Source: a phage. From it: a DNA stretch of 64,000 bases. The position numbers were made by a program, and so were the translations under genes. How positions within the stretch are numbered: the first letter of the stretch is position 1; the number at the start of each line of letters is the position of its first letter. The notes below the pieces were generated by a model. It worked only from the letters and a program-made list of their open reading frames with translations, searched no databases and had not been told where the DNA came from. This document shows, piece after piece, positions 1 through 64,000 of the stretch. Location of the stretch: sequence record OZ346205.1. One strand, 5' to 3'.

Positions 1-45
1 CGAAAGTAATATAACTTTCCAACAAACTATTTAAGGCGGCGAGAT

Positions 46-732
46 ATGGCAGAGATTAAGTCGGATGTTAACCACATCCACACTCTGCCAGATTTTGTTC
101 AGGGAGGTCTTGACTACCTACCTGGAGATTTTCTGGCTGAGAAGGTTAATTTAGTCACATTCTTAACCGTATACCTTAAAAGGTTGGAGGATGTTGATAA
201 GATGCTGGTAGGTTTGGCTGAAGGAAGATTGCTTAACAATGCCAGCGGAAGATACCTTGACGAAGTTGGTAATCAACTTGGTATTCTTAGGAATGGACTT
301 TCAGATGCTGATTTTCGTGCCACACTAATTATTCAGCAGGCCGCAGCATCAAGGGGCGGGACTCGCGAAGATGTCATCTCCACCTTGCGACAATTGTTCG
401 GAAGAGACAATTTCGATACGTGGAAAGGAGACAACTTCAGGTTTGACATAAATATTAGAAAAACTTGCTTTGACATATTGCAGTCTATCGATCAGATCTT
501 AGATATGCTACCATTGCCTTGTCATTTGCGTCTTACAGAATCGCAAGGGCAAGCTTTTGGTTTTGAAGGGGACTCTACAGCTCTGGGCTTCGGATCAGTG
601 TGGGAAGAAAACCAATTCGGAGTTGGTGGGCTGGCTACTTTGCTATATGTTCCTGACGTAAGACCTGATTGGGACACCACAACCATTTATTGTGAAAGTA
701 TTACAGTAAACGCAACTAGACAGGAGGGTTAA
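46..732 (+). CDS. hypothetical virion-module protein (228 aa)
   Basis: Track ORF; first gene of a co-directional structural block; no motif recognised. Confidence 0.5.
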   Translation: MAEIKSDVNHIHTLPDFVQGGLDYLPGDFLAEKVNLVTFLTVYLKRLEDVDKMLVGLAEGRLLNNASGRYLDEVGNQLGILRNGLSDADFRATLIIQQAAASRGGTREDVISTLRQLFGRDNFDTWKGDNFRFDINIRKTCFDILQSIDQILDMLPLPCHLRLTESQGQAFGFEGDSTALGFGSVWEENQFGVGGLATLLYVPDVRPDWDTTTIYCESITVNATRQEG

Positions 733-2804
733 TGGCAACAGCTGTTTTTAAACCTTACCGTGATTACTCTACAATGGCTGCACAGTTTCATTACCGCACA
801 GTTCAGGATACTGCCGTTCCTGGTAGAGATTATGATCATGTTGAGGGCGATGTAACTATCCCAGTTGGGGCAACCAGTATTGAGATCCCAGTGGAAATTG
901 TTGACAAATTACCCAACAGGTTGCCAAGAAGCTTCTTTATGGAGTTTTCATCAAAATCTCAAGGAGTGATGATTGGAACACAAAGGGCGAAATGTACAAT
1001 AGTTTCAGATGAGAATCTTGACAGGATATCTTGGGATACTGTTGAGGAGAGAATGTTTCACCCAAGATATTGGGTTACAACCACTCAGCAGACTGAAAGT
1101 ACCTGTATTGTTGCAGATAACAACTGTTGTATTAACCGTTTAGTGTCAAGAACATATGGAGGTATGGCTGGGTGCATTTGGGAAACAGTTGACAAGTATG
1201 ACCATTTCGGTATTGGGTTTGATGATCACTATGAGATGAGAAACACCAAGCTTTGGTTCAGAATGTCAATAACCAACGCCAGCAACTTCTCCACTCCTGA
1301 AAAGATGATTATGACTGTAGACCTTGTTGATGGCACAATCATCTATGTTCCTTTAGCTCAATATGCTGTCAGCATCTCAGAGGATAAAAATGTTGCAGAA
1401 ATTCATATTGATTTTGAGGACTGCGTCGGGATGGACCAGAACAACAACATGATGGGTGTTGATCCTCGGCAGGTGAGAAGGATTTTAATACCACTTATGC
1501 CTAAAGACTGGGTAAGTAATAGCACAGATCCAAGAACGGAAAATGTAGAGTGTGAGTTGCGCCTAGATCTGCTTCAGCCAGACACAGGCTGGAAAATGAT
1601 GCAACTTAATAATATCCAGGTGAGAGAGCACGACGTTGGGATCTGCACCGCATATGACGATATGTGGAACGTGTCCCCTTTAAGGGTGTTGAACAATATC
1701 AAGCGTCTGGGCTATACCGGAACCATAAACCATTATGTTGGTATGAGTCATTATTATGACTACACATGGTCAGGAACCCAATGGTCTATAAACAGAACAG
1801 GAGCGCTAAACGCTGCAGCTTATAAATGGCATGATGATTTTATGTACAATGCCAAACGACATAACTTCGACGTTATGCAATCTGTAAGTTTTGAGCTTTT
1901 CAGCGATGCCTGCCCGTTGGAATGGACCCAAAGAGACTGGAACGATAACTACGCTAAAACAGGGTATACACCTTGTAGCTACCTCCTGTCTCCAACCATT
2001 GAAGAGGGTATGAATTTCCTTACTGCAGTATTTAAGAATTTTGCATCAGCCGCTATGAGAAACAACCTGCCAGTGATTATGCAGGTTGGTGAACCGTGGT
2101 GGTGGTACAATACCGATACTCGTAGACCTTGTATTTATGATTACCCTACAAAACAGGCGTTTTATGATGAGACAGGCGAGTATGCATTAGATATTGGGAC
2201 TATTGACGATCCTAAAACTGGCGGTGTTTACGATAAGTATGTAGCATTTTGTCGTGGTAAGCTTGGCGCTCGTATTGCGGCTATTTCAAAGGCAATAAAG
2301 GCACACGCTGCATCAGCTCAGATGACAGCTCTGCTGTTTTTCCCAACCATTATGGAAACCGAGCTTACGCAAAAGCTTAACCTTGCTGACCAATATAAAA
2401 AGGAAGCAGGTGCTCTTGATTTCTTCTGCACCGAGTGCTACGATTGGGTGATGCAGGGAGGTATTGAAAAGGCAAAAGAGTCTGTAAACATACCTATCGT
2501 TAAGTTAGGTTGGCAACCGTCTGAAATACAATACCTTGCAGGGTTCGTTCCTAGTAAAGAGCTTGCTCCGGTATATGGTTACGACCCAACCAGGAATTAC
2601 CAAGAATTTTTATGGAGATGTATTTGCGGAAACATGGCAACTATAGAGTATAGATATCCTGAGGTAAAACAGTATGTGTGGGCATACCCGCAAGTAATGT
2701 CTGACAGCATCACTGTTACCGCTAGAGATTCTACCGTGCTTCATATGGGGCAGGTTGCTCTGAAAGGGTATGTAGAAGATGTTGTCCCGCCAGACTTCTC
2801 ATAA
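732..2804 (+). CDS. hypothetical structural protein (690 aa)
   Basis: Track ORF; start overlaps upstream stop (ATGA-type coupling); no motif recognised. Confidence 0.55.
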   Translation: MATAVFKPYRDYSTMAAQFHYRTVQDTAVPGRDYDHVEGDVTIPVGATSIEIPVEIVDKLPNRLPRSFFMEFSSKSQGVMIGTQRAKCTIVSDENLDRISWDTVEERMFHPRYWVTTTQQTESTCIVADNNCCINRLVSRTYGGMAGCIWETVDKYDHFGIGFDDHYEMRNTKLWFRMSITNASNFSTPEKMIMTVDLVDGTIIYVPLAQYAVSISEDKNVAEIHIDFEDCVGMDQNNNMMGVDPRQVRRILIPLMPKDWVSNSTDPRTENVECELRLDLLQPDTGWKMMQLNNIQVREHDVGICTAYDDMWNVSPLRVLNNIKRLGYTGTINHYVGMSHYYDYTWSGTQWSINRTGALNAAAYKWHDDFMYNAKRHNFDVMQSVSFELFSDACPLEWTQRDWNDNYAKTGYTPCSYLLSPTIEEGMNFLTAVFKNFASAAMRNNLPVIMQVGEPWWWYNTDTRRPCIYDYPTKQAFYDETGEYALDIGTIDDPKTGGVYDKYVAFCRGKLGARIAAISKAIKAHAASAQMTALLFFPTIMETELTQKLNLADQYKKEAGALDFFCTECYDWVMQGGIEKAKESVNIPIVKLGWQPSEIQYLAGFVPSKELAPVYGYDPTRNYQEFLWRCICGNMATIEYRYPEVKQYVWAYPQVMSDSITVTARDSTVLHMGQVALKGYVEDVVPPDFS

Positions 2805-2816
2805 TCAGGAGATAAA

Positions 2817-3857
2817 ATGTCAAAACCTAGTTTTCCATTAGAGATTTGGGCAGAGGAGGATCAGGTTCTGCCTAACACCCACAGACAGAACAGGCTACGC
2901 CCGATTGATGATTTGTGGAGAAAAGGTTGGGATCTTGGTCAAAAGCCCTCATGTGAAGAACTTAACTATATTTTCAATATGCTCGGGACTTGGGCAAAAT
3001 ACATCGCTGACGAGCAGATCCCCGCTCAAGAAGGCCGTTATCTGGTACGTGATAATAACTTGAGTGATCTTTTGAACATTCCTGTTGCCCGTAGAAACCT
3101 TGGGATTATTACTAAGGAAGAGGCAGACGCCAGGTATGTAAAAGTTACAGGTGATACAATGACAGGCCCATTGGGTTTGCAACGTATCAACTTTAAAGCT
3201 GCCGAGTCAGATAAGGCTTGGATAGAGACAACTATTGGCCCAGATAAGACAACTCTCGACTTTGGGTTAAGTGATAATACCGGGTCGTTTGATGATGGTG
3301 GTACATCTACAGTGGATGCGTTCCGTTGGAGATTCCAGCCAACTCAGCCGGATATTAATCCAGAGTTCACTTTGATGTACCTTAACGCGATCACGGCTAA
3401 CCGTGCGCTGTTGAAAGTGGTAGGCAATGTTGAAGTTGTCGATAACATGAGGTGCAATAACCTTACTATCAGCAATACAGCGACATTCACCAACTGTAAT
3501 GTGGCTAGTCAGTTGACGGCTGGGTCAGTGTATGTTAATGGTGGTGCAAGTTGTGACAGTATGGTTGTAAGAAGCCAGCACTGTGTTGTCGGTAACAGAA
3601 ATGTGGTTCGCTCTGTGAACGGAGTGACGGCTAACGGTAACGGTGATGTAACGATCACTATCCCGCAGACAGGTGTGCAAGACATCAGAATCGGTGCAAG
3701 ACTTGTGGACGGAGTTTCTGAATCTCCAATCCGCAACGGCTACGTTGTCACAGGCTGGCATTTCGGTGACAAAAAAGAGATGCGTGGTTCAACCTACTGG
3801 GCAGGACCTTTACAAAAACTTGTAAATGGTCAATGGATCACTGTTAATTATGCATAG
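2817..3857 (+). CDS. tail fibre / receptor-binding protein, paralogue 1 (346 aa)
   Basis: Shares N-terminus (P..IWA..D.VL.NT...GW) and C-terminus (KLVNGQWIT.NYA) with the ORF at 4872-5915; divergent middle; RBS GGAGA upstream. Confidence 0.6.
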   Translation: MSKPSFPLEIWAEEDQVLPNTHRQNRLRPIDDLWRKGWDLGQKPSCEELNYIFNMLGTWAKYIADEQIPAQEGRYLVRDNNLSDLLNIPVARRNLGIITKEEADARYVKVTGDTMTGPLGLQRINFKAAESDKAWIETTIGPDKTTLDFGLSDNTGSFDDGGTSTVDAFRWRFQPTQPDINPEFTLMYLNAITANRALLKVVGNVEVVDNMRCNNLTISNTATFTNCNVASQLTAGSVYVNGGASCDSMVVRSQHCVVGNRNVVRSVNGVTANGNGDVTITIPQTGVQDIRIGARLVDGVSESPIRNGYVVTGWHFGDKKEMRGSTYWAGPLQKLVNGQWITVNYA

Positions 3858-3871
3858 ATCGGAGGACTAGC

Positions 3872-4456
3872 ATGAAAATACTTCAAGAGTTTAAACTTTA
3901 CCAACCGGGATCTGGCGAATACCGCACCAACAAGGAAACCAAGGAGCTGACCCCTCAAGAGGTTGAGGATTACACAGCATACACTGGGTATTTTTTACGT
4001 AATGATGATGGCGATTGGTATGTGCAGTCACGAACATTACGACAAGAAAATCCGGGGTGTATCTTCCTACTTGTTGACGAGAAGGGAATTCTTAAGACAT
4101 CTACAGAAGAACCTGATGCCTTATGGCCTGCTCCAGGTCTTCGTGTGGTTATCGCCAAAAAAGAAGAGGTACCAGAAAACATTATGCTTCACCACGACGC
4201 TTTGCGTTTAGTTGGTGATGAATTTGTCACAGACAATGAATTCTTTGTTCAACAGGCAGAGGGTGTCATAGAGACAGAACTTGCTTGGGCTACTGCTAGA
4301 ATTGGTGCCTATCAAGACATGATTGACCTTGAATATGATCTTACTGATGACCAGAAACGTAACATCAGAGATTTGAAAATGTACAGGGTAAAACTTCTTG
4401 AAATAGATACATCTAAAGCCCCTGACATTTTCTTCCCGGAGCGACCTACCCTCTAA
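3872..4456 (+). CDS. hypothetical protein (194 aa), possibly fibre-associated
   Basis: Track ORF between the two fibre paralogues; function inferred from position only. Confidence 0.45.
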   Translation: MKILQEFKLYQPGSGEYRTNKETKELTPQEVEDYTAYTGYFLRNDDGDWYVQSRTLRQENPGCIFLLVDEKGILKTSTEEPDALWPAPGLRVVIAKKEEVPENIMLHHDALRLVGDEFVTDNEFFVQQAEGVIETELAWATARIGAYQDMIDLEYDLTDDQKRNIRDLKMYRVKLLEIDTSKAPDIFFPERPTL

Positions 4457-4467
4457 GAGGAGGTGTT

Positions 4468-4782
4468 GTGGAGTTGGATTTGGCGGCATTGTACGGTATC
4501 TGCATGGGTACCGTTGTCCCGATCTGTGTATGGGCTTTCAACCAGTGGCACACCAAATGGAAAGGCATTTCCAAGAGGTTGGATGAACTGGAGAAAGACC
4601 TCATCTTAGTGAAAAACAGTATGGTTACAAAAGATAAACTTGATTCCGTTATCGAGACCCGGTTAAGTAAGCTAGAGGCCGATATTAACGACCTTAAGCA
4701 GGATGTCAGGACAGATGTCTCCGGTATCCGAGCTGATGTACAAAAGATTTTGCACATGCTCGTAGAGCATAGTAAAAGGTAA
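4468..4782 (+). CDS. hypothetical membrane/coiled-coil protein (104 aa)
   Basis: GTG start after RBS AAGAGGAGG; hydrophobic N-terminus then a charged heptad-like segment. Confidence 0.45.
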   Translation: MELDLAALYGICMGTVVPICVWAFNQWHTKWKGISKRLDELEKDLILVKNSMVTKDKLDSVIETRLSKLEADINDLKQDVRTDVSGIRADVQKILHMLVEHSKR

Positions 4783-4871
4783 ACAAAGGTCAGAACGGAA
4801 AGGACTCTGTTCTTGCATTTTGTTCCCTAAAGTGTTAAAATAGTCCTAAGGAATTTTCTCAGGAGAACGTG

Positions 4872-5915
4872 ATGACTAAACCAGTTATCCCTCTTGATAT
4901 TTGGGCCAATCAGGATGTTGTGCTTGAAAATACGGGAGAGTTGAATAAGTCTCAACCAAAAAAAGAAGAGAGATTGAAAGGTTGGGATATGACACAAAGA
5001 GTGGCATGTGAAGTTGTTAACTTTGAACTTCACATGCTTTCTGCGTGGTTGAAGCATTTAACAGAAGATGTTGTCCCAGGATGGGATAATAGATTCTTAA
5101 GGGTCACTAATAATCTAGCAGACGTTCCAGACAAAGCTGCTGCACGTCAAGTTCTCAATGTATACTCACCTGAAGAAATGGACGATCTATATGTTGACAA
5201 GTCTGGAGACATAATGACTCAGACTCAAACTTTAGGTCTTCAAAGAATCGAGTTTGCATCTGCGTCAACAGACAGTGCGGCAATATATACCACCATAACT
5301 CCAGACAAGACGACGATGGATTTCTGGATTATGGACAACATCGGTGGTGCTGACGGCACAGACCTTGATGATCCTTCTCACCAAATAGATGGGTTCCGTT
5401 GGAGATTTCAACCTTCTGGTGGGCAGCCTGTGTTTTCAGCTATGAAGCTCAATGCTATAACTGCCAACCGTGCAAGACTGGCTATCCAAGGAAATCTTGA
5501 ATGCAACGATGCAAAAAGTTCCTCTGCAAATGCCAATGCGGTCACGATACCAAGAGCCACTGTTAATGGACAACAATCCTGCGGAAGCGCTCAAATAGGT
5601 GGAAGAGTTGATTGTAACGATGAAACCGTCAGGGGCCAATATGCAACAGTTGGTGGAAGAAACGTGGTCCGCAGGGTAAATGGTAACGGCGCAGACAGTA
5701 GTGGTAACCTTACTATTCCTATGCCTAGCAGAGGGGTTGATGATGTAAGGATAGCAAACCGTTTCAAAACCACCTACAGAGAGTCAAGAGTCTACCCTGG
5801 ACATGTGATGTGCTCTGGTAACTACGCTTATAAACACCCTTATCAAGGTGATTACTGGACAGGTGCTATCCAAAAACTTGTAAATGGTCAATGGATCACT
5901 ATATCTTATGCTTAA
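4872..5915 (+). CDS. tail fibre / receptor-binding protein, paralogue 2 (347 aa)
   Basis: ATG at 4872 after AGGAGA; conserved termini shared with 2817-3857. Confidence 0.6.
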   Translation: MTKPVIPLDIWANQDVVLENTGELNKSQPKKEERLKGWDMTQRVACEVVNFELHMLSAWLKHLTEDVVPGWDNRFLRVTNNLADVPDKAAARQVLNVYSPEEMDDLYVDKSGDIMTQTQTLGLQRIEFASASTDSAAIYTTITPDKTTMDFWIMDNIGGADGTDLDDPSHQIDGFRWRFQPSGGQPVFSAMKLNAITANRARLAIQGNLECNDAKSSSANANAVTIPRATVNGQQSCGSAQIGGRVDCNDETVRGQYATVGGRNVVRRVNGNGADSSGNLTIPMPSRGVDDVRIANRFKTTYRESRVYPGHVMCSGNYAYKHPYQGDYWTGAIQKLVNGQWITISYA

Positions 5916-5926
5916 AAAGAGGGTAA

Positions 5927-6193
5927 ATGAAACTAACTCAGTTTTTATGGGGACTGGTTGCGGCATCTGATGACCCTACGAAAGTATCCCAAACTAAGCT
6001 ATGGTCGAACATAGGCATGGCGGTGATGACTGGGGTGTTTATTCATATGGGGTATAATGATACGCTTCCTGAATGGTATGCGTGGATATACGCGCCTTCA
6101 GTAGCTTGCCCCCAGCTTATTAGCAAATTCATCTCGCTCCGGTGGGGTTGCCAGCACCCTGACCACGTTAAAAACGAAGAGCAAAAAGCTTAA
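5927..6193 (+). CDS. hypothetical protein (88 aa)
   Basis: Track ORF with RBS GAGGG upstream; no motif. Confidence 0.4.
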   Translation: MKLTQFLWGLVAASDDPTKVSQTKLWSNIGMAVMTGVFIHMGYNDTLPEWYAWIYAPSVACPQLISKFISLRWGCQHPDHVKNEEQKA

Positions 6194-6202
6194 GGAGAAA
6201 TC

Positions 6203-7948
6203 ATGGCGCAAGACATGACAAGCTTTGAGCAGGCGGTAGATCAAGTAATTGTTGATTCTGAACGTTTGCACCTGATTGTCAACGGTAACGCTGTGGATGA
6301 AGTTGTCGTAGAGGATGGGACCACCATCCCTACGGTACGAAAAGCCATGCTTGACACCCTTTATTTTAAAACGCCACCGATCCCTTGGGCGTATGGTGCA
6401 TCCACAACAGTTTTTAACCAGCTGTACGAGTTTAAAGGGGACACAGGCCCTCAGTGGTGGTACGCTCCCGCAGCATCAAAATCTAACCCGGTTAGAATGC
6501 CAGCAGATCCTTCACAATCTCCAAACTGGAGATTATATACCGATTCTGCAGTAATGGCAAAATACTACGCAAAACTTAACAGTCCGAGGTTCGAAGGTGA
6601 CCCGCGAGTACCTACGCCTCCAATGGACGACAAATCCGAGTCTATAGCAAACACAGAGTTTGTTGTTGACTATGTGGATAGCATATTTGAAGCCATGGAG
6701 GGAATGAAAGTTACTGTAGGGTCTTTGGTGGTAAAAGGTCTTACAGAACTTGCTAACACTATAGTTGGTGGCACACTCACCTTACATGGGCCTGTTAATG
6801 GAGCAGATTCTACTGCACGCTTCAGGAACCTAATCCTCACGGCAAATACTTCTACACTTACTTTTGCGTGGAGTGATCCTAAGCATGCAGACTGGAGAAG
6901 CACAGAGCTGCAACCTCATGAAGTGTCCACCCACAGGGTTATAGCTGACACTATAACTTCTGGGAAACCAGTGGCTAATAATAACGATGTGCATTTTGAT
7001 GGTCTAGGTAATAACTTTTTTGACTACGTGTACATTCGTGGTAATGCCATGAAGGCAGCAACCGAACCGACATTGCAGGTAGATGGAACCACCAGGGTTA
7101 AGAACCTTGAGGTGACAGGCACTGTTACAGGGATAACATACTCTGTCGATGGCACCATGATCTACCCTAGCTATATTGAAAGCACGGGTGATGCATTGAT
7201 AAATGGCGATTTGGAGGTTGGCGGGTCTGTAGTTATTCGAGGTACAGCCTCTATCCAAAATATAGCTCTGAATACTCTAAGAGTCAATGAGCGTGCAACT
7301 TTTGAAGGAGAAGGGCTTACAGCCAATAAAGGTACAATTACCGAGCTGACCACCACCACTTTAACTGCAACAACTGCAAACTCTGAAAACTGCAACATTA
7401 CCAGAAACTTGCAGGTAAATGGAGATGTTAGTTTAAACGCCGCAGGGACTGGCACCACCTACCTTCACAATCTTGAAATATCCGGCACAGTGACCGGATG
7501 GCTGCCAGACTTCTCTAATGTCAACTTTGTCTGTAATGGCATTAACTCCAGTGGTAAGATAACCACCTCTCAAGAAATTGAGGCTGGTAAAACCATCACT
7601 GCCCCTACTTTCCACGCAGGAAAGGTAGATTTTGACTTAGAGGAGGTTGACGCGTCCAGTGGGACATGGACACCTAACGGGCAGGCCAGTATGTATGTTG
7701 TCCACGCTAAAGGGGATTTTACAATAGGTCAGTGGCCTGGGACATCAGCGGAAGATAAACCTTATCCATTCACTGCAGTTATCTATGTCATTCAGGATGC
7801 TGTAGGTCACAACGTGACTTTGCACGATAAGTATGCTATCCTGTCGGCAACACCTGTTATTAACAACAGGGCTAACAGTGTTACCTTGCTGCAATTAACG
7901 TATTGTGGTGTTGGTGATATTGTAGACGTAGTAATTGCACAACGTTAA
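6203..7948 (+). CDS. tail fibre / spike-like structural protein (581 aa)
   Basis: Long Thr/Gly/Asn-rich repetitive beta-type sequence typical of fibre shafts; position in the fibre module. Confidence 0.55.
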   Translation: MAQDMTSFEQAVDQVIVDSERLHLIVNGNAVDEVVVEDGTTIPTVRKAMLDTLYFKTPPIPWAYGASTTVFNQLYEFKGDTGPQWWYAPAASKSNPVRMPADPSQSPNWRLYTDSAVMAKYYAKLNSPRFEGDPRVPTPPMDDKSESIANTEFVVDYVDSIFEAMEGMKVTVGSLVVKGLTELANTIVGGTLTLHGPVNGADSTARFRNLILTANTSTLTFAWSDPKHADWRSTELQPHEVSTHRVIADTITSGKPVANNNDVHFDGLGNNFFDYVYIRGNAMKAATEPTLQVDGTTRVKNLEVTGTVTGITYSVDGTMIYPSYIESTGDALINGDLEVGGSVVIRGTASIQNIALNTLRVNERATFEGEGLTANKGTITELTTTTLTATTANSENCNITRNLQVNGDVSLNAAGTGTTYLHNLEISGTVTGWLPDFSNVNFVCNGINSSGKITTSQEIEAGKTITAPTFHAGKVDFDLEEVDASSGTWTPNGQASMYVVHAKGDFTIGQWPGTSAEDKPYPFTAVIYVIQDAVGHNVTLHDKYAILSATPVINNRANSVTLLQLTYCGVGDIVDVVIAQR

Positions 7949-7996
7949 TATATCTAACCGCTCCTGACGGGGCGGTTTTCTTATCTGGAGAACACA

Positions 7997-10900
7997 ATGC
8001 TTCCAATCCCTTTGCTAAAACTTGGTCGTCATTTCCTCGATAAGAGGGGTGGAATTAAGGAACTTGCTGTTCTGTCATACCCAATAGACAACAGTGATGG
8101 TACAAGCAACACAGTATCCTATGTAAATAGCTTGGCTATACTTTTTGATGATGGTCAGCTTAATATTACGGGCTATAACAAGTTCGGGGAGTGTCGCACT
8201 GGGGATCGTAACCCTATAAACTACCCAAGCGAAACAGCCTGGAATGTTGATCATGTGTGGAGAGCAGACCGTGCGTTTGTGATCCGGACTTTTGATAACC
8301 AGTTTTTCTACATCGGCTGCACTGCAGGTCTTATCGGATCCACTGCGGCAGGCGGTAATGATGTTTGCGTAAACGAGTGGACACCTCTTCCGGAACAGAT
8401 TGTTAAAGGGTTGCACCTTGACACCCACCCAGAGCGCCTTATTGAGGTGATGGGTGGTATTAACAACACTGTCTGGGTTATTGCAGAGGCAGAAGGCACT
8501 GGCATACTTAAACTATATGGATCTGGTAACAACACCTACGGATCTTTGCATGTAGATAAAAATCAGCATGCAACCCCTGTAAAGATTGGTGAGACATCGG
8601 AAAATCCGGAAACAGGTCCTTGGAAAAACCCAAGCATCAACTGCGAGGTGCATGACAACTCTGTTATTTTCGGTGGTCCTAGAGGCTTCTGGATTGCTGG
8701 ATACGACTTTCTAAGAAATAACAGTAGAAACGACCTTGTTTGGCCTCCTGTGCAGATTACTCGTAACGATTTGAGGGGCATTCCTGCAGATGAAGAGTGG
8801 AAAGGGTTTATGTGCGGTCCTAACGGGGCAATAATTGCCACACAGAGGATGCACAAACCAAATGACCAGCAGCTTGTTAACGTATTCTACGGGCAAGACG
8901 TTTGGGGAGATGACACGTGGCGTTCCTTAAATATCACCTACACCCATGAGGTGATAATGGCTCGTGGATACGGCACAAGTGGCATTTTCTTCAATAATGG
9001 CACTAAACAGTATCGTGGATTCTCTCGCAACTTGTGTAATGATATTGGTGCACAATCTGCAAACAATAGCCCTAGGGCTAATTTTATCCACTATCAGGCT
9101 CTTGCTACAGCTAAATATGTTGAGCAACGCCTGCCAGTTAGCTGGACAGAGAGTGTTTATTTCCAAGGCATCCACAGGGAAGGTTTCTTAGGAACCTTTA
9201 CTGTTGTTAATGGCAAACTTTGGTGGTCAGGCATCCCAAGGGGGAGTTTTGCAGGATCTAACAACCTCTTTGGCGGCAGACTTAACAGCCAAGGGTTCAC
9301 AGAGATTCCGGAGAATTGGTATAAAAATGTCCCGGTAGATAGCTGGGGTATCGAAGACATCTTTGATGTCAATGGTGTGAGCAATGTTAGCAACATTTAC
9401 ATCGGAGATACTGTCAAGATGAAATTGAAACCTCAGCCGGAGGGTGCTACGTTCATTATTGACAAGATTGAGTTGGTAAATGCTGCAGGCACTGTTGTTA
9501 CAGATGCAAACTATCAGTTCTCCACTAACTGGAACCATGGTGGTGCTAACGAAGTTGTGGTCACCCAGTATAACCGTAACATCAACAGACGTGGTTTGTA
9601 TTCTATCAAGATCACCTACCATGACAAGCATGGCACTGGAAGAACCTATACGACAAGAACTTTGAACTGGAACACTATAGTTCCTGCGTATCCGTCCAAC
9701 GGCAAGTGGCATACCGTTGGTAGAAACAAGCAGTTCCATGTTAACGATACTGTATACTTTGGGCTGAATGGGACCCAGCCTGCAGTAGAAGGGGATACAT
9801 CGTATATGGTCAGACTCCACAGAATGGATGCTGGATCAGTCACTTATGATGTGACCCAAGAGATCTACGATCAAAGACGTGCCACGTATGACAATATTGT
9901 AAAAACACAAGCCTTGTGGGAGTTCAATCCTAATGGCAAGGGTGGTAAAATGTTGCAGGTTAATGAGCAGAACGGAACGTCGTTGACTGTTCACGAACAC
10001 CCAGACCCTTGGCCTGATCCTGGAAAACCTCGCCCGGGAGCTCGTACACTGAAAATTGTCAGCCATGATGCAGGATATTTCGGAATACGCTGGGAAGCTA
10101 CAGTAAGATATGTCGACGGGACAACAAACAACATAGGGATTACACTTGGCGGCACTAGTGAAGATAACTCGCTGAAAATTGCCTACACGCCCAGAGGTAT
10201 CTCTATTGATAGTATGGATGTTGTTCGCAATGGCTACGGCGATGTGAATGTCAAAGTTACTCTTGGCGAACATCTTGGTGGGGAAAGGATCATCATGTAT
10301 ACCTTTGATCATGATCCACGCACCAATGGAACTTATGCAAATCAGGCATGGAGTTACCTGATAAATGCACCTGAGCCGAATACTAAAGAGTTCTACTATG
10401 GTATGAAGCGAGATGTGTGCAAGAAAACAGGAACACATGACTGGATTGCTATCTGCGTTAAAGATGAGCGCACAGCTTGGGATGAGCCTGTTAACAGATG
10501 GTTCATAGGTATTCCTACCAGAAGTGATAAGTATGTCGCAGAATATATTGTATGCATGGGCGGTACCAACCTAAACATGTGTTGGAACGAAGATGTAAAC
10601 AAATACTCTGATTATGACTATATGAGGGATTACTCTTGTAATTTGTGGTTTAACCAAACTACAGGTTACCCTCCAAGACAGGCGAGAGTAAACCCTGCAA
10701 TCTTCACAGACACGCAGGTTTTCTTGACAAAACAGGCCAACGAGGTTCAGACCTTCAAGAATAAATACGCTCCTAACAAGTGGTTCTACAACTGTTACGG
10801 CGCATTTTTCTGGGGACCTGGTGAGTTACCTGGTGGGGGATCTTGCTTGAATGAGGCAACTTACGCAAGTGACTACATCATGGGGCAGGTCAAGAAGTAT

Positions 10901-13633
10901 AAGATAATCCCCGGTCCTGAGACTTTGGGCAATGCCGTTGACCCTTATATCATCATGACTGCACTGAGATCAAACATGGATGGGACATCCATGTCCATGC
11001 AAATTCCGGTAACAAACGGATACAAACGTGTTGTGATGATCATTAAGTGCGACCTGATAGGTAAACAAGTTCTTGCAGAAAACGGGACATCCACACATCC
11101 TTTTGAGATCGCTCTGCACTATCAGTTTGCTGACTCACCTTTTGCAGGGGATAAGAGAATATCTGATACAGACGCACAGCGTTGTAAGAAAGTATTGTTG
11201 GGTGCAGGTTGGTGGTGGTATGAGTTTGATTTAACAGACAAATTCACCGACACGTCTAAAGTTGTAACAGGACTTCGTCTAGACCTTGGCGAGAACATGC
11301 ACAAAGCTGTTTGTGATGGCACCTATGGTGACCCTACAATATACCTAAAATATGTTTCTTTTGAGCATCCGGAAGATGTTGTCTACGGTCCAAAACTGAG
11401 ATTGTTTGGCAGCTGGATTGCAAAAGATAGGGTAGGCATGGGTAAGAAGGTAAGAGGGCTCTTGGTTGATGCAGGAACAGAAGACATGCTGGTTAATGCA
11501 GTGTGGCCTGAATTACCTGGGACTCAGTGGGACAACTCAGCCAAATCTATAAACTGGTTTAACATTCATAGGGCCATGTGGACCACTAACTGCTACTTGT
11601 GGAGAGAGCTTAACGATCAGGCCTTTGGATTCAGCGATGGTAGAAGGATGGCGATCATTTGCTGGACAACACTGCAAAGATGTTATGACCATGACTATGA
11701 GATTGGGGGCAGGGCATGGAAAAATATCAGGGATAGAATCATAACCAATTTTGCAGACGACAACGGTGGTGGAGCACATAACTTTGGCACAAGCCGACTC
11801 ATCCATTTGAACGGATCCTCAGCCTACAAGAAAGAAGGTTACTCTGGGTCTATGATCGAGTGGGGTCTGGTGAAAGATGCTCGCGTATTGATGGGCCAGC
11901 AACTTGCTGCCGCAATAGGTCCCAGCGCAGTGCAGTCGGTTAAACCAGCGTGGTTCGATATTCCATTGTGGTCACCCGGAACACCGGGAACTGCTGCAAT
12001 CAACCCTACCACTGGGGATCTAGAAATCTCCTGGGAGGACTTGAAGCAGGTCGGTGGTTGGGACAAAACAGGGTACCAGGTTCAGTGGTGGAGAGCTGAT
12101 GGATCTTTAGCTGCTGATGAGTTTGTTAAGGACAATTTCTACACTATGTCCTCTGCAAAAGCACAGCAATTATTTGGTCAGGCAACTCCGTCAACGATCA
12201 CCATGTCTATGTGCTGTAAAGACAACAGGACTGGAGCTTTGGGGCCAAGGGTTGCTAAAGTTTTCTCAGGTATTAAATGGAATCTACCTGTCCAAAGTAT
12301 TTCATGGAAGCAAATAGGTGATAACAAGCTGCTGGTTACCCCTGCCTGTCAGTTCAACGCAACTCTTAACGTTGATCCTGCTGTTGCGGCAAACTCAGCT
12401 AAAGCTTCTGACTTCTCTGTGTCTAACACTGCTATGGCAGATGTGAGGAAGATTGACACGCTGAACGCCAGAATTACCTGTAAAAACACTTATGGCACAT
12501 TCCAGATCATCAACAACTTCACAGATGCTGATTCTAAGGTAGTGAGGACAGCAAGCCAGACTTTGAGTTTAGGAACTCTGGCCTATGCGGCCCTAATCAC
12601 TGAACAGTCGGCAACACTCCAAGGAGGTGGTGTAGGCAAGTCCATTACAACACCTGTGTGGAAGCCAAATGAGTGGGTTGTGTTTGATTTGACTGTGGAC
12701 TTCTCCAGCGATAATAACTGGACATGGGTAAGGAATTGTTTGTCACAGTTGATGGGCGGTCCAAGCTCCGTTAGTGATAGTCACGACTCTACTGACCCGA
12801 GTGTGTTCCAGGTAGGTAAAACTCACCCAGAGACTGGAGAAACGTTGCCTGACAGGAAGTATGCTTTGGTTTGCATCTCTTACGGGAAGGCAGATGTCAC
12901 CTTCTCAGGGACACACACTTATAACGGAACCTACAACTTCTCAAGGAAGTATAGTCTCAAAGCAGGGAACATTATAGACGAGGTTGGTGTGCTGTATAAT
13001 CCGGGCAACGGCATAGGGATTGTTGGTGGTAAACTGCAGATGCAGGAACCTTCTATTACCCCTTCCAACGTATCCGGGATTAGAAAGACTTGGGAAAGTA
13101 GTAATACCAACATTGCAACAGTGGATGCCACCACAGGACTGGTAACATTTAAAGCTACTGGGAATGTCACCATAAAGTTTGTAGTTACAGATGATGCAGG
13201 GCGCAAAACGTCTTCAACATCTTTTACTGTCAAACAGATGGCACCACAGTGGAGAATGTGGATAGGTACAGCAACAAACGGGGCATACCCTAATCCGGCA
13301 GGTACTTCTGGTATGAAGACTTTCTCTACAAGCAAACCGATGGAGTACGGCAGCGGTCCTAAGGTAGGGCAGATGGTGTACTTTGGTGCGTATATTCCTG
13401 AAATTATAGGGCTTCCGAGAAGTCAGCTTCAGTTGCTGTTTGGGGCTGGTGTTGACGATCTTGCCACTTTCGGGTATAGCGACAACATCGAGGCTGCAAG
13501 GAGTTCAGGATGGGTAGGGTTCAGAATGGAGTCTGGAAAGGAAGGCAGGATTCTAGGGACAGCCTCTATAGGTGTTATGTTCCCTGGTGACCAGCAGTAT
13601 CGTCTAGAAGCCTACGCAACCTTTTCTCGTTAA
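7997..13633 (+). CDS. giant virion protein with Ig-like (Big_2) domain (1878 aa)
   Basis: Uninterrupted 5.6 kb ORF; C-terminal segment ...NIATVDATTGLVTFKATGNVTIKFVVTDDAGRK... matches the Big_2 pattern. Confidence 0.65.
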   Translation: MLPIPLLKLGRHFLDKRGGIKELAVLSYPIDNSDGTSNTVSYVNSLAILFDDGQLNITGYNKFGECRTGDRNPINYPSETAWNVDHVWRADRAFVIRTFDNQFFYIGCTAGLIGSTAAGGNDVCVNEWTPLPEQIVKGLHLDTHPERLIEVMGGINNTVWVIAEAEGTGILKLYGSGNNTYGSLHVDKNQHATPVKIGETSENPETGPWKNPSINCEVHDNSVIFGGPRGFWIAGYDFLRNNSRNDLVWPPVQITRNDLRGIPADEEWKGFMCGPNGAIIATQRMHKPNDQQLVNVFYGQDVWGDDTWRSLNITYTHEVIMARGYGTSGIFFNNGTKQYRGFSRNLCNDIGAQSANNSPRANFIHYQALATAKYVEQRLPVSWTESVYFQGIHREGFLGTFTVVNGKLWWSGIPRGSFAGSNNLFGGRLNSQGFTEIPENWYKNVPVDSWGIEDIFDVNGVSNVSNIYIGDTVKMKLKPQPEGATFIIDKIELVNAAGTVVTDANYQFSTNWNHGGANEVVVTQYNRNINRRGLYSIKITYHDKHGTGRTYTTRTLNWNTIVPAYPSNGKWHTVGRNKQFHVNDTVYFGLNGTQPAVEGDTSYMVRLHRMDAGSVTYDVTQEIYDQRRATYDNIVKTQALWEFNPNGKGGKMLQVNEQNGTSLTVHEHPDPWPDPGKPRPGARTLKIVSHDAGYFGIRWEATVRYVDGTTNNIGITLGGTSEDNSLKIAYTPRGISIDSMDVVRNGYGDVNVKVTLGEHLGGERIIMYTFDHDPRTNGTYANQAWSYLINAPEPNTKEFYYGMKRDVCKKTGTHDWIAICVKDERTAWDEPVNRWFIGIPTRSDKYVAEYIVCMGGTNLNMCWNEDVNKYSDYDYMRDYSCNLWFNQTTGYPPRQARVNPAIFTDTQVFLTKQANEVQTFKNKYAPNKWFYNCYGAFFWGPGELPGGGSCLNEATYASDYIMGQVKKYKIIPGPETLGNAVDPYIIMTALRSNMDGTSMSMQIPVTNGYKRVVMIIKCDLIGKQVLAENGTSTHPFEIALHYQFADSPFAGDKRISDTDAQRCKKVLLGAGWWWYEFDLTDKFTDTSKVVTGLRLDLGENMHKAVCDGTYGDPTIYLKYVSFEHPEDVVYGPKLRLFGSWIAKDRVGMGKKVRGLLVDAGTEDMLVNAVWPELPGTQWDNSAKSINWFNIHRAMWTTNCYLWRELNDQAFGFSDGRRMAIICWTTLQRCYDHDYEIGGRAWKNIRDRIITNFADDNGGGAHNFGTSRLIHLNGSSAYKKEGYSGSMIEWGLVKDARVLMGQQLAAAIGPSAVQSVKPAWFDIPLWSPGTPGTAAINPTTGDLEISWEDLKQVGGWDKTGYQVQWWRADGSLAADEFVKDNFYTMSSAKAQQLFGQATPSTITMSMCCKDNRTGALGPRVAKVFSGIKWNLPVQSISWKQIGDNKLLVTPACQFNATLNVDPAVAANSAKASDFSVSNTAMADVRKIDTLNARITCKNTYGTFQIINNFTDADSKVVRTASQTLSLGTLAYAALITEQSATLQGGGVGKSITTPVWKPNEWVVFDLTVDFSSDNNWTWVRNCLSQLMGGPSSVSDSHDSTDPSVFQVGKTHPETGETLPDRKYALVCISYGKADVTFSGTHTYNGTYNFSRKYSLKAGNIIDEVGVLYNPGNGIGIVGGKLQMQEPSITPSNVSGIRKTWESSNTNIATVDATTGLVTFKATGNVTIKFVVTDDAGRKTSSTSFTVKQMAPQWRMWIGTATNGAYPNPAGTSGMKTFSTSKPMEYGSGPKVGQMVYFGAYIPEIIGLPRSQLQLLFGAGVDDLATFGYSDNIEAARSSGWVGFRMESGKEGRILGTASIGVMFPGDQQYRLEAYATFSR

Positions 13634-13646
13634 CAAGGGGGTAAAT

Positions 13647-13678
13647 AAAAAGGGGCCAAACGGCCCCTTTCTTTTTAT
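13647..13678. terminator. bidirectional intrinsic terminator between convergent genes
   Basis: AAAAGGGGCC-aaac-GGCCCCTTT hairpin flanked by A-tract and T-tract. Confidence 0.6.
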
Positions 13679-13680
13679 AG

Positions 13681-13881
13681 TTAGTAATACTCCCAACATG
13701 CCCCATCTTCAGACGGCTTGACGCGCTTACCTTTATGGTCAACATAGGTATAGCCACAACCTTCACAAATAACAGGTGCTGCATAGCCTTCCTTCCACTG
13801 ATCCTCAGTGATCAATCCTTTCAGATCTCCGCAGTCACGACCAAACAACTCTTCAGAACAGTCTTTACAAAAATCAGCCAT
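13681..13881 (-). CDS. small Cys-rich (zinc-ribbon-like) protein (66 aa)
   Basis: Track ORF; CxxC...CxxC spacing. Confidence 0.45.
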   Translation of the reverse strand: MADFCKDCSEELFGRDCGDLKGLITEDQWKEGYAAPVICEGCGYTYVDHKGKRVKPSEDGACWEYY

Positions 13882-13950
13882 CTCTATCAGTCTCCATATT
13901 TAACCAATCTATATTACATATTGCCGAAGAAACAGTATTTCATTTCATCA

Positions 13951-14169
13951 TCACAGATCTCCAACAACTTCCCAAATACCCCAGTGAGCATCTATATCCT
14001 TGATAAAGTATCTTTCTCCACGGTTTGTCCACACACCTATCCCAACTTTACCATCTATCCCATTGTATACATCTGCCTCATACTCTTTGCCCGGTGTAAA
14101 GTGTACACCCATCATAAGGGCTGTTATTCCATTAGGATTTTTAAATTTAACAAATTTTACTTTGCTCAT
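13951..14169 (-). CDS. hypothetical protein (72 aa)
   Basis: Track ORF in co-directional minus block. Confidence 0.4.
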   Translation of the reverse strand: MSKVKFVKFKNPNGITALMMGVHFTPGKEYEADVYNGIDGKVGIGVWTNRGERYFIKDIDAHWGIWEVVGDL

Positions 14170-14170
14170 A

Positions 14171-14500
14171 TTACTTAATCCTTGCAGTTACAGTAGCGCT
14201 ATACCCCATGTAGTTATGAGACATAAAGAATGTAAGCCCTTTAAGTTCAGGATTCTTTCTAAGAAATCGTTTCAATTTTCGAATGCAATTAACACCATGA
14301 TCATAGTTTGAGAAATTAAATTTAATACCCTGCTCCATCATAGTGCACACTTCTCCATGGGTATGCCATTGTCTATCGTGGTCACAAAACCAGTAACCAA
14401 TACCTTCTTTTTCTTGGATATGCAATCCCCAAAATACTTTATGCATTGGATATTTTGGTTTTCTACCATGATAATGTAGTTTAATATTCACATGTGCCAT
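14171..14500 (-). CDS. hypothetical protein (109 aa)
   Basis: Track ORF, tightly packed with neighbours. Confidence 0.45.
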   Translation of the reverse strand: MAHVNIKLHYHGRKPKYPMHKVFWGLHIQEKEGIGYWFCDHDRQWHTHGEVCTMMEQGIKFNFSNYDHGVNCIRKLKRFLRKNPELKGLTFFMSHNYMGYSATVTARIK

Positions 14501-14669
14501 TTTTTTGTTACTCCGTTCTGTATCTGTGATAATGAGAATAGCAAACTGGGGTGTGTGCTGTCAACAACATTTTTAAGCGTTTTGGGGAAGTTTTTTGAAA
14601 GGTGGGTGTAATCACAAGAGAGGGTGGAGTTATTGAAGGCACAGGCCTCTTTTGAGGCCTTAAAATCGA

Positions 14670-15050
14670 TTATGACACTTTGACGTAGCGCTCTGACAGA
14701 GCTGGAAAGCCAAAAGCAGTACCTATACTACCGTATGCTACCCACCATTGAAGTTCATCGTGACACCATTTTCCGATCAGGAAGGTGCTGGAGTAGCGGG
14801 TCAGTATTTTGGCATAAGCTTTAGGGTCTGCATCTTCTGGGATAATGATACTTGGAACATCTTTGTTATGGCCACAGCAGCAGTTTAGAGTTTTCAATCC
14901 TGCCGCCCATAGACTCATGATAGGCTTAGCCATGCACTTATCAAGGCACACACGTTTTTTGCCGTCACGGAGCTTTTTAGGCACATCAACGATAACATTT
15001 TGATGCTTGGCACCTTTCACTTTCCAATTATAGGATTTACACTTGCACAT
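14670..15050 (-). CDS. hypothetical Cys-rich protein (126 aa)
   Basis: Track ORF; no confident family. Confidence 0.45.
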   Translation of the reverse strand: MCKCKSYNWKVKGAKHQNVIVDVPKKLRDGKKRVCLDKCMAKPIMSLWAAGLKTLNCCCGHNKDVPSIIIPEDADPKAYAKILTRYSSTFLIGKWCHDELQWWVAYGSIGTAFGFPALSERYVKVS

Positions 15051-15247
15051 TTAATCAGTCTCCATCTAGAAAGCAATACTTTACTTAAAATCTTTGTCAC
15101 CTATTACGATTGCACGAATCCACTCATTGTGATGTTCAATGGCGGTAAGGTGTAACATAATGCAGTGATTGTCATTACCAAACACGGTGCGGTAAGCTTT
15201 AGCAGCACCATGATATAACTTCCACATCAGGTAATGATATCTTCGCC

Positions 15248-15727
15248 TCATGGCTCTTTCTCCGGTTCAGGATCTGGGTAATCTTCAATAATAAAGGGCC
15301 ATCCGTTCCGCTTAGCCTCAGACTTGTACTCAATCTCCTTCATTGCAAACTCTAACTGATTTTTAGCCGGAATACATGCCGGAGAATCATCAACCCAGAT
15401 ATCTGGGTAGATATCAAACTGCGCCAGGTAGGATGCCTTCTGAACACCGCCAGTATAAAACACACCAACATCGAGCTCCTTGCGCCAATACTCAATGTCC
15501 ACATTGTCTTGAGTAATGAATCGGAAAGTCACAAGGTATACTGTCCACCCCTCCTTCTTCAGGTCCCTGATCAGGCGGGAGAAGATGAACGGACTCGCAT
15601 TGAACGTTCCATCAAAGTCAATGGCAATGATGTGTGTGCCGTGGCGAGTCTCATATGGATTGCTTGTGGTAAGATTGCTGTAGTTAAAAGGAACTTCTTC
15701 CCCGCAGTAGCTGTAGTCCATATTCAC
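15248..15727 (-). CDS. HAD-superfamily phosphatase / nucleotidase-like protein (159 aa)
   Basis: HAD motif I DFDGT (DxDxT) and motif IV WVDD present. Confidence 0.55.
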   Translation of the reverse strand: MNMDYSYCGEEVPFNYSNLTTSNPYETRHGTHIIAIDFDGTFNASPFIFSRLIRDLKKEGWTVYLVTFRFITQDNVDIEYWRKELDVGVFYTGGVQKASYLAQFDIYPDIWVDDSPACIPAKNQLEFAMKEIEYKSEAKRNGWPFIIEDYPDPEPEKEP

Positions 15728-15999
15728 ACCTTCTCGTTGATAAATTTACGGGCGGTTTGGTGAGTTGTTTCTGCTGTCTTCAGAATGATATTAATTTTAT
15801 TGTCAAGATCATTCATCTCTGCAGTTAATTCAGGAATCTCTCCGGCATGCATAGTGAAATCATACATAGACATGCCCAGAATCTCATTGATGCGGCGGTT
15901 GCATTCTGCAGCACGCTGGTTCATTTTCCAAGCTAACACCAAAGCCTCCTGCGTAGCCTCTAGTGCAAAATCTAATACATCGGCCTCTTCTTTCGTCAT
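15724..15999 (-). CDS. hypothetical protein (91 aa)
   Basis: Track ORF with overlapping stop/start to neighbour. Confidence 0.45.
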   Translation of the reverse strand: MTKEEADVLDFALEATQEALVLAWKMNQRAAECNRRINEILGMSMYDFTMHAGEIPELTAEMNDLDNKINIILKTAETTHQTARKFINEKV

Positions 16000-16054
16000 C
16001 TCAGTCTCTCCTGTTGTATTGTTGGTAGGTGCATGAACACCTTATATCTCACTT

Positions 16055-16621
16055 TTATTCAAACTGCAATAGTAAGTCCACCACCGCGCTAGGTCTGTCA
16101 ACAAATTCCCCAGGTCCACATGCCCACAGAGGGTATCCGTCTACATACCGCCAAATCCAACCTGCAGTGTGGAGTTCGAGCAGGGCAGTACCGTCCTTAC
16201 TGTCAACCACTCTTTCCCACAGTGTTGGGCAGCGAAGCTTGAGAATCGGATCACCTCCCTTATACCCGTCCATGTAGATACCCATTGCAAAGTTCAGCAT
16301 CATCTTTTTGTGCACTGATCTCTTACTGAGGGTGCTCATCACTTCCTCTTTGTGAATGTTTGTAAGCTTCTCTTTGGCTACCCGCAGATCGTTGCAACCA
16401 TTGTTCAGCAGATCTTCCAGACACTTGATCCGGAGGTCGTGAATGTCTTTGTCGTGTACCGTTGGCACAGGGTCGTAGCGGTATAGCACTGTTGATACAA
16501 GGTTGCTCGGGTGTGGGTCTGACAGCAACCCATAACCCCAATACTCTTCTGTATCTGAAAGGACAAGACACCCAATGTCTCTGTCAAGCTTTCCTGTGTT
16601 GTAAGCCACATTGACCGCCAT
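16055..16621 (-). CDS. hypothetical protein (188 aa)
   Basis: Track ORF. Confidence 0.5.
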   Translation of the reverse strand: MAVNVAYNTGKLDRDIGCLVLSDTEEYWGYGLLSDPHPSNLVSTVLYRYDPVPTVHDKDIHDLRIKCLEDLLNNGCNDLRVAKEKLTNIHKEEVMSTLSKRSVHKKMMLNFAMGIYMDGYKGGDPILKLRCPTLWERVVDSKDGTALLELHTAGWIWRYVDGYPLWACGPGEFVDRPSAVVDLLLQFE

Positions 16622-16623
16622 GA

Positions 16624-16869
16624 CTATAGCTCCACTAGCAAAGTGCTTTCAAAGTGCCGTTCATGCAGACCGTTGTAAGGGACCACTTCCACAACACCAT
16701 CACGGACATACGGGGCCATCATAGTGGTATAATCTCCAAACGGGTTGGTATTGTCACTAACCACAACCACCTTCTGCCCTTCCTTGGCAGAGTGCCAAAT
16801 AGATCTACACTTCATCAGGTGTTCGAGAGCTCCAGGTAAAATTTTGTTACGTTCTTTACGGGTCTTCAT
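16624..16869 (-). CDS. hypothetical protein (81 aa)
   Basis: Track ORF. Confidence 0.45.
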   Translation of the reverse strand: MKTRKERNKILPGALEHLMKCRSIWHSAKEGQKVVVVSDNTNPFGDYTTMMAPYVRDGVVEVVPYNGLHERHFESTLLVEL

Positions 16870-17315
16870 AACAGATATAGCTCCTTATGAAAGTGGTCTT
16901 TTAATTTCTCACTGAGAAACTTCTTGATACCTTCCTCTAAAGTGTTTTCGATGTAGTCCAGCTTAACTGCTTCGATGGACATATCATAGATTGCCAGCTC
17001 TAAGCTGTCAAGTCCCATCATAGCATGAACCATAAGATTTTCATCTTCAGATACATTCAGGGGACTTCCTATAACATCTGGAGGCAGAATAGTTTCCCAA
17101 TTATTCTGGGTGGTAGTTCTCCCGCCATCTACTTTACGGCGCAGTTCGAATGTGTTCTTAGTGTAGAACACTTCATAAGAAACGATACGACTGTCACTCT
17201 CATAATAAACGAAGTTCAGGTAGGAGCCTAGCCGCAGTCGGCAAACTTCCACCCCAAACCATTGTTTCTTATAAGAATTCAGGCTAATGCTGTCGCATTC
17301 ACGTTTGCTCAACAC
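16866..17315 (-). CDS. hypothetical protein (149 aa)
   Basis: GTG start after RBS AAAAGGAGA. Confidence 0.45.
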   Translation of the reverse strand: MLSKRECDSISLNSYKKQWFGVEVCRLRLGSYLNFVYYESDSRIVSYEVFYTKNTFELRRKVDGGRTTTQNNWETILPPDVIGSPLNVSEDENLMVHAMMGLDSLELAIYDMSIEAVKLDYIENTLEEGIKKFLSEKLKDHFHKELYLL

Positions 17316-17567
17316 GGCTATCTCCTTTTTGTTAATCTTCGTAAATCAGGATTTCTGCTTTAGGTTTTCGTGCTTTCAGGTCCAGCTCTATCCAGTGCAC
17401 CATAGCTGTTTCAAGAAAAACAGCTTGGATGCATCCGTCCTCAGCGTGCCCCCACCAACATAACGAGATCTTCACCTTCGTCATCTGCATCACGAACATA
17501 AAGAATCTCTCCAGATTCGAAGTCTTTCACAACCTGATTGCTAGATAATTTTCGAATTTTTGCCATA

Positions 17568-17831
17568 TCAGAAACCCTCTAAAAAGCTCTTGTAGAAAAC
17601 AATCTCAGTATCCACACCAGTCACAATCTTGTCGTTCCTGATTTCATCGGTAAGATAGGTGTCAAAACGCAGAACCTGTGTGGTGTTGTCACACATCCAC
17701 TCAGCTGTGACCATTGCGAAAATCTTAGCATCTTCATTATCTGGTGTGAATGTTACCACCTCACCGCACTTAAACTTTTCGATAGGCTGAGTGTTAGCTT
17801 TCGGTTCTGCGATAGTGATTTTTGTGGTCAT
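17568..17831 (-). CDS. 87-aa protein, tandem paralogue family A, copy 3
   Basis: One of three abutting 87-aa ORFs of equal length with shared N-terminal pattern. Confidence 0.5.
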   Translation of the reverse strand: MTTKITIAEPKANTQPIEKFKCGEVVTFTPDNEDAKIFAMVTAEWMCDNTTQVLRFDTYLTDEIRNDKIVTGVDTEIVFYKSFLEGF

Positions 17832-18094
17832 TATTCTCCTCCTTCTTTTGAATAGCTTGTCTCTCCAAGGATGGTAATTTTGGTGTCAAGCTCTGTAACT
17901 TTCATGTTTGGCGGCAGATCGTACAACTCATTATTTTCTAAATCGAACCCCCACACACAATGTTCTCCTGTTTTGACAATCATAACTATGTTTTGAATGC
18001 CGTCTCCGTCGCAACTTACCACGGTCCCACACGGAAAACTGTCTGCACGCTTTTTGTTCTTCACCTTAGAATTGAATACAATGCTGGTAGCCAT
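17831..18094 (-). CDS. 87-aa protein, tandem paralogue family A, copy 2
   Basis: As above; MAT...K.KK....GTVV pattern. Confidence 0.5.
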   Translation of the reverse strand: MATSIVFNSKVKNKKRADSFPCGTVVSCDGDGIQNIVMIVKTGEHCVWGFDLENNELYDLPPNMKVTELDTKITILGETSYSKEGGE

Positions 18095-18357
18095 TATTGT
18101 TCCTCCACCATAACTTCGCCAAGAATTTCTATGCAGGCATCCATTTCTGTAACAACCAAACTGTGAGGTAGTTCTACAAACACCTTTCTGAACAGGTCAA
18201 ATACCCCAACATATATGTTTGCAGGATGTGATTTTACAACAAGTGCTGTATTCACATCCCCAAGTTCATCAACAAACATCACCACAGTGCCCGGAGCTAC
18301 TGAGGACAGATACTTCTTAGTTTTACGGTTTGATGCAAATTTTAACTCTGTTGCCAT
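18094..18357 (-). CDS. 87-aa protein, tandem paralogue family A, copy 1
   Basis: As above. Confidence 0.5.
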   Translation of the reverse strand: MATELKFASNRKTKKYLSSVAPGTVVMFVDELGDVNTALVVKSHPANIYVGVFDLFRKVFVELPHSLVVTEMDACIEILGEVMVEEQ

Positions 18358-18372
18358 AAATAACCTCCTCTC

Positions 18373-19854
18373 TTACTTAGCGTACTCGATTAATTCCACA
18401 GTTTTCCCAAAGCTCGGGATATAATTTTTATTATACCCCTCAGTGAGGACCCATAGAGTATCGTACTTTTTCCACTTGTTGTCAACAACCTTTTGTTCAA
18501 AGTTATGCTCAAAGTATAGGTCGGTCAGGACGATGACATCTTTTGCATTAGGTATGTTGGCATCCAGATACTCGAACACGCAAGCAGCTGTTGTGCCCCA
18601 TGTTGAGTGGACCTCATAGTTGATCATCTCGTCTATGTTGCCGCGAGTGTATACTTTAACCTCTCCAACCTCAGTTGACCAACAGAACATTGTAACCTTA
18701 AACTCTTTATACAGATTGCACAATCCGGTGATTTCATTGAACATTTTCTTTAAAGTTCTTTGAGAGATCGAGCCAGAAACGTCTAAAGCCACCACAATAT
18801 CTATAGTGTTTTCCGGATTACGACCAGGAACAATAACGTGCTGGTTCTTGTTTATAGCCCCAACTTTTCGCATTGTGCTGGTCAAAGACCCAGATCGGCG
18901 ACCAGGTTTTCTGTAGGTCAGTTCGGCCTTTCTTTTAGACAACATACGTTGCTTAATGATGTCTATATAGTTGATTACAGGCTTACCTCTGTTCTTGACA
19001 AACTCACGCACCGCCTCAGGGCAACGGCCTCCGGACGCTTGCATTGCTGCCTCCAGCATATCACCAGAGTCCTGCATGGCCTGATCTTTATCAGATTGGC
19101 TGATTACAGGTTGTGGCTGATCATACCCCATAGCCTTTCCAAGATTATCACTGGTGCCACCGTTCCCACTCATGTGATCATCGGTTTGTCGCTTATCACT
19201 TTGAGAGTTCTCACCTTTACCGTTCTTACTTTTACCGTTATTCTGATCTCTTTGCTTATCAAGAACTGCATAAACGTTCTCAGCAATCCATCCATGAAAC
19301 TTCATGTCGCAGTAGCAGCTGGCTAAGAAGCCAAAAGGCTTACCTTTCATGAACGTAGTGCTTTTCCCCTTCGGGAAGAAAACACAAGGAGGTTTGCTAA
19401 AGTCAACCACAAGGCCTGTGTTGATAACGTGATCACAAGCAATATTGAACAGTTCCGGCTCAAAGCTTTTACCACGGACTAGGTGATCACAGATAATATG
19501 CCCCACCTCATGTGACAGAAGGAAGGCCACCTCTTTCACAGATTTTGGGGAATAGAAAACTTCAGCCATCTCAAACTGCTCGTCAGTTAGAGAAGCCTTA
19601 AGAATAGCCTTGCGTTCATCAGCCAATCCCATAATGAACTCAGGACTGTAATAGATGCGTTTATGGTCGGTTGCCATGGTGGAGCACCATGTGTGGTTTT
19701 CTACGAACTGCAACCCTGACAGTAGTGTGCCATAAAACGGCAGCTTTTCAAGGAGATACATACGTGCAGCCTGCAACATTCTCAGGGCATCATCTTTCTG
19801 CGAGGCAATGATTTCTGAACTTCTGCTATCCATTAAAACTCCAGAAGGGGCCAT
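18373..19854 (-). CDS. vWA-domain protein with zincin-like HExxH motif (493 aa)
   Basis: MIDAS motif in VVALDVSGSIS (DxSxS); HEVGH metallopeptidase-type motif; likely partner of the MoxR-like ATPase at 23485. Confidence 0.65.
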   Translation of the reverse strand: MAPSGVLMDSRSSEIIASQKDDALRMLQAARMYLLEKLPFYGTLLSGLQFVENHTWCSTMATDHKRIYYSPEFIMGLADERKAILKASLTDEQFEMAEVFYSPKSVKEVAFLLSHEVGHIICDHLVRGKSFEPELFNIACDHVINTGLVVDFSKPPCVFFPKGKSTTFMKGKPFGFLASCYCDMKFHGWIAENVYAVLDKQRDQNNGKSKNGKGENSQSDKRQTDDHMSGNGGTSDNLGKAMGYDQPQPVISQSDKDQAMQDSGDMLEAAMQASGGRCPEAVREFVKNRGKPVINYIDIIKQRMLSKRKAELTYRKPGRRSGSLTSTMRKVGAINKNQHVIVPGRNPENTIDIVVALDVSGSISQRTLKKMFNEITGLCNLYKEFKVTMFCWSTEVGEVKVYTRGNIDEMINYEVHSTWGTTAACVFEYLDANIPNAKDVIVLTDLYFEHNFEQKVVDNKWKKYDTLWVLTEGYNKNYIPSFGKTVELIEYAK

Positions 19855-19866
19855 TGGCCCCTGTCA

Positions 19867-20907
19867 TTATTTAACGTGTTTGAAAATACCTGCCAACTCG
19901 GTCATTGTCATGCGGGTGGTCTTCATAAGATCTGTCATAGCTTTCTCCATAATTGGAGATACTACCATAAAGTTTCCTTTAGTGAAACCTTTATTCCAGT
20001 CGGTCACCAACAGGGGTTTAAGTCCAGCTCCAAGACGTTCACCAGTTAAAGCACAGCATTTGCGAATATACGAACTCTTAAATTGGCTGAACGACAGATC
20101 AACTTTCATACCTACATCGTAGAACGTTTGACAATAGAAAGTGTAAGCTTTGGCAATCTCAACATCATCAGGTAGTGCAGGAACCTCTTCTGTAAGCTCC
20201 TCTTCGACCTCCTGAGTCTCTTTTTCCTCTTCATGCACCTGTTGCGTCATTTCTTCAATCTCTTCTGTGATAGGCTCGTTTACAATGTCGGAAATGTGCT
20301 TCTTGGGTGCACGATAAGTAACTTTAGACATCGGTAGCATATCTTCCTCCTCTTCTTCGTCAAAGAGTGCTAGTTTATCCTCTTCCGTTCCATATTGCAA
20401 GATGAAATCTTCAAAAGTATAATCACCTTTCAATTTCTCCATACGCTCTTCGCTCAGGTGGAGCATCATCTGCTGGACAATTTTTCGATCAGTTTCGTCT
20501 TTAATCAAGACTGCAGTCTTTTTATCTACCAGACAGTCCTTTAGAGAGTTGCATCTCAATCCCACCACACAACAGTTATCAACCGCATAAGGACCTTCAT
20601 CATCTATCCGCTCCAGAGATGGGTAGAAAGGATTCCCCAGCCCGTTTTCATCTGTGTGCATGTCAAAAGGTATAAGGGTATAGTCGCATACTCCATCTCC
20701 TAAAAGTTTTTTACCAAATAGGAGATATTCTTCCCATGACAGGTCGAACTCTATATCTCGTTTCCGTGCGTTATTCTGTTTGCGTCTATATTTTTTGAGC
20801 AAGCGCTCTAACTCTTCTGGTGTATAATATTTTTCAAGATTCATGAGTCGTCTCTCGTGCTCTGTAAGTGAAGAAATCGTATCAATTGTCTCAACAGATG
20901 TCAACAT
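19867..20907 (-). CDS. acidic hypothetical protein (about 346 aa)
   Basis: Track ORF; Glu-rich tracts; contains the MSKVTYRA segment also encoded at 22175. Confidence 0.5.
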   Translation of the reverse strand: MLTSVETIDTISSLTEHERRLMNLEKYYTPEELERLLKKYRRKQNNARKRDIEFDLSWEEYLLFGKKLLGDGVCDYTLIPFDMHTDENGLGNPFYPSLERIDDEGPYAVDNCCVVGLRCNSLKDCLVDKKTAVLIKDETDRKIVQQMMLHLSEERMEKLKGDYTFEDFILQYGTEEDKLALFDEEEEEDMLPMSKVTYRAPKKHISDIVNEPITEEIEEMTQQVHEEEKETQEVEEELTEEVPALPDDVEIAKAYTFYCQTFYDVGMKVDLSFSQFKSSYIRKCCALTGERLGAGLKPLLVTDWNKGFTKGNFMVVSPIMEKAMTDLMKTTRMTMTELAGIFKHVK

Positions 20908-20917
20908 CAAAAACGTG

Positions 20918-20946
20918 TTGACTTTACTCTAACTCCACAATATAGT
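20918..20946 (+). promoter_or_regulatory. sigma70-like promoter
   Basis: TTGACT, 17-nt spacer, TATAGT upstream of the plus-strand block. Confidence 0.5.
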
Positions 20947-20986
20947 GCACCCATTCGAAAGAAAACTAACATAGGAGCACTTACTT

Positions 20987-21886
20987 ATGGCAAATCTTAA
21001 CAGTTTTAGTACGCGGTGGAAACAGGACATAACAACCAATCTTTCAGCTGGGGACATCCTTTCTGCAATTTACGAGGCTTTAGATGATAAAGCTACTTCA
21101 AAAGCGGTTTGTACCAACCCATTAATTCCTATAGTGATGAAGGTTATTGAGCGTAGATTGGTATCTGGGTCTGATAAGTGGACATATTTAGATAATGAAG
21201 GACACACCTATTCCAATGGGTATGTCGATATAAAAGTAGAATACGCGGTATCATACCGCCGGAGCGGTTCTGTAACTTTCAACTTCTCTGGAGGTTTTCG
21301 ATCTCTGGCTACCTCACCTTTTGTTTCCTCAGAGGAGAAGTATGAGCTGCCATTTCTTTGGATGATGGCTAACGCGACAGGAAAAACCCCCGTTAGCATC
21401 CGAGTAAAATACAACTACAACGGATCTAGTAAGATCTATGCCGAAAGTGTCTCAGCAAGTTTTTATTTTGTGATGGGGGATGGAATCCTCAAACATATAA
21501 AGATGTGCGATATGCATGATGTTATAAATGAAGTGACTGATAAGAATGTTCTAGTGAAAGACCTCAACAATTTTTATACACCCGGAGACTATTACGTCAG
21601 CCGTCCACTGTGCATCTTTAATGCCGCACACCCTCTAGGTGAGTATTTGATCGCCAATAGCGATATTGCCAATAACCGCTTCGAGGTAGCAAGAGTTCAG
21701 AATGAGGTATTGACATCTTGCAAGAGCGGTGATAAGTTTACCGAAGAAGAGATGGGTGTTTTAGAAATGATGGGATATAAGTGTAGCCTTTGGGTAGATG
21801 AGGTGTTCAATGATTGCATCTATGGACAGGATATTTACCCATTAAAGAAGTATACTGATTCCAGTTTAATTTACGCGGAGATTTGA
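20987..21886 (+). CDS. hypothetical protein (299 aa)
   Basis: Track ORF with RBS AGGAG upstream. Confidence 0.5.
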   Translation: MANLNSFSTRWKQDITTNLSAGDILSAIYEALDDKATSKAVCTNPLIPIVMKVIERRLVSGSDKWTYLDNEGHTYSNGYVDIKVEYAVSYRRSGSVTFNFSGGFRSLATSPFVSSEEKYELPFLWMMANATGKTPVSIRVKYNYNGSSKIYAESVSASFYFVMGDGILKHIKMCDMHDVINEVTDKNVLVKDLNNFYTPGDYYVSRPLCIFNAAHPLGEYLIANSDIANNRFEVARVQNEVLTSCKSGDKFTEEEMGVLEMMGYKCSLWVDEVFNDCIYGQDIYPLKKYTDSSLIYAEI

Positions 21887-22161
21887 CTATGATGAAGTCA
21901 TGTGGTAGTGTATATTATGTTGGTGAGAATGTTCAGGCAGATAGTGTGTGGAAATCCATTAAGTCCACCACCGATGATGCCTTTCTGAGCGGGTTATGTT
22001 TTCCCAGCCCAGGGGACACTCTCCCTTACCCTGGAGATTTTGTTGTCAACAAGATGGACGGTTATACCGTGTGCCTGATGGTTGAAAAAATCTTTTTAGA
22101 CACTAGACACAATCACCGTCTTGTGTTAAAATTTCAAGAATGTAAAATGACAATTGCCTAA
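21883..22161 (+). CDS. hypothetical protein (92 aa)
   Basis: Track ORF; start overlaps upstream stop. Confidence 0.45.
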   Translation: MTMMKSCGSVYYVGENVQADSVWKSIKSTTDDAFLSGLCFPSPGDTLPYPGDFVVNKMDGYTVCLMVEKIFLDTRHNHRLVLKFQECKMTIA

Positions 22162-22174
22162 GGAGACCTTGCCG

Positions 22175-22531
22175 ATGTCTAAAGTTACTTATCGTGCAGC
22201 TATTTACTGCAATGAACACCCAATCAATAATGATGGTCACTGCCTTTTTAAAGAAAATCAATTGGGCTGTATTGTCCTCCCTGATGAAGGGGAAGGTTAT
22301 CTGATTGCGTTGACAGGGTTTGAACCTGAAGCTCTGGAAGCCAATCTTGACTACCTGGTAGAGGAGGGTGCTGCAGACCTGGTTGCCAATGGCCTCTCCA
22401 TAAGCCTTGACGAAGTGGAGCGCTTCATGGGCAATTACCGTGTAGTGCGTGAGTTTACTATCGAGGTGGAAACTCCCGAGTGGGGTAGCCATGAAACTAA
22501 TGCCGAAGAAAAAGAAGAGGAGGTAGAATAA
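22175..22531 (+). CDS. acidic hypothetical protein (118 aa)
   Basis: ATG after RBS AAGGAGA; N-terminus MSKVTYRA lies in the 27-bp inverted repeat. Confidence 0.5.
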   Translation: MSKVTYRAAIYCNEHPINNDGHCLFKENQLGCIVLPDEGEGYLIALTGFEPEALEANLDYLVEEGAADLVANGLSISLDEVERFMGNYRVVREFTIEVETPEWGSHETNAEEKEEEVE

Positions 22532-22788
22532 TGAAAGTGCAGATCTTGACTAATGCCGAGAAGATGTTTATTGAAGATACACCTTTTGAAGCTGGTGAGC
22601 TACAGTTCGTTTATTTTGTTGACTTAGATAAGGTGTTTCCTGCACTGAATCTAGGTTTGGATGAAGTTCCTCATAAGGTTTTGTGCCAAGTTGTTCGTGC
22701 CTTAGCGGCAGAGGGGGAGTTCCACACCCTTCAAGATATCCAGACCTACGGGTATCTTGAACTACAACGAGAAGAAGAGGTGGACTGA
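22531..22788 (+). CDS. hypothetical protein (85 aa)
   Basis: Track ORF; stop/start overlap. Confidence 0.45.
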   Translation: MKVQILTNAEKMFIEDTPFEAGELQFVYFVDLDKVFPALNLGLDEVPHKVLCQVVRALAAEGEFHTLQDIQTYGYLELQREEEVD

Positions 22789-22790
22789 TA

Positions 22791-23171
22791 ATGGCTCAGT
22801 GGAAGACAACAGTTGACCTTCATGATCAGTGGTTAGGACGCATCACTGAAGACGGGAAGCTAGTGGAGTGGGACAATAAGCATGTTAGCGAGTTGGCAAG
22901 TATTGTGGCTGGCAAGTTACGCTCCAAGTTCCCTGAACAACTGGATCCTGATAGTTCAAAGTTCGATCCTGAGTTAGAGGATGTTGTATACTACTTCGAC
23001 ACCGTTGATGACTACGACGCGTGGTTTGCAGCACGGGAGCTTTACCCACAAGGCTCTGCTATGCGCCAGATGGAAGAAGATTATCCTCCGTGTGAGCAAT
23101 TCAATAGTGCAATGACTTGCCTCTATGATTGGGCAGATAAGAACCTTGTCTGGATTCGGACTGCATTTTAG
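22791..23171 (+). CDS. hypothetical protein (126 aa)
   Basis: Track ORF. Confidence 0.5.
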   Translation: MAQWKTTVDLHDQWLGRITEDGKLVEWDNKHVSELASIVAGKLRSKFPEQLDPDSSKFDPELEDVVYYFDTVDDYDAWFAARELYPQGSAMRQMEEDYPPCEQFNSAMTCLYDWADKNLVWIRTAF

Positions 23172-23215
23172 TGGGCAGGAATGGCGGCAAGGATGCTGCT
23201 TAAGGAGTAGTAGAG

Positions 23216-23485
23216 ATGTTATACCAGCAATATGAACTTCGTGCAGAAAAAGAGTTAAATTTTGACAAAGATATTCACAGATATTATTATGGGAAAGTTA
23301 GAGGGCAAGCAAGAAAGTGTACTCCAACACTCTTTTATGCCAGCAGACGACTAGCGCCAGAAGAGGCAACAGCAGAAAGGGTTGCGTACAACTGGAGAGT
23401 CACGTATGATATTGACAGATTCGATGTGATATCTGTTTTGGAAAACTTTGAAAACACTTACACACAAGTAGAGGACTTTTACTAA
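23216..23485 (+). CDS. hypothetical protein (89 aa)
   Basis: Track ORF with RBS AGGAG. Confidence 0.45.
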   Translation: MLYQQYELRAEKELNFDKDIHRYYYGKVRGQARKCTPTLFYASRRLAPEEATAERVAYNWRVTYDIDRFDVISVLENFENTYTQVEDFY

Positions 23486-24669
23486 TGTCAAGAAACGTAT
23501 TCGAAAGTGGTCAAATCACTGTCCGTGAGTTGCCAGCTATTATTCAGTTTGCCCAACGTCATAGCCGATCTGTCCTAATTTTGGGACCAATGGGTGTGGG
23601 TAAAAGCCAGGTGATGAAGCAGATCGCTGATAATATGTTCGGTGAGCGAGATGACAACCTTGTTGACGTGCGACTGTCAGATAAAGATCCTGCCGACTTA
23701 TCTGGGCTACCTATCCCTGTAGAAGCGGATGGAACTACACGTACAGTGTTTGCAATTCCAGAATTTTGGCCTGCGGATCCTGACTGGAGCGGAATTATCT
23801 TTCTGGATGAGCTCACTCATGCAGATAACTACCTGCAAAAGGTTGCAATGCAAATTATGCTTGACCACAAGTGCGGCACCTATGCATTCCCTAAGGGTTC
23901 TGTTTTTGTGGCTGCGGGTAACCGTTCTACAGATGGTGCGGTTCTTTCGGCGCTCGAAGCCCCTCTGGCTAACCGTTTTATCATTGTAGAGGTTACAAGC
24001 AATGCAGAGGTGTTTATTGAGGACTACGCATTCCTCAACGGGGTTCACTCCTCTGTAATTGGGTATCTGAAAAGAGTTCCATCAGCTATTGATAATTATG
24101 AGGCTATGGCTGAGATTAATTGTCCATCTTTTGCCACACCACGATCTTGGGTTGCTGCATCTGACATCTTGCACGATTTTGACAGCGGTATTATTTCTGA
24201 CGCTATGGCCCGTGTTCTTCTACAAGGTGCTATTGGTCACACTGCAGCGGTAGAGATCTGGACTTACCACACCAAGAAACGTAATTTACCGGAAATCGGT
24301 CGGATTATGGCAGGTGGCTGCAAAGAATACGTAGGTCCTAAGCAGCCAGACATTTTGTGGATTCTTGGATCTGAAGGTTGTATCGCTATTCGCAATATGA
24401 TGGAAAATGCAAGTATCTCCGACGAAGATCTTGTTAGCTGTGTGGCAAACTTCCTCGATTTCCTTTGGGAAAATTTCAAGGACGAGAACCGAGATTTTGT
24501 ATTCTCAGTCTTTATGGCGATGATGAAACCTAACGCCTTAGGAAATGCCTTGCTTATCGGTAAAGGGCGTGACAAGATTGTTGCTCAGTTGATCAAAGCA
24601 TATCCAAACCTGATGAAGATTGTAAAAGAGTTTGGTGAAGAGTTTAGCGCCATTTTGGCTAAAGCTTAA
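23485..24669 (+). CDS. MoxR-like AAA+ ATPase (394 aa)
   Basis: Walker A GPMGVGKS; Walker B IIFLDELTHA; AAA_5-like layout. Confidence 0.75.
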   Translation: MSRNVFESGQITVRELPAIIQFAQRHSRSVLILGPMGVGKSQVMKQIADNMFGERDDNLVDVRLSDKDPADLSGLPIPVEADGTTRTVFAIPEFWPADPDWSGIIFLDELTHADNYLQKVAMQIMLDHKCGTYAFPKGSVFVAAGNRSTDGAVLSALEAPLANRFIIVEVTSNAEVFIEDYAFLNGVHSSVIGYLKRVPSAIDNYEAMAEINCPSFATPRSWVAASDILHDFDSGIISDAMARVLLQGAIGHTAAVEIWTYHTKKRNLPEIGRIMAGGCKEYVGPKQPDILWILGSEGCIAIRNMMENASISDEDLVSCVANFLDFLWENFKDENRDFVFSVFMAMMKPNALGNALLIGKGRDKIVAQLIKAYPNLMKIVKEFGEEFSAILAKA

Positions 24670-24678
24670 GGGGGTTGT

Positions 24679-25059
24679 ATGGCTAAAGTAGGTAAGCGGG
24701 GAAACTACCTGGTGGTATTGACCGAGGAGCCGGAGAAGGAGTACGAGTGCAGCTCCACTTGCGTGATCGATATCCGAGAAAAGGATGTGGATGAAATCTG
24801 GTTTGAAATATTAGACGCTTGCGACAGCAGTGATTATTTCTTCATCTATGTCAACGATAAGGCTGGATTCTTCCATGACGACGGAGAGTTGCCGTATGAA
24901 ATCTATGAACTTGTAGAGGCTTGCCATCGTGGAGATGCGGAGTTGTTTGGCCTACGGCTGAAAAGCGGTAAATTCTTCTATCAAGATGAGTGCATGAATC
25001 TTCATAACTTTGTAGAGGGAACTTGCAACGATGGAGAGATTTTGGCACACTACGATTAA
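24679..25059 (+). CDS. hypothetical protein (126 aa)
   Basis: Track ORF with RBS GGGGG upstream. Confidence 0.5.
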   Translation: MAKVGKRGNYLVVLTEEPEKEYECSSTCVIDIREKDVDEIWFEILDACDSSDYFFIYVNDKAGFFHDDGELPYEIYELVEACHRGDAELFGLRLKSGKFFYQDECMNLHNFVEGTCNDGEILAHYD

Positions 25060-25071
25060 TTTCTAAGACCT

Positions 25072-25098
25072 CCCCCGCTTCGGCGGGGATTTTCTATT
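25072..25098 (+). terminator. intrinsic terminator
   Basis: CCCCCGC-ttcg-GCGGGG hairpin followed by a T-tract. Confidence 0.55.
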
Positions 25099-25108
25099 TG
25101 GAGTCATT

Positions 25109-25609
25109 GTGAAAATTAAGATCTTTGCTATTATTTTGAGCGCACTTTTATCGCTGCCTGTTGTTGCAGCACCAAAACAAAAAGTATATCATACTTGCAA
25201 GCCATCAGATACTAAGGAAAACATTCTGGCATGCAATATCTACAGGGAAGCTAGAGGAGATGGCACGATGGGTATGCTGGCATCTGGGTTTGCCACACTA
25301 AACAGGAAATCCCACCCTAAATACCCAGACACTATAAGAAAGATTGTCTACCAACCTAACCAGTTTTCGTGGACAAACCACGGCAAAACTTTTAAGGTGA
25401 CAGAAAAAGATTCATGGGATCACGCTAAAAGTCTTGCAAAGATGCTTCTAAAGGTCTATAATAACAACCATGTTGCATACATGGCTATGGACATAACAGG
25501 TGGAGCAACACACTACCATACAACCAAAGTACGACCGAAATGGGCAAAAAAGATGCAGAGGACAGCTCAATTCGGGAGCCATATCTACTACAAGGAGCGC
25601 AATAAATGA
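25109..25609 (+). CDS. SleB/CwlJ-family cell-wall hydrolase with signal peptide (166 aa)
   Basis: GTG start; hydrophobic signal-like N-terminus; NIYREARGDG ... VYQPNQFSW matches Hydrolase_2 motifs. Confidence 0.65.
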   Translation: MKIKIFAIILSALLSLPVVAAPKQKVYHTCKPSDTKENILACNIYREARGDGTMGMLASGFATLNRKSHPKYPDTIRKIVYQPNQFSWTNHGKTFKVTEKDSWDHAKSLAKMLLKVYNNNHVAYMAMDITGGATHYHTTKVRPKWAKKMQRTAQFGSHIYYKERNK

Positions 25610-27588
25610 TCGTAAACAGTAATGAAACTAAAGCGGTACTAACCGGGAATATGGAGGTCACCAGGGGCTCAATTTCTCTGAACAAAGAGACTTTTGGGCT
25701 AATCATTAAAGGGATTTACGAAGATAAGGTGCTGGCAAGCTGCCGTGAACCAATCTTCAATGCCGTGGACTCCCATGTTGAGTCTGGACGGGGTGATGTA
25801 CCGATCATTATTCACTCTCCTACAGACCTTGAACCATACTTCTTTGTGCAGGACGTTGGATTGGGCATGTCAGAAGAGATGGTCCGCAACACTTTCATGA
25901 ACCTCGGGGAGTCAACCAAGCGCAACAGCAACGCTCTGGTAGGTAATAAAGGTGTTGGTTCAAAGGCTCCGTTCAGCATGGTGGACACTTTCGATGTTAT
26001 CAGTGTGCACAATGGTGTTGAAAGCACATATCTATTGTTCTTGGATCAGGGTATCCCAAACGTTACCAAGATCCGTGAGCGGAAGACTGAAGAGCACAAC
26101 GGGGTAAAAGTTCAGTTCCATGTTAAGAAAGAGCATGTCCTGAAATATCGCACTGCTATTGCATCGTGCTTACGCTATGCGAAGTTTCCGTTCATCGTCA
26201 CCGATCCTATGACCAGTAAGATGTTAGAAGGTGACAAGGTTGAGGCACAGTATCATTACGAGAAGGATGGCTGGAAAATGACCATCCTGAAAGGTTATAC
26301 CAGTTCTGATGAGAGCCGTGTTGTGATGGGTCACCAACCTTACCGCTCCAAGTTCCTGGAGACATTGACCGATTACCCTGCAATCTGCGTGGAAATTCCT
26401 ATTGGGGATTGCAATATTAACCCTGGGCGTGAATGGACCATAGAGGGCCATGACGACGGTGGATTCCAGGATCGCCTGGAGGCCTTTGTCAAAGAAGGTA
26501 TACGTCTTCGCGGGGCAGAAGTTGTTGCAGAACTGGAGACGGCAAAAACCTCCGCAGAAGCACGTGAAATGATGAAGAATAGTGGAGTGTTCGGACACAT
26601 CTTCGGCAAAAACTTTATGTGGAACCGTTGGGAAGAAACAGGGCTTGGCGACTTAGGCGATTGTGAAATTTTCGCTGGCGGCTTAAATAAAGGCCGCATA
26701 GGCTATGCTCGTTACGGAAAGTCGGAGTTCTTACGAGGTGTATACCTTGTATTTAACGACGGAGACGGCAAATATAACCGGAATAAGTGTAACTACTTAA
26801 GCGAGATCACCGGACGCAACGTTTTCTATTGCCGGAACACGGATCTGGTGAAAGAGTTTAAAGAGGCGGCACACCATCCGTTCTTTGCAGATACGGTCAA
26901 ATTGTTATCGGAGCTTCCACGCCGACCTGCGAAGAAAGGTGAAACCAAAACTCGTTACGAGCCAGGCTACTGGGTTAAGAAGCTTAGAGAGGATGGCTAC
27001 TTCCATCGTGAGCGCCTCACGAAGGCAGAGTTCAAGAAGATTAAGCATTGCATCCCTTATGAGGGGGATATCCAACGGGGAAGCTGCTGGCTGGGCCAGA
27101 TGAGTAACATCTACCAGCAAAATTATGACCGTGTGCGTGCGGCACTCCAGATTCCTGAAGGGGAAGACCTGTACCTGGTATCAGAATCCCGTCTGCTTTG
27201 GACTGATCCTGATTGCCAGTATGTTACAGAGAAAAATGTGGAACATTTGTTGAAAGAGGACGCCTGGAAATTCTTACTGACTCGCGCAGCAAATGAAACT
27301 TCATATGACAACCTGTATAGACAATTAGGGAAAATTATCCCCATGCAGGATTTTGGAAATTATCGGCCACATTTCCACAAGTGGGAAGGTAACACCGCGT
27401 GGAAGCACAGTGAGCTAAATCATCGTGCCAAAATCTTAATCGCCAACCGGGTTAAGTGCGGGAAGGCCTATATTGCAAGATTGGAAAAGAAATATCCACT
27501 TTTGAAGCATGTGGGCTTGAAATATTGGGACACTTCTGCTATGATTGAATACCGTGAACTGATCGATACAAAGAATAACATCAAATAA
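25606..27588 (+). CDS. rIIA: rIIA-like GHKL (HATPase_c) ATPase (660 aa)
   Basis: Bergerat-fold boxes: EPIFNAVDSH (N), VQDVGLGMS (G1), GNKGVGSKAPF (G2); followed by an rIIB-like gene. Confidence 0.7.
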   Translation: MIVNSNETKAVLTGNMEVTRGSISLNKETFGLIIKGIYEDKVLASCREPIFNAVDSHVESGRGDVPIIIHSPTDLEPYFFVQDVGLGMSEEMVRNTFMNLGESTKRNSNALVGNKGVGSKAPFSMVDTFDVISVHNGVESTYLLFLDQGIPNVTKIRERKTEEHNGVKVQFHVKKEHVLKYRTAIASCLRYAKFPFIVTDPMTSKMLEGDKVEAQYHYEKDGWKMTILKGYTSSDESRVVMGHQPYRSKFLETLTDYPAICVEIPIGDCNINPGREWTIEGHDDGGFQDRLEAFVKEGIRLRGAEVVAELETAKTSAEAREMMKNSGVFGHIFGKNFMWNRWEETGLGDLGDCEIFAGGLNKGRIGYARYGKSEFLRGVYLVFNDGDGKYNRNKCNYLSEITGRNVFYCRNTDLVKEFKEAAHHPFFADTVKLLSELPRRPAKKGETKTRYEPGYWVKKLREDGYFHRERLTKAEFKKIKHCIPYEGDIQRGSCWLGQMSNIYQQNYDRVRAALQIPEGEDLYLVSESRLLWTDPDCQYVTEKNVEHLLKEDAWKFLLTRAANETSYDNLYRQLGKIIPMQDFGNYRPHFHKWEGNTAWKHSELNHRAKILIANRVKCGKAYIARLEKKYPLLKHVGLKYWDTSAMIEYRELIDTKNNIK

Positions 27589-27598
27589 GGAGACCAAG

Positions 27599-28804
27599 AT
27601 GATTTTCATCTACGAACATTTCAAAACCCGTAAAGAAGCACGAGACCGCCGTGCAGAACTTGAGAAGAAGGGTTTCACATGTGCCATTGAGAAAGGCGAC
27701 ACAACCTGGACACTGGCAGTGGGTGCCCCAGAGTTGTTCGATCCTGACCGTGACAGCGTCTGCTACACCCGTGAGGATTTTGAAACCCGCGAAGAGGCCC
27801 GTTTATCCCGCTATGGATTGGAAGATAATGGTAAGTACGCCATGATCTTAGACTTAGGCGAAGGTTCCGTTAAACGTTGGGGCGTGGTATACCCACTGTG
27901 TGTTGTTCACGGTGTGGGGTTCACTGGGGTGGCAATCAAGTCAGAAGAACCTTTAGTAGAAGTTAAAGATCCGGTGCTGGAGGTGGTGAGCAGTGTGTCT
28001 CAGCAACAAACTCGAAGCATCGAGCCTTTGGTAGTTATTTGTGGGGAACTCCTCCAGATCACCTGCAACGAAGGCATTTTTGAAATTCGCCGCAGCGAAA
28101 GTGAGGAAGTTTACCAGAAAGTCTTCGACCATATCTCTGTTCAGGAATATGACGAGGCAATTGGTGAAATCCTTGTCTGGCTGGAACGCAAGAATGAGTT
28201 CACCACACTTGCAGACAACCTGATCATGAAAGATGGTAAGCTCTACTACTACGGTGTAGAGATGCGATCCACCATTGCAAAGAAAATTGAGAAAGATTAT
28301 GCAGACGGAACGCTGGATGACCGCTATGTGAAATTCCTCGTTCGCCTGCTACGCAATCCTTCTGCAAAATCTGTAAACATGCTCTACGATTTTATGCAGG
28401 CCAATGATATTCAGATTGCAGAAGATGGTCGAATCATTTGCTACAAAGGGGTTCAGTTTAACGGTAGCAAGTGGGTGGATTGGCACAGTGGTAAAGTCCC
28501 ACAATACCAAGGTGCTTTTGTATCCATGCCTCGTAACTTTGTAGAGGATGATCCTGAAGCTGCGTGCTCCTATGGCTTACACTGCGCCAGCAAAGAGTAT
28601 GCGAAGAGCTACGGCACTGTAATGCCTGTCATGGTTGACCCTGCAGATGTGGTTAGTGTGCCATACCAACACAATAGCGCTAAGTGCCGTGCATGCCGCT
28701 ATGAGATTGTGGTAGCTCCGGAAGCACGCAAGGACGGAGACCCGATTGAATACGTGGTTGACCGAGACGGTAACACTATCGACATTCTTTACGAGGAGGC
28801 GTAA
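27599..28804 (+). CDS. rIIB: rIIB-like protein (401 aa)
   Basis: C-terminal region (NDIQIAEDG..., MPRNFVEDD...GLHCASKEY, VDPADVVSVPY...CRYEIV) resembles T4 rIIB as recalled; synteny with rIIA-like gene. Confidence 0.6.
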   Translation: MIFIYEHFKTRKEARDRRAELEKKGFTCAIEKGDTTWTLAVGAPELFDPDRDSVCYTREDFETREEARLSRYGLEDNGKYAMILDLGEGSVKRWGVVYPLCVVHGVGFTGVAIKSEEPLVEVKDPVLEVVSSVSQQQTRSIEPLVVICGELLQITCNEGIFEIRRSESEEVYQKVFDHISVQEYDEAIGEILVWLERKNEFTTLADNLIMKDGKLYYYGVEMRSTIAKKIEKDYADGTLDDRYVKFLVRLLRNPSAKSVNMLYDFMQANDIQIAEDGRIICYKGVQFNGSKWVDWHSGKVPQYQGAFVSMPRNFVEDDPEAACSYGLHCASKEYAKSYGTVMPVMVDPADVVSVPYQHNSAKCRACRYEIVVAPEARKDGDPIEYVVDRDGNTIDILYEEA

Positions 28805-30174
28805 TGGAAAAAGGGCAGTATGATGTAGGCACAGATGCTGCCCTCGTTGCAATCATGAGCGGTGAGAATGTCTTCGTTTCAGGACCAGCAGGTTGTGGGA
28901 AGACGTACCTCATCAACATGATCCAGTCAATGTATGGAGACTCTTGCATAACGGTTGCCCCGACAGGGGTAGCCGCTTTAAACGTTAATGGAGCAACAGC
29001 ACACCGAACCTTCGATCTTGCAGCAGGTGTGAGCATGGAGTCAGACTGGACCGCAATAAGGGCAAAAACAGCAAAGCCTTTGAAAAGCAAGGCATTTACC
29101 ATCCTGATTATCGATGAAATCTCTATGATCCGTGCTGATAAGTTTATAGAGATGGATAGGAAACTTCGCTTCCTTCGAAAAAATGACAAACCTTTCGGAG
29201 GCATACAGGTCATATTGTTTGGCGATTTTTACCAGGCACCTCCTGTTGTCTCTTCTATGGAGAAGGAAGCCTACTTCAACTTCTACCATACAGACCTGTG
29301 TTGCTATACCGAATCTTGGAAAGAGCTTGACCTCCACAACATAGCCCTAATAGATCAGTTCCGACAGGAGTCTATTCGATTTGCCACAATGCTCAACTGT
29401 GTTCGTGAGGGTCGTCGCATAAAAGAGGTTGTAGCAGAACTTAATGCTCGCTGTTACAAAGGCGGTGTACCAACAGACGCTCTCACAATTTGCGCCACCA
29501 ACAAACAAGCAGAGGAAGTGAACAGAAGGTTCTATGATGCCATCAACGCCCCGGAGAAGGTATACACTGGGGAAATGAAGGGTAAGTTTCCCTCCACCCT
29601 GCCAGTTGAGCAGGAGATGAAGTTGAAAATTGGCATGAAAGTTATGATAACCGCCAACGATGTTGACCCGACGCACAAAGTACCTTATTATGTTAACGGA
29701 ACACGTGCCACAATTGTTAAATTTAAGAACAAGGCGGTGGTGGTAGAGCTTGAAGATGGAACACAGGTTGACATAGAGCAGAGGTTGTGGGAGAATAACG
29801 AGTATAAGCCATCTCAGAGATACAACATTGCAGAAAGGAAGATGGAGAAGTTTATAGAGAGGGTAGTGATTGGGTCATACAAGCAACTTCCTCTGAAATC
29901 TGGGTACGCCGTAACATCTCATAAAAGTCAAGGACTTACGCTAGATTGTTACAACCTAGACCTTGGAAAGAACGGAGCTTTCTCTCCTGGGATGACGTAT
30001 GTCGCTTTGAGCAGAGTTAAGACAATACAAGGAATAAACTTGTTGCGTCCACTAAGAGAAGTTGACATTATTGTTGACCCGCGAGTCGTAGAGTTTTACA
30101 ATACAACATTCCCTGACTTAGACAAAATTGTCAGGAAAGATTTTGAAACCAGAGCCGAAGAGGGGGGCGTATGA
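28804..30174 (+). CDS. SF1B helicase, Pif1/RecD/Dda-like (456 aa)
   Basis: Walker A GPAGCGKTY; Walker B IIDEISMI; late motif TSHKSQGLT. Confidence 0.75.
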   Translation: MEKGQYDVGTDAALVAIMSGENVFVSGPAGCGKTYLINMIQSMYGDSCITVAPTGVAALNVNGATAHRTFDLAAGVSMESDWTAIRAKTAKPLKSKAFTILIIDEISMIRADKFIEMDRKLRFLRKNDKPFGGIQVILFGDFYQAPPVVSSMEKEAYFNFYHTDLCCYTESWKELDLHNIALIDQFRQESIRFATMLNCVREGRRIKEVVAELNARCYKGGVPTDALTICATNKQAEEVNRRFYDAINAPEKVYTGEMKGKFPSTLPVEQEMKLKIGMKVMITANDVDPTHKVPYYVNGTRATIVKFKNKAVVVELEDGTQVDIEQRLWENNEYKPSQRYNIAERKMEKFIERVVIGSYKQLPLKSGYAVTSHKSQGLTLDCYNLDLGKNGAFSPGMTYVALSRVKTIQGINLLRPLREVDIIVDPRVVEFYNTTFPDLDKIVRKDFETRAEEGGV

Positions 30175-30512
30175 GTTTGTGGAGAAATATCGTTAACTAC
30201 GTGTGTGGCAATCCAACTCCTGAAGAGAAGGATGTTGTGATTCACGATTTTACTAAAAGATCTCGTGAAAAAGATCTACTGCTAACAAAGGTGACTGATA
30301 AAGATCCTGCAGTAGGGGACTGGGCAGGTTTTGCATTCACATCGGACAAATACACCTTTAACAAAGGTGACTACCTTGTTGTGGATTTTAACGAAGACAT
30401 CGAGGGTGCTGAACCTTACTATCAGACCCTTATTGTTGCAGGGTGTGTTGATCTCTCTGCAGGCATGCACAGTTTGATTCTTTTTGAGCTTGACTCTGAA
30501 GACCTTGAGTAG
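30171..30512 (+). CDS. hypothetical protein (113 aa)
   Basis: Track ORF; start overlaps helicase stop. Confidence 0.45.
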   Translation: MSLWRNIVNYVCGNPTPEEKDVVIHDFTKRSREKDLLLTKVTDKDPAVGDWAGFAFTSDKYTFNKGDYLVVDFNEDIEGAEPYYQTLIVAGCVDLSAGMHSLILFELDSEDLE

Positions 30513-30573
30513 TAAGATGTGAGTATAAAGGGGAGGCCTCCTCCCCACAAAAAACTAAGGAGAGCACCAAACG

Positions 30574-31902
30574 ATGAGCAAAACCAAATTAGAACTTACC
30601 TGGATAGGTAAAAACGAGCGCAAAAAATTAGAGCCACACATTTTGTTAGAAGACCCGAGCAAGTCTTATCACGCCAGCCAAAAAGTGACCGAAAACGATA
30701 TTTTTGATAATAAACTGATTTTTGGCGATAACTTATTAGCATTGAAGGCGCTAGAGCAAGAATATGCAGGCAAAGTGAAGTGTGTTTACATAGACCCACC
30801 ATTCAACACCGGGAGGGCTTTTGAGCACTACGATGATAGTCTGGAGCATTCCATTTGGCTGGGCTTAATGAGGGATAGGTTAGAAATAATTCGTAATCTT
30901 CTAAGTGATGACGGGGTAATATTCGTTCACTTAGATGATTGCGAAATGGCGTATTTAAAAGTTTTGATGGACGAGATTTTTGGTCGTGCAAATCAGTTAA
31001 ATACCATATCGATGACCACAAATTCCCCTTCGGGATTTAAGGCAACAGGAGCCACAGTTTTCTCCACAGCAAACTTTTTGCTTGTATATGCAAAAGATCG
31101 CACCCAGAAACCGCTTAACAAAATCTATATACCTAAAGGGTATGATACCGGATATAACAAATACCTATTAAACCCGGATGATCATTATAAAAATTGGACG
31201 TGGTGCGGTATTGCCGATGCGTTTGCAAAGGCCAATGGCTATAAAGATGCAAAAGAAGCCAAGAAAAAACTGCCTGACACATTCGATGATGAATTAGCAC
31301 AATTTGCAATTGATAATGCAGAACGTGTATTTCAATCTGTTGCAATTGGTGGTGGTGCTAAAATAAAGAGAAAAGAAACTATAGAGAAGTCAAAGAAAGA
31401 TAGGGATAAGGTTTATGTACATCCAAATGAGGATGTTGAAGGATTTTATATCGCAAATGGTAGGCAAATGGTCTTTTACTCCAACAGGCTTTTGGAAATT
31501 GACGGTGATATGCAACCTGCGGAACTAATAACTGATGTTTGGACAGACATTAGTTGGAATGGAATAGCAAATGAAGGCGGCGTTAGTTTCAAAAATGGGA
31601 AAAAACCAGAAGCGCTTTTGAAGCGGATTTTCGAAATGTGTACGCGAGAAGGTGATTTGGTATTGGATTCATTCGGTGGTTCGGGAACTACTGCCGCTGT
31701 AGCTCACAAGATGAAAAGACGTTGGATCTCCATCGAGATTGGTGATCATTGCCATACCCATATTATTCCGCGCTTGGAAAAAGTGATCGATGGGGAAGAT
31801 CAAGGTGGTATTTCTAAGTCTGTAAACTGGCAAGGTGGTGGTGGCTTCCGTTATTACAAACTTGCCCCGACCTTAATTGCGAAAGATAAGTCTGATCAAT
31901 AA
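30574..31902 (+). CDS. DNA N6-adenine/N4-cytosine methyltransferase, beta-class (442 aa)
   Basis: Motif IV VYIDPPF precedes motif I DSFGGSGTT (beta permutation). Confidence 0.75.
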   Translation: MSKTKLELTWIGKNERKKLEPHILLEDPSKSYHASQKVTENDIFDNKLIFGDNLLALKALEQEYAGKVKCVYIDPPFNTGRAFEHYDDSLEHSIWLGLMRDRLEIIRNLLSDDGVIFVHLDDCEMAYLKVLMDEIFGRANQLNTISMTTNSPSGFKATGATVFSTANFLLVYAKDRTQKPLNKIYIPKGYDTGYNKYLLNPDDHYKNWTWCGIADAFAKANGYKDAKEAKKKLPDTFDDELAQFAIDNAERVFQSVAIGGGAKIKRKETIEKSKKDRDKVYVHPNEDVEGFYIANGRQMVFYSNRLLEIDGDMQPAELITDVWTDISWNGIANEGGVSFKNGKKPEALLKRIFEMCTREGDLVLDSFGGSGTTAAVAHKMKRRWISIEIGDHCHTHIIPRLEKVIDGEDQGGISKSVNWQGGGGFRYYKLAPTLIAKDKSDQ

Positions 31903-31915
31903 AGAGTACAATCAA

Positions 31916-32221
31916 ATGATGAAACGTTATAAACCATACACTTTTGAAATCGATTTCGAACTTGACGATATGTTCACTGTAGAAGCTCAGGCAGTTGTCC
32001 AGTTGCCAGACCCGGAGTGCCGTGATTCTGATGTTGACTATTACGGATTTAGACAGATCACTGATGTGCATGTTTACCACAACGGTGAAGAGGTGGACTT
32101 CCACCAACTGCCAAACGATATTCGCCACTCAATTTACAAACGTGCAGCCCGTGAACTAGAGTCCTATCTGGATGCAGCGACGACAGCAGCTGCATTTGCC
32201 GAAGAAGTGGGAGGTTTCTGA
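31916..32221 (+). CDS. hypothetical protein (101 aa)
   Basis: In-frame ATG downstream of the methyltransferase stop; track ORF start trimmed. Confidence 0.45.
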   Translation: MMKRYKPYTFEIDFELDDMFTVEAQAVVQLPDPECRDSDVDYYGFRQITDVHVYHNGEEVDFHQLPNDIRHSIYKRAARELESYLDAATTAAAFAEEVGGF

Positions 32222-32619
32222 TGATTACAGGTGTGAAGATTCTCCAATACCACTTAACCAAATTGGAAGATGCTGAAAAAGAGCTTGCAGAAGTTCTGAA
32301 TAGTGGATATACTTTGCTATCATGCGCCTGCTCAGACACCTACGTTGTGTGGACACTTATCCGGAAGGAAGAGCCTGCAGGGATCTTGGTGCCAAACCCT
32401 AAGATTATTAGTGAGGTGGATGACTATTCCCAGGACGGCCTGCCAGAAGGCTGGGAAGTATGGGAAGGTGGTGAAAACCCTGCACCAGGTAAGTGGGTAA
32501 AATATAAACTACGTAGTGGTGCACAGTACGCTGACTACTCTGATGACCTAGACTGGAGTCATTCTTCACCAGGATCGTCTGCAAGTTCATATGATATCGT
32601 TGCTTTTCAGGAAGAATAA
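32221..32619 (+). CDS. hypothetical protein (132 aa)
   Basis: Track ORF; ATGA overlap. Confidence 0.45.
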   Translation: MITGVKILQYHLTKLEDAEKELAEVLNSGYTLLSCACSDTYVVWTLIRKEEPAGILVPNPKIISEVDDYSQDGLPEGWEVWEGGENPAPGKWVKYKLRSGAQYADYSDDLDWSHSSPGSSASSYDIVAFQEE

Positions 32620-32631
32620 GGAGATAGTGTT

Positions 32632-33114
32632 ATGTCAGCTTTTATGTGGAAAGTAGGTTACGCAGCTCCTGAAATGTGTGAGGCTTGCTTTGTGAAAATA
32701 GGCCGCGAGGATATCGACAAAGTGATCCTTAAGTTTCGTGATGTGGCTGTGATCGGCAACCGAGTGCTTAAGCACTTAAAGAATTTGAAGCTCACCAAAA
32801 AGAAATTCTTCGGGCTTTTCGAAGAGAAAGTTGATGCTTGGACCCATTGCATTCAGGAAGCTAAATCTCACTACAGCGCTATCGTTACCCCAGAACGGGT
32901 AGCCAAGATGGAAGGATTCATCAACAGCACAGAGTTTGAGTGCCTGAAAGCTGCACTTGATAGTTATCCGAAATGCCTCAAGCACTTGGACAAGTATGTA
33001 GAAAAGGATGGGGAAATGTACCTAACCCTGGACGCATATTATGAGATGCAAGAAATTTTAAATTTAGATTTGACATTGGTATCCACCGAGTATACAATAG
33101 GTATCCGGGTTTAA
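32632..33114 (+). CDS. hypothetical protein (160 aa)
   Basis: Track ORF with RBS AGGAGA. Confidence 0.5.
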   Translation: MSAFMWKVGYAAPEMCEACFVKIGREDIDKVILKFRDVAVIGNRVLKHLKNLKLTKKKFFGLFEEKVDAWTHCIQEAKSHYSAIVTPERVAKMEGFINSTEFECLKAALDSYPKCLKHLDKYVEKDGEMYLTLDAYYEMQEILNLDLTLVSTEYTIGIRV

Positions 33115-33120
33115 CACTAG

Positions 33121-33147
33121 GCCCTGCCCGAAAGGGTGGGGCTTTTT
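33121..33147 (+). terminator. intrinsic terminator (repeated module, copy 1)
   Basis: CCCTGCCC-gaaa-GGGTGGGG stem with GNRA loop then CTTTTT; same core at 43520. Confidence 0.55.
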
Positions 33148-33165
33148 GCATTAGGAGACAGCAAA

Positions 33166-33930
33166 TTGAAATTTATCTACAAAGAACACTACCACAAAGG
33201 TGTTGTGTGGAGCCTGTTTGACGGATCTGGTGGTGCAGTCATTGACTGGGCAAAAGCTGGGTATCTGTGCCTGTGCTTTAATGCAGAAGGTGCTGATCAC
33301 GGCAGTTATGCAGAGGTGATAACCGATCATCCCAACATTCACTATGTGGATTATTGGATTGACCCATGGTTCCCTCAGGAAACTTTTTGCATGTACCCAG
33401 CTCCAGACTTTATTCTTGCATTTCCTCCGTGCACGCATTTAGCGGTATCAGGTGCTGCACATTTTAAGAAAAAGCTGGCTAAGGATCCTTTGATCCAAAT
33501 TAATGCTGTAAAGGATGCTCGGGTTGCGGAAGAGTTGGGAGAGATTTACGATTGCCCGTGGCATGTAGAGAATCCTGTAGGGGTTATGTCCACACTGTGG
33601 CGAAAACCTGATTACCGTTTTCATCCTTCGGATTATGGTGGGTATTTACCGGAGGATGATGTAAACCCCTGGTTTCCTGAATTTATAGCTCCACGTGATG
33701 CCTATCCAAAAATAACTTGCGGCTGGATAGGCAATGGATTTATAATCCCGGCCACAAAACCTGTCCCGCAAATAGTTGACGCGGTTAGCGGGTATTCCAT
33801 GCAACACGCCAAGCTGGGTGGAAAGAGTGCAAGAACGAAGATGATCCGAAGCCTCACGCCACGTGGCTGGGCAAAAGCCGTATTCTTAGCAAACGAGCCT
33901 GTAGTAAGGAGCAGAATTAATGGGAAGTAA
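33166..33930 (+). CDS. cytosine-5 DNA methyltransferase-like protein (about 254 aa)
   Basis: TTG start after AGGAGA (track start lies inside the terminator); motif I FDGSGG, motif IV FPPC, motif VI ENPVG; short for a Dcm-type enzyme. Confidence 0.5.
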   Translation: MKFIYKEHYHKGVVWSLFDGSGGAVIDWAKAGYLCLCFNAEGADHGSYAEVITDHPNIHYVDYWIDPWFPQETFCMYPAPDFILAFPPCTHLAVSGAAHFKKKLAKDPLIQINAVKDARVAEELGEIYDCPWHVENPVGVMSTLWRKPDYRFHPSDYGGYLPEDDVNPWFPEFIAPRDAYPKITCGWIGNGFIIPATKPVPQIVDAVSGYSMQHAKLGGKSARTKMIRSLTPRGWAKAVFLANEPVVRSRINGK

Positions 33931-35998
33931 ATTTATGGCATCTGCATACAACCGTTTCGGTGAGCCAAACCCGAAAGCAACTAAGTATAAAAGTGGGGGA
34001 AGTGTGAAACGAGACTATCGTGATGAAAAAGAGGTTGAAACTGTAGAGACTGTTTTAGAAAATACTAAAATCGTCCCTGTCCCACAACAAAATATCGGTC
34101 TGATGGCTGCACAATATTTTGGTGTGCGATCAGCATTATCCCAAGAAGATGGTGTGACAGTCACTGCAACATATTTCCCATATTACGACCGCTACGGAAA
34201 TCTGTCCGGTTTCAAAAAGCGTGACTGGACGATTCCTAAAGAGCAAAGAGGCCATTTCTCCGTTGTTGGCATAGTAAAGGCTAACTCTCAGATGTTTGGT
34301 CAAAAGCTGTGTGCATCTTCCAACAACCGTAAGCAGATTAACGTTTGTGAGGGAGAAGGTGATGTTATTGCAGCATGGCAGGCTGCATATCAGATACAAG
34401 TAAAAGGGATTCTCACCAACGCTAAAGCCCCGGCAAAGGTGAAACAGTGGGCTAAAGAGGTCCAGGACGGGATCGATGCAGTTATCAACGGTGGCGATCT
34501 GGCAGGAAAACCATGCCTGCCTTTTGTTGGAATTAACTGTGGATGTGCAAACGCAGTAGATACTTTTGCAAACAATGAGAAGTTTATCCGTAGCTATGGA
34601 ACAGTTGTGCTGGCAATGGATAACGATGCAGCTAACGAGGTAGAGAAGCAAAAACACGTCATTAAAGGTGTTGAGGCCACGCACAATATCGCAGCATTTT
34701 TGATGGCTGATAACGTTTACCACGTAGAATACCCTGGTGAAGTAAATGACCCTGACGGGGTAAAAGATATCCGTGACATGCTGAAGGCTAAAAAGCTGGA
34801 AGATATTGTCAACATGTTCCGGCACCCTGTTAAATATGTGCCTGATGCTGTGTCGGATTTAGAAGACTTCTCTATCGAGTCTTTGCGGAAAAAGACTTCC
34901 AACGGGGTAGATATCAGCGCAGAGTTCCCAAAACTGCAAAAAATGCTAAAAGGCTTGCACAAAGGGACACTCGTAATGCTTACAGGGCCATCAGGGGGCG
35001 GTAAAACAACTGTAGCTAAAAAACTGGAACATTGTATTGCAAGATACCTAATGGACCCGACATGCCCGAAGGCTGATGACTATGAAGAGGATGATCGTCT
35101 ATGTATGATCCATCTTGAGGAGGACCCGGAGGAAGCAATTAACTCCTTGTATGCAAACCAGTTAGGGTTTGATGTTAAAGAGTTTGTTGAAGATCCTAGC
35201 CAGTTTTTAACTGATCAAGAACACGCAGAGATTCACCAATCATGGGCAAAAGCTGGAAAAATCAAAGTGTTCAAACATTTCGGATCTATTCCGGTGGACG
35301 AGTTGATTACCAAGCTTAAGCAAATGGTTTGCCTGTACCATTGCCGTTATATTGTGCTGGATCACCTGTCCATGGTAATTTCAGGGCTTAATGTTAAGGA
35401 TGAGCGAAAAGAACTGGACATGGCTATGACTCAGCTGGCTGCGTTTTGTAAGCAGTTTAACGTGTTTATCTTAGTGATCGCTCACCTCAAACGTACAGAG
35501 ATTGTGCCTCCTAAGGACAAGGATGGTAACCCGTTACCTTTCTGGTATCCTGTGCGAAAAGAGAATTTGCGAGGATCGGCGGGGCTTGAACAGTTGAGTT
35601 GGGTAGTCATAGGTGTCGAGGCCGAAGAAATGGTGGATCGTTCTCGTGGACGTGTCCGTCTGGTAGGTCTTAAAAACCGTCCAGCAAAAACTTTAGGTAT
35701 TGCTGACACTTTGGTTATGGACCCGCACACAGGTAAGTTCCATGATGCCAGTAATTGGTACTGGGACAAAGAAATGCAAATGTTTACAGACGGAGAAGGT
35801 GGGGAGGTTGTTTGGAGACCTCAGGCTATGTTTGAGGATCAGGAGCATGCAGTTGTAGAAACACCTATGGGCAAGGTTGTGGCTGATAAGGTTGTAACTC
35901 CTACTGTTAAGCCTGTTGACACGCAGGAAGACCTCCAGTACGATGATCCATCCTCTGACCCGGTCCCTGGTTTTGAGGATGATGAAACGCCTTTTTAA
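33920..35998 (+). CDS. bifunctional primase-helicase (toprim + SF4/DnaB-like), 692 aa
   Basis: Toprim acidic motifs CEGEGD and LAMDNDAANE; Walker A GPSGGGKTT; Walker B YIVLDH. Confidence 0.7.
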   Translation: MGSKFMASAYNRFGEPNPKATKYKSGGSVKRDYRDEKEVETVETVLENTKIVPVPQQNIGLMAAQYFGVRSALSQEDGVTVTATYFPYYDRYGNLSGFKKRDWTIPKEQRGHFSVVGIVKANSQMFGQKLCASSNNRKQINVCEGEGDVIAAWQAAYQIQVKGILTNAKAPAKVKQWAKEVQDGIDAVINGGDLAGKPCLPFVGINCGCANAVDTFANNEKFIRSYGTVVLAMDNDAANEVEKQKHVIKGVEATHNIAAFLMADNVYHVEYPGEVNDPDGVKDIRDMLKAKKLEDIVNMFRHPVKYVPDAVSDLEDFSIESLRKKTSNGVDISAEFPKLQKMLKGLHKGTLVMLTGPSGGGKTTVAKKLEHCIARYLMDPTCPKADDYEEDDRLCMIHLEEDPEEAINSLYANQLGFDVKEFVEDPSQFLTDQEHAEIHQSWAKAGKIKVFKHFGSIPVDELITKLKQMVCLYHCRYIVLDHLSMVISGLNVKDERKELDMAMTQLAAFCKQFNVFILVIAHLKRTEIVPPKDKDGNPLPFWYPVRKENLRGSAGLEQLSWVVIGVEAEEMVDRSRGRVRLVGLKNRPAKTLGIADTLVMDPHTGKFHDASNWYWDKEMQMFTDGEGGEVVWRPQAMFEDQEHAVVETPMGKVVADKVVTPTVKPVDTQEDLQYDDPSSDPVPGFEDDETPF

Positions 35999-36056
35999 TG
36001 TTTAACAAAGAGTGGGAGGGGTAGTACAACCGCCTCCCCTTTAAGGAGAACTGTAT

Positions 36057-38480
36057 ATGAGTATGTGGTCTTTCGATTTTGAGTCATCCGGTTTGCTGGA
36101 AGACCCAGATCTTTATTATCACTGCGGTCTGTTTAAAGAGCTGAATAAGAACCGTTTTATGCTGTTCCTTCCTCTAAATGACCGCACACACTACTCCGAG
36201 GAGGATATAGAAAAGGCTAAGAACTTCATTCTGTCAAAGAAAACTCTTTATAAAGATTTTGAAGTTCGCATAGCAGATTTTTCGGAGTTGGAAGGTTGGC
36301 TTACAGGCAATTCTGACTGGTCACCAACAGCTTTGAACTGCCATAACTGCTACAGTTATGACTTTATGCTAATGGAAAGATTATCCGGTATTCATTTTGA
36401 TATGTTCCGTGATCCTAAATGCATGGGGACTATCAACGACCACCAGGTTAACCTGTTTGATACGTTGGCTATGAGCCGAATCTTGTGGCCTGATCGCCCT
36501 TTACCAAAAGGTTGTCCGGACGCTGTATTCAACCCGGTTACTAAGAAAATGCAACCTGTTGGTCCTCACGGCCTTATGGCATGGGGCTACGCCCTTGGTA
36601 ACCAGAAAGTTCAAATTGATGACTGGCGCGATCTTCCGTTGTGGAAGTATGTGGATCGTGTATTCGAGGACGTTATCATCCAGGAGCTGCTCTGGAAAGA
36701 GCTGGTAGCGGAATCAAAAGGTGTATTCTACGGCAAATCTGACATGCAGAACTTTATGTACGATCCAGCCAAAGAGAAGCCGAAAGGGTTCAAGAAGATC
36801 ACCTGGAAGAACGCATTACGTCGAGGCATGCTGCAGCACTTCCTGATGGAGCTGCAGGCCCGTCAGGGTGTATACTTCGACATAGATGGAGCTATTGCTT
36901 TACGTGACCGTTGCGATGCGTGGATGAAAGAAATCGCTGATCGTGTTGAACCACAACTACCTTTAAAAGAGCTGTCAATGTCTCAGCGGCCCAAGTTCCC
37001 TGAAAAGCCGTTTAACCAAGACGGGACAATCTCTAATAATGGTTGGAAATGGTTAAAAGATAAGCTTGGCTATCCTGTAGACATGAGTGCTTTAGAGTTC
37101 AAAGCCCCGCCTAAGCGAGCATTTACCTCTACAGGAGATGTCAGCAAGATGGGGATAAAATGGTGTGAAGAGATGGGCTGCAAAGACCCCGATAAGATGG
37201 CTGATTTCTTGAGAGGCTATATTAAGGGCACCTCCACACCACAACCCTTACCTAAAGAGCTGATGGATCAGGCAATAAGTGATCTGCAGCAGAAGCGAAT
37301 GCCTGACTGCAAGATACCTATGAAAATCAGCAATCAGGACGACATCAAGCGATACCTAATCAGTGCTGGTTGGCTCCCAACAATGTGGAGAACTAAAGAT
37401 GTAACTAAAGACAGCAAGAAGAAAGCTTTACCTGATGCAGATGTTGATGCACGAGTATATGCATATATGGACGAGCTTTTGGAGTCAGAGTATTGTGACC
37501 TAATTATCAACTTCTGGAACAAAACTGATGCTAAGTTCCAGACAACCGTGCACAAGTTCCGAAGCTTTCCTAACTCCGAAAGGATTAAAAAGGAAGTATT
37601 CGGGAAAATACGTAGAAAAGCCAGGGCACTTATTACTTCTCCGCAACTGAAAGATACGTTTGGACACCTATGCCCAAATCTTGAAAAATTGAACGGAGAG
37701 ATGGCTAAAGATATCGTCTTGTGGTTATCATTGCGAAACCGCAGATCGGTCCTTGATCCAATCAAGGAGGATAAGGTTGATACTGGTCTTCTTAATCACC
37801 CACGTTTGAAGATTGACCATAAGCTTCCTGCTAAAAGCTCTGGATTAACAAACACTTCCAGACAGAAACACAGTATTTGTGCAAACATGCCTAAACCATC
37901 TCCTAAAGTGGTTATGGGTAAAGAGATGCGTAGTCTGTGGGGTGTTCCTCCGGGATACTTTGAGATCGGTATTGACGGGTCCAACTTAGAGCAGCTTATC
38001 GGGGCTTGGGGTGCCTTTGAGTTCGACAACGGCCTGTATTATGATGTTGTAAGTAACGGAGACGCACACCAAAACAATGCTGAGGCATATACAAAAGTGG
38101 CAGGCAGAGAGGTGTCCCGTAACGACGGTAAACCTATCACGTATGGGGTTATGTACGGGGCACAAAAAGATAAAGTTGCAGATATGTTGGACATCTCCCC
38201 AGAGTTGGGACAAAGGGTAATCGATGCACTCTGGGATGCCAACCCAGGTCTTAAGGGGCGCAAAGAGGATCTGGAGAAATTCTGGGAAGCAACAGGTAAG
38301 AAGTTTATCTACTCTTTTGATGGTCATGCTATCTGGACCCGATCTAAACACTCTTTACTTAATGCATACCAACAAAATGGCGGTGCATCGTTGTGTGACT
38401 TAGTTGGAATACTCATGCACCACCAGATGGTGAAGCGTGGGTGGTACGATGAAGGTGTTCGTCGTATTATTTATTACCAT
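36057..38480 (+). CDS. family A DNA polymerase, exon 1 (ends inside motif C at ...YYH)
   Basis: Exo motif FDFESSG; motif A IDGSNLEQL; motif B KPITYGVMYGAQ; frame terminates 2 codons after the His of the expected HDE motif. Confidence 0.8.
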
Positions 38481-38756
38481 AAATAACATTGTGGCTTCAT
38501 AGAGTAATCTATGTCGAATAACCTCTTTAACTGCGGGAAGCCTAAACCTTATGGCAAGGTAATCCGCAACGAAGCGCTCAAAAGAGCGAACGCTCAGAGG
38601 CCATTCCGAAAGGAAGTAGACCAGCAAGTGCGGTCGAAATGGGAGGATTCCTGTGGTTGCTTATCATAGGAATATGAGATGGTCCGATCCTACGTGAAAA
38701 CGTATGGCTATGCACGTAATGGTGCGGGGTAGCTTAACGACCTACCTGAACTATTG
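38481..38756 (+). ncRNA. putative group I-like self-splicing intron (no endonuclease ORF)
   Basis: 276-nt ORF-free insert between ...YYH and DEYQ...; exon ends in U with GUGG 11 nt downstream able to pair CCAU (P1-like); insert ends in G. Confidence 0.55.
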
Positions 38757-39110
38757 GATGAGTACCAACTTCAAGTGCCTGACACACCGAAGTATAAGAC
38801 TGTGTACACCTTCGACACAATTGAAGAACTGGAAGCATTTAAGGCAGAGCAGGAAGCCAAACTTCATGTGTTCGACGGTCATAAGTACAAAAAGGCACGC
38901 AAGGATGAGGACGGAAACGAAGTGGTTGACAGAGACGGAAACACGGTGTACGATCCTATCCTGAACGATGACGGAAAGCTTGAACTTATCTGGAGCCCTG
39001 TGGGTGAAATGGTGGTACATTGCTTCTGGCAAGCTTCTAAAATGATGGGAGTCCCGTTCCAGATCACAGGTGAATACTTGTGTGGTCGTAATTGGGGTGA
39101 TTGTCACTAA
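38757..39110 (+). CDS. family A DNA polymerase, exon 2 (motif C remainder to C-terminus)
   Basis: Begins DEYQ completing YHDEYQ; ends ...GRNWGDCH, matching the Pol I / T7 C-terminal G.NW..H pattern. Confidence 0.75.
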   Translation, partial: DEYQLQVPDTPKYKTVYTFDTIEELEAFKAEQEAKLHVFDGHKYKKARKDEDGNEVVDRDGNTVYDPILNDDGKLELIWSPVGEMVVHCFWQASKMMGVPFQITGEYLCGRNWGDCH

Positions 39111-39159
39111 TGTAAACTATCAACACATGGAAGTGTTGTTGAGCAAAGAGGAGACTTTT

Positions 39160-39444
39160 ATGGTAGTAGAACCAACAAAAACATTTACATCCATGACTAT
39201 CCCTGTTATTATGCAGGTGGAGTGTGTTCAGGTATCTCAAGTGTGGCCTGGCACCAAAATCCCAACAGGGCCTGATTTCTTTCAGGTTGGGAAAGTGTAC
39301 AATGTCTGGAAGGCACCAGATTGTTACCCTTTCATTAAAGATGACCGTGGGATGCTGTGGTATCTTGGAAATGACTTGACACTGCACCTTGGGAATGCTA
39401 TTATTGCAGTATTCAGACTTAACAAGAAGGAGACCGATCAATGA
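39160..39444 (+). CDS. hypothetical protein (94 aa)
   Basis: ATG after RBS AAGAGGAG; track ORF start trimmed. Confidence 0.4.
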   Translation: MVVEPTKTFTSMTIPVIMQVECVQVSQVWPGTKIPTGPDFFQVGKVYNVWKAPDCYPFIKDDRGMLWYLGNDLTLHLGNAIIAVFRLNKKETDQ

Positions 39445-39668
39445 CGACTTTGGTTAAAGCCACCTTTGTAGAAGAAAAGATGACAGACATGTCATTCTTT
39501 AAAGAAGGAAAGACCTACGAGGTTTATTACGATAAAGCTCGTGCAAACAAAATGATTAAAGACGAGGAAGGGGTTGACTGGTATATCTCTCACCTGGCAA
39601 ACGGTGAGTATCATATCTACGGAACCACTTTGCTTGCCAAGTTTGTAGTTGTTGAAGAGGACCTATGA
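39441..39668 (+). CDS. hypothetical protein (75 aa)
   Basis: Track ORF; ATGA overlap. Confidence 0.45.
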   Translation: MTTLVKATFVEEKMTDMSFFKEGKTYEVYYDKARANKMIKDEEGVDWYISHLANGEYHIYGTTLLAKFVVVEEDL

Positions 39669-39859
39669 AAGTAAAGTATCTTGCTGAAGGTATGAATAGG
39701 TATTTTACCCTTGGTGAAGAATATTGGCCCTTTACAAACAACGGCGATGTCTACGTGAAAGATAATTTCGGCACGCCGTGGTTTCTGCACTCTAATGGGC
39801 TGGGATACTCCATTTACTGCGGTGCAGTGAACAACACAACTCTTGCAGAGTTCGTTTAG
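39665..39859 (+). CDS. hypothetical protein (64 aa)
   Basis: Track ORF; ATGA overlap. Confidence 0.45.
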   Translation: MKVKYLAEGMNRYFTLGEEYWPFTNNGDVYVKDNFGTPWFLHSNGLGYSIYCGAVNNTTLAEFV

Positions 39860-39869
39860 AGGAGGTAGG

Positions 39870-40241
39870 ATGTTAGTAAAAGGTACCCACACAGTCAAAC
39901 AACGTATTGAAGTTGAGATTGATGATTGTGAGCTGAAGCATATTTTACGGTCATGCTCCAACGTTTTGCTCCTTAGTATTCTTCAGGAGCGAGCGGAGAA
40001 CGAGTTCTTAAATGCATTGGCAGGCCGTCCCGGTGACTTCTGTGTGCGTAAGCGTGGTGACAACAAGTCGTGGTTGTGGGAGATCGATGCCGACTGGGAT
40101 TACCACAAAAATGAGGGTATAGATGAGCCTATTCGTGAACTGACGGACAAAGAGATTCAGATGTACAATGAAGTTTGTCATTGGGCAACACGCCAACAAA
40201 TTTACCTAGACCCTGTGTGGCTGATTGAAAATAGTCGTTGA
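39870..40241 (+). CDS. hypothetical protein (123 aa)
   Basis: ATG after RBS GAGGAGG. Confidence 0.5.
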   Translation: MLVKGTHTVKQRIEVEIDDCELKHILRSCSNVLLLSILQERAENEFLNALAGRPGDFCVRKRGDNKSWLWEIDADWDYHKNEGIDEPIRELTDKEIQMYNEVCHWATRQQIYLDPVWLIENSR

Positions 40242-40266
40242 CAAGAAGTAAGGTTAGATGTAAGAT
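40238..40266 (+). promoter_or_regulatory. sigma70-like promoter
   Basis: TTGACA, 17-nt spacer, TAAGAT. Confidence 0.45.
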
Positions 40267-40317
40267 ACTCCTCACAAACAGAGTATTGATTGTTAAATAA
40301 TTAAGGAGACCTCTAAG

Positions 40318-40572
40318 ATGAAAATCATGTTGAAACCAGAATGCGTTGCAAACGACCGAGCTTTTAAAGATTGCACACTTGGCGCTACTTATGAAGCAGA
40401 GTTTTGTGAGAACCCTTTGGTAAAAGCCCTTTTGGAAGAAGGGGCCCCTCTATCACAAGAAGAGCTTGATGAGCTGGAAAACTCAGCACAGTGCCTTACC
40501 TTTAAAGATGATGAAGGAGACTCTGTCTGGTGCACTGTTAACGAAGTAGTTTTTGTAAAAACTGAACATTAA
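40318..40572 (+). CDS. small protein, paralogue family C (84 aa)
   Basis: RBS AAGGAGA; shares KP...D.AF.DCT...Y motif with 40636-40896. Confidence 0.5.
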   Translation: MKIMLKPECVANDRAFKDCTLGATYEAEFCENPLVKALLEEGAPLSQEELDELENSAQCLTFKDDEGDSVWCTVNEVVFVKTEH

Positions 40573-40575
40573 TAC

Positions 40576-40604
40576 TTGACAACAGCGATAGGACCTAATA
40601 CAAT
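40576..40604 (+). promoter_or_regulatory. sigma70-like promoter overlapping a palindrome
   Basis: TTGACA, 17-nt spacer, TACAAT; inverted repeat ATAGGACC...GGTCCTAT at 40588-40612. Confidence 0.45.
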
Positions 40605-40635
40605 GGTCCTATCAAAACGAAAGGGGACCACAGCA

Positions 40636-40896
40636 ATGACCAAACAATATCAACGAATTAAAGCCAAGGTTAAGCCAGACTATCTAGAGAAGGACTCTGC
40701 TTTTCGGGACTGCACAGCTGACAAAGTTTACACAGGGGCCGTCCTGTTGAACGATAAACTTGAAGTAGATGTGCTGGGTAAAGAGGCCGTTATCGAGGAT
40801 GACAACGGTGACTGTGTTTTCTGCACCACACGAGAGCTAGAAGTCTTAGAATATTTCGGTGAAATCTTCAACTCCTTAGACGACGAGGAAGCGTGA
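40636..40896 (+). CDS. small protein, paralogue family C (86 aa)
   Basis: ATG after AAAGGGGA; paralogue of 40318-40572. Confidence 0.5.
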   Translation: MTKQYQRIKAKVKPDYLEKDSAFRDCTADKVYTGAVLLNDKLEVDVLGKEAVIEDDNGDCVFCTTRELEVLEYFGEIFNSLDDEEA

Positions 40897-41285
40897 TGAA
40901 AAATATTTGGGATATCGATATCTTTGAAGCCTCTAAGCTTGACGGTGCTGATGGAGTGATTATGGTGTCTGATGGCAAGGCAACACTAACTTCCGGAGAT
41001 ATCATCTATGCCTTGGACGAGCTGGCGCTTCTGAAATCTACCGGTAACACTTTGGAGGAGCGTCTTCAAGGATTCGCTTTCAAAGAAGGTACAAATACAG
41101 CCATGATGTGCACCACACGGACAGTCCAGGTTGGTAACGGTGTCTATATGATTATTGCTGTGTGTCCTAAATTCAGCAACGTCAACAAAGATGATGCTGA
41201 CGCGGTCAACGATGTGGTTGTTCTCTTCGTGGGTGACGCTATGGCAGATCTGATGAATGCAGGAGAAGCAGCAAATGAAGACTGA
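40893..41285 (+). CDS. hypothetical protein (130 aa)
   Basis: Track ORF; stop/start overlap. Confidence 0.5.
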   Translation: MMKNIWDIDIFEASKLDGADGVIMVSDGKATLTSGDIIYALDELALLKSTGNTLEERLQGFAFKEGTNTAMMCTTRTVQVGNGVYMIIAVCPKFSNVNKDDADAVNDVVVLFVGDAMADLMNAGEAANED

Positions 41286-41577
41286 AAACATCACCCCAGC
41301 AGGGTTCTTAAAAGTATACCGTGAACTGCTATATACTACAGAGGACAGTGTTCTAGAGTATCCAGAATATCTTTTGCTGTATAAGTATCTGCAGGAGGCT
41401 GGTGAAAATCTGCCAGTTAGTGCAGAAGGTGGTCCAAACTGGATATACAGCGCATGGAGAAAGGTTGACATTCTCCCAAACCCAGGTAAAGATATGGTAG
41501 TTTGGCAGCTTATCAACAACATCGGGATTCCAATCTTTGATGAAGCTGTTAAAATCTATTTTGAACTTGACGATTAA
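41275..41577 (+). CDS. hypothetical protein (100 aa)
   Basis: ATG after AGGAGAA; track ORF start trimmed. Confidence 0.45.
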   Translation: MKTENITPAGFLKVYRELLYTTEDSVLEYPEYLLLYKYLQEAGENLPVSAEGGPNWIYSAWRKVDILPNPGKDMVVWQLINNIGIPIFDEAVKIYFELDD

Positions 41578-41594
41578 TATCAGGAGACCTTAAG

Positions 41595-41840
41595 ATGACT
41601 GAAGCAGTTGCTCGCGCAGGACAGAAAGTACGTTGTGTTGAAGTAGGTTTTGGTGGCAAAGGGTGTCAAAACTTGACTCAAGGCAAGGAATATGCTGTTA
41701 TCTCTGGTGGTGGCGACGAAAGTATTGTGTTCGAGGGTCACATCCTGGATGCTGAAAACTTTGAAATCTTTGACGACGATGGGGATCCGATCACCTGCCT
41801 GCTGGACGGGAATTGGGGAACTTTCGAAGTGATTGGCTAA
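41595..41840 (+). CDS. hypothetical protein (81 aa)
   Basis: RBS AGGAGA then ATG. Confidence 0.5.
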   Translation: MTEAVARAGQKVRCVEVGFGGKGCQNLTQGKEYAVISGGGDESIVFEGHILDAENFEIFDDDGDPITCLLDGNWGTFEVIG

Positions 41841-41923
41841 CAAATACCTATTGTAATTTACAGAAGGGGATGCTAAAATAGTGTCTCCTTCTATGTTGTT
41901 CAAATAAAATCGGAGATTCCATA

Positions 41924-42292
41924 ATGGAACAAATGAACGATCAAGAGTCGGTTGCGATGAACGAGCAAGAACAACCTCAAGAATTTTTCTTAGGGTTAAG
42001 TAAAGATCAAGTGTCTCTTTTGCTAGTGCTTTCTTCTTTCATGGGAAGACTTCAGGAGCTCACACAACAACCGGAGGCTGAACAATTATTTCAGGCTCTG
42101 CGTGAAGAAGAAAAATATCGTCGTTTGGACTATGCCTTAGGTTGGGTAGCTCAACAACGAGATATGCTGATGGCCCTCTCTGGGACCACAAGTTTTGCAA
42201 TGGGCCTGTTGGCTCAAGTTCAGGACAAATTAATTCAAGCAGGGTTTGCACACACGGCAAACACTAACGAAGAACAAGGAGACAAAGAATGA
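41924..42292 (+). CDS. hypothetical protein (122 aa)
   Basis: Track ORF. Confidence 0.5.
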   Translation: MEQMNDQESVAMNEQEQPQEFFLGLSKDQVSLLLVLSSFMGRLQELTQQPEAEQLFQALREEEKYRRLDYALGWVAQQRDMLMALSGTTSFAMGLLAQVQDKLIQAGFAHTANTNEEQGDKE

Positions 42293-43503
42293 GCGTTATT
42301 CAACAATTCGCTAACCCGATGAATCCGCGTGAAACTGTTTTACTGGCTCACGGCATGATTAAACGCGTCAGCATCAAGCCTATCAAAGGTGCTGATCCTA
42401 CAACAGGTATTAAAACCACTGTGTGGCAAGGTAAGAAAATTGAATCCAGCCACACCATCTCTTTACTGATTTCTGAACTGGATTCCTCTGATAACCTACT
42501 TCAAGGTGGTGAAGAAGTTTGGATCAGTATGGGCGATAAGCTGCTTAAACCGGGTCATCAAGACTCTGTCTCTGTTAAAATTGATGACAAGTGGGAAACC
42601 GTAACGCCAGGATGGATCGTAAATATTCCTTTGAAGGCAAACGAGCATAACGGTAAGACCTATTACAAAGGCTCACTGGCTAAGATGGTTAAGCTGGGTG
42701 TAGGAGAGGCTCCAGCAGCGACTCAGCAGCAAAAACAGCAACAAGGTGTACAATCACAAGGCCAGAAGCAGAATGCCAATCAGGACGTTTTACGCATCTA
42801 TGGCGATGTGACTCAGATTGTTGGCAACGTGGTTACTGTCAATGACCACAAGATTGGCGAAGGTGCTATGGTTGTCACCGATGAGCAGCTTAAAGATCTG
42901 GTGGTAGGTGGTCGTGTTGCAGCCATTGTTGACAAAGACACCGGAAACATTATCAGTGGTTTCAAAGCCTACCCCCCTAAGGCAGAGAACGGCACTCAAG
43001 GCTCCGGTGGCAAGCGTAAATCCTCTTACGACCCTATCGGTGTGGAAACGGGGCATAGCATCAATGCGTTGCAGATCATCCTGGATCGCGGGTTTAAGGT
43101 AGACGACCCACTGGGCGTGGCTAAAACACTGCACGTAGTCACCATTGAGCTTAAGAAAGAGTATGCTCAGGCCACCAACCGAACTGAAGATGAAGTAGGT
43201 GCCAGTGTCGGTAATGCGGTGTTGAACGCTTGTCGCCGTATTGACAAGAAAACGAAAGTTGATGATTTTGCAGCGGCAATTACTGCAGAAGCAAAAGATG
43301 TCTTGACTAATCTGGCTGAGCCGTTGTACGATTGGATCAAGAACGGTGCTGGGTCAACTGACCATCAAGAACCTCAGGCTACCAAACAGGAAGCAGCTCC
43401 ACAGCAAAACACTGTAGACGCTCCTCCTGTAAATGATGAGGAAGATGACCCAATGGATCAGAATCCAGCACAGTACTCCTTTGATGATGACATCCCTTTT
43501 TAA
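42289..43503 (+). CDS. ssb: single-stranded DNA-binding protein-like (404 aa)
   Basis: Q-rich flexible linker and canonical SSB C-terminal tip ...FDDDIPF; placed in the replication module. Confidence 0.6.
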   Translation: MSVIQQFANPMNPRETVLLAHGMIKRVSIKPIKGADPTTGIKTTVWQGKKIESSHTISLLISELDSSDNLLQGGEEVWISMGDKLLKPGHQDSVSVKIDDKWETVTPGWIVNIPLKANEHNGKTYYKGSLAKMVKLGVGEAPAATQQQKQQQGVQSQGQKQNANQDVLRIYGDVTQIVGNVVTVNDHKIGEGAMVVTDEQLKDLVVGGRVAAIVDKDTGNIISGFKAYPPKAENGTQGSGGKRKSSYDPIGVETGHSINALQIILDRGFKVDDPLGVAKTLHVVTIELKKEYAQATNRTEDEVGASVGNAVLNACRRIDKKTKVDDFAAAITAEAKDVLTNLAEPLYDWIKNGAGSTDHQEPQATKQEAAPQQNTVDAPPVNDEEDDPMDQNPAQYSFDDDIPF

Positions 43504-43518
43504 CAATTAGTTAACATA

Positions 43519-43548
43519 GCCCTGCCCGAAAGGGTGGGGCATTTTTAT
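43519..43548 (+). terminator. intrinsic terminator (repeated module, copy 2)
   Basis: Same CCCTGCCCGAAAGGGTGGGG hairpin as at 33121, followed by a T-tract. Confidence 0.55.
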
Positions 43549-43565
43549 ATAAGGAGATCTGAAAA

Positions 43566-43982
43566 ATGACATTAGAAGATATCATTGTTAAACCTGAGAA
43601 CTATGACCAATACAACCTGTCAACTCAATCTGTAGACCTTGGATGCGCCACGGTCAGTGCGTGGCCGGTTAACGGAAAAGAGCTAGATAAATGCTTAGAA
43701 GCTCACATGTCTATTAACAAGTTTCTGGATGAAAATACTCACTGGCTTGAGGGTGCAGGAGTATATGCTTCATGGTTGGAGAGTATGGGATTCGACTACC
43801 AATCTGAAGAAGGGTGGTGGAGCTATTTAGCTATCTGTCCAGAGACGCTACAATGCTTCATGAAATACTCTGAAGATTTAGAGTACCGGGCGGTGGTTGA
43901 TAGTGCTATTGCCCGTTATAGCCGTAAACCTTTTTCCCACGACATTAAAACTGTGGAAGAGTTTGTTGAAGTTTTCTGTTGA
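43566..43982 (+). CDS. hypothetical protein (138 aa)
   Basis: RBS AAGGAGA then ATG. Confidence 0.5.
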   Translation: MTLEDIIVKPENYDQYNLSTQSVDLGCATVSAWPVNGKELDKCLEAHMSINKFLDENTHWLEGAGVYASWLESMGFDYQSEEGWWSYLAICPETLQCFMKYSEDLEYRAVVDSAIARYSRKPFSHDIKTVEEFVEVFC

Positions 43983-44078
43983 CACAGGTTGAAAGGTGTG
44001 CAATTATAACTTCATATGACTGGAGGACGTGATGAACGAAGAAAACTGGGATGTATAACTAACAGGAGGCCACTGCCC

Positions 44079-44276
44079 ATGATTTATCGAATCCGTGTAA
44101 GAGAAGATGCACCAGGCTGTTACTTTGACTGGCGTGGGTGGTGGTTTCTCCACCCAATGGATGGACTCACAGATAGAATGCTGGATGCTGCCCTTTATAC
44201 AGATACCGACATAGAGTATAATCTCTATCTGAAGGACGGTATAGATAACGGCCTGTTTGAAGCAATTCCTGTGTAA
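44079..44276 (+). CDS. hypothetical protein (65 aa)
   Basis: ATG after AGGAGG; track ORF start trimmed. Confidence 0.45.
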   Translation: MIYRIRVREDAPGCYFDWRGWWFLHPMDGLTDRMLDAALYTDTDIEYNLYLKDGIDNGLFEAIPV

Positions 44277-44344
44277 GAGACTGTGATAGCTATGTTTTAT
44301 GATCTTCCTGTAGCGCCACCACCTGTTGAACCCGGAGAACTAAG

Positions 44345-44770
44345 ATGATCTATGAAATGCCAAAACTGATTCGTGACGATGCCCAAAACGCTCACACCAT
44401 TATTATGGGCAAACGCATGGATATTATTTGTCATAAAGATTTCTGGGAAGGAAGTTACTTCACAGAGTATTTTGGTAAACTGGATAATGGTCTGCTGATC
44501 CAGTTCTACACCGATGCGGAAAACAACATTCCCTGGGAGTTCGAAACTGAAGATATTCATAAACTTTTCACCTTCCTCGATATTAAGGTTAAGGCCAAGT
44601 TTGAAGAGGGTGAGTGCGACGATTGTGGATTTTATGAGGTAACAGATTTCTATCTTCCAAGTGGTAAGAACCTTTACTATGAAAGCCACTTCGGTAACTC
44701 AAATATGCCACAGTGCTGGACTGAGTTTTTTGAAATTGTGGAAGAGGAGCTGGCATATCGTGATTATTGA
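44345..44770 (+). CDS. hypothetical protein (141 aa)
   Basis: Track ORF. Confidence 0.5.
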   Translation: MIYEMPKLIRDDAQNAHTIIMGKRMDIICHKDFWEGSYFTEYFGKLDNGLLIQFYTDAENNIPWEFETEDIHKLFTFLDIKVKAKFEEGECDDCGFYEVTDFYLPSGKNLYYESHFGNSNMPQCWTEFFEIVEEELAYRDY

Positions 44771-45218
44771 TACTGTAGAGGGAGATTTAATCTCCCTTTT
44801 TAAGAGCGGTGCTGGTCACCTGATCCACGGTTGTAACTGCTTCCACACAATGGGTAAGGGTGTAGCAAAACAGATTGCCCGTGAGTTCCCTCAAGCATTG
44901 GAAGCTGATAAAATGACTATGCACGGTTGCCTAAGTAAACTGGGCGCGTTCTCCCGCTGGGAGCACTTATCTCCGAGAGGTATTGTCTACGGAATAAATC
45001 TGTATACTCAGTTCTACCCAGGGCCTAATGCTGAATATTTCTCAATACTGAAAGGCTTTGAGCGAGTCAATGAAGTATTTGAGGGGTCGATTTTACCATT
45101 CTACATCCCTAAGATCGGGTGCGGCATAGGTGGTTTGAAGTGGGAACATGTAGAGGACATTATTAACCTTGCCACTTTTGATATAGATATTATCGTGGTG
45201 GAGTACAAAGAGTGTTGA
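44760..45218 (+). CDS. macro-domain (ADP-ribose binding/processing) protein
   Basis: GDLISLFKSGAGHLIHGCNCFHTMGKGVAKQI and PKIGCGIGG resemble macro-domain glycine-rich motifs; GTG start inferred, uncertain. Confidence 0.5.
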   Translation: MIIDTVEGDLISLFKSGAGHLIHGCNCFHTMGKGVAKQIAREFPQALEADKMTMHGCLSKLGAFSRWEHLSPRGIVYGINLYTQFYPGPNAEYFSILKGFERVNEVFEGSILPFYIPKIGCGIGGLKWEHVEDIINLATFDIDIIVVEYKEC

Positions 45219-45243
45219 CAGCTATATTTTAAGATGGTATAGT
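45215..45243 (+). promoter_or_regulatory. sigma70-like promoter
   Basis: TTGACA, 17-nt spacer, TATAGT. Confidence 0.5.
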
Positions 45244-45272
45244 CGCCACAACGATTAAGACAGAGGAGCACT

Positions 45273-45467
45273 ATGGAGACTAAAATCTTAATTCTAGCTG
45301 TGATAGATACAACAGAAGGAGCCATGTTTGAATCTGCAGGAGGGTATTTCTACCTGCCCTATGGAAAAAGAACTTCCGAGCCGAGTAAAGATTCAATCCT
45401 TAAAGTGTTCCCGTGTGCTTTCTGGCTGGAGATCTTGGTAGAAGATTGCAGAGGACTAGGGAGATAA
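45273..45467 (+). CDS. hypothetical protein (64 aa)
   Basis: Track ORF with RBS GAGGAG. Confidence 0.4.
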   Translation: METKILILAVIDTTEGAMFESAGGYFYLPYGKRTSEPSKDSILKVFPCAFWLEILVEDCRGLGR

Positions 45468-45469
45468 TT

Positions 45470-45664
45470 ATGAGAAACAAGAAAGAGCTTTACTCTGGTG
45501 AGTGGATAAACGATCAACAGGTAGGAGAGGTAACCTGCTTCCGGTGCTTTACTAGGTACAATCTTAAAACTGCACCAAAAAGTGTTCCAAAGACTGACGG
45601 TTATTACATAAAAGAACCTCATTGCCCAAAATGCAAATGCCGATTATACTGGAGTAACCTGTAA
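45470..45664 (+). CDS. small zinc-ribbon-like protein (64 aa)
   Basis: ATG after GGGAGA; CFRC...CPKCKC pattern. Confidence 0.45.
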   Translation: MRNKKELYSGEWINDQQVGEVTCFRCFTRYNLKTAPKSVPKTDGYYIKEPHCPKCKCRLYWSNL

Positions 45665-45668
45665 AAGA

Positions 45669-45696
45669 TTGACATCTGAAAACTGCGGTGTATAAT
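45669..45696 (+). promoter_or_regulatory. sigma70 consensus promoter
   Basis: TTGACA, 16-nt spacer, TATAAT. Confidence 0.55.
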
Positions 45697-45727
45697 ATAA
45701 ACATAAACTAGCAGAGAGTGATATATT

Positions 45728-45919
45728 ATGGTAATTTTTAATCGAGACGGTATCATAGTTAGACAGCACCCATTCCTTGAATACTATCAAATTGAGCAAT
45801 GGTGCTACGGGGATTGCAGTCACTCCTATGGGCAAAGTTGGGGATATCGCACAGTTTTTGAATCAACAGATCTTGATAAGGTAAGACAGAAAGTTTTAGA
45901 ACTTATTAACAACAAGTGA
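45728..45919 (+). CDS. hypothetical protein (63 aa)
   Basis: Track ORF downstream of the consensus promoter. Confidence 0.45.
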   Translation: MVIFNRDGIIVRQHPFLEYYQIEQWCYGDCSHSYGQSWGYRTVFESTDLDKVRQKVLELINNK

Positions 45920-45926
45920 GTATGAT

Positions 45927-46262
45927 ATGGTAACATTAGAAAGACGTAAAGCTATCGCCGCCACACTGGCAGACATCTTTTGGGAGTGCAATTTAAAAGA
46001 TACCCGATATTGTGGCGCATCTGTAGATGCATTATTCCCACGGCCCACTATTGTTGCAATGGGAAACCTGTCAAACGTGGTGTATGGAGCATGGGACAAA
46101 GAAGGTGGATTTTATATCTGGCAACCTGACTACGGGACCTGGAAAGAGGTAAGGGGTGCGGATGACTTTGGGCCTGCAGTTGCCAAAACGATGGATGGCT
46201 GGAAAATCTATGTCGGTAACGACATGAAGCTGAAAGGCGAGATTGTTTACTGGTTACCTTAA
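45927..46262 (+). CDS. hypothetical protein (111 aa)
   Basis: Track ORF. Confidence 0.5.
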   Translation: MVTLERRKAIAATLADIFWECNLKDTRYCGASVDALFPRPTIVAMGNLSNVVYGAWDKEGGFYIWQPDYGTWKEVRGADDFGPAVAKTMDGWKIYVGNDMKLKGEIVYWLP

Positions 46263-46283
46263 TAAAACGCAGGAGATAAAGTT

Positions 46284-46529
46284 ATGAACAAAGGGTGGAC
46301 ATTTGTAGACGGCGTTAAAAACATGCCTCTAGGAAAGTATATTGTAGCCATGGCAGATGAGAATGGCAAGGTGGATTTCGGAGTTTGCGAGGTTGTTCTT
46401 GCAGGATCTGGTGACTATGCTCACAAAACTGGGATAATTAACGGTCATTTCTACTTTGATTACAACCCTGTTGTGGCGTATATGGCTATGCCAGAGTTCG
46501 AGCTCCCAAAGGAGGGTGCGGATGTTTAA
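46284..46529 (+). CDS. hypothetical protein (81 aa)
   Basis: RBS AGGAGA then ATG. Confidence 0.5.
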   Translation: MNKGWTFVDGVKNMPLGKYIVAMADENGKVDFGVCEVVLAGSGDYAHKTGIINGHFYFDYNPVVAYMAMPEFELPKEGADV

Positions 46530-46719
46530 GCTTAAATCTGCATGGAACATCGCTGTGGGGGACGAGATCCGCATCCCAGGTGGAAAGACCATTATGAAGA
46601 TATCTCGTATCGAGTACGAAGGTGATCGTGTATTTCATATCTTTGCAGAAGATGGTCGAGAAATTTATATACAGGCAGGCTCTCACATCTATATTCGTAA
46701 GAAAGGGGACGACAAATGA
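46522..46719 (+). CDS. hypothetical protein (65 aa)
   Basis: ATG after AAGGAGG; overlaps upstream stop. Confidence 0.45.
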   Translation: MFKLKSAWNIAVGDEIRIPGGKTIMKISRIEYEGDRVFHIFAEDGREIYIQAGSHIYIRKKGDDK

Positions 46720-47045
46720 CAGAGATCATCATTTCAACTGCAGGGTATGTGTTCCTGACAATCATTGCACTGACCATTCTGGTGGTGGTATATGGAATTG
46801 TTATTCTCCCTATTCTTGAGACAATTAGTTTGTGTCGGTGTTGGAGAAAGGCTTACGGTCCACAGCCGTGGAAGGACTGGCCCCACCTGGTGCACATAGC
46901 GTTCTCTTATGCTTATGATCACGCCAGCAGTGCATGCATAACCGGGTATCACGCCCACAACTGGAGCTGGGAAGGGTTGAGGAAATGGAATGTTACAAAG
47001 ACCATACCTCTGCGCATGTACAAACCTAAAAACAAAGACAGCTGA
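46716..47045 (+). CDS. hypothetical membrane protein (109 aa)
   Basis: Track ORF; hydrophobic N-terminal helix. Confidence 0.5.
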   Translation: MTEIIISTAGYVFLTIIALTILVVVYGIVILPILETISLCRCWRKAYGPQPWKDWPHLVHIAFSYAYDHASSACITGYHAHNWSWEGLRKWNVTKTIPLRMYKPKNKDS

Positions 47046-47359
47046 TACTTGAAAATCCCTGGCATATCAAGTGTAAGGAGGATTTCTAAAATGGATTTCC
47101 TCCTTTTGATATTTCACCGGGCCAGATATTTTAAAATTCTTAGAAAATCAGAAAATGGATCGAAAACTAAAATGGATTTTTCAAGACAGGCACGATAAGA
47201 TGTGCTGCTCATTCTATCGTTCGCACCGTACTTTAAGTCACTATTCCAGATTTTTCCGCACATACTCTCACCCTTCTACCAGAACTTTCCCAGCTTACCT
47301 CTGACCTTTTATAACAATAAGTCCATTATTATCAGAAAGTTTCGGCACATCTCTTTCGG

Positions 47360-47506
47360 TACTCGATCTGTTTTTCATTTCAAAGACCTGATTTTCTGAA
47401 AATTTTTCTCGATAAATTTCTTAGTACTCGATCTGTTTTTCATTTCAAAGACCTGATTTTCTGAAAATTTTTCTCGATAAATTTCTTAGTACTCGATCTG
47501 TTTTTC
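47360..47506. repeat. 65-bp tandem direct repeat, two exact copies plus a degenerate third
   Basis: Unit TACTCGATCTGTTTTTCATTTCAAAGACCTGATTTTCTGAAAATTTTTCTCGATAAATTTCTTAG at 47360-47424 and 47425-47489; third copy diverges after 17 nt. Confidence 0.85.
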
Positions 47507-47660
47507 GTTTTCTGAATCGGATTTTCTGGAAATCGTTCCAGCTCTCGACCTGAAATTTTTGGGGACGAAATCGATTTTTCGTTTTCAGAAATGGATTTTT
47601 AAAATTTCTATATGGGAATATTTTATGGGATACTGTTTTATAGGAAATTGTTACGGAGGG

Positions 47661-47678
47661 TAATTAGCATGCTAATTA
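47661..47678. repeat. perfect 18-bp palindrome (operator-like)
   Basis: TAATTAGCATGCTAATTA is its own reverse complement. Confidence 0.8.
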
Positions 47679-48127
47679 AATTTATTAAATGCGAGGAGTT
47701 CTCATTTAGAATTTTGAATGATAATCATTCTCGTTTGCAGAATAACGGGCAGGCCCGGTGATTGTCTCCCGGCCCCTACTGCCCCGGCTTGTTATTATAG
47801 TATCACACAGGACAAAGAAAGCAAGGATTTTTTGCATAAATTTTTAAATGATAATGATAACCGTTCTCATTTTATGCAGCGCCCATCCCCGGTGGTTGTC
47901 TCCCCCGTCACCGGTGCCTGCCGTCCTTTCGATAGGTATATCGTGCCACCTGGCGGGGCCGCTGTCAACACTTTTCAAAAAATTTTTCTAACCTGATGCG
48001 CTAACCGCTGCAACCTGGCGGGGTCAGCCTGGCAGGACCTAACTGACCGGGTAGGAGAGAATGAAGGCTTGTAAACCTGGTGGGCCTATGCTACAGGATA
48101 GGTAACAATTGAAGAGGAGGTACAAAA

Positions 48128-48295
48128 ATGAAAGGTAATATGATCCCCCTAGAAAATGTAGCTATTAATGACGCTGAGGCTATCGCCCTGGTTGAAAAGG
48201 CTATGGCGGGAGCGTTGGAACATAAAGAAGAGTACGAAAAATGGTGGTTAACCTGGCGGGGGCGGCAGGTGGATTCTATCATAAAAATAATTTAA
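48128..48295 (+). CDS. small hypothetical protein (55 aa)
   Basis: ORF below the track size cut-off; strong RBS GAAGAGGAGG 7 nt upstream. Confidence 0.35.
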   Translation: MKGNMIPLENVAINDAEAIALVEKAMAGALEHKEEYEKWWLTWRGRQVDSIIKII

Positions 48296-48303
48296 AATAG
48301 TCG

Positions 48304-48331
48304 TTGACAACAAGGTTAATCATGGTATTAT
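48304..48331 (+). promoter_or_regulatory. sigma70-like promoter (cassette)
   Basis: TTGACA, 16-nt spacer, TATTAT. Confidence 0.45.
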
Positions 48332-48381
48332 TACCCTACAAGGTGAACAACACCGCACTAACCAGTAAAGAGGATAAATTT

Positions 48382-48579
48382 ATGAACGCATACGGGATCA
48401 AAGTACGTCGCAACACTCGCCAGGTGGTCACCAATCAAGTGATTTGCCGGGTGGATGTAACCATCAACAACGGGCAAGGCCTTTATAAATTTCGTCGCGG
48501 TCATAGCTATACCCTGCAACAGCTTAATCGTTGCGCCCTGACAAAAGGTCAGATCAACCATTGGTTTAATAAAAAATAA
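48382..48579 (+). CDS. small hypothetical protein (65 aa)
   Basis: ATG after AAAGAGGA; track ORF start trimmed (upstream part overlaps the promoter). Confidence 0.5.
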   Translation: MNAYGIKVRRNTRQVVTNQVICRVDVTINNGQGLYKFRRGHSYTLQQLNRCALTKGQINHWFNKK

Positions 48580-48582
48580 GTA

Positions 48583-48611
48583 TTGACATACAGTCCGACA
48601 CCAAATACACT
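48583..48611 (+). promoter_or_regulatory. sigma70-like promoter (cassette)
   Basis: TTGACA, 17-nt spacer, TACACT. Confidence 0.45.
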
Positions 48612-48643
48612 AAAAGCACAAAAGACACTAAGAGGATAAAATC

Positions 48644-49042
48644 ATGAAAACCACTACCTTTAATTTTGATAATGCAGACTTTTCTTTTTCTGATGTCAAG
48701 AACTGCCGCCGTGATCGTGGATTTTACAAGGCTTATAATCTGGTGGGCCTGGACGATGACAATAATTTGCACGAAGTAGCTGAGATCCGGTATTATGCCG
48801 CCGCCAGCGGTAACACTAACTACTGCGTTTTTTGGATACACGACAACAAGAACAATAAGTACGGTTATACTGGTGGCAAGGCGAGCGGTCACGGTTACGA
48901 TAAAGCTAATGCAGCACTTGAGAGCGCATTAAATGCTATGGGGATCACTGCCAACGGCTGGATCTATGAAGAAGAGTTTTTGTCGGCACTTGCTGACCAC
49001 CTGGGCTATAAAAAGCACATTGTAACATGCGCCCACGAATAA
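48644..49042 (+). CDS. hypothetical protein (132 aa)
   Basis: RBS AAGAGGA then ATG. Confidence 0.55.
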   Translation: MKTTTFNFDNADFSFSDVKNCRRDRGFYKAYNLVGLDDDNNLHEVAEIRYYAAASGNTNYCVFWIHDNKNNKYGYTGGKASGHGYDKANAALESALNAMGITANGWIYEEEFLSALADHLGYKKHIVTCAHE

Positions 49043-49048
49043 AAATTG

Positions 49049-49105
49049 TTGACACGCTGCAAAATTCAAGTAAACTAGTCACAAAAGGCGGGAATGTTTC
49101 CCGCC
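49049..49105 (+). promoter_or_regulatory. sigma70-like promoter plus 5' leader hairpin (cassette)
   Basis: TTGACA, spacer, weak -10 (TAAACT); hairpin GGCGGGAA-tgt-TTCCCGCC then CAACACAAAGGAAAAAGATC ATG. Confidence 0.4.
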
Positions 49106-49124
49106 AACACAAAGGAAAAAGATC

Positions 49125-49529
49125 ATGAATAAGAACGTACGCCGCATCATGAACGAACTGGCAAACGATGAAAAAATTATTGACATGCATTTGATCAACA
49201 TTTGCCGCCGTTGTGTAACATACAACAACCGCGCCGCAAAAGCGCGTGAGATGAACGCAAAAGGCACCTTAAAGCCATTCCAGGTGGTGGTAAAGGCCAT
49301 TAAAGATGTAACTAATACGGCAAACCAGGTACAGGGGAACACCAACGAGAGTACCAATATTGATCCGGCTTACATCATGAAACGGATCCGGACCTGCAAG
49401 AACAAAGAGCAAGTGTATAATGTCATAGACTGGTTGGATTCTATGGGCGATGTGGTGTACAATAGATTCTCGGCAGCTATTGAGATCCAGCTTGACAGGT
49501 TAGACGGTAAAGTACTTAAAACTTACTAA
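49125..49529 (+). CDS. hypothetical protein (134 aa)
   Basis: Track ORF behind cassette leader. Confidence 0.55.
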   Translation: MNKNVRRIMNELANDEKIIDMHLINICRRCVTYNNRAAKAREMNAKGTLKPFQVVVKAIKDVTNTANQVQGNTNESTNIDPAYIMKRIRTCKNKEQVYNVIDWLDSMGDVVYNRFSAAIEIQLDRLDGKVLKTY

Positions 49530-49530
49530 A

Positions 49531-49576
49531 TTTATTTTTAGATGGCCTTGACTCCAGGGCCATCAATAAAGTAAAT
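49531..49576 (+). repeat. conserved about 45-bp palindromic element, copy 1
   Basis: TTTATTTTTA-GATGGCC-ttgactccag-GGCCATC-AATAAAGTAAA, immediately after a stop codon. Confidence 0.6.
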
Positions 49577-49609
49577 TAATCTCAGCTAAGCGAAAAAGGG
49601 GGCTTTAAG

Positions 49610-49729
49610 ATGAGCACTACACGCCAATACACAAAGGTAACTATTATCGCCTGCGTTGTCGGTTACATCCTGGCGCAAATGTTAATGAGTAGCGCTAACA
49701 GTTTTGCAAAATTTTTCTTAAATTTTTAA
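49610..49729 (+). CDS. small hydrophobic peptide (39 aa)
   Basis: ORF below the track cut-off; RBS AAAGGGGG; one predicted TM segment. Confidence 0.35.
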   Translation: MSTTRQYTKVTIIACVVGYILAQMLMSSANSFAKFFLNF

Positions 49730-49783
49730 TTGACAAGCTAACTTAGATTGATATACTTAAACACGTAAACGGGAAAACTTCCC
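49730..49783 (+). promoter_or_regulatory. sigma70-like promoter plus 5' leader hairpin (cassette)
   Basis: TTGACA, 16-17-nt spacer, TATACT; hairpin GGGAAAACTTCCC then ACACAAAAGGAGAAAACACC ATG. Confidence 0.5.
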
Positions 49784-49808
49784 AGAACACACAAAAGGAG
49801 AAAACACC

Positions 49809-50150
49809 ATGACTACTATGGCCGCCGCAGAAAAAGCTATTCAGATCGCCGCACTGAAAAAACAGATCGCAGACCTTGAGAACAAGATCGATAACTTTGA
49901 AATCGACGAGGACAAGTACGACGAAAACTATGATGAATGGTTAGACGAGATCTACGGCGAAATTATGATCGGAAACATTTCTTTTCTTCCGTCGCGTATC
50001 CTCAAGGAGCTAGATCCTATCGCTTACCGCTGCGGATTTAGCGACTACATCGACAGCCTGGATATTGAGGACGATGAAGAATACCAGGAATTACAGACAG
50101 AGTTAGAAGAAGCAAAAGAAGAGCTTGCAGAACTGGAAGAAAACGAGTAA
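49809..50150 (+). CDS. acidic coiled-coil-like protein (113 aa)
   Basis: Track ORF; Glu/Asp-rich with heptad-like pattern. Confidence 0.55.
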   Translation: MTTMAAAEKAIQIAALKKQIADLENKIDNFEIDEDKYDENYDEWLDEIYGEIMIGNISFLPSRILKELDPIAYRCGFSDYIDSLDIEDDEEYQELQTELEEAKEELAELEENE

Positions 50151-50163
50151 GATTATTTTTAGA

Positions 50164-50207
50164 TGGCCTTGACTCCAGGGCCATCAATAAAGTAAACTTT
50201 ATACTGT
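50164..50207 (+). repeat. conserved about 45-bp palindromic element, copy 2
   Basis: Near-identical to 49531-49576. Confidence 0.6.
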
Positions 50208-50239
50208 TAACACTGAACTAATGCATAGGAGTTAAAACC

Positions 50240-50485
50240 ATGGCAGCACTAATCACCAAATATTATGCCCCTACCAACACCAAAAGCGCCCGTATCATGG
50301 TAAAAGGCTTCGGACGTAAAAAGGTGTACACCTGGGATTATGCCTTAGACACGGAAGACAACTACACCAACGCGATGACCGATTTTATTAATGATCTGAA
50401 CACGCGGATCTTGACAAATTATAAAATTACCGATATTGCCTATATAGGGGAAGGCGGGATCTGTTTTGTCGGTATCGTCAAATAA
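50240..50485 (+). CDS. hypothetical protein (81 aa)
   Basis: RBS AGGAG then ATG. Confidence 0.5.
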   Translation: MAALITKYYAPTNTKSARIMVKGFGRKKVYTWDYALDTEDNYTNAMTDFINDLNTRILTNYKITDIAYIGEGGICFVGIVK

Positions 50486-50487
50486 GC

Positions 50488-50530
50488 TGTTTTTTCGGTG
50501 GTCCTGGTAGCAGGGCCATCTATAAAGATA
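50488..50530 (+). repeat. degenerate copy of the about 45-bp element
   Basis: TTTTTCGGTGGTCCTGGTAGCAGGGCCATCTATAAAGATAG; retains GGGCCATC.ATAAAG core. Confidence 0.4.
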
Positions 50531-50560
50531 GTTTATCAATACAATGAAAGGAGAAAGTAC

Positions 50561-50914
50561 ATGATCAGCGGGGCAAGTTTTATTATTGGCGCTATTGCTA
50601 CGGCTTTAATTGTAAACAAGATCCAATCTAAAAACGAAAAAGATAGCAACGCCCTTACAGAATACCCGTTTTGGGTATTCAACGACAATGAAGACTATAT
50701 TATCAAGTACAAGAATGAGAAGGGCGACCAGGTAACACCGCGACCGATCCCGGCTTACAAGATGCAAGAAACACTATACCGCCTAAAGGCTGGAGGCGCA
50801 AAAATCGTAGACTTTTGGGGATACGATCACACAGATCAGGAAGTTATAAAGCGCCGTATCCGGGCTATTCAGGCCAATATTGAAGTTAGCAAGGGGGGAA
50901 TATATGAAGATTAA
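50561..50914 (+). CDS. membrane-anchored hypothetical protein (117 aa)
   Basis: ATG after AAAGGAGAAAG; N-terminal TM helix. Confidence 0.5.
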   Translation: MISGASFIIGAIATALIVNKIQSKNEKDSNALTEYPFWVFNDNEDYIIKYKNEKGDQVTPRPIPAYKMQETLYRLKAGGAKIVDFWGYDHTDQEVIKRRIRAIQANIEVSKGGIYED

Positions 50915-51101
50915 TTTTGAGAAGATTGTAAAGCGATCTCATGCTTCCGAAGAGCTGCCGGAACGCCGCCAGCGCAACAATAAACTGAATAAGCCAAAAA
51001 GATTTGGGAAGATCTGGCGGAATCATTATGATCGCAAATTACCGGGCCTGCTTTTGGAACGTGAACGACAGGCGGAACGATACCGCCACAAAGGCAAATA
51101 A
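50904..51101 (+). CDS. small basic protein (65 aa)
   Basis: ATG after AAGGGGGG; Arg/Lys-rich. Confidence 0.45.
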   Translation: MKINFEKIVKRSHASEELPERRQRNNKLNKPKRFGKIWRNHYDRKLPGLLLERERQAERYRHKGK

Positions 51102-51109
51102 CAACCAAC

Positions 51110-51136
51110 GCCCCGCCATTGTGCGGGGCTTTTTAT
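51110..51136 (+). terminator. intrinsic terminator
   Basis: GCCCCGC-cattgt-GCGGGGC followed by TTTTTATTT. Confidence 0.6.
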
Positions 51137-51282
51137 TTCTATCCTACGAATAGCGCCCCTGGTTGGCCCTGTAAGCGCCAAAAAGGCCCCACCTATGCAA
51201 TCGCCCACCTTTAACCTGAAAACATCGCTTAGGGCCGTTTTATGGCGTTAAAAATATCATTGACAGTGATTTTATTTAAAGC

Positions 51283-51311
51283 TTGACATCTTAAACAGGT
51301 TAGCTATACTA
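51283..51311 (+). promoter_or_regulatory. sigma70-like promoter (cassette)
   Basis: TTGACA, 16-17-nt spacer, TATACT. Confidence 0.45.
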
Positions 51312-51344
51312 ACCACATCAAAGAGAGAGAAAGGAGTAAACGCC

Positions 51345-51605
51345 ATGCGTAAATTAAAAAATTTTGATAAAGTTGATGTTGTCCTGAATAATTTTTACTA
51401 CTGCAACAACAAGGCCATTTGGTGGCGTGATAGTTCCACCGATAAAGTCAAGGCGCGCTTTCTCCAGGGGCACTGGCAAGGCCGCCCAGTGATTAAAATC
51501 ATGGGGCAATTGGTAGCGTTTAAAAATTGCCGCCGTGTTGATGACGTTGAAGAGATCTTGAATATTTTACGCCACAATAATTTAAAAAATAGTGTTGACA
51601 AGTAA
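51345..51605 (+). CDS. hypothetical protein (86 aa)
   Basis: RBS AAAGGAG then ATG. Confidence 0.5.
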   Translation: MRKLKNFDKVDVVLNNFYYCNNKAIWWRDSSTDKVKARFLQGHWQGRPVIKIMGQLVAFKNCRRVDDVEEILNILRHNNLKNSVDK

Positions 51606-51652
51606 ATCTCAATAAGTATACTTAAGCACACAGGCGGGAAGTTTTCCCGCCA
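51595..51652 (+). promoter_or_regulatory. sigma70-like promoter plus 5' leader hairpin (cassette)
   Basis: TTGACA, 16-17-nt spacer, TATACT; hairpin GGCGGGAA-gtt-TTCCCGCC then leader. Confidence 0.5.
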
Positions 51653-51679
51653 CTAACAAAGAAAATAGGAGAAAATATC

Positions 51680-52303
51680 ATGACCACCGTTAACATTACC
51701 ACAGGTTGCAATTTATCTTTCGACGTGCTGACCGACGAACAAAAAGAAAAAGCTGTTGAAATGGTCCGCGAAAGAGAAGAACACAGCGGGGATAACTTTT
51801 TTGCAGAAAGTGTAATTGAATACTATAAAGAATATGTTTTTCCAGAGTACGGGCTTGAAGATACCAAGGTACAGTGGTCCGGCTTTTGGTGTCAAGGCGA
51901 CGGCGCATCAATTAGCGCTGAAAATGTAAACTTAGAAAAATTCTTGCGTAAGGTTAAAGCGCTTACAAAATTTCGCTCAATTAGACACTTGTTCGGCACA
52001 ATGCACGATGGCGAACTATCAGCCAGCGTTGAACGTATCCCGTTTAGCCATTATCATCACGAAAACACAATAGGCGGGTGCATCGATACCAACTGGCTAG
52101 ACCTGACCACCAAGCAAGAGGATAAAATTGAAGAGCTGGAAGAGCTGATCACCGAGACGGTACGGGAGCTATCCCGCAAGGTTTACGTAGACCTGGAGCA
52201 GGCCTATCTTGAACAATTCACTACCGAAAACCTGATCGGCCTTATCGAGGCCAATGATTGGCGGTTTGATGTGGATGAGTATGGCGAGATGACTTTTTCA
52301 TAA
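51680..52303 (+). CDS. hypothetical protein (207 aa)
   Basis: Track ORF behind cassette leader; no motif recognised. Confidence 0.55.
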   Translation: MTTVNITTGCNLSFDVLTDEQKEKAVEMVREREEHSGDNFFAESVIEYYKEYVFPEYGLEDTKVQWSGFWCQGDGASISAENVNLEKFLRKVKALTKFRSIRHLFGTMHDGELSASVERIPFSHYHHENTIGGCIDTNWLDLTTKQEDKIEELEELITETVRELSRKVYVDLEQAYLEQFTTENLIGLIEANDWRFDVDEYGEMTFS

Positions 52304-52311
52304 ATAAAGTG

Positions 52312-52367
52312 TTGCAATAACCTAAAAACCTGCTATATTAAAACTCAAGGGGCAAGACGTTTGCCCC
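52312..52367 (+). promoter_or_regulatory. sigma70-like promoter plus 5' leader hairpin (cassette)
   Basis: TTGCAA, spacer, TATATT; hairpin GGGGCAAGACGTTTGCCCC then CACACAAAACAAAGAGGAAAACATC ATG. Confidence 0.45.
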
Positions 52368-52392
52368 CACACAAAACAAAGAGGAAAACATC

Positions 52393-52773
52393 ATGAAAAA
52401 CACTACTAAAGCTATTGACACCGTTATGTTTAACCTGGTTACCTTTCGCGAGGATATGAAAGATCTTCCACGTGAAACAGTGTGCGATCACATTGAAAAC
52501 TATCGCAAACTAATCAAAGAGTTGCCTTTAAAACGTGACCAGTATGCGGCTAACGCCATGCTTAATGCCATGATCAAAAAGATGATTCAGTGTGATTTAA
52601 CTCTGGCCTATGACTATGCGGGTGGTCGTTTTGCAGTATACAATCAGCCCGTGCCCGGTATGGGCACCACCGAAGAATTGCACGCGCTCAATCTAAAACA
52701 AGACGTATGGGATAACATGCCCCGCGTGGTGGTGTGGGCAGAAAGCGGAAAGATTTACGGCGATAATTTTTAA
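52393..52773 (+). CDS. hypothetical protein (126 aa)
   Basis: Track ORF behind cassette leader. Confidence 0.55.
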   Translation: MKNTTKAIDTVMFNLVTFREDMKDLPRETVCDHIENYRKLIKELPLKRDQYAANAMLNAMIKKMIQCDLTLAYDYAGGRFAVYNQPVPGMGTTEELHALNLKQDVWDNMPRVVVWAESGKIYGDNF

Positions 52774-52783
52774 TCAGGTAACA

Positions 52784-52809
52784 GGCGGCATATTTGCCGC
52801 CTTATTGTT
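52784..52809 (+). terminator. intrinsic terminator
   Basis: GGCGGCA-tatt-TGCCGCC followed by TTATTGTT. Confidence 0.5.
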
Positions 52810-52837
52810 AAACAGAGTTGCAAAAGAGGTACATAGA

Positions 52838-53209
52838 ATGGAATTTATTATTTTGGCTGTAGTAGTTGCCTTGTTCAACGCCTGGATCGCTGGCAAGATG
52901 GGTAGATCCGCCTTTTTATGGTTTATTATATCTATTTTCCTGGGGGTGGTTGCAACTATTGTACTTGTTATCCTTGCAATTGTTGACAAGGGGAATAATA
53001 GAAAGGGTAAAGTATTTTCAGACCTGTACGACGCTCAAACGTTTGTCAACGCCTATTATAGTGATCTTCCAGTCTCCCTACGCTGCAGCCTGGCACAACA
53101 AGTTTTCGATGAGGCTAAAACCAGAGATCAAGCCCATGAGATATGTTTAACTGAGGCGGATCGCCTATTTGAGAGGAATAGAAAATATGTGGGCCAACCG
53201 TTTAAATAA
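52838..53209 (+). CDS. two-TM membrane protein (123 aa)
   Basis: ATG after AAAGAGG; two hydrophobic helices. Confidence 0.5.
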   Translation: MEFIILAVVVALFNAWIAGKMGRSAFLWFIISIFLGVVATIVLVILAIVDKGNNRKGKVFSDLYDAQTFVNAYYSDLPVSLRCSLAQQVFDEAKTRDQAHEICLTEADRLFERNRKYVGQPFK

Positions 53210-53432
53210 TGCCACGTTAATTAATCCCTTTAGTGAAGATTTGAAGCCAGCCGCCTGGCGTGATGGATTCAATAACGAACGCTTTATTTTCAAGCCTGAT
53301 CTTGAGGAATTTTATAACAATGGATCGAACAACAGCGGAGATAATTTTTCTTGGGATGTGCGTGGTGATGGTACTCCTGGGGGCCATTGTAAACCACGTC
53401 ACTACTACCAGGAGGAAAGAGGGAGACGATGA
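53187..53432 (+). CDS. hypothetical protein (81 aa)
   Basis: ATG after GAGAGGAA; overlaps upstream gene end in another frame. Confidence 0.4.
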   Translation: MWANRLNNATLINPFSEDLKPAAWRDGFNNERFIFKPDLEEFYNNGSNNSGDNFSWDVRGDGTPGGHCKPRHYYQEERGRR

Positions 53433-53548
53433 CAACCAAGGATAAGCCCCGTACCGATAAGGCGCGCCGGGTTATGGTATGGCTTGAGATCATCGCCCTT
53501 GAAATATTGCTAGGCGTAGGGATGTACTTTATCGCTGTAAGTAACTAA
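53429..53548 (+). CDS. small membrane peptide (39 aa)
   Basis: ORF below the track cut-off; RBS AGGAGGAAAGAGGGAG; hydrophobic C-terminal half. Confidence 0.3.
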   Translation: MTTKDKPRTDKARRVMVWLEIIALEILLGVGMYFIAVSN

Positions 53549-53551
53549 GAG

Positions 53552-53582
53552 CGGCCCCCGATCATGGGGGCCTATCTTTTAA
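53552..53582 (+). terminator. intrinsic terminator
   Basis: GGCCCCCGATCATGGGGGCC hairpin followed by TATCTTTT. Confidence 0.55.
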
Positions 53583-53602
53583 AAAATTTTTCTTCCGGGG
53601 TG

Positions 53603-53655
53603 TTGCAATCCGGTCCGGAATGTGGATAATAACAATCAACGGGGAGCTAATCCCC
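53603..53655 (+). promoter_or_regulatory. sigma70-like promoter plus 5' leader hairpin (cassette)
   Basis: TTGCAA, spacer, TAATAA; hairpin GGGGAGCTAATCCCC then leader. Confidence 0.45.
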
Positions 53656-53686
53656 ACCACCACAAAAACCAGAAAGGAGAAACAAA

Positions 53687-53887
53687 ATGAGCAACAATAT
53701 CCGCGTTATTAACTTCAAAAAAGAAGAAAAAATTGCCGTGCTGATTGACGGTCAAGAAATCTTCAAGGGCGACTATGAAGATCATCAAACGGCGATTAGT
53801 ATCACTCGCGTGATTGGTTATCATAATTTCTACCCCCAAGGCGCTGAGGCAGCAGTTAAACGAATCAAAGAGATTGTAGGCCTGTAA
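53687..53887 (+). CDS. hypothetical protein (66 aa)
   Basis: Track ORF behind cassette leader. Confidence 0.5.
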   Translation: MSNNIRVINFKKEEKIAVLIDGQEIFKGDYEDHQTAISITRVIGYHNFYPQGAEAAVKRIKEIVGL

Positions 53888-53888
53888 A

Positions 53889-53935
53889 ATTTATTTTTAG
53901 ATGGCCTTGACTTCAGGGCCATCGATAAAGTAAAT
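53889..53935 (+). repeat. conserved about 45-bp palindromic element, copy 3
   Basis: TTATTTTTAGATGGCCTTGACTTCAGGGCCATCGATAAAGTAAA. Confidence 0.6.
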
Positions 53936-53980
53936 TTAAACCCTGTTAAAATACCACGCAGTTAACAAGGAGTGATAGAC

Positions 53981-54280
53981 ATGTTTATCCAGGCTAATAA
54001 TCTTTATTTCTTTGATGGTCAGATCGTAGATGGTGTGGAAGTGGAGATCACCGGGTGCCCTGGCGGTCAGGCTATGACTTTTCGGAATAATGCCTTTGAT
54101 GATTCTCATATCGTTATGAGAATGGAAGTTACGAAGCTGGACGACAAGAAAACACTTATTGACTATTCTGTGAAAGATCATCCAGACTACCGCATGATCC
54201 ATGGTGATTTGTGCATTGTTGACCGTGACAAGGTGGGCGGCATTGTGATCGCTATTGTGAACGATGTTTTCTCAAACTAA
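53981..54280 (+). CDS. hypothetical protein (99 aa)
   Basis: ATG after AAGGAG. Confidence 0.5.
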   Translation: MFIQANNLYFFDGQIVDGVEVEITGCPGGQAMTFRNNAFDDSHIVMRMEVTKLDDKKTLIDYSVKDHPDYRMIHGDLCIVDRDKVGGIVIAIVNDVFSN

Positions 54281-54297
54281 TTTCAGCAGGCGATTTT

Positions 54298-54648
54298 ATG
54301 AAAGTCAAACTATATTACCTTAATGAGCTTAACCCCCTTGCCCAGGTCCGCGCCCTAGCTAATACCTTGATTTGTGAGAAATCTGTATATTGTGTTGAGC
54401 TTAACGCCATGCGTGAACGTCTCAAAGGTGGTTACTTTGACATCCATGCTGCAATCAACGGCCTGAATATGGAATTTATACGCTTACGTAACAGCCGCCG
54501 GAATCTGGCAAGAATGGAACAAGATCCGGCCCACCTTCGTAAGCTGGTTATTGAAAATCATCTGATGTTTAATGCCGAGGGTGATTATTACCATTTTCAC
54601 CGCAAACGCTGGTACCGTGGCGGCAATACAGGCAAGAATGCAAAATAA
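54298..54648 (+). CDS. hypothetical protein (116 aa)
   Basis: Track ORF. Confidence 0.5.
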   Translation: MKVKLYYLNELNPLAQVRALANTLICEKSVYCVELNAMRERLKGGYFDIHAAINGLNMEFIRLRNSRRNLARMEQDPAHLRKLVIENHLMFNAEGDYYHFHRKRWYRGGNTGKNAK

Positions 54649-54683
54649 GGCCCCTAGCAGGGCCTGCAGCAATATAATCACAT

Positions 54684-54717
54684 AAAGGCCATGCGGTTGC
54701 ATGGCCTTTATTATTTT
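54684..54717 (+). terminator. intrinsic terminator
   Basis: AAAGGCCATGC-ggt-TGCATGGCCTTT hairpin followed by ATTATTTT. Confidence 0.55.
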
Positions 54718-54765
54718 GGCGTTACAACGGCATACGGGGCGCTTAAAAAATTTTTAAAGAAGTAC

Positions 54766-54818
54766 TTGCATCATTCCCGACAATATGGATAATAAGAGTT
54801 GTCGAGGGGGAGGCCCCC
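54766..54818 (+). promoter_or_regulatory. sigma70-like promoter plus 5' leader hairpin (cassette)
   Basis: TTGCAT, 17-nt spacer, ATAATA; hairpin GGGGGAGGCCCCC. Confidence 0.45.
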
Positions 54819-54850
54819 AATCGTTGACCAGATAGATAGGAGTTAAAATC

Positions 54851-55135
54851 ATGGCTATTGTTACCGCTGGCGATGTAGTAGAAATGGAAGCAAAATACTT
54901 AAAAGCGGGTATGCACATCCTACGGAATGATCAAGAGCTATTATTAACGATGGTTGACTATAATCACGGCCAGGATTATCCAAGCATCGACTACTTTTTT
55001 GAGTATGTTGATGAAGAGTTGAAAGAGGATGAGGCCTATTGCGGTGAGTTCTGCAACTTCTTTTGTCCTGATGAGGTTGTAAAGGTTATTTATCAACCTG
55101 GCGTAGCTTTCCCGCTGCACGCTATCAATAAATAA
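54851..55135 (+). CDS. hypothetical protein (94 aa)
   Basis: RBS AGGAG then ATG. Confidence 0.5.
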   Translation: MAIVTAGDVVEMEAKYLKAGMHILRNDQELLLTMVDYNHGQDYPSIDYFFEYVDEELKEDEAYCGEFCNFFCPDEVVKVIYQPGVAFPLHAINK

Positions 55136-55190
55136 ACCTGGCGGGGCCGAAAAGGCCCCCAATTATGAAAATAAAGAGAGGCAAATCATC

Positions 55191-55424
55191 ATGATGGAAC
55201 AAATTAAACGCGCCGAGGCTATTAATGGCAACGTGATCTATTTTGTCAGCAAAAACGAAAAAGGCGTACCATATGCGGCAGTAATAGTACAACCTGACGG
55301 CGATTATTGGTTTACTGTGTACGGCGCTTATTCTTTTGGGCGTCCAGTGCATGATAAAATTTTGAAAGTAGCGAACCCTACCGGGAAGAATATCACAGCA
55401 GAAAAATTTTTTGAAAATAGTTGA
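55191..55424 (+). CDS. hypothetical protein (77 aa)
   Basis: Preceded by hairpin GGGGCCGAAAAGGCCCC and RBS AGAGAGG. Confidence 0.5.
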   Translation: MMEQIKRAEAINGNVIYFVSKNEKGVPYAAVIVQPDGDYWFTVYGAYSFGRPVHDKILKVANPTGKNITAEKFFENS

Positions 55425-55474
55425 CATGACCATATAAGACTGTAATATATAAATCAAAGGGGGCAACGAACCCC
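55421..55474 (+). promoter_or_regulatory. sigma70-like promoter plus leader hairpin (cassette)
   Basis: TTGACA, spacer, TAATAT; short GGGG-caacgaa-CCCC stem. Confidence 0.45.
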
Positions 55475-55499
55475 ACCAACTACAAAGAGGATAAAAATC

Positions 55500-55679
55500 A
55501 TGGCTATTATTGCAAAGACTGAGATCATAGGCTTAGATTCTATTCTCCTCGCATATGAGGAAGCTATAGAAATGTATGTGGTTTCCTATGGTGAGTATAT
55601 CCGTGAATATAAATCTATTGATCTGGCTTTTGAATGTTATATCCGCCAGGTTAATAAAGCGTACGATGATTATCGTTAA
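55500..55679 (+). CDS. small hypothetical protein (59 aa)
   Basis: ORF just below the track cut-off; cassette leader CAAAGAGGATAAAAATC ATG. Confidence 0.4.
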   Translation: MAIIAKTEIIGLDSILLAYEEAIEMYVVSYGEYIREYKSIDLAFECYIRQVNKAYDDYR

Positions 55680-55685
55680 AATAGT

Positions 55686-55739
55686 TTGACAACAGCCATC
55701 TTACAAAGCATAATACATAAGGCGGTGGAATGGTCCGCC
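55686..55739 (+). promoter_or_regulatory. sigma70-like promoter plus 5' leader hairpin (cassette)
   Basis: TTGACA, spacer, CATAAT; hairpin GGCGGTGGAATGGTCCGCC. Confidence 0.45.
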
Positions 55740-55766
55740 ACCTGGAACAAAGAAGAGGTAAACACC

Positions 55767-56012
55767 ATGAAAAGCAATAAAGGTTATAACGGTTACAAAA
55801 ACAAAACTCATTGGAATGTAAGCCTTTGGATTAATAACGATGAGTCATTGTACCGGTTGGCCCAAGGCTTTATTAACGCCAATGCTAATCGTAATGATGC
55901 GGCGCGGGATATGATGCTTTTTCTGGAGCTAACCGGACAAGATAAGACCCTGGACGGCTTCAAGTACAGCACTACGGCGATCCGTGCCGCGATGGTTGGA
56001 ATGAAACACTAA
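55767..56012 (+). CDS. hypothetical protein (81 aa)
   Basis: ATG after AAGAAGAGG; last clear plus-strand gene before the strand switch. Confidence 0.5.
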   Translation: MKSNKGYNGYKNKTHWNVSLWINNDESLYRLAQGFINANANRNDAARDMMLFLELTGQDKTLDGFKYSTTAIRAAMVGMKH

Positions 56013-56067
56013 AAGCACATAGCTGCCTTACCCTGGGGCTGTGGTAGCGGCCCCATGAATAAGGTTA

Positions 56068-56550
56068 CTAACAGAAGAGAATAAACACCATGAAACAGAA
56101 ATTAATCGATGCAGTGATCTTGGTTATTGCCCTGGGTATTGGCCTGATTGCAACCATGTCTAATATGATCTTGTCTTCCAACGGTATCGGGTGAGGTTGG
56201 CAAATGATCACTAACAAAACAGGCAAAACGGAATTTTTACGCAACTTACAGATCGGCAAGCCTGAGATCTGGTACTGCACTAAAACACCGCGTGACGAAA
56301 TGGCTTCAAAAGGGGTCATGAACGAATAAACGGCATCATCATCTGCTTCAGGGAATGCTCCCAAAGACTTCATGTCTGAGCCCTTGACAAATACAAGGTT
56401 TTGATCAAAAGCTTCTTGGGGATCAATCCGATACATATTTCGTAGAATATCGCTTACCTCCTCATCAAGAGGTGAGTATGCTGTGCACGTTTTTCCGATC
56501 AAGCTTTGAGAATCAGGGTATCCACCTGAAGTTTTAAAATAAACAATCAT
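56068..56550 (-). CDS. hypothetical protein; 3' extent uncertain
   Basis: RBS GAGGTGA before the ATG at 56550; N-terminal about 75 residues look protein-like, the remainder is Cys/Pro-rich and overlaps plus-strand small ORFs. Confidence 0.35.
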   Translation of the reverse strand: MIVYFKTSGGYPDSQSLIGKTCTAYSPLDEEVSDILRNMYRIDPQEAFDQNLVFVKGSDMKSLGAFPEADDDAVYSFMTPFEAISSRGVLVQYQISGLPICKLRKNSVLPVLLVIICQPHPIPLEDKIILDMVAIRPIPRAITKITASINFCFMVFILFC

Positions 56551-56640
56551 ATAGTATCACCTCTGGTAAGAGATGGGATTCCTTTCCCACAAATAATTAC
56601 AAACCTTCCTTATCGAGGAAGTATGCTAATCCAAGCAGGA

Positions 56641-56910
56641 TTATTCCTCTACAATCTCATACACATCAGGAGTTACAATCAACTCTTCTCCGTTACCCGG
56701 TGCAATAAACACCACCAAACCTTCAGGTGTGTGCTTTTTAGCCATCTCGATAACATCTTCCCGCAGGGCTGGCTCCATCAGATCAAAACCTTCACCCAGG
56801 GCATCACGAACCACCTTCATATAGTCCACTGGTTGTGCTTCAACAATCATGCCTTCAACCAGACCACAATTTTTGTCTGCCAGCTCAGTTTTGAATAATT
56901 TAATTTTCAT
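56641..56910 (-). CDS. hypothetical acidic protein (89 aa)
   Basis: RBS GAGGAGACC before the start. Confidence 0.5.
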   Translation of the reverse strand: MKIKLFKTELADKNCGLVEGMIVEAQPVDYMKVVRDALGEGFDLMEPALREDVIEMAKKHTPEGLVVFIAPGNGEELIVTPDVYEIVEE

Positions 56911-57047
56911 TTAGAGGTCTCCTCAATTATTTGATATTAATAGCCGTAACCTAACACATTAACTACAACTGCGATTGCAAACATAATTTCAAAGCATGCA
57001 ATCTCTACATTTGGGACTAATTTCTTGATCACACCCATTGTAGCACC

Positions 57048-57365
57048 TCATTCTCTAAAGTCAATCTTTACTTTGCCTTTCCCCTTACCTTTCTTTCCAC
57101 CGCATTTAGCCAGTTGACGTGCTGCAACATCTACCATACGGTCAGTTGCCTCGTAAGCATCACTGCCTTTAGCTTTGGCAATAACTTCTTTTCCAGAATT
57201 GTCAAAAATGAACGCCATAACTTCCTGGTGATCATTTTCAACTTTTACACTCACACGTGCATAGTTGGCAGAGGGATGCAAACGCTCCAGCTTAGACATT
57301 TTGTGGGAAATGAAAGACACCATACCTTCAGGGATTTCTACGTTGCCAGTGATTTCAATTTGCAT
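57048..57365 (-). CDS. hpf: ribosome hibernation promoting factor / RaiA (YfiA)-like protein (105 aa)
   Basis: MQIEITGN.VEI...KLE...V.VKVE...G.EVIAKAKG.D.Y.A.D...ARQL.K aligns along its length with the bacterial HPF/YfiA pattern as recalled. Confidence 0.7.
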   Translation of the reverse strand: MQIEITGNVEIPEGMVSFISHKMSKLERLHPSANYARVSVKVENDHQEVMAFIFDNSGKEVIAKAKGSDAYEATDRMVDVAARQLAKCGGKKGKGKGKVKIDFRE

Positions 57366-57447
57366 AACGTGTTCCTTTTAAAGAAGAGGGAACCAAACCC
57401 TCTTTGAAAACAATGATACTAAATCTGAAGCGTTGTGTCAACAGTTT

Positions 57448-57738
57448 TTACAGATTGTTGTCGATAGTTTTTAAAATATCCACAGCAAGATCTGCCATTT
57501 TTCGAACATACTCTGCAAACTCAACAGGATCCTTGATCAAAGAATTCACAGGGTCGTACCCTAGAGCGTTCAAAATGGCTGCAGCATCTACAACCTTCTC
57601 ATCATTTGCGAAGATCTCTCCATCAAACTTGTAGGTCCATTTTGAGTCAATCTTGGCAGGGAATGATTGGTCAACGCTTGTTACACCATCCTTTTTAAAC
57701 GCTCCGGTGTTATCAGTGTCTAGAACTAAATCCATCAT
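57448..57738 (-). CDS. hypothetical protein (96 aa)
   Basis: Track ORF. Confidence 0.45.
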   Translation of the reverse strand: MMDLVLDTDNTGAFKKDGVTSVDQSFPAKIDSKWTYKFDGEIFANDEKVVDAAAILNALGYDPVNSLIKDPVEFAEYVRKMADLAVDILKTIDNNL

Positions 57739-57755
57739 GTTAGTACCTCACCGTT

Positions 57756-58154
57756 TCAGTTTAGCTTTTCTTCAACAACCCCATAGCTCGGGACAGAGTC
57801 AAGAGCTTTCTGGTTTAAAAGTGGTGTAGCAGAATCTGCAAACGGTGTCCAAGTTTTTGTTCTGGCGTTCCAGTAATGCTTCACTCTGGAATCTGGATGC
57901 ACTATAACAAAAACTTTTTCACTTGTCAACACATTAATTTCTTCCACACCCCTGCTGATAATTTCTCCGTCATATCCCCCGGTCTGGTATCCTTCGTACC
58001 AGGTTCTTGCATAGGCATAGCCAGCCTGCCAGCATGCAGCCTCCTCCGAGGTGGAGACTACGTAGAAGTCTTTCTCAAATTCTGGGATACGCCCTTGCTT
58101 TACGCTCCAAGCTCCGCGAATTTTCATTGTAACTTTGAATAGTTTATTTTTCAC
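57756..58154 (-). CDS. hypothetical protein (132 aa)
   Basis: Track ORF. Confidence 0.5.
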   Translation of the reverse strand: MKNKLFKVTMKIRGAWSVKQGRIPEFEKDFYVVSTSEEAACWQAGYAYARTWYEGYQTGGYDGEIISRGVEEINVLTSEKVFVIVHPDSRVKHYWNARTKTWTPFADSATPLLNQKALDSVPSYGVVEEKLN

Positions 58155-58166
58155 AACGGTTACCCA

Positions 58167-58421
58167 TCACAGTTCTACAATATCTGCATCTGACCCTGCC
58201 CCAAAGGCATAATAGGACTCTTCCCCGAAATAATATTCCGGTGCACCAGCAGCGATCAGGTCTGATCCCAAAATGAATACCACGTTGTGGCCTACATAGC
58301 TGTGATTTTGCCGCACAGGATCATCCCACGGCAACCCTTCGAAGTATACCGCAGGGACGACCTTTCCTTTCAGGAAGGATTGCCCCAAGTAGACGTTAGA
58401 ATCAAGAATTTTAACCTTCAT
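58167..58421 (-). CDS. small protein, paralogue family B (84 aa)
   Basis: MKVK.L...G...GKV...DLIAAGA... acidic C-terminus; paralogue of 58411-58638 and 62068-62301. Confidence 0.5.
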   Translation of the reverse strand: MKVKILDSNVYLGQSFLKGKVVPAVYFEGLPWDDPVRQNHSYVGHNVVFILGSDLIAAGAPEYYFGEESYYAFGAGSDADIVEL

Positions 58422-58638
58422 GATCGTCCTCCACTATCTCTACATCCTCACCTAGGGCAAAGTTGTAGGTCCACTGACTGTCAAAGCATTCCTGAGATGC
58501 ACCAGCGGCAATAAGATCTGCCCCTTTTATTTTTAAAAGGTCAGGGTAATCTTCGTTAGGGACAGCAGTAAACACTTTCCCTACTAAAGGCTCCTGACCA
58601 ATATAGAAGCTTGAATCTAAAACTTTAACTTTCATCAA
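58411..58638 (-). CDS. small protein, paralogue family B (75 aa)
   Basis: Shares MKVKVL and DLIAAGA motifs. Confidence 0.5.
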   Translation of the reverse strand: MMKVKVLDSSFYIGQEPLVGKVFTAVPNEDYPDLLKIKGADLIAAGASQECFDSQWTYNFALGEDVEIVEDDHEG

Positions 58639-58922
58639 CGGTCTCCATCAGGTGGTTGTGGGACGTAAACACTGTTACGAATATCGTCCGCAGTATAGTA
58701 ATAAGTGTCTCCAACCCTATCTCTGGCTGCAATGTACTCTGCTATACCAATAAGTGCCATTGATTTGGTGGCGTATCTTCCCCACTCGTTAGCTCCCCAG
58801 TAGAATTTAGACCAGTAGGGAATAATACCGAACAAATATACCTTTTGACGAACTTCCCAGTAAGTGCCTTTTCCGACAAGTTTAAACTCTACTTCACTAC
58901 TGTTAATCTTTTTCATTATCAA
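58635..58922 (-). CDS. hypothetical protein (95 aa)
   Basis: Track ORF; ATGA overlap. Confidence 0.45.
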   Translation of the reverse strand: MIMKKINSSEVEFKLVGKGTYWEVRQKVYLFGIIPYWSKFYWGANEWGRYATKSMALIGIAEYIAARDRVGDTYYYTADDIRNSVYVPQPPDGDR

Positions 58923-59215
58923 TCTCCCTCTACCGTGGTCGGATTGTCAGTAAGAAATTGAGCATTGGCTGGAGGCACGCCTGACATTTTCCACACAACC
59001 ATAAGTTTGTAACCAGGAACTCTATTAAGTGCAGATCGAGTAGAGTTTGTGCACGTATACTTTCGCTTTCCAAACCCGTTCTCCATCATAATCCAGTACC
59101 CAGTATCTTTGTCACCAGGTATCGGTAGACCACCTTCATCAACCCACTGAATGGACCACGGCACGATGGCTACAGCTTTATATTTAAACTTTTTAAACCA
59201 CTCAAAAAGTTTCAT
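58919..59215 (-). CDS. hypothetical protein (98 aa)
   Basis: Track ORF. Confidence 0.45.
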   Translation of the reverse strand: MKLFEWFKKFKYKAVAIVPWSIQWVDEGGLPIPGDKDTGYWIMMENGFGKRKYTCTNSTRSALNRVPGYKLMVVWKMSGVPPANAQFLTDNPTTVEGD

Positions 59216-59310
59216 AATTCAGCCTCGCATAGACATAATCACTATAAACAGGCAAACAATGAATCCGAATGCCACGCCACCCATAAACGTTAATATTGAT
59301 GCAATCATAG

Positions 59311-59508
59311 TCAATCAGCCTCGCTTGGCAACTCTTCTACCTTAACATGCCGAAAAGTGTTACCGTAATGGTTGATCCATGACATCAGCTCGCTTTCTTG
59401 CTCTTCCTCTGGGATGAACTCTCGAATGCTGACAAGTTTTAAGAAAACCCAATCACAATCTGCACCCATTCTACCAGACAGGCAATAGTGCTTCATAAAA
59501 CCCCCCAC
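59311..59508 (-). CDS. hypothetical protein (65 aa)
   Basis: Track ORF. Confidence 0.4.
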   Translation of the reverse strand: MGGFMKHYCLSGRMGADCDWVFLKLVSIREFIPEEEQESELMSWINHYGNTFRHVKVEELPSEAD

Positions 59509-59513
59509 CTGGT

Positions 59514-59708
59514 TTAGAATATTGCTTCTTCCATTGCACCTGAGAGCAACAAAGAGGTGATCTGGCTAACATTCATCTCAGACTCTACTTCCTCCCCTTT
59601 GAAAGGTTCGCGGCAGAATAGGACTGTTTCAGGACTTTTACTTCGAACAATATAATACAAATCATTCAATGTGTTGTAGTAATAAGTGTTAAAACGTAAG
59701 TTTTTCAT
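59514..59708 (-). CDS. hypothetical protein (64 aa)
   Basis: Track ORF. Confidence 0.4.
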   Translation of the reverse strand: MKNLRFNTYYYNTLNDLYYIVRSKSPETVLFCREPFKGEEVESEMNVSQITSLLLSGAMEEAIF

Positions 59709-59992
59709 TTTCTAGTCCCCTTCTTAGATTTTTGTGTAGAAACGCTTTCTGCAATACGAGACAAACGTTCTTCTGAAGCCTTGCCTATTCCAGGTTTTTT
59801 GAGTGGGTTATCTTTATGACCACAATCCAATTGGATATTGGATACCTCTCCAACCTTGTAAGTCAATTCTAGCAAAAGGTTGTCGTCCTTGTCAAATGTT
59901 CTTACGATAAATTTTTTATCGTTCTCCTGAACTTCGTATCGGGTACCCGCAGTATACAGCATGGTGCCATCCGCATAGGATATCCAGATCAT
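59705..59992 (-). CDS. hypothetical protein (95 aa)
   Basis: Track ORF; overlapping stop/start. Confidence 0.45.
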   Translation of the reverse strand: MIWISYADGTMLYTAGTRYEVQENDKKFIVRTFDKDDNLLLELTYKVGEVSNIQLDCGHKDNPLKKPGIGKASEERLSRIAESVSTQKSKKGTRK

Positions 59993-60336
59993 TGAACCTC
60001 CTTCTGCTGCAACAGCATTAACTCTTTGTTGGAGATTTTTACTGCTGTTTTTATTGTTCCATCTTCACGAAACCACGACCAGAACTCTACAGTGTCACCA
60101 CTATCAAGTAAAGCATGCCCATGGTAAAAATCTTTGTCCTTAGACAGTTTCTCATCTATATCTGCATCAACACATTCGTGATCCATAGCATTTTGCCTGA
60201 ACGCATCGGTTATGCCAATGCACGCCTTGCTCTCAAGACTGGTATATCCGATATCTTTTAATTCAGTTTCCCAAGTCCAGTACCCTATAAAAGCTAAAAC
60301 AGCTACCCACAGTAATAACGTTTTAATCTTTGGCAT
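59989..60336 (-). CDS. secreted or membrane-anchored hypothetical protein (115 aa)
   Basis: N-terminal hydrophobic signal/anchor KTLLLWVAVLAFIGYWTW. Confidence 0.5.
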   Translation of the reverse strand: MPKIKTLLLWVAVLAFIGYWTWETELKDIGYTSLESKACIGITDAFRQNAMDHECVDADIDEKLSKDKDFYHGHALLDSGDTVEFWSWFREDGTIKTAVKISNKELMLLQQKEVQ

Positions 60337-60398
60337 TCTCTCTACCTCTTTCTTAGTTTATTTCACTATGGCACATCCTTTGTGCCATATCTCAACTA

Positions 60399-60869
60399 CT
60401 ACTTAAATAGTAGTTCAAAATAGTGCAAAATTAACAGAAGTTGAACTACACCTAGTGCAACGGCGAGTATGTTAATCTTAGAATCGAAAAACTTCTTAAC
60501 TTTTACTCTAAAAGGTTCCTTAATGTCCTTTACGATCCTATCTATAGATGACCTCATATCTCTGATTACCATCCTGAACATTAAAGACGGATGCTCCCCC
60601 ATCTCTGTAACGGAATCAAAAACATACTCTCTTCGGTCATAAGGGCCGCCAGCTCTGCGTATTAACCTCTCCACAGAGACTTCGAACGTCACACCTGTAA
60701 CGTAATCATCTATAACAAGTCGTGACGGGTCTTTACCTTTACTATCAAGAGGTATCAAAGTTATCTTTCCAGATTTTGTTAAAATTTCCCCTTTTTCAAG
60801 CAAGGTGTACCAATGCTCTCTGCCAAGACTGTTGAGGCACGTTTTTACATATTTAACAAACATCGTCAC
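60399..60869 (-). CDS. hypothetical protein (156 aa)
   Basis: Track ORF. Confidence 0.5.
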   Translation of the reverse strand: MTMFVKYVKTCLNSLGREHWYTLLEKGEILTKSGKITLIPLDSKGKDPSRLVIDDYVTGVTFEVSVERLIRRAGGPYDRREYVFDSVTEMGEHPSLMFRMVIRDMRSSIDRIVKDIKEPFRVKVKKFFDSKINILAVALGVVQLLLILHYFELLFK

Positions 60870-61069
60870 CCCTCATCGCACGTCTGATATAACCACTCTA
60901 TAAAATCTTGATACCATTCGCCCTCTGAGCGCTCCGTAGGCCAATAATCTTCACCCTCTCGTGCATTAAAATCTGAGTATTCAACTTTCCACTCCTTTAC
61001 CAGCTCGTGGAGAAGGTTTTCAGCCTGCTCTAAAGATTTATTTTTTACCATTGCTGTCTCCTTTTTCAA
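60866..61069 (-). CDS. hypothetical protein (67 aa)
   Basis: RBS AAGGAGA before start. Confidence 0.45.
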   Translation of the reverse strand: MKKETAMVKNKSLEQAENLLHELVKEWKVEYSDFNAREGEDYWPTERSEGEWYQDFIEWLYQTCDEG

Positions 61070-61134
61070 GATAGTTATACATCAGAACTGCACCACCTAA
61101 GATGGCTACCAGTAACAATACCCCAGATAGCATC

Positions 61135-61287
61135 TCAATAAACATGGCTTGAAACACTGGAAGGCCTCCCTAAATTAACGCACCATTTTAAATACATGCT
61201 CTTTTCCCATAAAGGTGCCTGGCTAAGATCTGCGTAGAACGCAATCTCTTTAAGAACAGTATAAACAGTTTTAGGTGCGGTCTCCAT
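61135..61287 (-). CDS. small hypothetical protein (50 aa)
   Basis: Internal ATG of a track ORF preceded by strong RBS AAGGAGG. Confidence 0.4.
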   Translation of the reverse strand: METAPKTVYTVLKEIAFYADLSQAPLWEKSMYLKWCVNLGRPSSVSSHVY

Positions 61288-61507
61288 CCCTACCCTCCTT
61301 TTTCTCCTTCCTGATATTCTTGTAGTAATCAACTAGGCACATTATTACGATGAAGATAACAACAGGCCAAAAAGGTGCAGCAGTGATGATGGTGATAAAA
61401 TCATCAAACTTCACCCTTCGTCTGGACACGATGCATACACCTGTCAAGAATACCGCTGTTATAACGGACATTACCAGGTAACCTATTAGCACAACATTTA
61501 TACTCAT
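61271..61507 (-). CDS. small membrane protein (78 aa)
   Basis: RBS GGGAGG; two hydrophobic helices. Confidence 0.45.
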   Translation of the reverse strand: MSINVVLIGYLVMSVITAVFLTGVCIVSRRRVKFDDFITIITAAPFWPVVIFIVIMCLVDYYKNIRKEKKEGRDGDRT

Positions 61508-61537
61508 TGGTCCTCCCTTTGTAGGTTAAATTGTATA

Positions 61538-62071
61538 CTACAAATGGTCGCTGAGGGTGTCAAGAAAATTATCCCGTTCTTTCTCAGAGTTTTCATGTGT
61601 GTAGCTGAAAAACATATCGAGAATAACCTTATTGATATATTCCAGCTCCTCTGTGTTCAGATGCTTAGCAGGATCTACAATGACATCCCAAATATCATAC
61701 AGACCACACTCATGATACCCATAACGCCACTCAATTGTCAAGCTGAGCGGCAAATCTTTACCTTCACAAACAACCTTCCATCTACATATGTTGGTATCTG
61801 GTCGTACCTGTGCACGGTACACCTGCACAAAATCCAATTTGAATTTGAGGTACTCGTCATACAATTTAAGCACAAAGCTCTCGATTTGTGGAGACACTTT
61901 TGCAGCAAACTGTGCGTATTTGTACTTGCACTGGATGATCTTTCTGCGTTTTGCAGTTAAATTTTTTGCCGCCAGTTGTTCTTCAGTGTATCTCCACCTA
62001 CGATCAACAAACGCAACAGGGTCTTTGTCCCCATAGAGGTCTTCCCAGTTAATCAGAAGCATACCTGTCAC
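61538..62071 (-). CDS. hypothetical protein (177 aa)
   Basis: Track ORF. Confidence 0.5.
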   Translation of the reverse strand: MTGMLLINWEDLYGDKDPVAFVDRRWRYTEEQLAAKNLTAKRRKIIQCKYKYAQFAAKVSPQIESFVLKLYDEYLKFKLDFVQVYRAQVRPDTNICRWKVVCEGKDLPLSLTIEWRYGYHECGLYDIWDVIVDPAKHLNTEELEYINKVILDMFFSYTHENSEKERDNFLDTLSDHL

Positions 62072-62301
62072 TCCTCCACAACTTCAAGGCCTTTACCGCC
62101 TCGCTCTGGCAGATTACTTAAAGATAGGTAATACATATAATCAGGAGAGATCCTGCCAGACTCTGCACCTGCAGCTAGTAAATCCTTCCCTTTAACCAGG
62201 ACAACATTCTCGTTTGCAGATAGCCGTTTTGCTTCCACAATTTTACCAACACAGTCAACCAAGGAAGGGTACCCTAAATCTGTAAGAAATTTAACTTTCA
62301 T
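62068..62301 (-). CDS. small protein, paralogue family B (77 aa)
   Basis: MKVKFL...GK...KGKDLLAAGA...EVVEE. Confidence 0.5.
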   Translation of the reverse strand: MKVKFLTDLGYPSLVDCVGKIVEAKRLSANENVVLVKGKDLLAAGAESGRISPDYMYYLSLSNLPERGGKGLEVVEE

Positions 62302-62338
62302 GCTACCTCCTACCTACCGTCCCTGGTAAGATAAATTA

Positions 62339-62737
62339 TTACTGAACAGAGCGCGGTGCTGGGAAGGATAACTCTTCTAAAGAGAAGATTTCATTTCCTA
62401 CCACCCAAGTTGCTGGGTCATCTGGATCAACAGGTTGGATAATCATTACCTCATCCGCCTCGCACACACGTTTCCCACCCATAGTAGCGTCAGCCACTAA
62501 CATACGCGGCTCTTCAGAAATGCACAGGTAGCCACCTCGGCCCACTGTTCCTTCCACGGGATCCTGCCCTTTGACCACAATGAATACCTTCTCTCCTGTG
62601 GAGATATTACTTTTCACACTAACAGTTTGACCAACTTTAGATGTACCGATCTTGGTGGCTTCAAACATTAAATCCCGAATTACTGTTGCATAGTTGCCGG
62701 ACACTTTCTTACCTTCTTTAGTAATCTCAATCTTCAT
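62339..62737 (-). CDS. hypothetical protein (132 aa)
   Basis: Track ORF. Confidence 0.5.
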   Translation of the reverse strand: MKIEITKEGKKVSGNYATVIRDLMFEATKIGTSKVGQTVSVKSNISTGEKVFIVVKGQDPVEGTVGRGGYLCISEEPRMLVADATMGGKRVCEADEVMIIQPVDPDDPATWVVGNEIFSLEELSFPAPRSVQ

Positions 62738-63009
62738 AATCTAGGCTCCTTAAATGAATCTATGTAATCAATTAAATCCCAAGCATCGCGATGGGCTGTC
62801 AGAGGGTATACTTCTCCGAGAGGGATCATAGCAATAAGTCTATCAAAAACCCAGTCTGGACGCAACATTTTATGGTGATATTCCCACTCACCTTCCACAG
62901 ATTTTTTCTGAGTGATCAGGATCTCTGTGTAGTGTTTCGCCTGTCTTGAGTAGATTGAAAATGACTTGTACATAAATGACCCCCTCTTGTTGAAAACAAC
63001 AATACACAA
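62734..63009 (-). CDS. hypothetical protein (91 aa)
   Basis: Track ORF. Confidence 0.45.
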   Translation of the reverse strand: MCIVVFNKRGSFMYKSFSIYSRQAKHYTEILITQKKSVEGEWEYHHKMLRPDWVFDRLIAMIPLGEVYPLTAHRDAWDLIDYIDSFKEPRL

Positions 63010-63324
63010 CTACCAGGTTACTGTCAAGTAGGCAACCGTATTATTTTTCTCTGGGGAGATGCCAACAACATCTACCTGCAGACCTCCTGCCCTTAAATCT
63101 CCAACAATGTGCGGGAAGTAATCTGAGAGATGCGAGGGTAGATTTATCGAAAATCCGCACCCCAGAAAGCCTGCTAACGCTTTATTTTGTATCTCCCCTA
63201 CAATCGCATCATAAATGGAGTTAAGCTCGTCAGGGAGTGTTACAGGGCGTTTTAGCGCTAGCTGGTGTAATTTGTCCTTAGCACTCATTTTCATTTCAGG
63301 TCTACCTCTGGGGGTGCCAACCAC
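63010..63324 (-). CDS. hypothetical protein (104 aa)
   Basis: Track ORF. Confidence 0.45.
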   Translation of the reverse strand: MVGTPRGRPEMKMSAKDKLHQLALKRPVTLPDELNSIYDAIVGEIQNKALAGFLGCGFSINLPSHLSDYFPHIVGDLRAGGLQVDVVGISPEKNNTVAYLTVTW

Positions 63325-63824
63325 ATAAACGGCGGCAAGTCTAAACGGTTTTTCTTATCCCACACAAAATATGCATATGCTTGCCCGTCAGTTCTGCCGT
63401 TTGATTGAAATGATGGACGCTTAGATATTGTGATCACAGTAGTAGGTGCATTATCAAGCCACCATTCAAATCTGGCTTTGCTTTCCAGAAAATTAAGACG
63501 CAAAAGCATAATAACTACGTCAGCATCTTTCAACGCCTTGTCTACAAACTCACGAGCCAGGCTGTATGGTGGGTTGGTGATAATACAGTCAACATGGTTG
63601 TATTCTGTATTCAGATAGTCAACACCTTCTTGTATTTCTCCCCATGCAGATCCTAACGGCATACGGGAGTAGAACACACCTGAGGCACTATTCCTGCAAG
63701 GCTCTAAGTAGGTCCAGTCTTCTGGGAACGGAATAAGGTCATACAGCCCTTCTGCACACCACTCCGGTGTCACATACTCATCGTAGGCGTTACGTTGTTC
63801 ATCAGGTTTTCTAGCACAAGTCAT
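63291..63824 (-). CDS. small N6-adenine DNA methyltransferase-like protein (177 aa)
   Basis: DCIITNPPYS (NPPY catalytic motif) and N-terminal YVTPEW. Confidence 0.55.
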   Translation of the reverse strand: MTCARKPDEQRNAYDEYVTPEWCAEGLYDLIPFPEDWTYLEPCRNSASGVFYSRMPLGSAWGEIQEGVDYLNTEYNHVDCIITNPPYSLAREFVDKALKDADVVIMLLRLNFLESKARFEWWLDNAPTTVITISKRPSFQSNGRTDGQAYAYFVWDKKNRLDLPPFMWLAPPEVDLK

Positions 63825-63842
63825 GCAAATCTCCAGATCATA

Positions 63843-63864
63843 AAAGCCCTCCGAAGAGGGCTTT
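63843..63864 (-). terminator. hairpin terminator between consecutive minus-strand genes
   Basis: AAAGCCCTC-cgaa-GAGGGCTTT. Confidence 0.5.
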
Positions 63865-63875
63865 AGAATTAATGT

Positions 63876-64000
63876 TTAAGCTTCTTCGACAATTCCTGCA
63901 CCCAGGATTTTTTCATTGAGCTCTTTTGCTGTTTTAATAATATTGTCCACCAGACGCTTGCGAGTCTTATCTTTCACCTTAACCTCTTCACCGCCGTTCA
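63876..64000 (-). CDS. partial CDS (C-terminal part only; gene continues beyond the window)
   Basis: Open minus-strand frame from the window edge to a stop at 63876-63878. Confidence 0.4.
   Translation of the reverse strand, partial: NGGEEVKVKDKTRKRLVDNIIKTAKELNEKILGAGIVEEA

Follow-up and report, generated by a model that had tools for sequence, protein, structure and literature searches.

The stretch of DNA analysed here (the window) consists of 64,000 nucleotides of sequence record OZ346205.1 and belongs to an rV5-like Vequintavirus, a phage of E. coli. The gene of interest encodes a macrodomain protein and lies downstream of the replication module, in a row of small accessory genes on the same strand, a location from which early or middle expression is probable. 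The features of the locus are as follows.

43519 to 43540, plus strand: a strong intrinsic-terminator-like hairpin (9 pairs, 7 of them G-C, with a T-run), which ends the transcription unit before it.
44345 to 44770, plus strand: the upstream ORF of 141 amino acids (phrog_8157, no function assigned), the stop of which overlaps the start of the macro gene.
44744 to 44749, plus strand: a Shine-Dalgarno sequence, GAGGAG, read from the sequence within the 3' end of the upstream ORF, 10 nt before the GTG of the macro gene.
44760 to 45218, plus strand: the macrodomain coding sequence (152 amino acids, GTG start, TGA stop), supported by the ORF, Pfam Macro, AlphaFold2, Foldseek, the T4 Tk.4 match and dN/dS.
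44781 to 44789, plus strand: codons for GDL, residues 8 to 10, a motif quoted in an earlier reading of this DNA made from its letters alone (the sequence-only reading).
44826 to 44876, plus strand: residues 23 to 39, HGCNCFHTMGKGVAKQI, with His23, Asn26 and the predicted first glycine-rich ADP-ribose-binding loop M31-G32-K33-G34, from conservation and alignment to SCO6735, DarG and TARG1.
44997 to 45011, plus strand: residues 80 to 84, NLYTQ, with Gln84 at the catalytic-Lys position in alignments.
45108 to 45134, plus strand: residues 117 to 125, PKIGCGIGG, the predicted second glycine-rich (diphosphate-binding) loop, from conservation and alignments.
45215 to 45243, plus strand: a sigma-70 promoter-like site, TTGACA-17-TATAGT with TG, which matches the consensus at 11 of 12 positions and is a consensus match only.

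The macro ORF is 459 nt long, from GTG at 44760 to the TGA stop at 45216 to 45218, as read from the sequence and the ORF list. The sequence-only reading had placed a macro-domain gene in this frame, and the three motifs that it quoted (GDL, HGCNCFHTMGKGVAKQI and PKIGCGIGG) were all located there. The overlap that it described between the GTG and the upstream stop was found to be 11 nt long. It had left the start codon uncertain, and here the comparison with orthologues, the Shine-Dalgarno sequence and the GenBank calls favoured 44760. The rV5-like orthologues have GTG at the matching codon, and the more distant L008, a T4-like contig and RB32 have ATG there; all orthologue N-termini read MII or MIV, with a purine-rich GAGGAG- or GGAGG-type Shine-Dalgarno sequence upstream, and GAGGAG itself is kept in every Vequintavirus-type orthologue examined. 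The same 459-nt coding sequence is called in the GenBank annotation of relatives. A longer ORF starting at GTG 44661 (185 amino acids) was rejected because its 33 additional residues fall within the upstream gene and are absent from all homologues, the orthologues starting at the MII/MIV codon behind the Shine-Dalgarno sequence. Judged by these sequence comparisons, translation starts at GTG 44760, and the doubt is settled. The macro gene is under purifying selection, with dN/dS values of 0.11 to 0.21.

Among the ORFs that follow the hairpin at 43519 to 43540, the macro gene comes fourth. Phage HdK5 has an annotated terminator at the equivalent position. The promoter-like site overlaps the macro stop codon and, if active, would drive the small genes downstream. 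The 11-nt overlap of stop and start suggests that the upstream ORF and the macro gene are translationally coupled. The upstream ORF was also considered as a functional partner and rejected: only 4 homologues were found in 5.8 billion proteins, all of them in Vequintavirus-like contigs; it is shortened in one genome that retains the macro gene; it is non-essential in phage Bas54; its AlphaFold2 models varied between runs (pLDDT 84, 81, 49, 39 and 37); and a fold search against the PDB gave no match (best E 0.07, TM 0.25). In the five ORFs on each side of the macro gene, all of them phage ORFs of no assigned function, Pfam searches found no darT or ADP-ribosyltransferase, and a neighbour of 404 amino acids had no match among PDB sequences.

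The identity of the protein as a macrodomain was evaluated with profiles and with structure prediction. A search with Pfam Macro (PF01661), as suggested in the sequence-only reading, gave 32 bits (gathering cut-off 22; E 1.3e-7) over profile positions 1 to 118 of 118, and the PHROG 335 match had an E-value of 1e-60. A profile of the family matched PDB sequences of DarG, BT1257, SCO6735, TARG1 and Poa1p with E-values of 1e-15 to 1e-18 (1.7e-18 for M. tuberculosis DarG), and Taq DarG was also matched. The AlphaFold2 model had a pLDDT of 96.7 and a pTM of 0.91, and its best Foldseek matches were TARG1, DarG and Poa1p (E about 1e-9, TM 0.75 to 0.85), with BT1257 and SCO6735 also among the best. 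Foldseek gave 177 PDB chains at E of 0.001 or below, and among the matches listed were macrodomains and designed serine hydrolases. These results indicate that the window protein is a macrodomain, with a predicted three-layer alpha/beta/alpha fold. The proposal of a macro-domain protein was thus borne out by the Pfam and PDB profiles, the AlphaFold2 model and Foldseek, the macro fold being found in both profile and structure prediction.

Tk.4 of phage T4 aligned with the window protein over its full length (residues 1 to 150) at 41% identity (E 7e-43). Proteins at the Tk.4 position in other T4-like phages were more similar: that of Krischvirus W115, encoded between vs and tk, is 70% identical to the window protein, and that of a T4-like contig 61%. 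In a neighbour-joining tree (no bootstrap), the Vequintavirus proteins adjoined Krischvirus Tk.4 within the T4-like Tk.4 clade, and the signature H-G-C-N-C ... N-x-Y-T-Q ... P-x-I-G-x-G-I is shared unchanged by the window protein, T4 Tk.4, W115 and P0013. The T4 and window proteins are of the same length class (155 and 152 amino acids, aligned end to end) and share the residues H-G-C-N, Y-T-Q and I-G-x-G-I-G; in both phages the protein is a stand-alone macrodomain encoded amid small accessory genes. The gene is dispensable on K-12 in both lineages, the Bas54 orthologue being non-essential and T4 tk.4 cleanly deletable. The two differ in phage family (Straboviridae for T4, Vequintavirinae for the window), in the upstream gene (vs in T4, a lineage-specific ORF in the window), in the start codon (ATG in T4, GTG in the window) and in one loop (IGAGIGKG in T4, IGCGIGGL in the window). 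On this sequence evidence, the window gene is the Vequintavirus orthologue of T4 Tk.4; it adds a member to a known family and is not a new type of system.

In T4, tk.4 alone reached significance for DarTG2 when transposon insertions were screened, and phage with a clean deletion of it was sensitised to DarTG2; the gene was therefore named adfM, for "anti-DarT factor macrodomain" (preprint 10.1101/2025.11.20.689424). Enzymatic data exist for two other macrodomains that stand outside a toxin-antitoxin pair. The PhiKZ macrodomain gp104, also called AdfM, takes DarT2-added ADP-ribose off DNA in vitro and protects the phage (PMC13309987), and SCO6735, which belongs to no such pair, removes ADP-ribose from thymidine in DNA and protects cells against DarT (PMC9411070). 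Since the window protein is a Tk.4/AdfM orthologue, it most likely removes ADP-ribose from phage DNA and so defeats DarTG2, a defence system of bacteria. We therefore think it probable that the protein is an ADP-ribosyl-glycohydrolase, a stand-alone macrodomain of the TARG1/ALC1-like class, and that it acts against DarT2, with DarT2-modified thymidine in single-stranded DNA as the most likely target by orthology. The counter-defence role that the sequence-only reading had suggested, reversal of ADP-ribosylation by a toxin, is supported in this way by the 41% identity to T4 Tk.4, the place in the Tk.4 clade and the T4 genetics. Our literature searches found neither a biochemical assay of any Tk.4-type protein, the T4 evidence being genetic and from a preprint, nor published data on Vequintavirinae and DarTG2.

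The proposed sequence of events is as follows. In a host with DarTG2, the DarT2 toxin ADP-ribosylates thymidines of single-stranded phage DNA, and replication is blocked. The two glycine-rich loops of the phage enzyme would hold the ADP-ribose, and the bond between thymine and ribose would be hydrolysed. As the alignment suggests, Gln84, fixed by Asn26, would put the distal ribose in place, with no catalytic lysine and no Lys/Asp pair of the TARG1 type. The phage macro protein would in effect be an orphan antitoxin.

Many GenBank and RefSeq records, and PHROG 335, carry the labels "phosphatase" or "O-acetyl-ADP-ribose deacetylase" for such proteins, which would imply a metabolite enzyme (an ADP-ribose-1''-phosphate phosphatase or an O-acetyl-ADP-ribose deacetylase) that removes the by-products left by RNA repair or by a Sir2-like enzyme of the phage. 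Yeast Poa1p, clearly related in sequence and fold, shares the H-x-C-N-C segment, and the related phage I29 encodes a "putative Sir2-like protein" adjoining RNA ligase 1, in another part of its genome. However, the labels stem from the old domain name "A1pp" and not from any test, the Sir2-like gene of I29 is unlinked to the macro gene at a distance of about 50 kb, and the phenotype of the T4 orthologue is specific to defence (preprint 10.1101/2025.11.20.689424). We regard a metabolite enzyme as quite improbable.

Because T4, which has the orthologue, also has three ADP-ribosyltransferases, the macro protein might instead erase ADP-ribosylation made by the phage itself. The T4 enzymes are Alt, ModA and ModB. 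No ADP-ribosyltransferase and no companion NADAR (AdfN) was found by Pfam in the 30 window ORFs that were scanned, most of the small ones having no detectable domain, or in the full annotation of the close relative I29, and yet the macro gene is conserved in Vequintaviruses. This explanation has hardly any weight in our estimate, and an enzyme directed against DarT2 is preferred.

The residues expected to form the active site were examined by alignment. Across the family, H23, G24, N26, C27, M31, G32, G34 and A36 are conserved. Among 101 family members, N80, Y82, T83 and Q84 vary hardly or not at all, and H23, N26, Q84, G120 and G122 are at least 90% conserved. The same holds for M31-G32-x-G34 and I119-G120-x-G122-x-x-G125 (at least 90% in 101 homologues), which line up with the corresponding loops in DarG, TARG1 and SCO6735 and are the predicted loops for binding ADP-ribose and its diphosphate. 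Gln84 aligns with the catalytic lysine of TARG1 (K84), DarG (K80) and PhiKZ AdfM, and G124 with the catalytic Asp125 of TARG1. The SCO6735 counterparts are H24 for H23, N27 for N26, Q85 for Q84, G126 for G120 and G128 for G122. In SCO6735, the Q85A mutant is inactive, N27S is nearly dead and G128E has no activity (PMC9411070). By alignment, the active site is not DarG-like, and it probably works with the chemistry of SCO6735 instead.

Action without catalysis was considered in two forms: the protein would inhibit DarT2 by binding it directly, or it would soak up immune signals derived from ADP-ribose, for instance those of Thoeris. In vitro, catalytically inactive forms of SCO6735, DarG and TARG1 keep the ability to inhibit DarT through interaction with it (PMC9411070), and the macro domains of some Thoeris effectors bind ADP-ribose derivatives. 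Against this, all residues on which catalysis by SCO6735 depends are at least 90% conserved across the family, which argues for an enzyme, and the window protein has no DarT-binding C-terminal domain. A scan of 5027 PADLOC defence models gave DarG as the sole match (E 2.1e-14; 52 bits, positions 4 to 141 of 329; T4 Tk.4 itself was weaker, at 1.3e-9), and neither Thoeris nor any other macro-containing defence model was matched. We judge a non-catalytic role very improbable. The sequence-only reading had also allowed for degradation of ADP-ribose-derived signals, and nothing in these results points there.

The substrate of an eraser is a separate matter. TARG1-like macrodomains, SCO6735 included, also have uracil-ADP-ribose in RNA and ADP-ribosylated proteins among their substrates, and the substrate of the window protein could therefore be broader or different. 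On such an account it would act mainly on ADP-ribosylation of RNA (for instance uracil- or phosphate-linked) or of proteins, installed by the ADP-ribosyltransferases of other host defences or toxins, and any action against DarT2 would be secondary or absent. The Gln-type SCO6735 does hydrolyse protein-linked ADP-ribose (PMC9411070); SCO6735, TARG1 and DarG act on uracil-ADP-ribose in RNA (PMC13036486); and phosphate-linked RNA and DNA ends are substrates of TARG1 (PMC11833690), which was the top Foldseek match, rather than DarG. About 5% of the phage records (2742 of 50,697), from many host genera, contain macro homologues, which suggests a widely useful activity. However, the sole in vivo phenotype known in the orthologous family is against DarTG2 (preprint 10.1101/2025.11.20.689424), the adenine modification of mRNA by CmdT is described as irreversible (PMC13036486), and the 2'-OH RNA modification of the RhsP2 type resists SCO6735, the TARG1-like enzyme that was tested (PMC11833690). 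We consider a broad or differently directed eraser unlikely and retain DarT2-modified DNA as the favoured target.

The gene is widespread among close relatives: of 120 matching phage records of the Vequintavirus type, 116 have the 3-kb region that contains it, and GenBank genes that are almost identical already bear the label "macro domain protein". The Bas54 orthologue, bas54_0092, is 80% identical to the window protein; insertions were tolerated at 31 of 31 TA sites, and the gene was rated non-essential on K-12. Such dispensability is compatible with an accessory anti-defence role and is not proof of one. Phages of the rV5 type are often put forward for phage therapy and biocontrol of E. coli. 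If the proposed role is correct, they bring their own antidote to DarTG2, and this would help to predict their host range on DarTG2 strains.

The window protein has only 21 to 27% identity to every biochemically characterised enzyme, which weighs against the proposed role, as do the differences from DarG and from the lysines and loop of SCO6735 given below. Human TARG1 (OARD1) and yeast Poa1p are its top structural neighbours (TM 0.71 to 0.85) and share the ALC1-like class. TARG1 has the catalytic pair Lys84/Asp125 in place of Gln84/Gly124; Poa1p is a metabolite phosphatase in yeast, and its sequence aligns in the N- and C-terminal segments only.

DarG2 of Thermus aquaticus and M. tuberculosis (PDB 5M31, 5M3E and 5M3I) has the same fold and class, is the best or joint-best sequence match in the PDB, NCBIfam and PADLOC, and would be expected to share DarT2-modified thymidine as substrate. 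It differs in having the catalytic Lys80 where the window protein has Gln84, and in its C-terminal DarT-binding domain. A DarG antitoxin proper was rejected, as the NCBIfam model NF048014 gave 47 bits against an equivalog cut-off of 250 over profile positions 3 to 143 of 338, and the C-terminal domain, Lys80 and a darT neighbour are all lacking.

SCO6735 of Streptomyces coelicolor and BT1257 of Bacteroides, both Gln-type macrodomains of the TARG1/ALC1-like class, share with the window protein the glutamine in place of the catalytic lysine, the histidine, the asparagine, both Gly-loop glycines and the stand-alone domain (PMC9411070). Both are only about 26% identical to it and lie on another branch of the neighbour-joining tree, and their profile E-values are of the same order as those of DarG and TARG1. 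The mobile loop of SCO6735, which contributes to activity on DNA, is 5 residues longer, with Lys89 and Lys94, and is absent in the phage protein; the alignment has a 5-residue gap in the phage proteins opposite GMKTG in SCO6735 and GIYKD in BT1257. Lys34 of SCO6735 corresponds to Lys33 of the window protein and to Ala or Ser in most family members, T4 included. Val25 is Gly24 in the window protein, and the role proposed for Val25 runs via its backbone (PMC9411070). As the chemistry of the Tk.4 lineage resembles that of SCO6735, it might also erase uracil-linked RNA or protein ADP-ribosylation and so protect beyond DarTG2.

PhiKZ gp104, from a chimallivirus, is likewise a phage-encoded orphan macrodomain and shares the name AdfM (PMC13309987). 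It is 21 to 24% identical to the window protein, is Lys-type (FPTKDNW) and groups with DarG. Its PDB matches were DarG chains only (9e-25), and the PADLOC DarG model gave it 133 bits, as opposed to 52 for the window protein. The PhiKZ protein is imported into the phage nucleus, whereas rV5-like phages are not known to build one.

The preprint that named T4 AdfM set it beside DarG only (10.1101/2025.11.20.689424). With glutamine in the T4 and rV5-type proteins at the position of the catalytic lysine of PhiKZ AdfM, DarG and TARG1, the shared name covers two different active sites. This mechanistic point is the one of wider interest in an otherwise ordinary gene, and it makes Gln84 and Asn26, and not a lysine, the targets for mutation. 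The split into Lys-type and Gln-type is already visible in the alignments. A more far-reaching reading, which as a whole we consider unlikely, is that phages recruited two mechanistically distinct macrodomain lineages against DarT2: a Lys-type lineage derived from DarG, as in PhiKZ AdfM, and a Gln-type Tk.4 lineage in T4, Krischvirus, rV5-like phages and many others, which would work without a catalytic lysine and may be a broad eraser.

The macrodomain gene and the features that bear on its start were located as follows, all on the + strand.

44345-44770, +: upstream ORF of 141 aa, overlapping the macro start by 11 nt
44744-44749, +: Shine-Dalgarno sequence GAGGAG, 10 nt 5′ of the GTG start
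44760-45218, +: macrodomain ORF of 459 nt, GTG to TGA, encoding 152 residues (MIIDTVEGDL...VVEYKEC)
Residues 8-10 of the product, +: motif GDL, read in the translated ORF
Residues 23-39 of the product, +: motif HGCNCFHTMGKGVAKQI, read in the translated ORF
Residues 117-125 of the product, +: motif PKIGCGIGG, read in the translated ORF

The three motifs on which the sequence-only reading had based a macro domain were all found in the 152-residue ORF, and the overlap of the GTG at 44760 with the 3′ end of the preceding ORF (44345-44770) was confirmed to be 11 nt. The same reading had regarded the start codon as uncertain, and this doubt is resolved to 44760 by the conserved start codon and Shine-Dalgarno sequence of the orthologues: GTG is kept at the same codon in the rV5-like orthologues, ATG is present at the aligned position in those less closely related (Vequintavirus-like contig L008, T4-like contig L004 and RB32), and all orthologues compared have an MII or MIV N terminus and a purine-rich upstream Shine-Dalgarno sequence. 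Residue 2 is the beginning of the first β strand in the AlphaFold2 model. An alternative start at 44661 was rejected because the extra 33 residues fall inside the upstream gene and have a counterpart in none of the homologues, and on these grounds we regard the start at 44760 as settled as far as sequence allows. Among six Vequintavirus-type orthologues the differences were mainly synonymous (dN/dS of 0.11-0.21, with dS up to 1.2-1.4).

The assignment to the macro-domain family was borne out by Pfam Macro (32 bits against a gathering cut-off of 22, with the full 118-position profile covered), and the profile and predicted fold agree. The window protein matched PHROG 335, the family that includes T4 Tk.4, at 1e-60. 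A family profile built from 101 homologues and searched against PDB sequences matched Mycobacterium tuberculosis DarG (1.7e-18), BT1257 (9e-18), SCO6735 (1e-17), TARG1 (1e-16), Thermus aquaticus DarG (1e-15) and Poa1p (2e-15). The AlphaFold2 model obtained with the 101-homologue alignment (pLDDT 96.7, pTM 0.91) was matched by Foldseek in the PDB to TARG1, DarG, Poa1p, BT1257 and SCO6735 (E about 1e-10 to 1e-6, TM 0.71-0.85), with viral and other macrodomains ranking below these five. The window protein is a member of the TARG1/ALC1-like macrodomain class.

Megablast with the surrounding 3 kb matched 120 phage records with identities of 90-95%, almost all from the genus Vequintavirus (rV5-like phages of Escherichia), and in 116 of the 120 at least 80% of the query was covered. 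The corresponding 459-nt CDS is called in the annotated relatives HdK5, I29 and Bas54 (MaxBurger), labelled "macro domain protein", "phosphatase", "O-acetyl-ADP-ribose deacetylase" or "hypothetical protein". The metabolite phosphatase or deacetylase reading from which such labels come is one of the weaker alternatives for the function of the protein.

Homologues were found by tblastn in 2742 of 50,697 phage records, including T4-like phages at about 41-45% identity, where the matching gene is annotated tk.4. The window protein aligned end to end with T4 Tk.4 (41% identity, E 7e-43). Bridging relatives were a 70%-identical protein of Krischvirus W115, encoded at the tk.4 position with vs and tk on either side, and, again from this position, a protein of a metagenomic T4-like contig with 61% identity. 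In a neighbour-joining tree, drawn without bootstrap support values, the Vequintavirus proteins were inside the T4-like Tk.4 clade and adjoined the Krischvirus protein, with SCO6735 and BT1257 in one outgroup and DarG and PhiKZ gp104 in another; the human TARG1 sequence in the alignments and tree was entered by hand, and those of DarG, SCO6735 and BT1257 came from HMMER alignment printouts with a few terminal residues missing. The alignment, the bridging relatives and the tree placement together argue that the macro gene is an orthologue of tk.4. It has probably been exchanged between Straboviridae-type and Vequintavirus-type coliphages.

Around the macro gene, small ORFs of unknown function form a long array on its strand, 3′ of rIIA/rIIB and of the genes for helicase, primase-helicase and DNA polymerase. 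The following signals are close to the macro gene.

43519-43540, +: strong terminator-like hairpin preceding the local gene group that contains the macro gene
45215-45243, +: near-consensus sigma-70 promoter-like site, TTGACA-17-TATAGT with extended -10 TG, directly 3′ of the macro gene
45669-45696, +: near-consensus sigma-70 promoter-like site, TTGACA-16-TATAAT with 12/12 matches, 3′ of the macro gene

Promoter-like sites numbered 25 against 10.8 expected in a 6-kb region, an excess that fits an early region transcribed by the host polymerase. None of the 10 ORFs flanking the macro gene had an ADP-ribose-related domain. Regulation of phage-encoded ADP-ribosyltransferases by the window protein is a further weaker reading; neither a NADAR protein nor an ADP-ribosyltransferase was found among 20 further window ORFs, and the complete genome of the relative I29 has neither annotated.

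The upstream 141-aa ORF is confined to this lineage: a search of 5.8 billion proteins gave only four homologues, each on a Vequintavirus-like contig. It is shortened in one genome that retains the macro gene; its Bas54 counterpart is non-essential (HIDEN-SEQ, 10.1101/2025.11.20.689424). AlphaFold2 gave two β-sheet-plus-helix repeats in five discordant runs (pLDDT 84 to 37), and no fold match to this model was found in the PDB. P0017, a 121-aa database protein encoded on a 135.5-kb contig, is 100% identical to this ORF over 39% of that query and 85% identical to the macrodomain over 47% of that query. It looks like the product either of a gene call with a fusion or frameshift, or of a genuine deletion by which the two genes became joined in a single Vequintavirus genome. 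Two genes 3′ of the macro gene, a 64-aa product (45470-45664, +) matched Pfam Phage_zn_bind_2 (PF23903, 8e-23) and is predicted to be a small phage protein that binds zinc.

The gene for a 404-aa protein (42289-43503, +, PHROG 4477) is about 1.2 kb 5′ of the macro gene, with the terminator at 43519-43540 on its 3′ side. The protein has the C terminus ...SFDDDIPF, the motif with which E. coli SSB ends, and no other C terminus of this kind is present in the window. This protein had no Pfam match and no PDB sequence match; it may be the phage SSB, or it may make use of the interaction network of the host SSB. HIDEN-SEQ classed the homologue in Bas54, bas54_0087, as "Essential", with 8 of 57 TA sites hit (10.1101/2025.11.20.689424). 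In I29 and Bas54, homing-endonuclease genes (I29_192 and bas54_0088) are directly 3′ of this gene and overlap its end, whereas window positions 43504-43566, compared with L003 15173-15796 and L013 1515-2138, hold only the terminator and a short spacer; the mobile endonuclease is therefore a presence/absence polymorphism. A 442-aa N6/N4 DNA methyltransferase (30574-31902, +; Pfam N6_N4_Mtase, 1.6e-42) is encoded between the helicase gene on its 5′ side and the primase-helicase gene on its 3′ side, and because I29 has only small hypothetical genes at this place, it looks like a variable insertion, possibly anti-restriction. Outside the window, I29 encodes a "putative Sir2-like protein" (16631-17392 of its sequence, L011) adjoining RNA ligase 1 and a phosphoesterase. 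Since Sir2 enzymes consume NAD+ and can make O-acetyl-ADP-ribose or ADP-ribosylate proteins, a functional link to the macrodomain, about 50 kb away, is conceivable.

DarT2 ADP-ribosylates thymidine in ssDNA and so blocks phage replication, and T4 counters the guanine-modifying DarT1 with the NADAR enzyme AdfN (PMC11825919). In a T4 transposon library grown on a DarTG2 host, tk.4 was the single significant hit, and a clean tk.4 knockout was sensitised to DarTG2; on this genetic evidence the gene was named adfM (anti-DarT factor macrodomain), and enzymatic removal of ADP-ribose from DNA was proposed (HIDEN-SEQ preprint, November 2025, 10.1101/2025.11.20.689424). In the reference library of that study, all 31 TA sites of bas54_0092, which is 80% identical to the window protein, had taken insertions, and the gene was classed as non-essential on E. 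coli K-12 (10.1101/2025.11.20.689424); this dispensability fits a conditionally useful accessory gene. PhiKZ gp104, independently named AdfM, strips DarT2-installed ADP-ribose off DNA in vitro, rescues cells from the toxin and protects the phage (Cell Reports 2026, PMC13309987).

Almost certainly, the window protein belongs to the Tk.4 family of macrodomains and is active as a hydrolase. The counter-defence role first suggested for it stands, through orthology to T4 Tk.4 and similarity of the active site, in a more specific form: its natural role is likely to be in countering DarT2, where it would take the installed ADP-ribose off thymidine in phage ssDNA. The strongest competing reading is that the substrate is broader or different, with ADP-ribose carried on RNA or protein, since TARG1-like enzymes, SCO6735 included, also act on these. 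SCO6735 itself removes thymidine-linked ADP-ribose from DNA and rescues cells from DarT, by a mechanism proposed to be water-mediated and lysine-independent; its Q85A variant lost activity fully and N27S almost fully (PMC9411070).

In all alignments, Gln84 of the window protein (motif NLYTQF) was at the position of the catalytic Lys of TARG1 (K84), DarG (K80; motif FPTKxxW) and PhiKZ AdfM (FPTKDNW), and Gly124 aligned with the TARG1 partner Asp125 in the hand-entered TARG1 sequence. Gln is also present at this position in T4 Tk.4 and all other Tk.4-type sequences examined, and N80, Y82, T83 and Q84 are invariant or nearly so among the 101 homologues; non-catalytic inhibition or sponging is likewise one of the weaker readings. 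The glutamine is shared with SCO6735 (Q85) and BT1257, and the window protein retains the SCO6735 equivalents H23, N26, Q84, G120 and G122. It lacks the longer lysine-bearing mobile loop of SCO6735, and most family members have Ala or Ser in place of its Lys33, which corresponds to SCO6735 K34. PhiKZ AdfM differs: its identity to the window protein is only 21-24%, its PDB matches were DarG chains only (9e-25), and with the PADLOC DarG model it scored 133 bits, where the window protein scored 52 and T4 Tk.4 scored 36. These differences indicate that the two proteins named AdfM represent two lineages with two active-site types, the Tk.4-type proteins having an SCO6735-like Gln site, its predicted geometry taken from alignment alone, and not the DarG lysine. 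Near-identical genomes in GenBank already had the macro domain annotated, and a name and a phenotype existed for the orthologous gene of T4; added here are the settled start codon, the placement in the Tk.4 clade and the SCO6735-like Gln site of Tk.4-type AdfM.

Follow-up and report, generated by a model that had tools for sequence, protein, structure and literature searches.

What function is served by the only long ORF-poor stretch in a phage sequence is the question raised by positions 47046 to 48127, hereafter the hub, of OZ346205.1; the whole stretch of 64 kb that was analysed is called the window. The window comes from an rV5-like Vequintavirus, with about 91% identity to rV5. A sequence-only reading of the hub had listed repeats, a palindrome and paired GC-rich hairpins, and had suggested an origin of replication, a packaging site or terminal-repeat boundary, or a pair of small structured RNAs. 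Judged by comparison with its homologues, the hub is a strongly conserved non-coding control region of the rV5-like E. coli phages and their relatives. This 1 kb region is unmentioned in the literature searched, and nothing on the locus was found in publications concerning Fur boxes in lytic phages, the origin or repeats of rV5, or Vequintavirinae transcriptomes. The rV5 genome map marks one 'non-coding' box, not placeable relative to the hub, and the rV5 origin of replication was not located (PMC3606486).

Setting and conservation of the hub

The hub had been placed between the replication module and an array of small early genes, which is correct: the genes for a PIF1 helicase, a DnaB-like primase-helicase and PolA lie directly upstream, and the last ORF before the hub spans 46716-47045. 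The right boundary is marked by the first small ORF of the array (48128-48295, plus strand, 55 aa), which is preceded by the ribosome-binding site (RBS) GAGGAGG. This ORF is annotated in relatives, yet frame-breaking indels were found in several of them; it lacks a sigma-70-type promoter of its own, the next one being located at 48304-48331. Both the GC and the AT skews of the hub are reversed relative to the plus-strand genes on its two flanks, so that the stretch is not compositionally neutral. No tRNA or tmRNA was found within the 64-kb window.

The hub was also said to be poor in ORFs, and indeed no protein-conserved ORF was found within 47046-48127. The longest one, 47718-47996 (rV5 gp193), was rejected as protein-coding: it meets a stop at codon 8 in Mydovirus, is only 25 aa long in GAP31 and Phapecoctavirus, and its ATG is missing in other registers. 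The minus-strand ORF 48091-48282, considered as a homologue of GAP31_044, showed no similarity to it. In every relative examined, the hub is either an unannotated gap or carries tiny hypothetical ORFs only. GenBank records place spurious small ORFs in the region.

As a whole, conservation of the hub spans at least seven genera, comprising Vequintavirinae and Phapecoctavirus. Identity within Vequintavirus amounts to 92-98% in the core blocks, vs. 86-91% in the two ORF segments on the flanks and 73% in the spacers inside the hub. Across genera, only 47681-47772 can be aligned. The right end of the hub is a variable plus-strand leader (47976-48113) with a mean identity of 73.6% and with deletions in Gotham, typing phage 14 and phita32. 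The motif ACCTGGCGGGG occurs in this leader at 48013 and again at 47948, inside the spacer of the promoter candidate P(-)A described below; the window holds four exact copies vs. 0.46 expected, an expectation that allows up to one mismatch. Additional Vequintavirus sequences obtained from a scan of viral contigs amounted to two contigs only, and viral-contig scans with short patterns returned mostly chance matches.

The left half and its repeat array

Just past the ORF 46716-47045, a terminator-like hairpin on the plus strand (47075-47116; AAGGAGGA ... TCCTCCTT, then TTTTGATATTT) folds at -15.8 kcal/mol in RNAfold, and its loop contains the first copy of AAATGGAT. The hairpin opens a conserved motif block (47075-47185), in which 100 of the 111 columns are invariant in nine Vequintavirus sequences, with a mean pairwise identity of 94.4%, and which carries GATATTT at 47108 and 47125. 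The four reported copies of AAATGGAT are present, at 47089, 47153, 47170 and 47589, the earlier coordinates being off by 0-2 nt. The 10-mer AAATGGATTT is found three times in the window, each time within the hub, vs. 0.47 expected per 64 kb. As for other genera, the GATATTT and AAATGG(T/A)TTT motifs are found at the same place. The block is followed by a fast-evolving spacer (47186-47358; mean identity 73%, 68 of 173 columns invariant), where rV5 gp194 is annotated; the start of gp194 is inside the conserved motif block, and the gene is not conserved.

Concerning the 65-bp tandem repeat, two exact copies and a degenerate third (68%) were indeed recovered, while its extent had to be changed from 47360-47506 to 47359-47553; a fourth degenerate unit of the same type lies at about 47544-47610. 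The first copy (47359-47423) is 100% identical to 47424-47488, and a single copy is present in all eight of the other Vequintavirus sequences. Among the matches listed, 30 out of 30 align in two pieces. On this sequence comparison, the exact duplication is private to the phage analysed here. The ancestral array consists of three degenerate AT-rich units (47424-47610), each with the inverted motifs CTCGATC...TTTTTC...GATTTTC/GAAAAT, and the fourth AAATGGAT (47589) is its last feature. Positions 47424-47660 have a mean identity of 93.6% (199/237 columns invariant), and the GC content is 0.318 over 47359-47660. Three units of 65-90 nt with the same motifs are found in Seunavirus, Mydovirus, Henunavirus and Certrevirus. 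At the right end of the AT-rich region, the perfect 18-bp palindrome TAATTAGCATGCTAATTA was confirmed at 47661-47678; it is perfect in four of the nine aligned Vequintavirus sequences and imperfect in the other five.

Fur-like boxes, candidate promoters and GC blocks in the right half

The sequence-only reading had overlooked two elements, the strand on which the promoters lie and the Fur boxes. To the left of both GC blocks lie AT-rich sequences that resemble the Fur box, with 15/19 and 16/19 matches to the consensus. Fur box 1 (AATGATAATCATTCTCGTT, 47717-47735) has the 7-1-7 motif TGATAAT-C-ATTCTCG, matches GATAATGATAATCATTATC at 15 of 19 positions in the register from 47714 and the 7-1-7 motif at 13 of 15 positions at 47719, and shares an identical run of 16 nt with the fhuA Fur box. 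With a matrix built on E. coli sites, it scores 25.7 bits and is the top match in the window, the maximum reached in 40 Markov simulations being 21.1 bits; as the E. coli sites of this matrix were picked with the phage matrix described below, the test is partly circular. Fur box 2 (47847-47871) has two overlapping registers, AATGATAATGATAACCGTT and AATGATAACCGTTCTCATT (23.9 and 17.4 bits), and matches the Fur consensus at 16 of 19 positions at 47850; it agrees with the fecI Fur box at 20 of 22 positions and is flanked by the inverted repeat GCATAAAT / ATTTTATGC. A weak distal Fur-like box, AATGCGAGGAGTTCTCATT (47688-47706), matches the phage palindrome at 14 of 19 positions and scores 12.2 bits with the E. 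coli-site matrix; its position is that of a strong box in GAP31, 4MG and Mydovirus. Within 64 kb, the only plus-strand sites with at least 15/19 matches to GATAATGATAATCATTATC are those at 47714 and 47850, and a further 15/19 Fur-type site is found on the minus strand at 58902, for a shuffle mean of 0.57 on both strands.

The comparison was also made in the reverse direction, with a symmetric matrix derived from 11 phage boxes alone and scanned over 250 kb of MG1655 (E. coli K-12). The sites of ryhB, fecI, fhuA and fecA were ranked first, the entC, cirA, entS and fes promoters were found as well in these 250 kb, and nine of the 11 top matches fell in Fur-regulated promoter intervals, which make up 0.9% of the DNA scanned. 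At the same landmark, Vequintavirus, Seunavirus, Mydovirus, Henunavirus, Certrevirus and Phapecoctavirus carry between one and five boxes, a box at the position of Fur box 1 being present in every genus examined, and 78 of the 85 columns of the block 47661-47745 are invariant in the genus. Fur-like boxes are also found within the terminal repeats of Gotham and KPP-1. On these matches, the boxes of the hub are predicted, with good confidence, to be bound by Fur.

Several sigma-70-type promoter candidates surround the boxes. P(-)A (47940-47968, minus strand) combines a -35 TTGACA (47968-47963), a 17-nt spacer and a -10 CACGAT (47945-47940), the latter being CACAAT or CAAAAT in other Vequintavirus (10/12), with a predicted start at about 47933. 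P(-)B (47794-47824, minus strand) has a -35 TTGCTT (47824-47819), a 19-nt spacer and a -10 TATAAT (47799-47794), with a predicted start at about 47787; 55 of the 59 columns of its region are invariant in the genus. A minus-strand promoter at the P(-)A landmark (+241 to +265 from the core) and a minus-strand sigma-70 match at the P(-)B landmark (+97 to +100 from the core) were each found in 26 of 26 distinct sequences, with P(-)B equivalents of diverged spacers such as TTGACC-17-GATAAT, TTGCCA-17-TATATT and TTGATC-16-TATTAT; plus-strand matches are only sporadic across the same 26. The two predicted starts fall on the right edges of the GC blocks. A promoter scan tool likewise gave minus-strand sigma-70 sites at equivalent positions in four genera, and none of the hub candidates in the phage's own sequence is above the scan threshold. 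Taken together, these leftward promoters are probably functional.

A weak leftward candidate, P(-)C (47647-47678 when the palindrome it overlaps is included), has a -35 TTAGCA (47675-47670), a 17-nt spacer and a -10 AACAAT (47652-47647). It scores 8/12 in the window, 9/12 in phage Aya (TTAGCA-17-TACAAT) and 9-10/12 in other genera, for instance as TTGACA-18-GAAAAT or TTGACT-17-GATACT; the nearest box is 16-18 bp away, whether one or two boxes are present. On the plus strand, the candidate P1(+) (47714-47743; -35 TTGAAT 47714-47719, 18-nt spacer, -10 CAGAAT 47738-47743, predicted start about 47750) has its spacer filled by Fur box 1 and scores 8/12, below the scan threshold. It is kept in most genera, the -10 being CTGAAT in Mydovirus; since this -10 lacks the key A while two strong boxes are kept, repression of P1(+) cannot be what the boxes do in all genera. 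No plus-strand promoter goes with Fur box 2, and the conserved leftward promoters are not overlapped by any Fur box. Two other promoter types were considered. A T4 MotA-box middle promoter at TTTGCWGAAT was rejected, as no downstream -10 is present in the GC block, and an extended -10 plus-strand promoter at TGTTATTAT, possible and scoring 9/12 in Mydovirus and Certrevirus, was set aside as less consistent than the minus-strand promoter that shares the same AT block.

GC block 1 (47746-47787, with CCGGTGATTGTCTCC), delimited by the starts predicted for P1(+) and P(-)B, and GC block 2 (47879-47926, with CCGGTGGTTGTCTCC and the 6-bp stem CCGGTG/CACCGG; 44 of 48 columns invariant) correspond to the two hairpins described earlier. 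In distant genera, GC block 1 is the only part of the hub that aligns in blastn, at 71-88% identity. The two imperfect direct repeats reported there exist as related units, the shared pieces being limited to 33 nt at 73% identity and CCCGGTG(A/G)TTGTCTCCC at 94%, spaced 134-136 nt apart; CCGGTGRTTGTCTCC occurs in the window only at these two units. The stem-loops themselves were not borne out. Their stability is no better than that of dinucleotide shuffles (z from -1.7 to +1.3: on the plus strand -0.36 for GC block 1, +0.25 and -1.2; on the minus strand -1.7 for GC block 1, and -1.0), TTGTCTCC is not consistently in a loop, and in GC block 1 the GG/CC and AC/GT polymorphisms segregate independently, without compensation. 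Stem changes of GC block 2 in phita32 and navn leave G-U pairs on the minus strand but produce A-C mismatches on the plus strand. RNAalifold, applied to the related element of other genera, gave no convincing consensus on either strand, with covariation terms positive on both. The G-U-compatible changes on the minus strand and helix swaps in L014, L019 and L006 are only weak hints of structure. A plus-strand terminator-like hairpin closes the second element in other genera and one U-G pair in L014 favours the plus strand, so a functional transcript is possible on either strand.

Short transcripts from the hub are plausible, and the conserved promoters that would produce them point leftward, opposite to what had been assumed. 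The pair of small structured RNAs, as proposed, found no support: there is no Rfam match, no excess folding energy and no compensation. A broader version, with two trans-acting, Fur-tied and RyhB-like RNAs whose 5' seed would be the GC block of each, and which would act on host or phage mRNAs either as a leftward RNA with GGGAGACAAYCACC or as a rightward RNA with the anti-Shine-Dalgarno UUGUCUCC, is unlikely. It would account for a primary sequence kept without a conserved ORF, for the restriction of CCGGTGRTTGTCTCC to the two GC units, for minus-strand promoters immediately upstream with Fur boxes adjacent, and for GGAGACAA, which is the RBS of ORF 42289-43503. Against it, Rfam returned nothing in the hub at gathering thresholds (chance-level hits only, E 0.34 or worse) and nothing relevant on seven related loci; scans of the window and of relatives found no canonical or intrinsic terminator and no U-tail after the leftward starts; and no homologue of the GC blocks was found in 5,426 E. 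coli genomes. Pairing of the phage RNA with RyhB is no better than with shuffles, and the search for anti-Shine-Dalgarno targets gave a single GGAGACAA at an RBS (42278), which is the chance frequency. A G-quadruplex in the leftward RNA was also considered and rejected, the four G-runs of Vequintavirus not being conserved in other genera.

A possible Fur-gated control region, its alternatives and its relatives

We tentatively propose that the hub is a cluster of promoters gated by Fur and directed into an AT-rich array of repeats, a reading that falls a little short of probable; that the switch works in the manner set out here is somewhat less assured still. What was observed, by computation throughout, is the sequence conservation, the likeness to Fur boxes and the constant promoter positions; Fur binding, promoter activity, the sense of the regulation and its consequences are inferred from these. 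The right half (47640-47975) would hold one to three Fur operators packed among sigma-70-type promoters. P(-)A and P(-)B would oppose all surrounding genes, the first 40 or so transcribed bases being the GC blocks, while the weaker, rightward P1(+), with Fur box 1 in its spacer, would face P(-)B across GC block 1, and P(-)C would be a further leftward candidate just left of the boxes. The left half (47075-47640), with its short repeats, would be the target of leftward transcription. In the presence of iron, Fur-Fe(II) on the boxes would shut P1(+) and may also block leftward polymerases about 60 nt past their start; when iron is lacking, the boxes would be unoccupied, and convergent transcription across the hub would change in balance and extent. 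The reversed skews, as in minus-strand gene regions, are consistent with this arrangement, as is the tolerance of GC block 2 stem substitutions as G-U pairs on the minus strand only. Several points speak against it: the 19-nt spacer of P(-)B, the CACGAT of P(-)A and the mere 8/12 of P1(+), the lack of a canonical terminator after the leftward starts, and the place of the boxes, either about 60 nt beyond a start site or some 60 nt upstream of P(-)C, which is non-classical for a repressor. A phage-encoded protein could, moreover, recognise the same palindrome.

That such a protein, and not Fur, uses the AATGAKAATCATTCTCATT palindromes, as an early repressor, a replication initiator or an end-binding protein, is in our view quite improbable; the likeness to Fur boxes would then be incidental, or a means of competing with Fur. 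The consensus half-site is TGAGAAT, not TGATAAT, in several genera, and clusters of the motif at the physical ends of the Gotham and KPP-1 genomes suggest a phage-specific use beyond promoter control. Yet the boxes reach the scores of the ryhB, fhuA and fecI sites and the phage-box matrix recovers the Fur regulon, so that binding by host Fur is expected regardless; no DNA-binding-domain match was found among ten ORFs run against Pfam. In the Fur titration assay, Fur boxes present in multicopy derepress the regulon, and several strong boxes per genome, at two loci, could likewise make the replicating DNA a decoy that titrates Fur and derepresses iron uptake, the extra iron feeding the iron-dependent nucleotide metabolism of the phage. 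Relatives are reported to encode ribonucleotide reductases (PMC7344957). A decoy is nevertheless very unlikely: it would have no need of a fixed box-promoter geometry, such as the constant distance of the nearest box to P(-)C, and no quantitative argument indicates that the number of boxes suffices vs. cellular Fur.

The origin reading, compatible with a role of Fur and not exclusive of it, takes the AT-rich array (47075-47640) as an initiator-binding and unwinding region which the leftward promoters would activate or prime by transcription. It is rather doubtful. It can draw on three to four degenerate units of 65-90 nt and several short motif families at a position conserved across genera, on the low GC content (0.32 over 47359-47660) with two to three promoters firing into the array, and on the adjoining helicase, primase-helicase and polymerase genes. 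Against it stand the absence of DnaA boxes from the hub (at most one mismatch), GATC sites that are not enriched (four in 1.08 kb vs. 4.9 per kb in the window) and a skew that changes only locally and otherwise tracks gene orientation, the same conclusion as for rV5 (PMC3606486); DnaA boxes, GATC clusters and a skew switch are not obligatory for phage origins. At 65-90 nt, the units are also much longer than the 17-22 bp of classical iterons, and more degenerate; no initiator gene was identified next to the hub, and the spacer 47186-47358 evolves fast. A combined scenario, in which Vequintavirinae and Phapecoctavirus would have recruited Fur as a structural or regulatory factor at the hub and the terminal repeats, with Fur gating leftward transcription into an array that is the origin and iron status licensing replication or early development, appears distinctly unlikely. 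As for a terminal-repeat boundary or pac site at which packaging would start, it is extremely unlikely, being contradicted by homology with vB_EcoM_Gotham, the one Vequintavirus with reported termini, whose terminal repeats are 459 bp long (PMC7471380). In the Gotham record, the terminal repeat is the feature 1-459 and the hub homologue lies at 10768-12070, about 10.8 kb away, the window being collinear with Gotham 3436-13000; the 514-bp terminal repeat of KPP-1 lacks the hub core as well. The region is repeat-rich, a few database records begin in the region or close to it, phiWec189 inside the hub, and an 'attL' repeat feature is placed there in the record of a Salmonella phage, but such record starts are consistent with presumed assembly breaks at repeats.

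The Fur-gated reading can be set beside known systems. Like the Fur-regulated promoters of Enterobacteria (fhuA, fecI, ryhB; GATAATGATAATCATTATC or the 7-1-7 TGATAATnATTATCA), the hub has operators matching at 15-16/19, with multiple adjacent or overlapping boxes, one of which lies in a sigma-70-like spacer. It differs from these host promoters in that the boxes are in a virulent phage with no iron-related gene downstream, that the phage half-sites are TGAGAAT in several genera, and that no box overlaps its best-conserved promoters, which are directed away from the boxes or through them. RyhB and other Fur-repressed small RNAs also have a Fur box adjoining a short non-coding transcription unit, a predicted one in the hub, and of the E. 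coli sites, the ryhB box AATAATAATCATTCTCATT fits the phage matrix best; the hub, however, has no sequence or structure similarity to RyhB (no match in Rfam, where RyhB is RF00057), no Hfq-type terminator and no stable fold, and the string TTGTCTCGCGAT shared by the PVP-SE1-type element is not collinear with the ryhB promoter. On temperate phages, a Fur box is known from the stx1 promoter. Another lies upstream of the sitABCD operon of lambdoid prophages (PMC6969025). In these cases, as would be the case for the hub, a phage genome is wired into the host Fur regulon, but the boxes control a cargo gene benefiting the lysogen, whereas here they occur in strictly lytic phages, in the hub and in terminal repeats, and subfamily-wide. 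The same study dealt with rV5-like phages, and the only Fur box it reported is that preceding the sit operon of the lambda phages (PMC6969025).

Tandem promoters directed into AT-rich repeats next to replication genes are also a feature of the lambda origin (pR, oop), of the T7 primary origin, which consists of tandem promoters and an AT-rich region, and of the T4 oriF/oriG R-loop origins; the predicted short leftward transcripts, antisense to flanking genes, recall oop in particular. Compared with these transcription-activated origins, the hub has no identified initiator or iteron-initiator pair, and its units are 65-90 nt long; none of the lambda, T7 and T4 origins is known to carry Fur boxes. 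Face-to-face promoters tens of bp apart, with an operator on one of them, are found in 186 (pR/pL) and P2 (Pe/Pc), similar to the convergent predicted starts at about 47750 and about 47787 that bracket GC block 1. Those switches decide lysogeny via phage repressors, whereas the hub would involve a virulent phage and a metal sensor of the host, with P1(+) being weak and not universal.

The putative Fur boxes and leftward promoters at this locus are new results, and together they suggest that virulent phages may read the iron status of their host. rV5-like phages are candidates for use in phage therapy, and iron is limiting in the gut and at sites of infection. These phages are among the coliphages of the infant gut with the broadest host range (PMC6969025). 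If the Fur operators are functional, early transcription, and perhaps replication, would depend on host iron status, a dependence that could affect therapeutic efficacy in vivo, and the rV5-like phages would be a rare case of strictly lytic phages wired into a host metal regulon.

Position and conservation of the hub

Given its flanking genes, the non-coding hub (47046-48127) is rightly placed by the sequence-only reading at the junction of the replication module and a cassette array. Upstream are found a PIF1-like helicase, a DNA methylase, a DnaB-like primase-helicase and a family A polymerase with a group I intron; downstream, small ORFs form an array, and several have a consensus-like sigma-70 promoter in front of them, starting with the one at 48304-48331. 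The intron (38471-38706, plus strand; Rfam RF00028, 64.7 bits) is located at the end of the DNA polymerase ORF 36057-38486.

Of the 122 phage records that matched region 46900-48300, 113 did so across 80% or more of its length. Among the matches listed, all were Vequintavirus (rV5-like), with 81-93% identity, and records titled 'Campylobacter phage' were similar to the region on par with Vequintavirus records. Within this genus, mean pairwise identity reaches 92-98% in the core blocks 47075-47185 and 47424-47975, compared with 86-91% in two flanking ORF segments and about 73% in the internal spacer (47186-47358) and the leader (47976-48113). Since the core exceeds the two ORF segments, purifying selection on it is suggested. 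As for distant genera, only 47681-47772 could be aligned by sensitive blastn (71-88% identity).

In every relative examined, namely rV5, WalterGehring, phiWec186 (Phapecoctavirus), GAP31 and 4MG (Seunavirus), Mydo and KpS11 (Mydovirus), Hena1 (Henunavirus), and KaOmega, PBES 02 and P7_Pc (Certrevirus), the hub is an unannotated gap or contains merely tiny hypothetical ORFs. GenBank records of relatives place two to eight differing small 'hypothetical proteins' over it (e.g. rV5 gp192-194, bas51_0102-0105), which are likely annotation artefacts, as they are mutually inconsistent and start within conserved DNA motifs. A protein reading of the longest hub ORF (47718-47996, rV5 gp193) was rejected: a stop interrupts the frame at codon 8 in Mydovirus, and GAP31 and Phapecoctavirus retain 25 codons of it. 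No Rfam family was present at the hub, nor any tRNA or tmRNA, and no E. coli homologue was found.

Concerning the first ORF to the right (48128-48295, plus strand), its homologues in close relatives carry frame-breaking indels, often at homopolymers (rV5 +1, typing phage 14 -1, locus L010 -2, phita32 -2), reflecting either sequencing errors or an ORF without protein-level selection. The motif ACCTGGCGGGG has four exact copies, all on the plus strand (47948, 48013, 48251 and 55136), against 0.46 matches expected with up to one mismatch. Three of these fall in a 300-bp stretch at the hub's right edge; the one at 48251 coincides with a frameshift-prone G-run ending ORF 48128-48295, and that at 55136 continues into a hairpin, GGGGCC-GAAAA-GGCCCC.

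Fur-like boxes at the conserved landmark

The AT-rich sequences to the left of GC block 1 (47746-47787) and GC block 2 (47879-47926) are TTGAATGATAATCATTCTC (47714) and GATAATGATAACCGTTCTC (47850), respectively. They match the consensus GATAATGATAATCATTATC of Fur, the host iron sensor, at 15/19 and 16/19 positions, and are the only plus-strand sites of at least 15/19 in the 64 kb; one more 15/19 site is present on the minus strand (58902), and shuffled sequences gave a mean of 0.57 such sites on both strands. The corresponding boxes are Fur box 1 (47717-47735) and Fur box 2 (47847-47871). Across genera, the palindrome reads AATGA(G/T)AATCATTCTCATT, i.e. a 7-1-7 Fur motif in which the fourth position of either half is G or T.

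A symmetric matrix built from 11 phage boxes alone was run against 250 kb of DNA from E. coli K-12, picked to contain known Fur-regulated promoters. The four best matches were in the upstream regions of ryhB, fecI, fhuA and fecA, and nine of the top 11 fell in Fur-regulated promoter intervals, which make up 0.9% of the scanned DNA. Fur box 1 and the fhuA box have an identical run of 16 nt in common, and Fur box 2 agrees with the fecI box at 20/22 positions. With a matrix of E. coli sites, the two boxes scored 25.7 and 23.9 bits vs. 21.1 for the best of 40 Markov-simulated windows, a test that is partly circular because the phage matrix served to pick its sites; the consensus count has no such dependence.

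The number of boxes at the landmark differs between genera: one in Hena1 and PVP-SE1-type phages, two in GAP31, 4MG and Mydovirus, two plus a weak third in Vequintavirus, four in Certrevirus, and five in Phapecoctavirus at a looser cutoff (four with the E. coli-site matrix). A 12-mer, TTGTCTCGCGAT, is common to the PVP-SE1-type GC block (locus L009, core +35 to +50) and the -10-to-start region of ryhB, whose promoter (E. coli locus L027, ~46010-46030) reads TATTATTGTCTC|GCGATCAGG around it. As the 12-mer and the Fur box are not collinear, this is probably a coincidence.

Predicted promoters, GC blocks and repeats

Inside the hub, no sigma-70 match exceeded the scan threshold, and in GAP31, Mydo, Hena1 and KaOmega the same scan placed promoters on the minus strand at the corresponding sites. 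A landmark-based scan of 26 distinct sequences, representing at least seven genera, gave minus-strand matches in all 26 at +97 to +100 and at +241 to +265 relative to the conserved core, with differing -35/-10 hexamers and diverged spacers; plus-strand matches were sporadic. Two leftward promoters are thereby predicted here: P(-)B (-35 TTGCTT, 47824 to 47819; 19-nt spacer; -10 TATAAT, 47799 to 47794) and P(-)A (-35 TTGACA, 47968 to 47963; 17-nt spacer; -10 CACGAT, 47945 to 47940, replaced by CACAAT or CAAAAT in other Vequintavirus). A third leftward candidate, P(-)C, has its -35 TTAGCA within the perfect palindrome, a 17-nt spacer, -10 AACAAT (8/12 here, 9-10/12 elsewhere) and a start expected near 47640, and stands 16-18 bp from the nearest Fur box in genera with one or two boxes alike. 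On the plus strand, the candidate P1(+) combines -35 TTGAAT and -10 CAGAAT (CTGAAT in Mydovirus) around an 18-nt spacer occupied by Fur box 1; its predicted start (~47750) is convergent with P(-)B over the 42-nt GC block 1.

The GC-rich units had been read as stem-loops, a reading that folding did not confirm: their stability is no greater than that of shuffled sequence (z -1.7 to +0.25). Since the predicted leftward starts (~47787 and ~47933) coincide with where GC blocks 1 and 2 end on the right, these 'hairpins' would rather be the stretches transcribed first in two leftward units. Leftward transcription agrees with two independent hints: the GC and AT skews of the hub are reversed, as in minus-strand gene regions of the window, and substitutions of phita32 and navn in the block 2 stem CCGGTG/CACCGG would pair as G-U on the minus strand and mismatch as A-C on the plus strand. 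Pointing the other way, a plus-strand terminator-like hairpin closes the second element in other genera, and one variant (locus L014) has a U-G pair on the plus strand only. RNAalifold gave no convincing consensus on either strand, and both strands may well be transcribed.

The repeats, motif copies, palindrome and paired units described earlier all exist. AAATGGAT occurs at 47089, 47153, 47170 and 47589, and CCGGTG(A/G)TTGTCTCC, common to the two related units, has no other occurrence in the 64 kb. The 65-bp tandem repeat (47359-47553; two copies are exact, the third is at 68%) is present, although its exact duplication is private to this phage in a comparison that included eight other Vequintavirus sequences; ancestrally, the array consists of three degenerate units. 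Likewise, the palindrome (47661-47678) is perfect here, but of the nine sequences aligned five have an imperfect one.

GC block 1 shows an uncompensated GG or CC dinucleotide polymorphism at 47751-47752 (GGGCAGGCCCGG vs. GGGCACCCCCGG), recurring within Vequintavirus as well as between and within other genera (e.g. PBES 02 vs. KaOmega), which may reflect recombination or recurrent switching. On the plus strand the blocks contain UUGUCUCC, complementary to the RBS GGAGACAAAGAATG (42278-42291, plus strand) of ORF 42289-43503; this single occurrence equals chance frequency. In place of GC block 2, non-Vequintavirus genera have another conserved element, ACCGGCGATCCACCTTCC ... GCCCCGCCTTTTCGCCGTGGGGTGGCG, with TCTTTACAA(A/T)TCTTTACAAA in front, about 140-230 nt to the right of the conserved core (loci L003-L021, e.g. 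L004 1680-1760). It has no Rfam match, undergoes whole-helix swaps in L006, L014 and L019 (CCCC/GGGG to CCAA/TTGG; hairpin to ATAGCCG/CGGCTAT), and is present in two copies in P7_Pc.

Genome ends and reading of the hub

A terminal-repeat or pac site had also been proposed. The 459-bp terminal repeats reported for Gotham (PMC7471380), also a feature in its record (MT682716), sit ~10.8 kb from its hub copy, and this contradicts the proposal; Gotham is collinear with the window over its positions 3436-13000. Fur-like boxes are found in the Gotham terminal repeat (1-459) at 10 (AATGGGAATACTTCTCATT), 126 (AATGAGAATACCTATCATT) and 144, and in KPP-1 (L024, 2817-3950) the terminal repeat and its immediate surroundings have boxes of 24-26 bits, so that the physical genome end of both phages carries a second cluster of Fur-like boxes. 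Gotham 1-3436, which bears the terminal repeat, is unmatched in the window, and the 56.3 kb region (56068-56302) is ~9 kb nearer to the hub than in WalterGehring (83840-101116); from these two observations, the genome-end segment is missing or replaced in the OZ346205.1 sequence.

The best-supported reading of the hub is a cluster of predicted, mostly leftward promoters with putative Fur operators, firing into an AT-rich repeat array; Fur binding, promoter activity and the direction of regulation are what we infer from these sequence features. In iron-replete cells, the boxes would be occupied by Fur-Fe(II), and bound Fur would repress P1(+) and possibly block leftward polymerases ~60 nt past their starts (box centres at +61 and +71). 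Iron limitation would then alter the balance and reach of convergent transcription.

Compatible with this Fur model, and the most attractive target of the predicted transcription, is a transcription-activated origin at the repeat array, even though DnaA boxes, GATC clusters and a skew signal are absent from it (for skew, see also PMC3606486). Rival explanations are that the GC blocks yield trans-acting small RNAs, that a phage protein uses the Fur-like palindrome, or that replicating phage DNA titrates Fur.

Both Fur operators and promoters that are convergent or close to an origin are already known kinds of element. In the literature searched, no description of Fur boxes in rV5-like or other lytic phages was found, the sole match being the Fur box of the sit operon in temperate lambdoid phages, from a study that also covered rV5-like phages. 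A conserved Fur-box hub in a strictly lytic phage lineage thus appears to be new to that literature and, supported entirely by computation, is a specific idea that would surprise phage biologists.

Follow-up and report, generated by a model that had tools for sequence, protein, structure and literature searches.

An early-gene array of an rV5-like Escherichia coli phage with recurrent modules resembling the promoter-early-stem-loop cassettes of T4-type phages

Results

A densely packed array of small early genes

The window analyzed here, a 64,000-nt stretch of sequence record OZ346205.1, carries between positions 48128 and 56329 the early-gene array of a Vequintavirus, an rV5-like phage of E. 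coli. Twenty-four plus-strand ORFs of 34–207 aa are densely packed in this region, and they are annotated likewise in the deposited genomes of the relatives Murica, isim, and AlexBoehm. A sequence-only reading had recognized the array, for which it counted about 20 tiny ORFs of 39–207 aa.

48128–48295, plus: ORF
48382–48579, plus: 65-aa ORF, hairpin-less promoter upstream
48644–49042, plus: 132-aa ORF, hairpin-less promoter upstream
49125–49529, plus: 134-aa ORF, module A1 upstream
49610–49729, plus: 39-aa ORF, class B copy 1 upstream
49809–50150, plus: 113-aa ORF, module A2 upstream
50240–50485, plus: 81-aa ORF, class B copy 2 upstream
50561–50914, plus: ORF, class B copy 3 upstream
50904–51101, plus: ORF
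51345–51605, plus: 86-aa ORF, hairpin-less promoter upstream
51680–52303, plus: 207-aa ORF, module A3 upstream
52393–52773, plus: 126-aa ORF, module A4 upstream
52838–53209, plus: ORF
53187–53432, plus: ORF
53429–53548, plus: ORF
53687–53887, plus: 66-aa ORF, module A5 upstream
53981–54280, plus: 99-aa ORF, class B copy 4 upstream
54298–54648, plus: ORF
54851–55135, plus: 94-aa ORF, module A6 upstream
55191–55424, plus: 77-aa ORF, promoter-less hairpin upstream
55500–55679, plus: 59-aa ORF, module A7 upstream
55767–56012, plus: 81-aa DUF7249 ORF, module A8 upstream
56090–56194, plus: ORF, promoter-less hairpin upstream
56204–56329, plus: last ORF of the array, shortened by a deletion

The claim that these ORFs lack recognizable families holds for 18 of the 20 tested; Pfam recognizes only Phage_1_1 and DUF7249 among them. 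Five array ORFs are predicted to encode membrane peptides or proteins, in agreement with the several membrane peptides noticed before. All 20 ORFs tested fall into PHROGs of unknown function, and the one confident structural model among the array products had no fold match in the PDB; the idea that inhibitors serving host takeover or anti-defense are encoded here is unsupported.

Eight ORFs are preceded by a standard module

In eight of the 24 ORFs (ATGs at 49125, 49809, 51680, 52393, 53687, 54851, 55500, and 55767), the start codon belongs to a module, here called class A, that runs from an AT-rich stretch through a sigma70-type promoter, GC palindrome, and A/C-rich, U-poor leader to a Shine-Dalgarno (SD) sequence and the ATG.

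49049–49124, plus: module A1; TTGACA-16-TAAACT (49049–49076), hairpin GGCGGGAA-tgt-TTCCCGCC (49087–49105, −13 kcal/mol), leader (49106–49124)
49730–49808, plus: module A2; TTGACA-16-TATACT (49730–49757), hairpin GGGAA-aac-TTCCC (49771–49783), leader
51595–51679, plus: module A3; TTGACA-16-TATACT (51595–51622), hairpin GGCGGGAA-gtt-TTCCCGCC (51633–51651), leader
52312–52392, plus: module A4; TTGCAA-16-TATATT (52312–52339), hairpin GGGGCAA-gacgt-TTGCCCC (52349–52367), leader
53603–53686, plus: module A5; TTGCAA-16-GATAAT (53603–53630), hairpin GGGGA-gctaa-TCCCC (53641–53655), leader
54766–54850, plus: module A6, the poorest consensus match of the eight; TTGCAT-16-GATAAT (54766–54793), hairpin GGGGG-agg-CCCCC (54806–54818), leader
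55421–55499, plus: module A7; TTGACA-16-TAATAT (55421–55448), hairpin GGGG-n8-CCCC (55459–55474), leader
55686–55766, plus: module A8; TTGACA-17-CATAAT (55686–55714), hairpin AGGCGGTGGA-atgg-TCCGCCACCT (55720–55743), leader
30490–30573, plus: module built the same way but located beyond the array; TTGACT-17-TAAGAT, GGGGAGG-cct-CCTCCCC, A-rich leader; in front of a 442-aa N6/N4 DNA methylase
57366–57441, minus: module-like site; TTGACA-17-TATCAT, AAGAGGG-n7-CCCTCTT; precedes an S30AE ribosome-hibernation-factor gene

A combined scan for promoter, hairpin, and SD-ATG found eight sites in the whole window, six of them within the array, while 20 shuffles of the window gave zero or one site each (mean 0.2); the module is therefore present above chance, at eight per window against about 0.2 expected. 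The leaders consist of 58% A, 19% C, 16% G, and 8% T (array overall, 25% T); the CA-rich leader described in the sequence-only reading is a feature of all eight full units. Their stems are GC-rich, with folding energies of −4 to −15 kcal/mol. Since the hairpin starts 9–13 nt past the −10 region, whereas its distance to the ATG ranges from 17 to 31 nt, its position is set by the promoter and not by the ATG. The sigma70 promoters of rV5 and its relatives as such had already been predicted.

The architecture of the array is far less uniform than had been stated. Instead of ten consecutive units there are eight full ones, scattered among units of other types, and the proposal that each ORF possesses its own promoter, hairpin, and leader fits only these eight; three ORFs have a promoter only, four a class B element (see below), and two a promoter-less hairpin (ATGs 55191 and 56090). 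About six further ORFs overlap or closely trail the preceding ORF, or display no recognizable signal.

48304–48331, plus: promoter without 5′ hairpin, sigma70-type, TTGACA-16-TATTAT
48583–48611, plus: promoter without 5′ hairpin, sigma70-type, TTGACA-17-TACACT
51262–51310, plus: promoter without hairpin, sigma70-type, TTGACA-16-TATACT (51283–51310), with a duplicate −35 at 51262 that is missing in relatives
55143–55190, plus: promoter-less hairpin GGGGCC-gaaaa-GGCCCC with A-rich leader
51110–51137, plus: intrinsic terminator, GCCCCGC-n6-GCGGGGC then TTTTTATTT
52783–52810, plus: intrinsic terminator-like hairpin, AGGCGGC-n6-GCCGCCT then TATTGTT
53553–53582, plus: intrinsic terminator, GGCCCCC-n6-GGGGGCC then TATCTTTT
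54682–54719, plus: intrinsic terminator, 13-bp stem then TATTTT

With four canonical intrinsic terminators, about half of the transcription units end in a terminator of their own, but not most of them as had been claimed; several units continue directly into the next promoter.

Promoter elements and stems are conserved, loops are not

We measured conservation as the fraction of positions changed across nine Vequintavirus genomes. It amounted to 0.7% for the −35 region, 3.6% for the −10 region, 7.1% for the spacer, 9.6% between −10 and stem, 2.8% for the stem, 23.8% for the loop, and 5.3% for the leader. This pattern indicates that the −35 region, the stems, and the −10 region are under selection and that the loops are not conserved. 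Nearly all hairpin variants in the nine relatives still fold, and substitutions in the stems either compensate for one another or lengthen the stem (units u52393, u53687, and u55767). Loops flipped to their reverse complement twice (u51680, GTT/AAC; u49125, TGT/ACA); where module A3 has a gtt loop, all nine relatives have its reverse complement, AAC.

Modules and ORFs re-assort between phage lineages

Early arrays of phi92-like phages and of the jumbo phage PBECO4 are likewise full of class A modules: alia (Justusliebigvirus) has 13 within 10 kb, and PBECO4 has at least 16 within 17 kb. A BLAST search with a single alia unit hit 157 phage records in 3–8 places each. Hairpins that are unrelated in sequence occupy the same position in the three lineages. 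ORFs and modules re-assort: the PBECO4 homologs of g51680, g52393, and g55767 stand behind PBECO4-type modules.

Gene order is mostly conserved within the genus, with 90 records covering at least 80% of the region. The phi92-like phage KKE7M holds the whole A2 cassette (window positions 49729–50202) at 94.7% identity, with one crossover in the promoter spacer and one in AATAAAGTAAA of the class B element. NHEP1 holds an alia-type block whose crossovers lie at the A7 −35 region (left junction) and within a hairpin loop, and Mangalyan gained two alia-type modules with their ORFs. In Gotham, rV5_ev156, and CM1, the 81-aa DUF7249 ORF was lost via a 32-nt overlap between two leaders, which fused A8 directly to the next ORF. 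As judged from these alignments, junctions of swaps between lineages fall within promoter, hairpin loop, or leader. The indel of the 116-aa ORF, a 169-nt deletion in Murica, and a 9.8-kb deletion are without bounding modules. Since the region is not invariant across the relatives compared, the proposal of a cassette array withstood this comparison.

Class B elements are structured on the sense strand

Four array genes (ATGs 49610, 50240, 50561, and 53981) are preceded by a different element, present in four copies per genome in all nine relatives.

49526–49579, plus: class B copy 1, two-stem RNA hairpin of 54 nt with 10 + 10 bp, an internal loop, and a tetraloop (−22 kcal/mol); lies between the 134-aa ORF and the 39-aa ORF
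50147–50200, plus: class B copy 2, between the 113-aa and 81-aa ORFs
50482–50535, plus: class B copy 3, divergent (68% identity), without TTGACT
53885–53938, plus: class B copy 4, between the 66-aa and 99-aa ORFs

Deposited annotations treat these sites as promoters (Gotham; PhagePromoter) or terminators (Murica), and the sequence-only reading would have taken them for one or the other. A sigma70 promoter with its −35 sequence TTGACT in the hairpin loop could be read from TTGACT-18-TAAAT/CT in three copies, the genes behind the elements have no other recognizable promoter, and a KKE7M crossover lies here; nonetheless, we regard promoter or terminator as an unlikely assignment. The 18-nt spacer is suboptimal for a sigma70 promoter, neither strand has a U-tract behind the stem, and copy 3 and its orthologs lack TTGACT but retain every one of the 20 pairs by compensatory and G·U substitutions. 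On the sense strand, the pairs comprise 397 Watson-Crick, 57 G·U, and 6 mismatches; read as antisense or DNA, the 57 G·U pairs become mismatches (397 Watson-Crick, 5 G·U, 58 mismatches). Five of the 20 pairs are altered on both sides. Because of these G·U pairs and compensatory changes, the four elements can be identified as sense-strand RNA structures. Were class B a promoter, it would belong to the PeSL subclass in which the stem-loop overlaps the −35 region.

Discussion

We consider it probable that the region is an immediate-early array of self-contained expression cassettes, in which the class A module serves early expression and recombination and class B is an intercistronic RNA element. 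The module, with its strong host-type (sigma70) promoter and strong ribosome-binding site, would drive high, context-independent early expression of any ORF placed downstream. With initiation at the seventh base past −10, as is usual, most palindromes would, once transcribed, form a stem-loop 3–7 nt from the mRNA 5′ end, where it would most likely stabilize or insulate the short mRNA; the U-poor, unstructured leader would offer few RNase E sites and leave the ribosome-binding site open. In E. coli, mRNAs whose 5′ end is base-paired undergo slower RNase E-dependent decay (review PMC3997798 and the papers from the Belasco laboratory listed there). Class B, situated between cistrons within one operon, probably serves either as a processing site of the RNase III type or as a barrier to 3′ decay. 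Transcription start sites or RNA half-lives for the rV5-like phage group were not found in the searchable literature. Alia and PBECO4 units beginning with ATCGAGAG, like the mapped T7 A1 start, would have a 7-nt overhang, which exceeds the few unpaired bases that a classic 5′-terminal stabilizer tolerates. Three predicted promoters without hairpin and two hairpins without promoter also speak against this reading.

The palindrome might instead be a terminator or attenuator that blocks upstream read-through and so isolates each cassette transcriptionally. The stem-loops of PeSL cassettes, for which this role was originally proposed and tested, are reported to be effective terminators in lacZ fusions; the class A stems are GC-rich, many units have no other terminator ahead of the next promoter, and in at least one deposited genome (vB_EcoM_ASO2A) a hairpin of this kind carries a terminator annotation. 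Yet all eight stems lack the U-tract found at the four true terminators (0–1 U in the next 8 nt), a terminator needs no fixed distance from −10, and the hairpin, lying downstream of its own promoter, would therefore attenuate its own transcript equally. Taken together, this makes the proposal quite improbable.

About as doubtful is a DNA operator, in which a dimeric phage or host protein would bind the palindrome at +4 to +24 and shut off or time early transcription. Perfect inverted repeats with few G·U pairs and a position fixed relative to the promoter would suit such an operator, as would the arm family (G/C)GGGAA..TTCCC(G/C) that recurs in three lineages and the purine arm that comes first in 28 of the 28 units listed. 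Sense and antisense folds of 115 promoter-proximal hairpins did not differ in stability (p = 0.27) and therefore give no indication that the class A palindrome functions at the RNA level and not at the DNA level. However, the arms are diverse within one genome (GGCGGGAA, GGGGCAA, GGGGA, GGGGG, GGCGGTGG), the inter-arm spacing of 3 to 9 nt would rotate the half-sites against each other, and the loops change fastest and have twice flipped; on balance, an operator is improbable. That the palindromes are functionless for the phage, as selfish or mutational quasi-palindromes spread with promoters by recombination and template switching, is very improbable, since changes are 8 times rarer in stems than in loops and 3 times rarer than in the adjacent unpaired bases, and since unrelated hairpins sit at the same position in three lineages, even though the loop flips are a signature of palindrome-mediated template switching, arm perfection could stem from palindrome correction, and three promoters do without a hairpin.

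Sequence comparison shows the recombination role within the favored model of self-contained expression cassettes. Given its many copies per genome and its presence in other coliphage lineages, the module supplies short homology for the deletion, insertion, and exchange of ORFs, the mechanism ascribed to PeSL in T4-type phages. The resemblance to these promoter-early-stem-loop cassettes that the sequence-only reading had pointed out is borne out: the class A motif has the defining PeSL components (AT-rich DNA, sigma70 promoter, stem-loop of the GGGG..CCCC type, and SD/ATG), precedes genes of unknown function, and contains mapped recombination junctions between phages. The array represents a PeSL-like system in non-T4 phages and extends the cassette mechanism known from T4-type phages to an rV5-like phage, with the module marking the sites at which gene cassettes have been swapped.

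Phage, Region and Gene Content

A sequence search with the 8-kb region (48128-56329, plus strand) matched 283 phage records, the best of which, at 93-96% identity, were rV5-like coliphages of the genus Vequintavirus; in the matched region, the plus strand of the window corresponds to the minus strand of rV5_ev168. The corresponding region of rV5 was described as part of an early transcription unit with many short hypothetical genes (Kropinski et al., 2013, PMC3606486), and our region therefore lies in this part of the genome. Its identity to relatives is 92-96%, compared with 98.6% for the neighbouring 8 kb. Genes in other parts of the window code for two helicases, one DnaB-type and one PIF1-type, for an N6/N4 DNA methylase and for a protein weakly matching family A polymerases. 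About 20 unannotated "Campylobacter phage" records (MG0656xx, flagged UNVERIFIED) are 92-94% identical to 48000-56300, and their host label looks doubtful.

Between 48128 and 56329, the sequence and the ORF list give 24 plus-strand ORFs of 34-207 aa, the same genes that are annotated in phages Murica, isim, and AlexBoehm. These ORFs had been read from the sequence as lacking recognisable families and including several membrane peptides, and the database searches bear this out: among the ORFs tested, Pfam matches were confined to Phage_1_1 (a 65-aa ORF) and DUF7249 (an 81-aa ORF), all 20 ORFs compared with PHROGs fell into groups of unknown function, and hydropathy marks five membrane peptides. 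PDB sequence searches with three of the ORFs yielded no function. The 207-aa protein (51680-52303) gave a confident AlphaFold model (pLDDT 84, pTM 0.74) that had no significant Foldseek match in the PDB, nor did its sequence match a PDB entry; its homologue in the jumbo phage PBECO4 is 55% identical over 137 aligned residues. Three overlapping ORFs at 52838-53548 lie between two terminators and show no recognisable promoter of their own; they encode, in this order, a 123-aa protein with two transmembrane segments (a "putative holin" in the BASEL phage annotations), an 81-aa protein and a 39-aa transmembrane peptide. No tRNA genes were detected in scans of the window and the AlexBoehm locus.

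A Composite Promoter-Hairpin-Leader Module

Eight of the 24 ORFs are preceded by a full composite module, which we term class A. An AT-rich run is visible before the −35 sequence (TTGACA, TTGCAA, or TTGCAT), which is followed after 16-17 nt by a −10 sequence of the type TAnnnT or GATAAT. A perfect, GC-rich palindrome begins 9-13 nt past the −10; its stems measure 4-8 bp, or 10 bp with an internal mismatch, its loops 3-8 nt, and its folding energy is −4 to −13 kcal/mol. The arms have a polarity: in all 28 listed units from three lineages, the 5' arm is rich in G and purines and the 3' arm in C and pyrimidines. The leaders of 19-31 nt contain 58% A, 19% C, 16% G (nearly all of it in the Shine-Dalgarno sequence) and 8% T, compared with 25% T in the region. 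These modules, the partial units and a second type of hairpin element (class B) are located as follows.

Features of the region and related sites of the window
49125, plus: ATG behind module A1
49809, plus: ATG behind module A2
51680, plus: ATG behind module A3
52393, plus: ATG behind module A4
53687, plus: ATG behind module A5
54851, plus: ATG behind module A6
55500, plus: ATG behind module A7
55767, plus: ATG behind module A8
48382, 48644, 51345, plus: ATGs of three genes with a promoter and no hairpin
55191, 56090, plus: ATGs of two genes with a hairpin and no promoter
51110, 52783, 53553, 54682: the only four hairpins that are canonical terminators with a U-tract
49526-49579, plus: class B copy, directly after a stop codon
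50147-50200, plus: class B copy, directly after a stop codon
50482-50535, plus: class B copy, directly after a stop codon
53885-53938, plus: class B copy, directly after a stop codon
30490: module-like site preceding the DNA methylase gene (ordered scan)
57441, minus: module-like site preceding a ribosome hibernation factor gene (ordered scan)

A scan for a promoter, a hairpin and a Shine-Dalgarno-ATG in this order found eight sites in the window, six of them inside the region, while 20 shuffles of the window gave zero or one site each (mean 0.2). Since the observed count lies so far above chance, the promoter-hairpin-leader module is real. Two further units of the region fell just below the scan thresholds and were recovered by a laxer scan or by eye, so that eight of the ten module-like sites of the 64-kb window fall into this 8-kb region.

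The sequence-only reading had envisaged about 20 ORFs, each with its own promoter, hairpin and leader. The design itself stands, but it is complete at only eight of 24 ORFs; the others lack the hairpin or the promoter or carry class B, and approximately six ORFs overlap or abut the preceding ORF or show no recognisable signal. What had been taken for ten consecutive units are eight full units interspersed among other genes. Nor do most units end in a terminator of their own: beyond the four canonical terminators, several units continue straight into the next promoter.

Some further sequence features were seen in and near the array. At 51262-51283, just ahead of the promoter that serves the 86-aa ORF, the window has an extra segment of 17-23 nt with a second TTGACA; all nine relatives compared lack this segment. 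The motif AACCTGGCGGGG occurs at 47947, 48012, 48250, and 55135 on the plus strand (four copies, with 0.12 expected by chance), and each copy runs into a GC hairpin. The non-coding stretch 47359-47553, upstream of the array, holds a 65-bp tandem repeat in two perfect copies and one degenerate copy, with shorter related repeats reaching 47599. Repeat regions are also annotated at the corresponding site of phage alia, and the stretch could be an origin or a packaging-related region.

Selection on the Module

Orthologues of the eight units were taken from nine relatives (Murica, isim, AlexBoehm, Gotham, rV5_ev156, CM1, Mangalyan, NHEP1, and A140), and the change rate of each module part was expressed as the fraction of positions differing from the window sequence. 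Covariation was assessed through this unit-by-unit comparison, because MAFFT alignments of the units placed the hairpins out of register.

Change rates of the module parts among nine relatives
−35: 0.7%
Stem: 2.8%
−10: 3.6%
Leader: 5.3%
Spacer: 7.1%
−10 to stem: 9.6%
Loop: 23.8%

Judging from these rates, the −35, the −10 and the stem are under purifying selection. Almost all hairpin variants among the relatives keep folding, and changes in the stem extend it or are compensatory (units u52393, u53687, and u55767, named by their ATG). The position of the hairpin follows the promoter and not the ATG. The loop behaves differently. In u51680 it reads GTT in the window (51641-51643) and AAC in all nine relatives, the exact reverse complement; in u49125 it reads TGT in the window (49095-49097) and, again in exact reverse complement, ACA in isim. 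As read from these sequences, such flips are a signature of palindrome-mediated inversion and are consistent with hairpin- or cruciform-mediated template switching; the sequence and the orientation of the loop are therefore unconstrained.

The Module in Other Phage Lineages

Phage alia (Justusliebigvirus, Stephanstirmvirinae) has an early array whose first 10 kb hold 13 modules. Their design is more uniform still: TTGACA-16/17-TAnnnT, then "gtatCACATAG", a hairpin of the type GGCGGGAAA-tgg-TTTCCCGCC or variants thereof, an A-rich leader and the ATG. The jumbo phage PBECO4 (Asteriusvirus, 348 kb) has at least 16 modules in 17 kb, built of TTGCAA/TTGACA-16-TATAAT, "gttttACATcga", and hairpins such as GGGGAGAA-atga-TTCTCCCC. 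A BLAST search with one alia module found matches in 157 phage records, at three to eight places each; most of them are phi92/phAPEC8-like phages of ~150 kb that infect Escherichia, Klebsiella, Enterobacter, Serratia, and Pectobacterium. An exact-pattern scan of IMG/VR (promoter plus GCGGGAAnnnTTCCCGC) yielded eight stretches on contigs of 15-153 kb; this pattern is too strict for mapping the distribution, for which BLAST with the whole module proved more useful. On the strength of these matches, the module is a predicted early-expression design that spans lineages, and not a local curiosity.

Cassette Exchange and Deletions

A comparison with related genomes for cassette-wise gain and loss, proposed on the basis of the sequence, did reveal gains, losses and replacements; gene order within the genus is mostly conserved but not invariant. 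Four events are bounded by modules. The 81-aa ORF (55767-56012) is missing from Gotham, rV5_ev156, and CM1, and its flanks overlap by 32 nt within the leaders (AGAGGTAAACACCATGAAA versus AGAGAATAAACACCATGAAA), so that module A8 would drive the next ORF in these genomes. In the phi92-like phage KKE7M, a segment 94.7% identical to window positions 49729-50202, comprising module A2, the 113-aa ORF and a class B hairpin, stands where alia has a different cassette; its left crossover lies in the promoter spacer and its right one in AATAAAGTAAA. The Vequintavirus NHEP1 contains 598 nt that are 96.5% identical to alia, with the left junction at the −35 of A7 and the right one inside a hairpin loop. 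Mangalyan has two extra alia-type modules with their ORFs, placed after the 81-aa gene. These junction sequences show recombination joins inside modules, and ordinary homologous recombination between the repeated modules appears to be the route of exchange.

Genes and modules also occur in new combinations. In PBECO4, homologues of g51680, g52393, and g55767 (genes named by their ATG) lie within 3 kb of one another, arranged in another order and with a PBECO4-type module in front of each gene, and for g55767 the nucleotide similarity begins 4 nt past the ATG. The hairpin variant of A8 (AGGCGGTGG..CCACCGCCT) fronts an unrelated ORF in alia, and the DUF7249 gene of alia has a different hairpin. 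This 81-aa DUF7249 gene (g55767 in the window) is a very mobile early gene: homologues with 80-91% nucleotide identity are present in very different phages, namely the jumbo phages PBECO4, SP27, and Salmonella SD-15, Phapecoctavirus, Justusliebigvirus, and the T7-like phage PGT2, where it occurs without the module.

Three events are not module-bounded: an indel of the 116-aa ORF, a 169-nt deletion in Murica and a 9.8-kb deletion in the window. Murica lacks 48081-48249, and with it most of the 55-aa ORF; the deleted stretch lies between two copies of another motif and was apparently lost through recombination of two related AACCTGGCGGGG-type copies. At 56300-56302, the window lacks approximately 9.8 kb that more than 150 relatives carry (AlexBoehm MZ501048 87953-97736; locus L003 9954-19737). 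This junction, which no record in the phage collection shares, shows microhomology over 3 nt. The lost DNA comprises about nine further early genes on the plus strand, two of which have modules, together with 2.5 kb of unannotated sequence and about 17 small genes on the minus strand. Its loss shortens a 71-aa plus-strand ORF to 41 aa in a head-on fusion to the minus-strand array and creates a spurious 160-aa minus-strand ORF (56068-56550).

What the Class A Hairpin May Do

We propose that the module promoters would fire early with the host sigma70 polymerase, that the palindrome would be transcribed into a stem-loop near the 5' end of the mRNA, and that this stem-loop, together with the U-poor, unstructured leader, may protect and insulate the short mRNAs. 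RNase E-dependent decay is slower when the 5' end is base-paired (reviewed in PMC3997798). If transcription starts at the usual position, the stem (9-13 nt past the −10) is preceded by an overhang of 3-7 nt, with 7 nt in the units beginning ATCGAGAG. This sequence is identical to the first 8 nt of the mapped T7 A1 transcript (T7 position 498). It starts 6-7 nt past the −10 in some modules, for instance at 4883-4945 of the alia locus L008 and in several PBECO4 units (loci L006/L023); the T7 A2 and A3 transcripts likewise begin with or near small hairpins. The folding energies of 115 promoter-proximal hairpins do not differ between sense and antisense strand, and RNA-level and DNA-level functions of class A are therefore not distinguished by stability. 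Nothing relevant on Vequintavirus transcriptomes was found in the literature searched.

The palindrome might alternatively serve as a terminator or attenuator, the role proposed for the stem-loops of T4-type phages. We regard this as unlikely for class A, whose stems sit within their own transcripts and are followed by A/C-rich sequence with zero or one U in 8 nt instead of a U-tract. Also unlikely is a DNA operator, given that a palindrome of this kind differs in its arms and in its spacing within one genome. A terminator for the opposite strand was rejected, with a minus-strand T-run present at only one of the eight class A hairpins, as was an antitermination signal of the lambda nut type (CGCUCUUA-like boxA plus boxB hairpin) or the rrn leader type: the sequences after the stem vary (AACACAAAGG, ACTAACAAAG, CACACAAAAC, and others), only a few alia units resemble boxA, and the loops are the least conserved part of the module.

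The Class B Element

The class B element folds into two stems of 10 bp each, separated by a 2/3-nt internal loop and capped by a tetraloop (−20 to −24.5 kcal/mol); its flanks are U-rich on the 5' side and A-rich on the 3' side. It is annotated as a terminator in Murica and as a promoter in Gotham, the latter because of a TTGACT in the loop. A covariance model built from the four copies recovered four copies, at matching positions, in each of the nine Vequintavirus loci and one match in KKE7M, with no match in alia or PBECO4. An Rfam search of 46500-57500 (E up to 1) gave one chance-level match only (Clostridium-PBP, 31 bits, where the gathering score is 94).

Several observations bear on the strand at which class B acts. 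Plus-strand matches to the model reach 57-81 bits, minus-strand matches 25-47 bits. Read as sense RNA, the 23 distinct variants together contain 397 Watson-Crick pairs, 57 G·U pairs and six mismatches; read as antisense, the same columns contain 58 mismatches. Changes on both sides are seen in five of the 20 pairs, and the divergent third copy has lost the TTGACT and kept all pairs. No U-tract follows the stem on either strand. The pairing pattern thus marks class B as a structured element of the predicted sense transcript, while the sense-strand pairing, the TTGACT-less copy and the missing U-tract argue against its being primarily a promoter or an intrinsic terminator.

T7 early RNase III sites (R0.3-R1.3) are intercistronic hairpins with an internal loop in an early operon transcribed by the host polymerase. 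Class B resembles them in being a ~50-nt, two-stem intercistronic hairpin with an internal loop and about 20 bp of sense-strand double-stranded RNA in an early operon; the two have no sequence similarity. By analogy, class B is a candidate for RNase III-type cleavage that would leave the upstream mRNA with a hairpin at its 3' end, and we infer that it may be a processing site or a 3' decay barrier in operons of two to four genes. As a candidate structured RNA, class B is new and clearly supported by covariation.

A Proposed Shared Adapter for Early Genes

As an architecture of regulation and recombination, the array is real and conserved. A wider proposal, which we advance tentatively and with less than even confidence, is that large virulent coliphages of at least three unrelated groups (the rV5-like Vequintavirinae, the phi92/phAPEC8-like Stephanstirmvirinae and the PBECO4-like jumbo phages) may draw on one early-gene pool through a shared promoter-hairpin-leader adapter and homologous recombination in co-infection, the palindrome being selected both as an RNA element and as a recombination hotspot. 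Within this proposal, the flipped loops and the crossover inside a loop suggest that the palindrome really extrudes or stalls replication. If true, this would amount to an integron-like cassette market without an integrase. If the module works as proposed, modular shuffling would not be peculiar to T4-like phages; there would be a general trade in early genes among large virulent coliphages, even across families, and the promoter, 5' hairpin and unstructured leader would form a compact, portable expression unit for phage engineering. In hundreds of genomes, the module flags immediate-early genes that have no annotation beyond "hypothetical", and such genes are candidates for host-takeover and anti-defence functions; it also gives natural, testable cassette boundaries for knock-outs and swaps.

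Comparison with Known Systems

Sigma70 early promoters were predicted for rV5 (Kropinski et al., 2013, PMC3606486) and for Certrevirus (Buttimer et al., 2020, PMC7344957), concentrated among short hypothetical genes; these are the module promoters, and Gotham has PhagePromoter annotations at the same sites. The 33 promoters of the rV5 list are given only to about +7, GGCGGGAA is absent from its promoter/terminator table, and the palindrome, the leader and the class B hairpin go unmentioned in both papers and in the GenBank promoter annotations.

Like lambdoid morons and integron cassettes, the modules bring single genes with their own signals or place them behind a resident promoter, and all three represent an accessory-gene pool exchanged between genomes. 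However, the module has neither an integrase nor an attC-type site, in contrast to integron cassettes, and morons lack a conserved flanking linker.

A stable hairpin near the 5' end, followed by a single-stranded segment with the ribosome-binding site, is likewise found in the stabilisers of the ompA and papA 5' UTRs of E. coli (papers by Emory, Bouvet, Arnold, Bricker, and Belasco, listed in PMC3997798). The predicted effect common to both would be protection from 5'-end-dependent attack by RNase E. The classic 5'-terminal stabiliser tolerates no more than a few unpaired nucleotides before the hairpin, and the predicted overhang of the module is at or beyond this limit. Furthermore, the module is repeated on many short phage mRNAs, whereas ompA and papA each have a single gene-specific leader.

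The closest described system is the promoter-early stem-loop (PeSL) of T4-type phages (Arbiol et al., 2010, PMC2839356; Comeau et al., 2014, PMC4122927), and the analogy drawn in the sequence-only reading is supported. Both are composites of ~80-100 bp with an AT-rich run, a strong sigma70-type early promoter, a stem-loop with a GGGG..CCCC preference, a Shine-Dalgarno sequence and an ATG; both are concentrated before small orphan genes of unknown function in a variable region; and in both, the motif contains the junctions of indels and replacements, some of them in the loop or in the −10-to-ATG interval, as reported for PeSL mini-circles. They differ in several respects. PeSL stem-loops occur at five different positions, most of which lie in the promoter or before it (PMC2839356, PMC4122927), while the class A stem-loop has one fixed site about 10 nt downstream of the −10, within the transcript, and its terminator role is doubtful because it has no U-tract. 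PeSL promoter and terminator activities were shown by reporter fusions and PeSL mini-circles, which arise when neighbouring motifs recombine, are detectable by inverse PCR, whereas the module and its junctions are known here from sequence. The module is common to unrelated lineages, and the phage groups concerned are Vequintavirinae, Stephanstirmvirinae and Asteriusvirus instead of T4-likes. Because its carriers are Vequintavirus, Justusliebigvirus and Asteriusvirus and not T4-type myoviruses, we file the module outside the described PeSL family, as a variant and not a member. The literature searched contained no paper that applies the PeSL idea outside the T4-likes to these phages, and our finding extends PeSL-type shuffling to other coliphage families.
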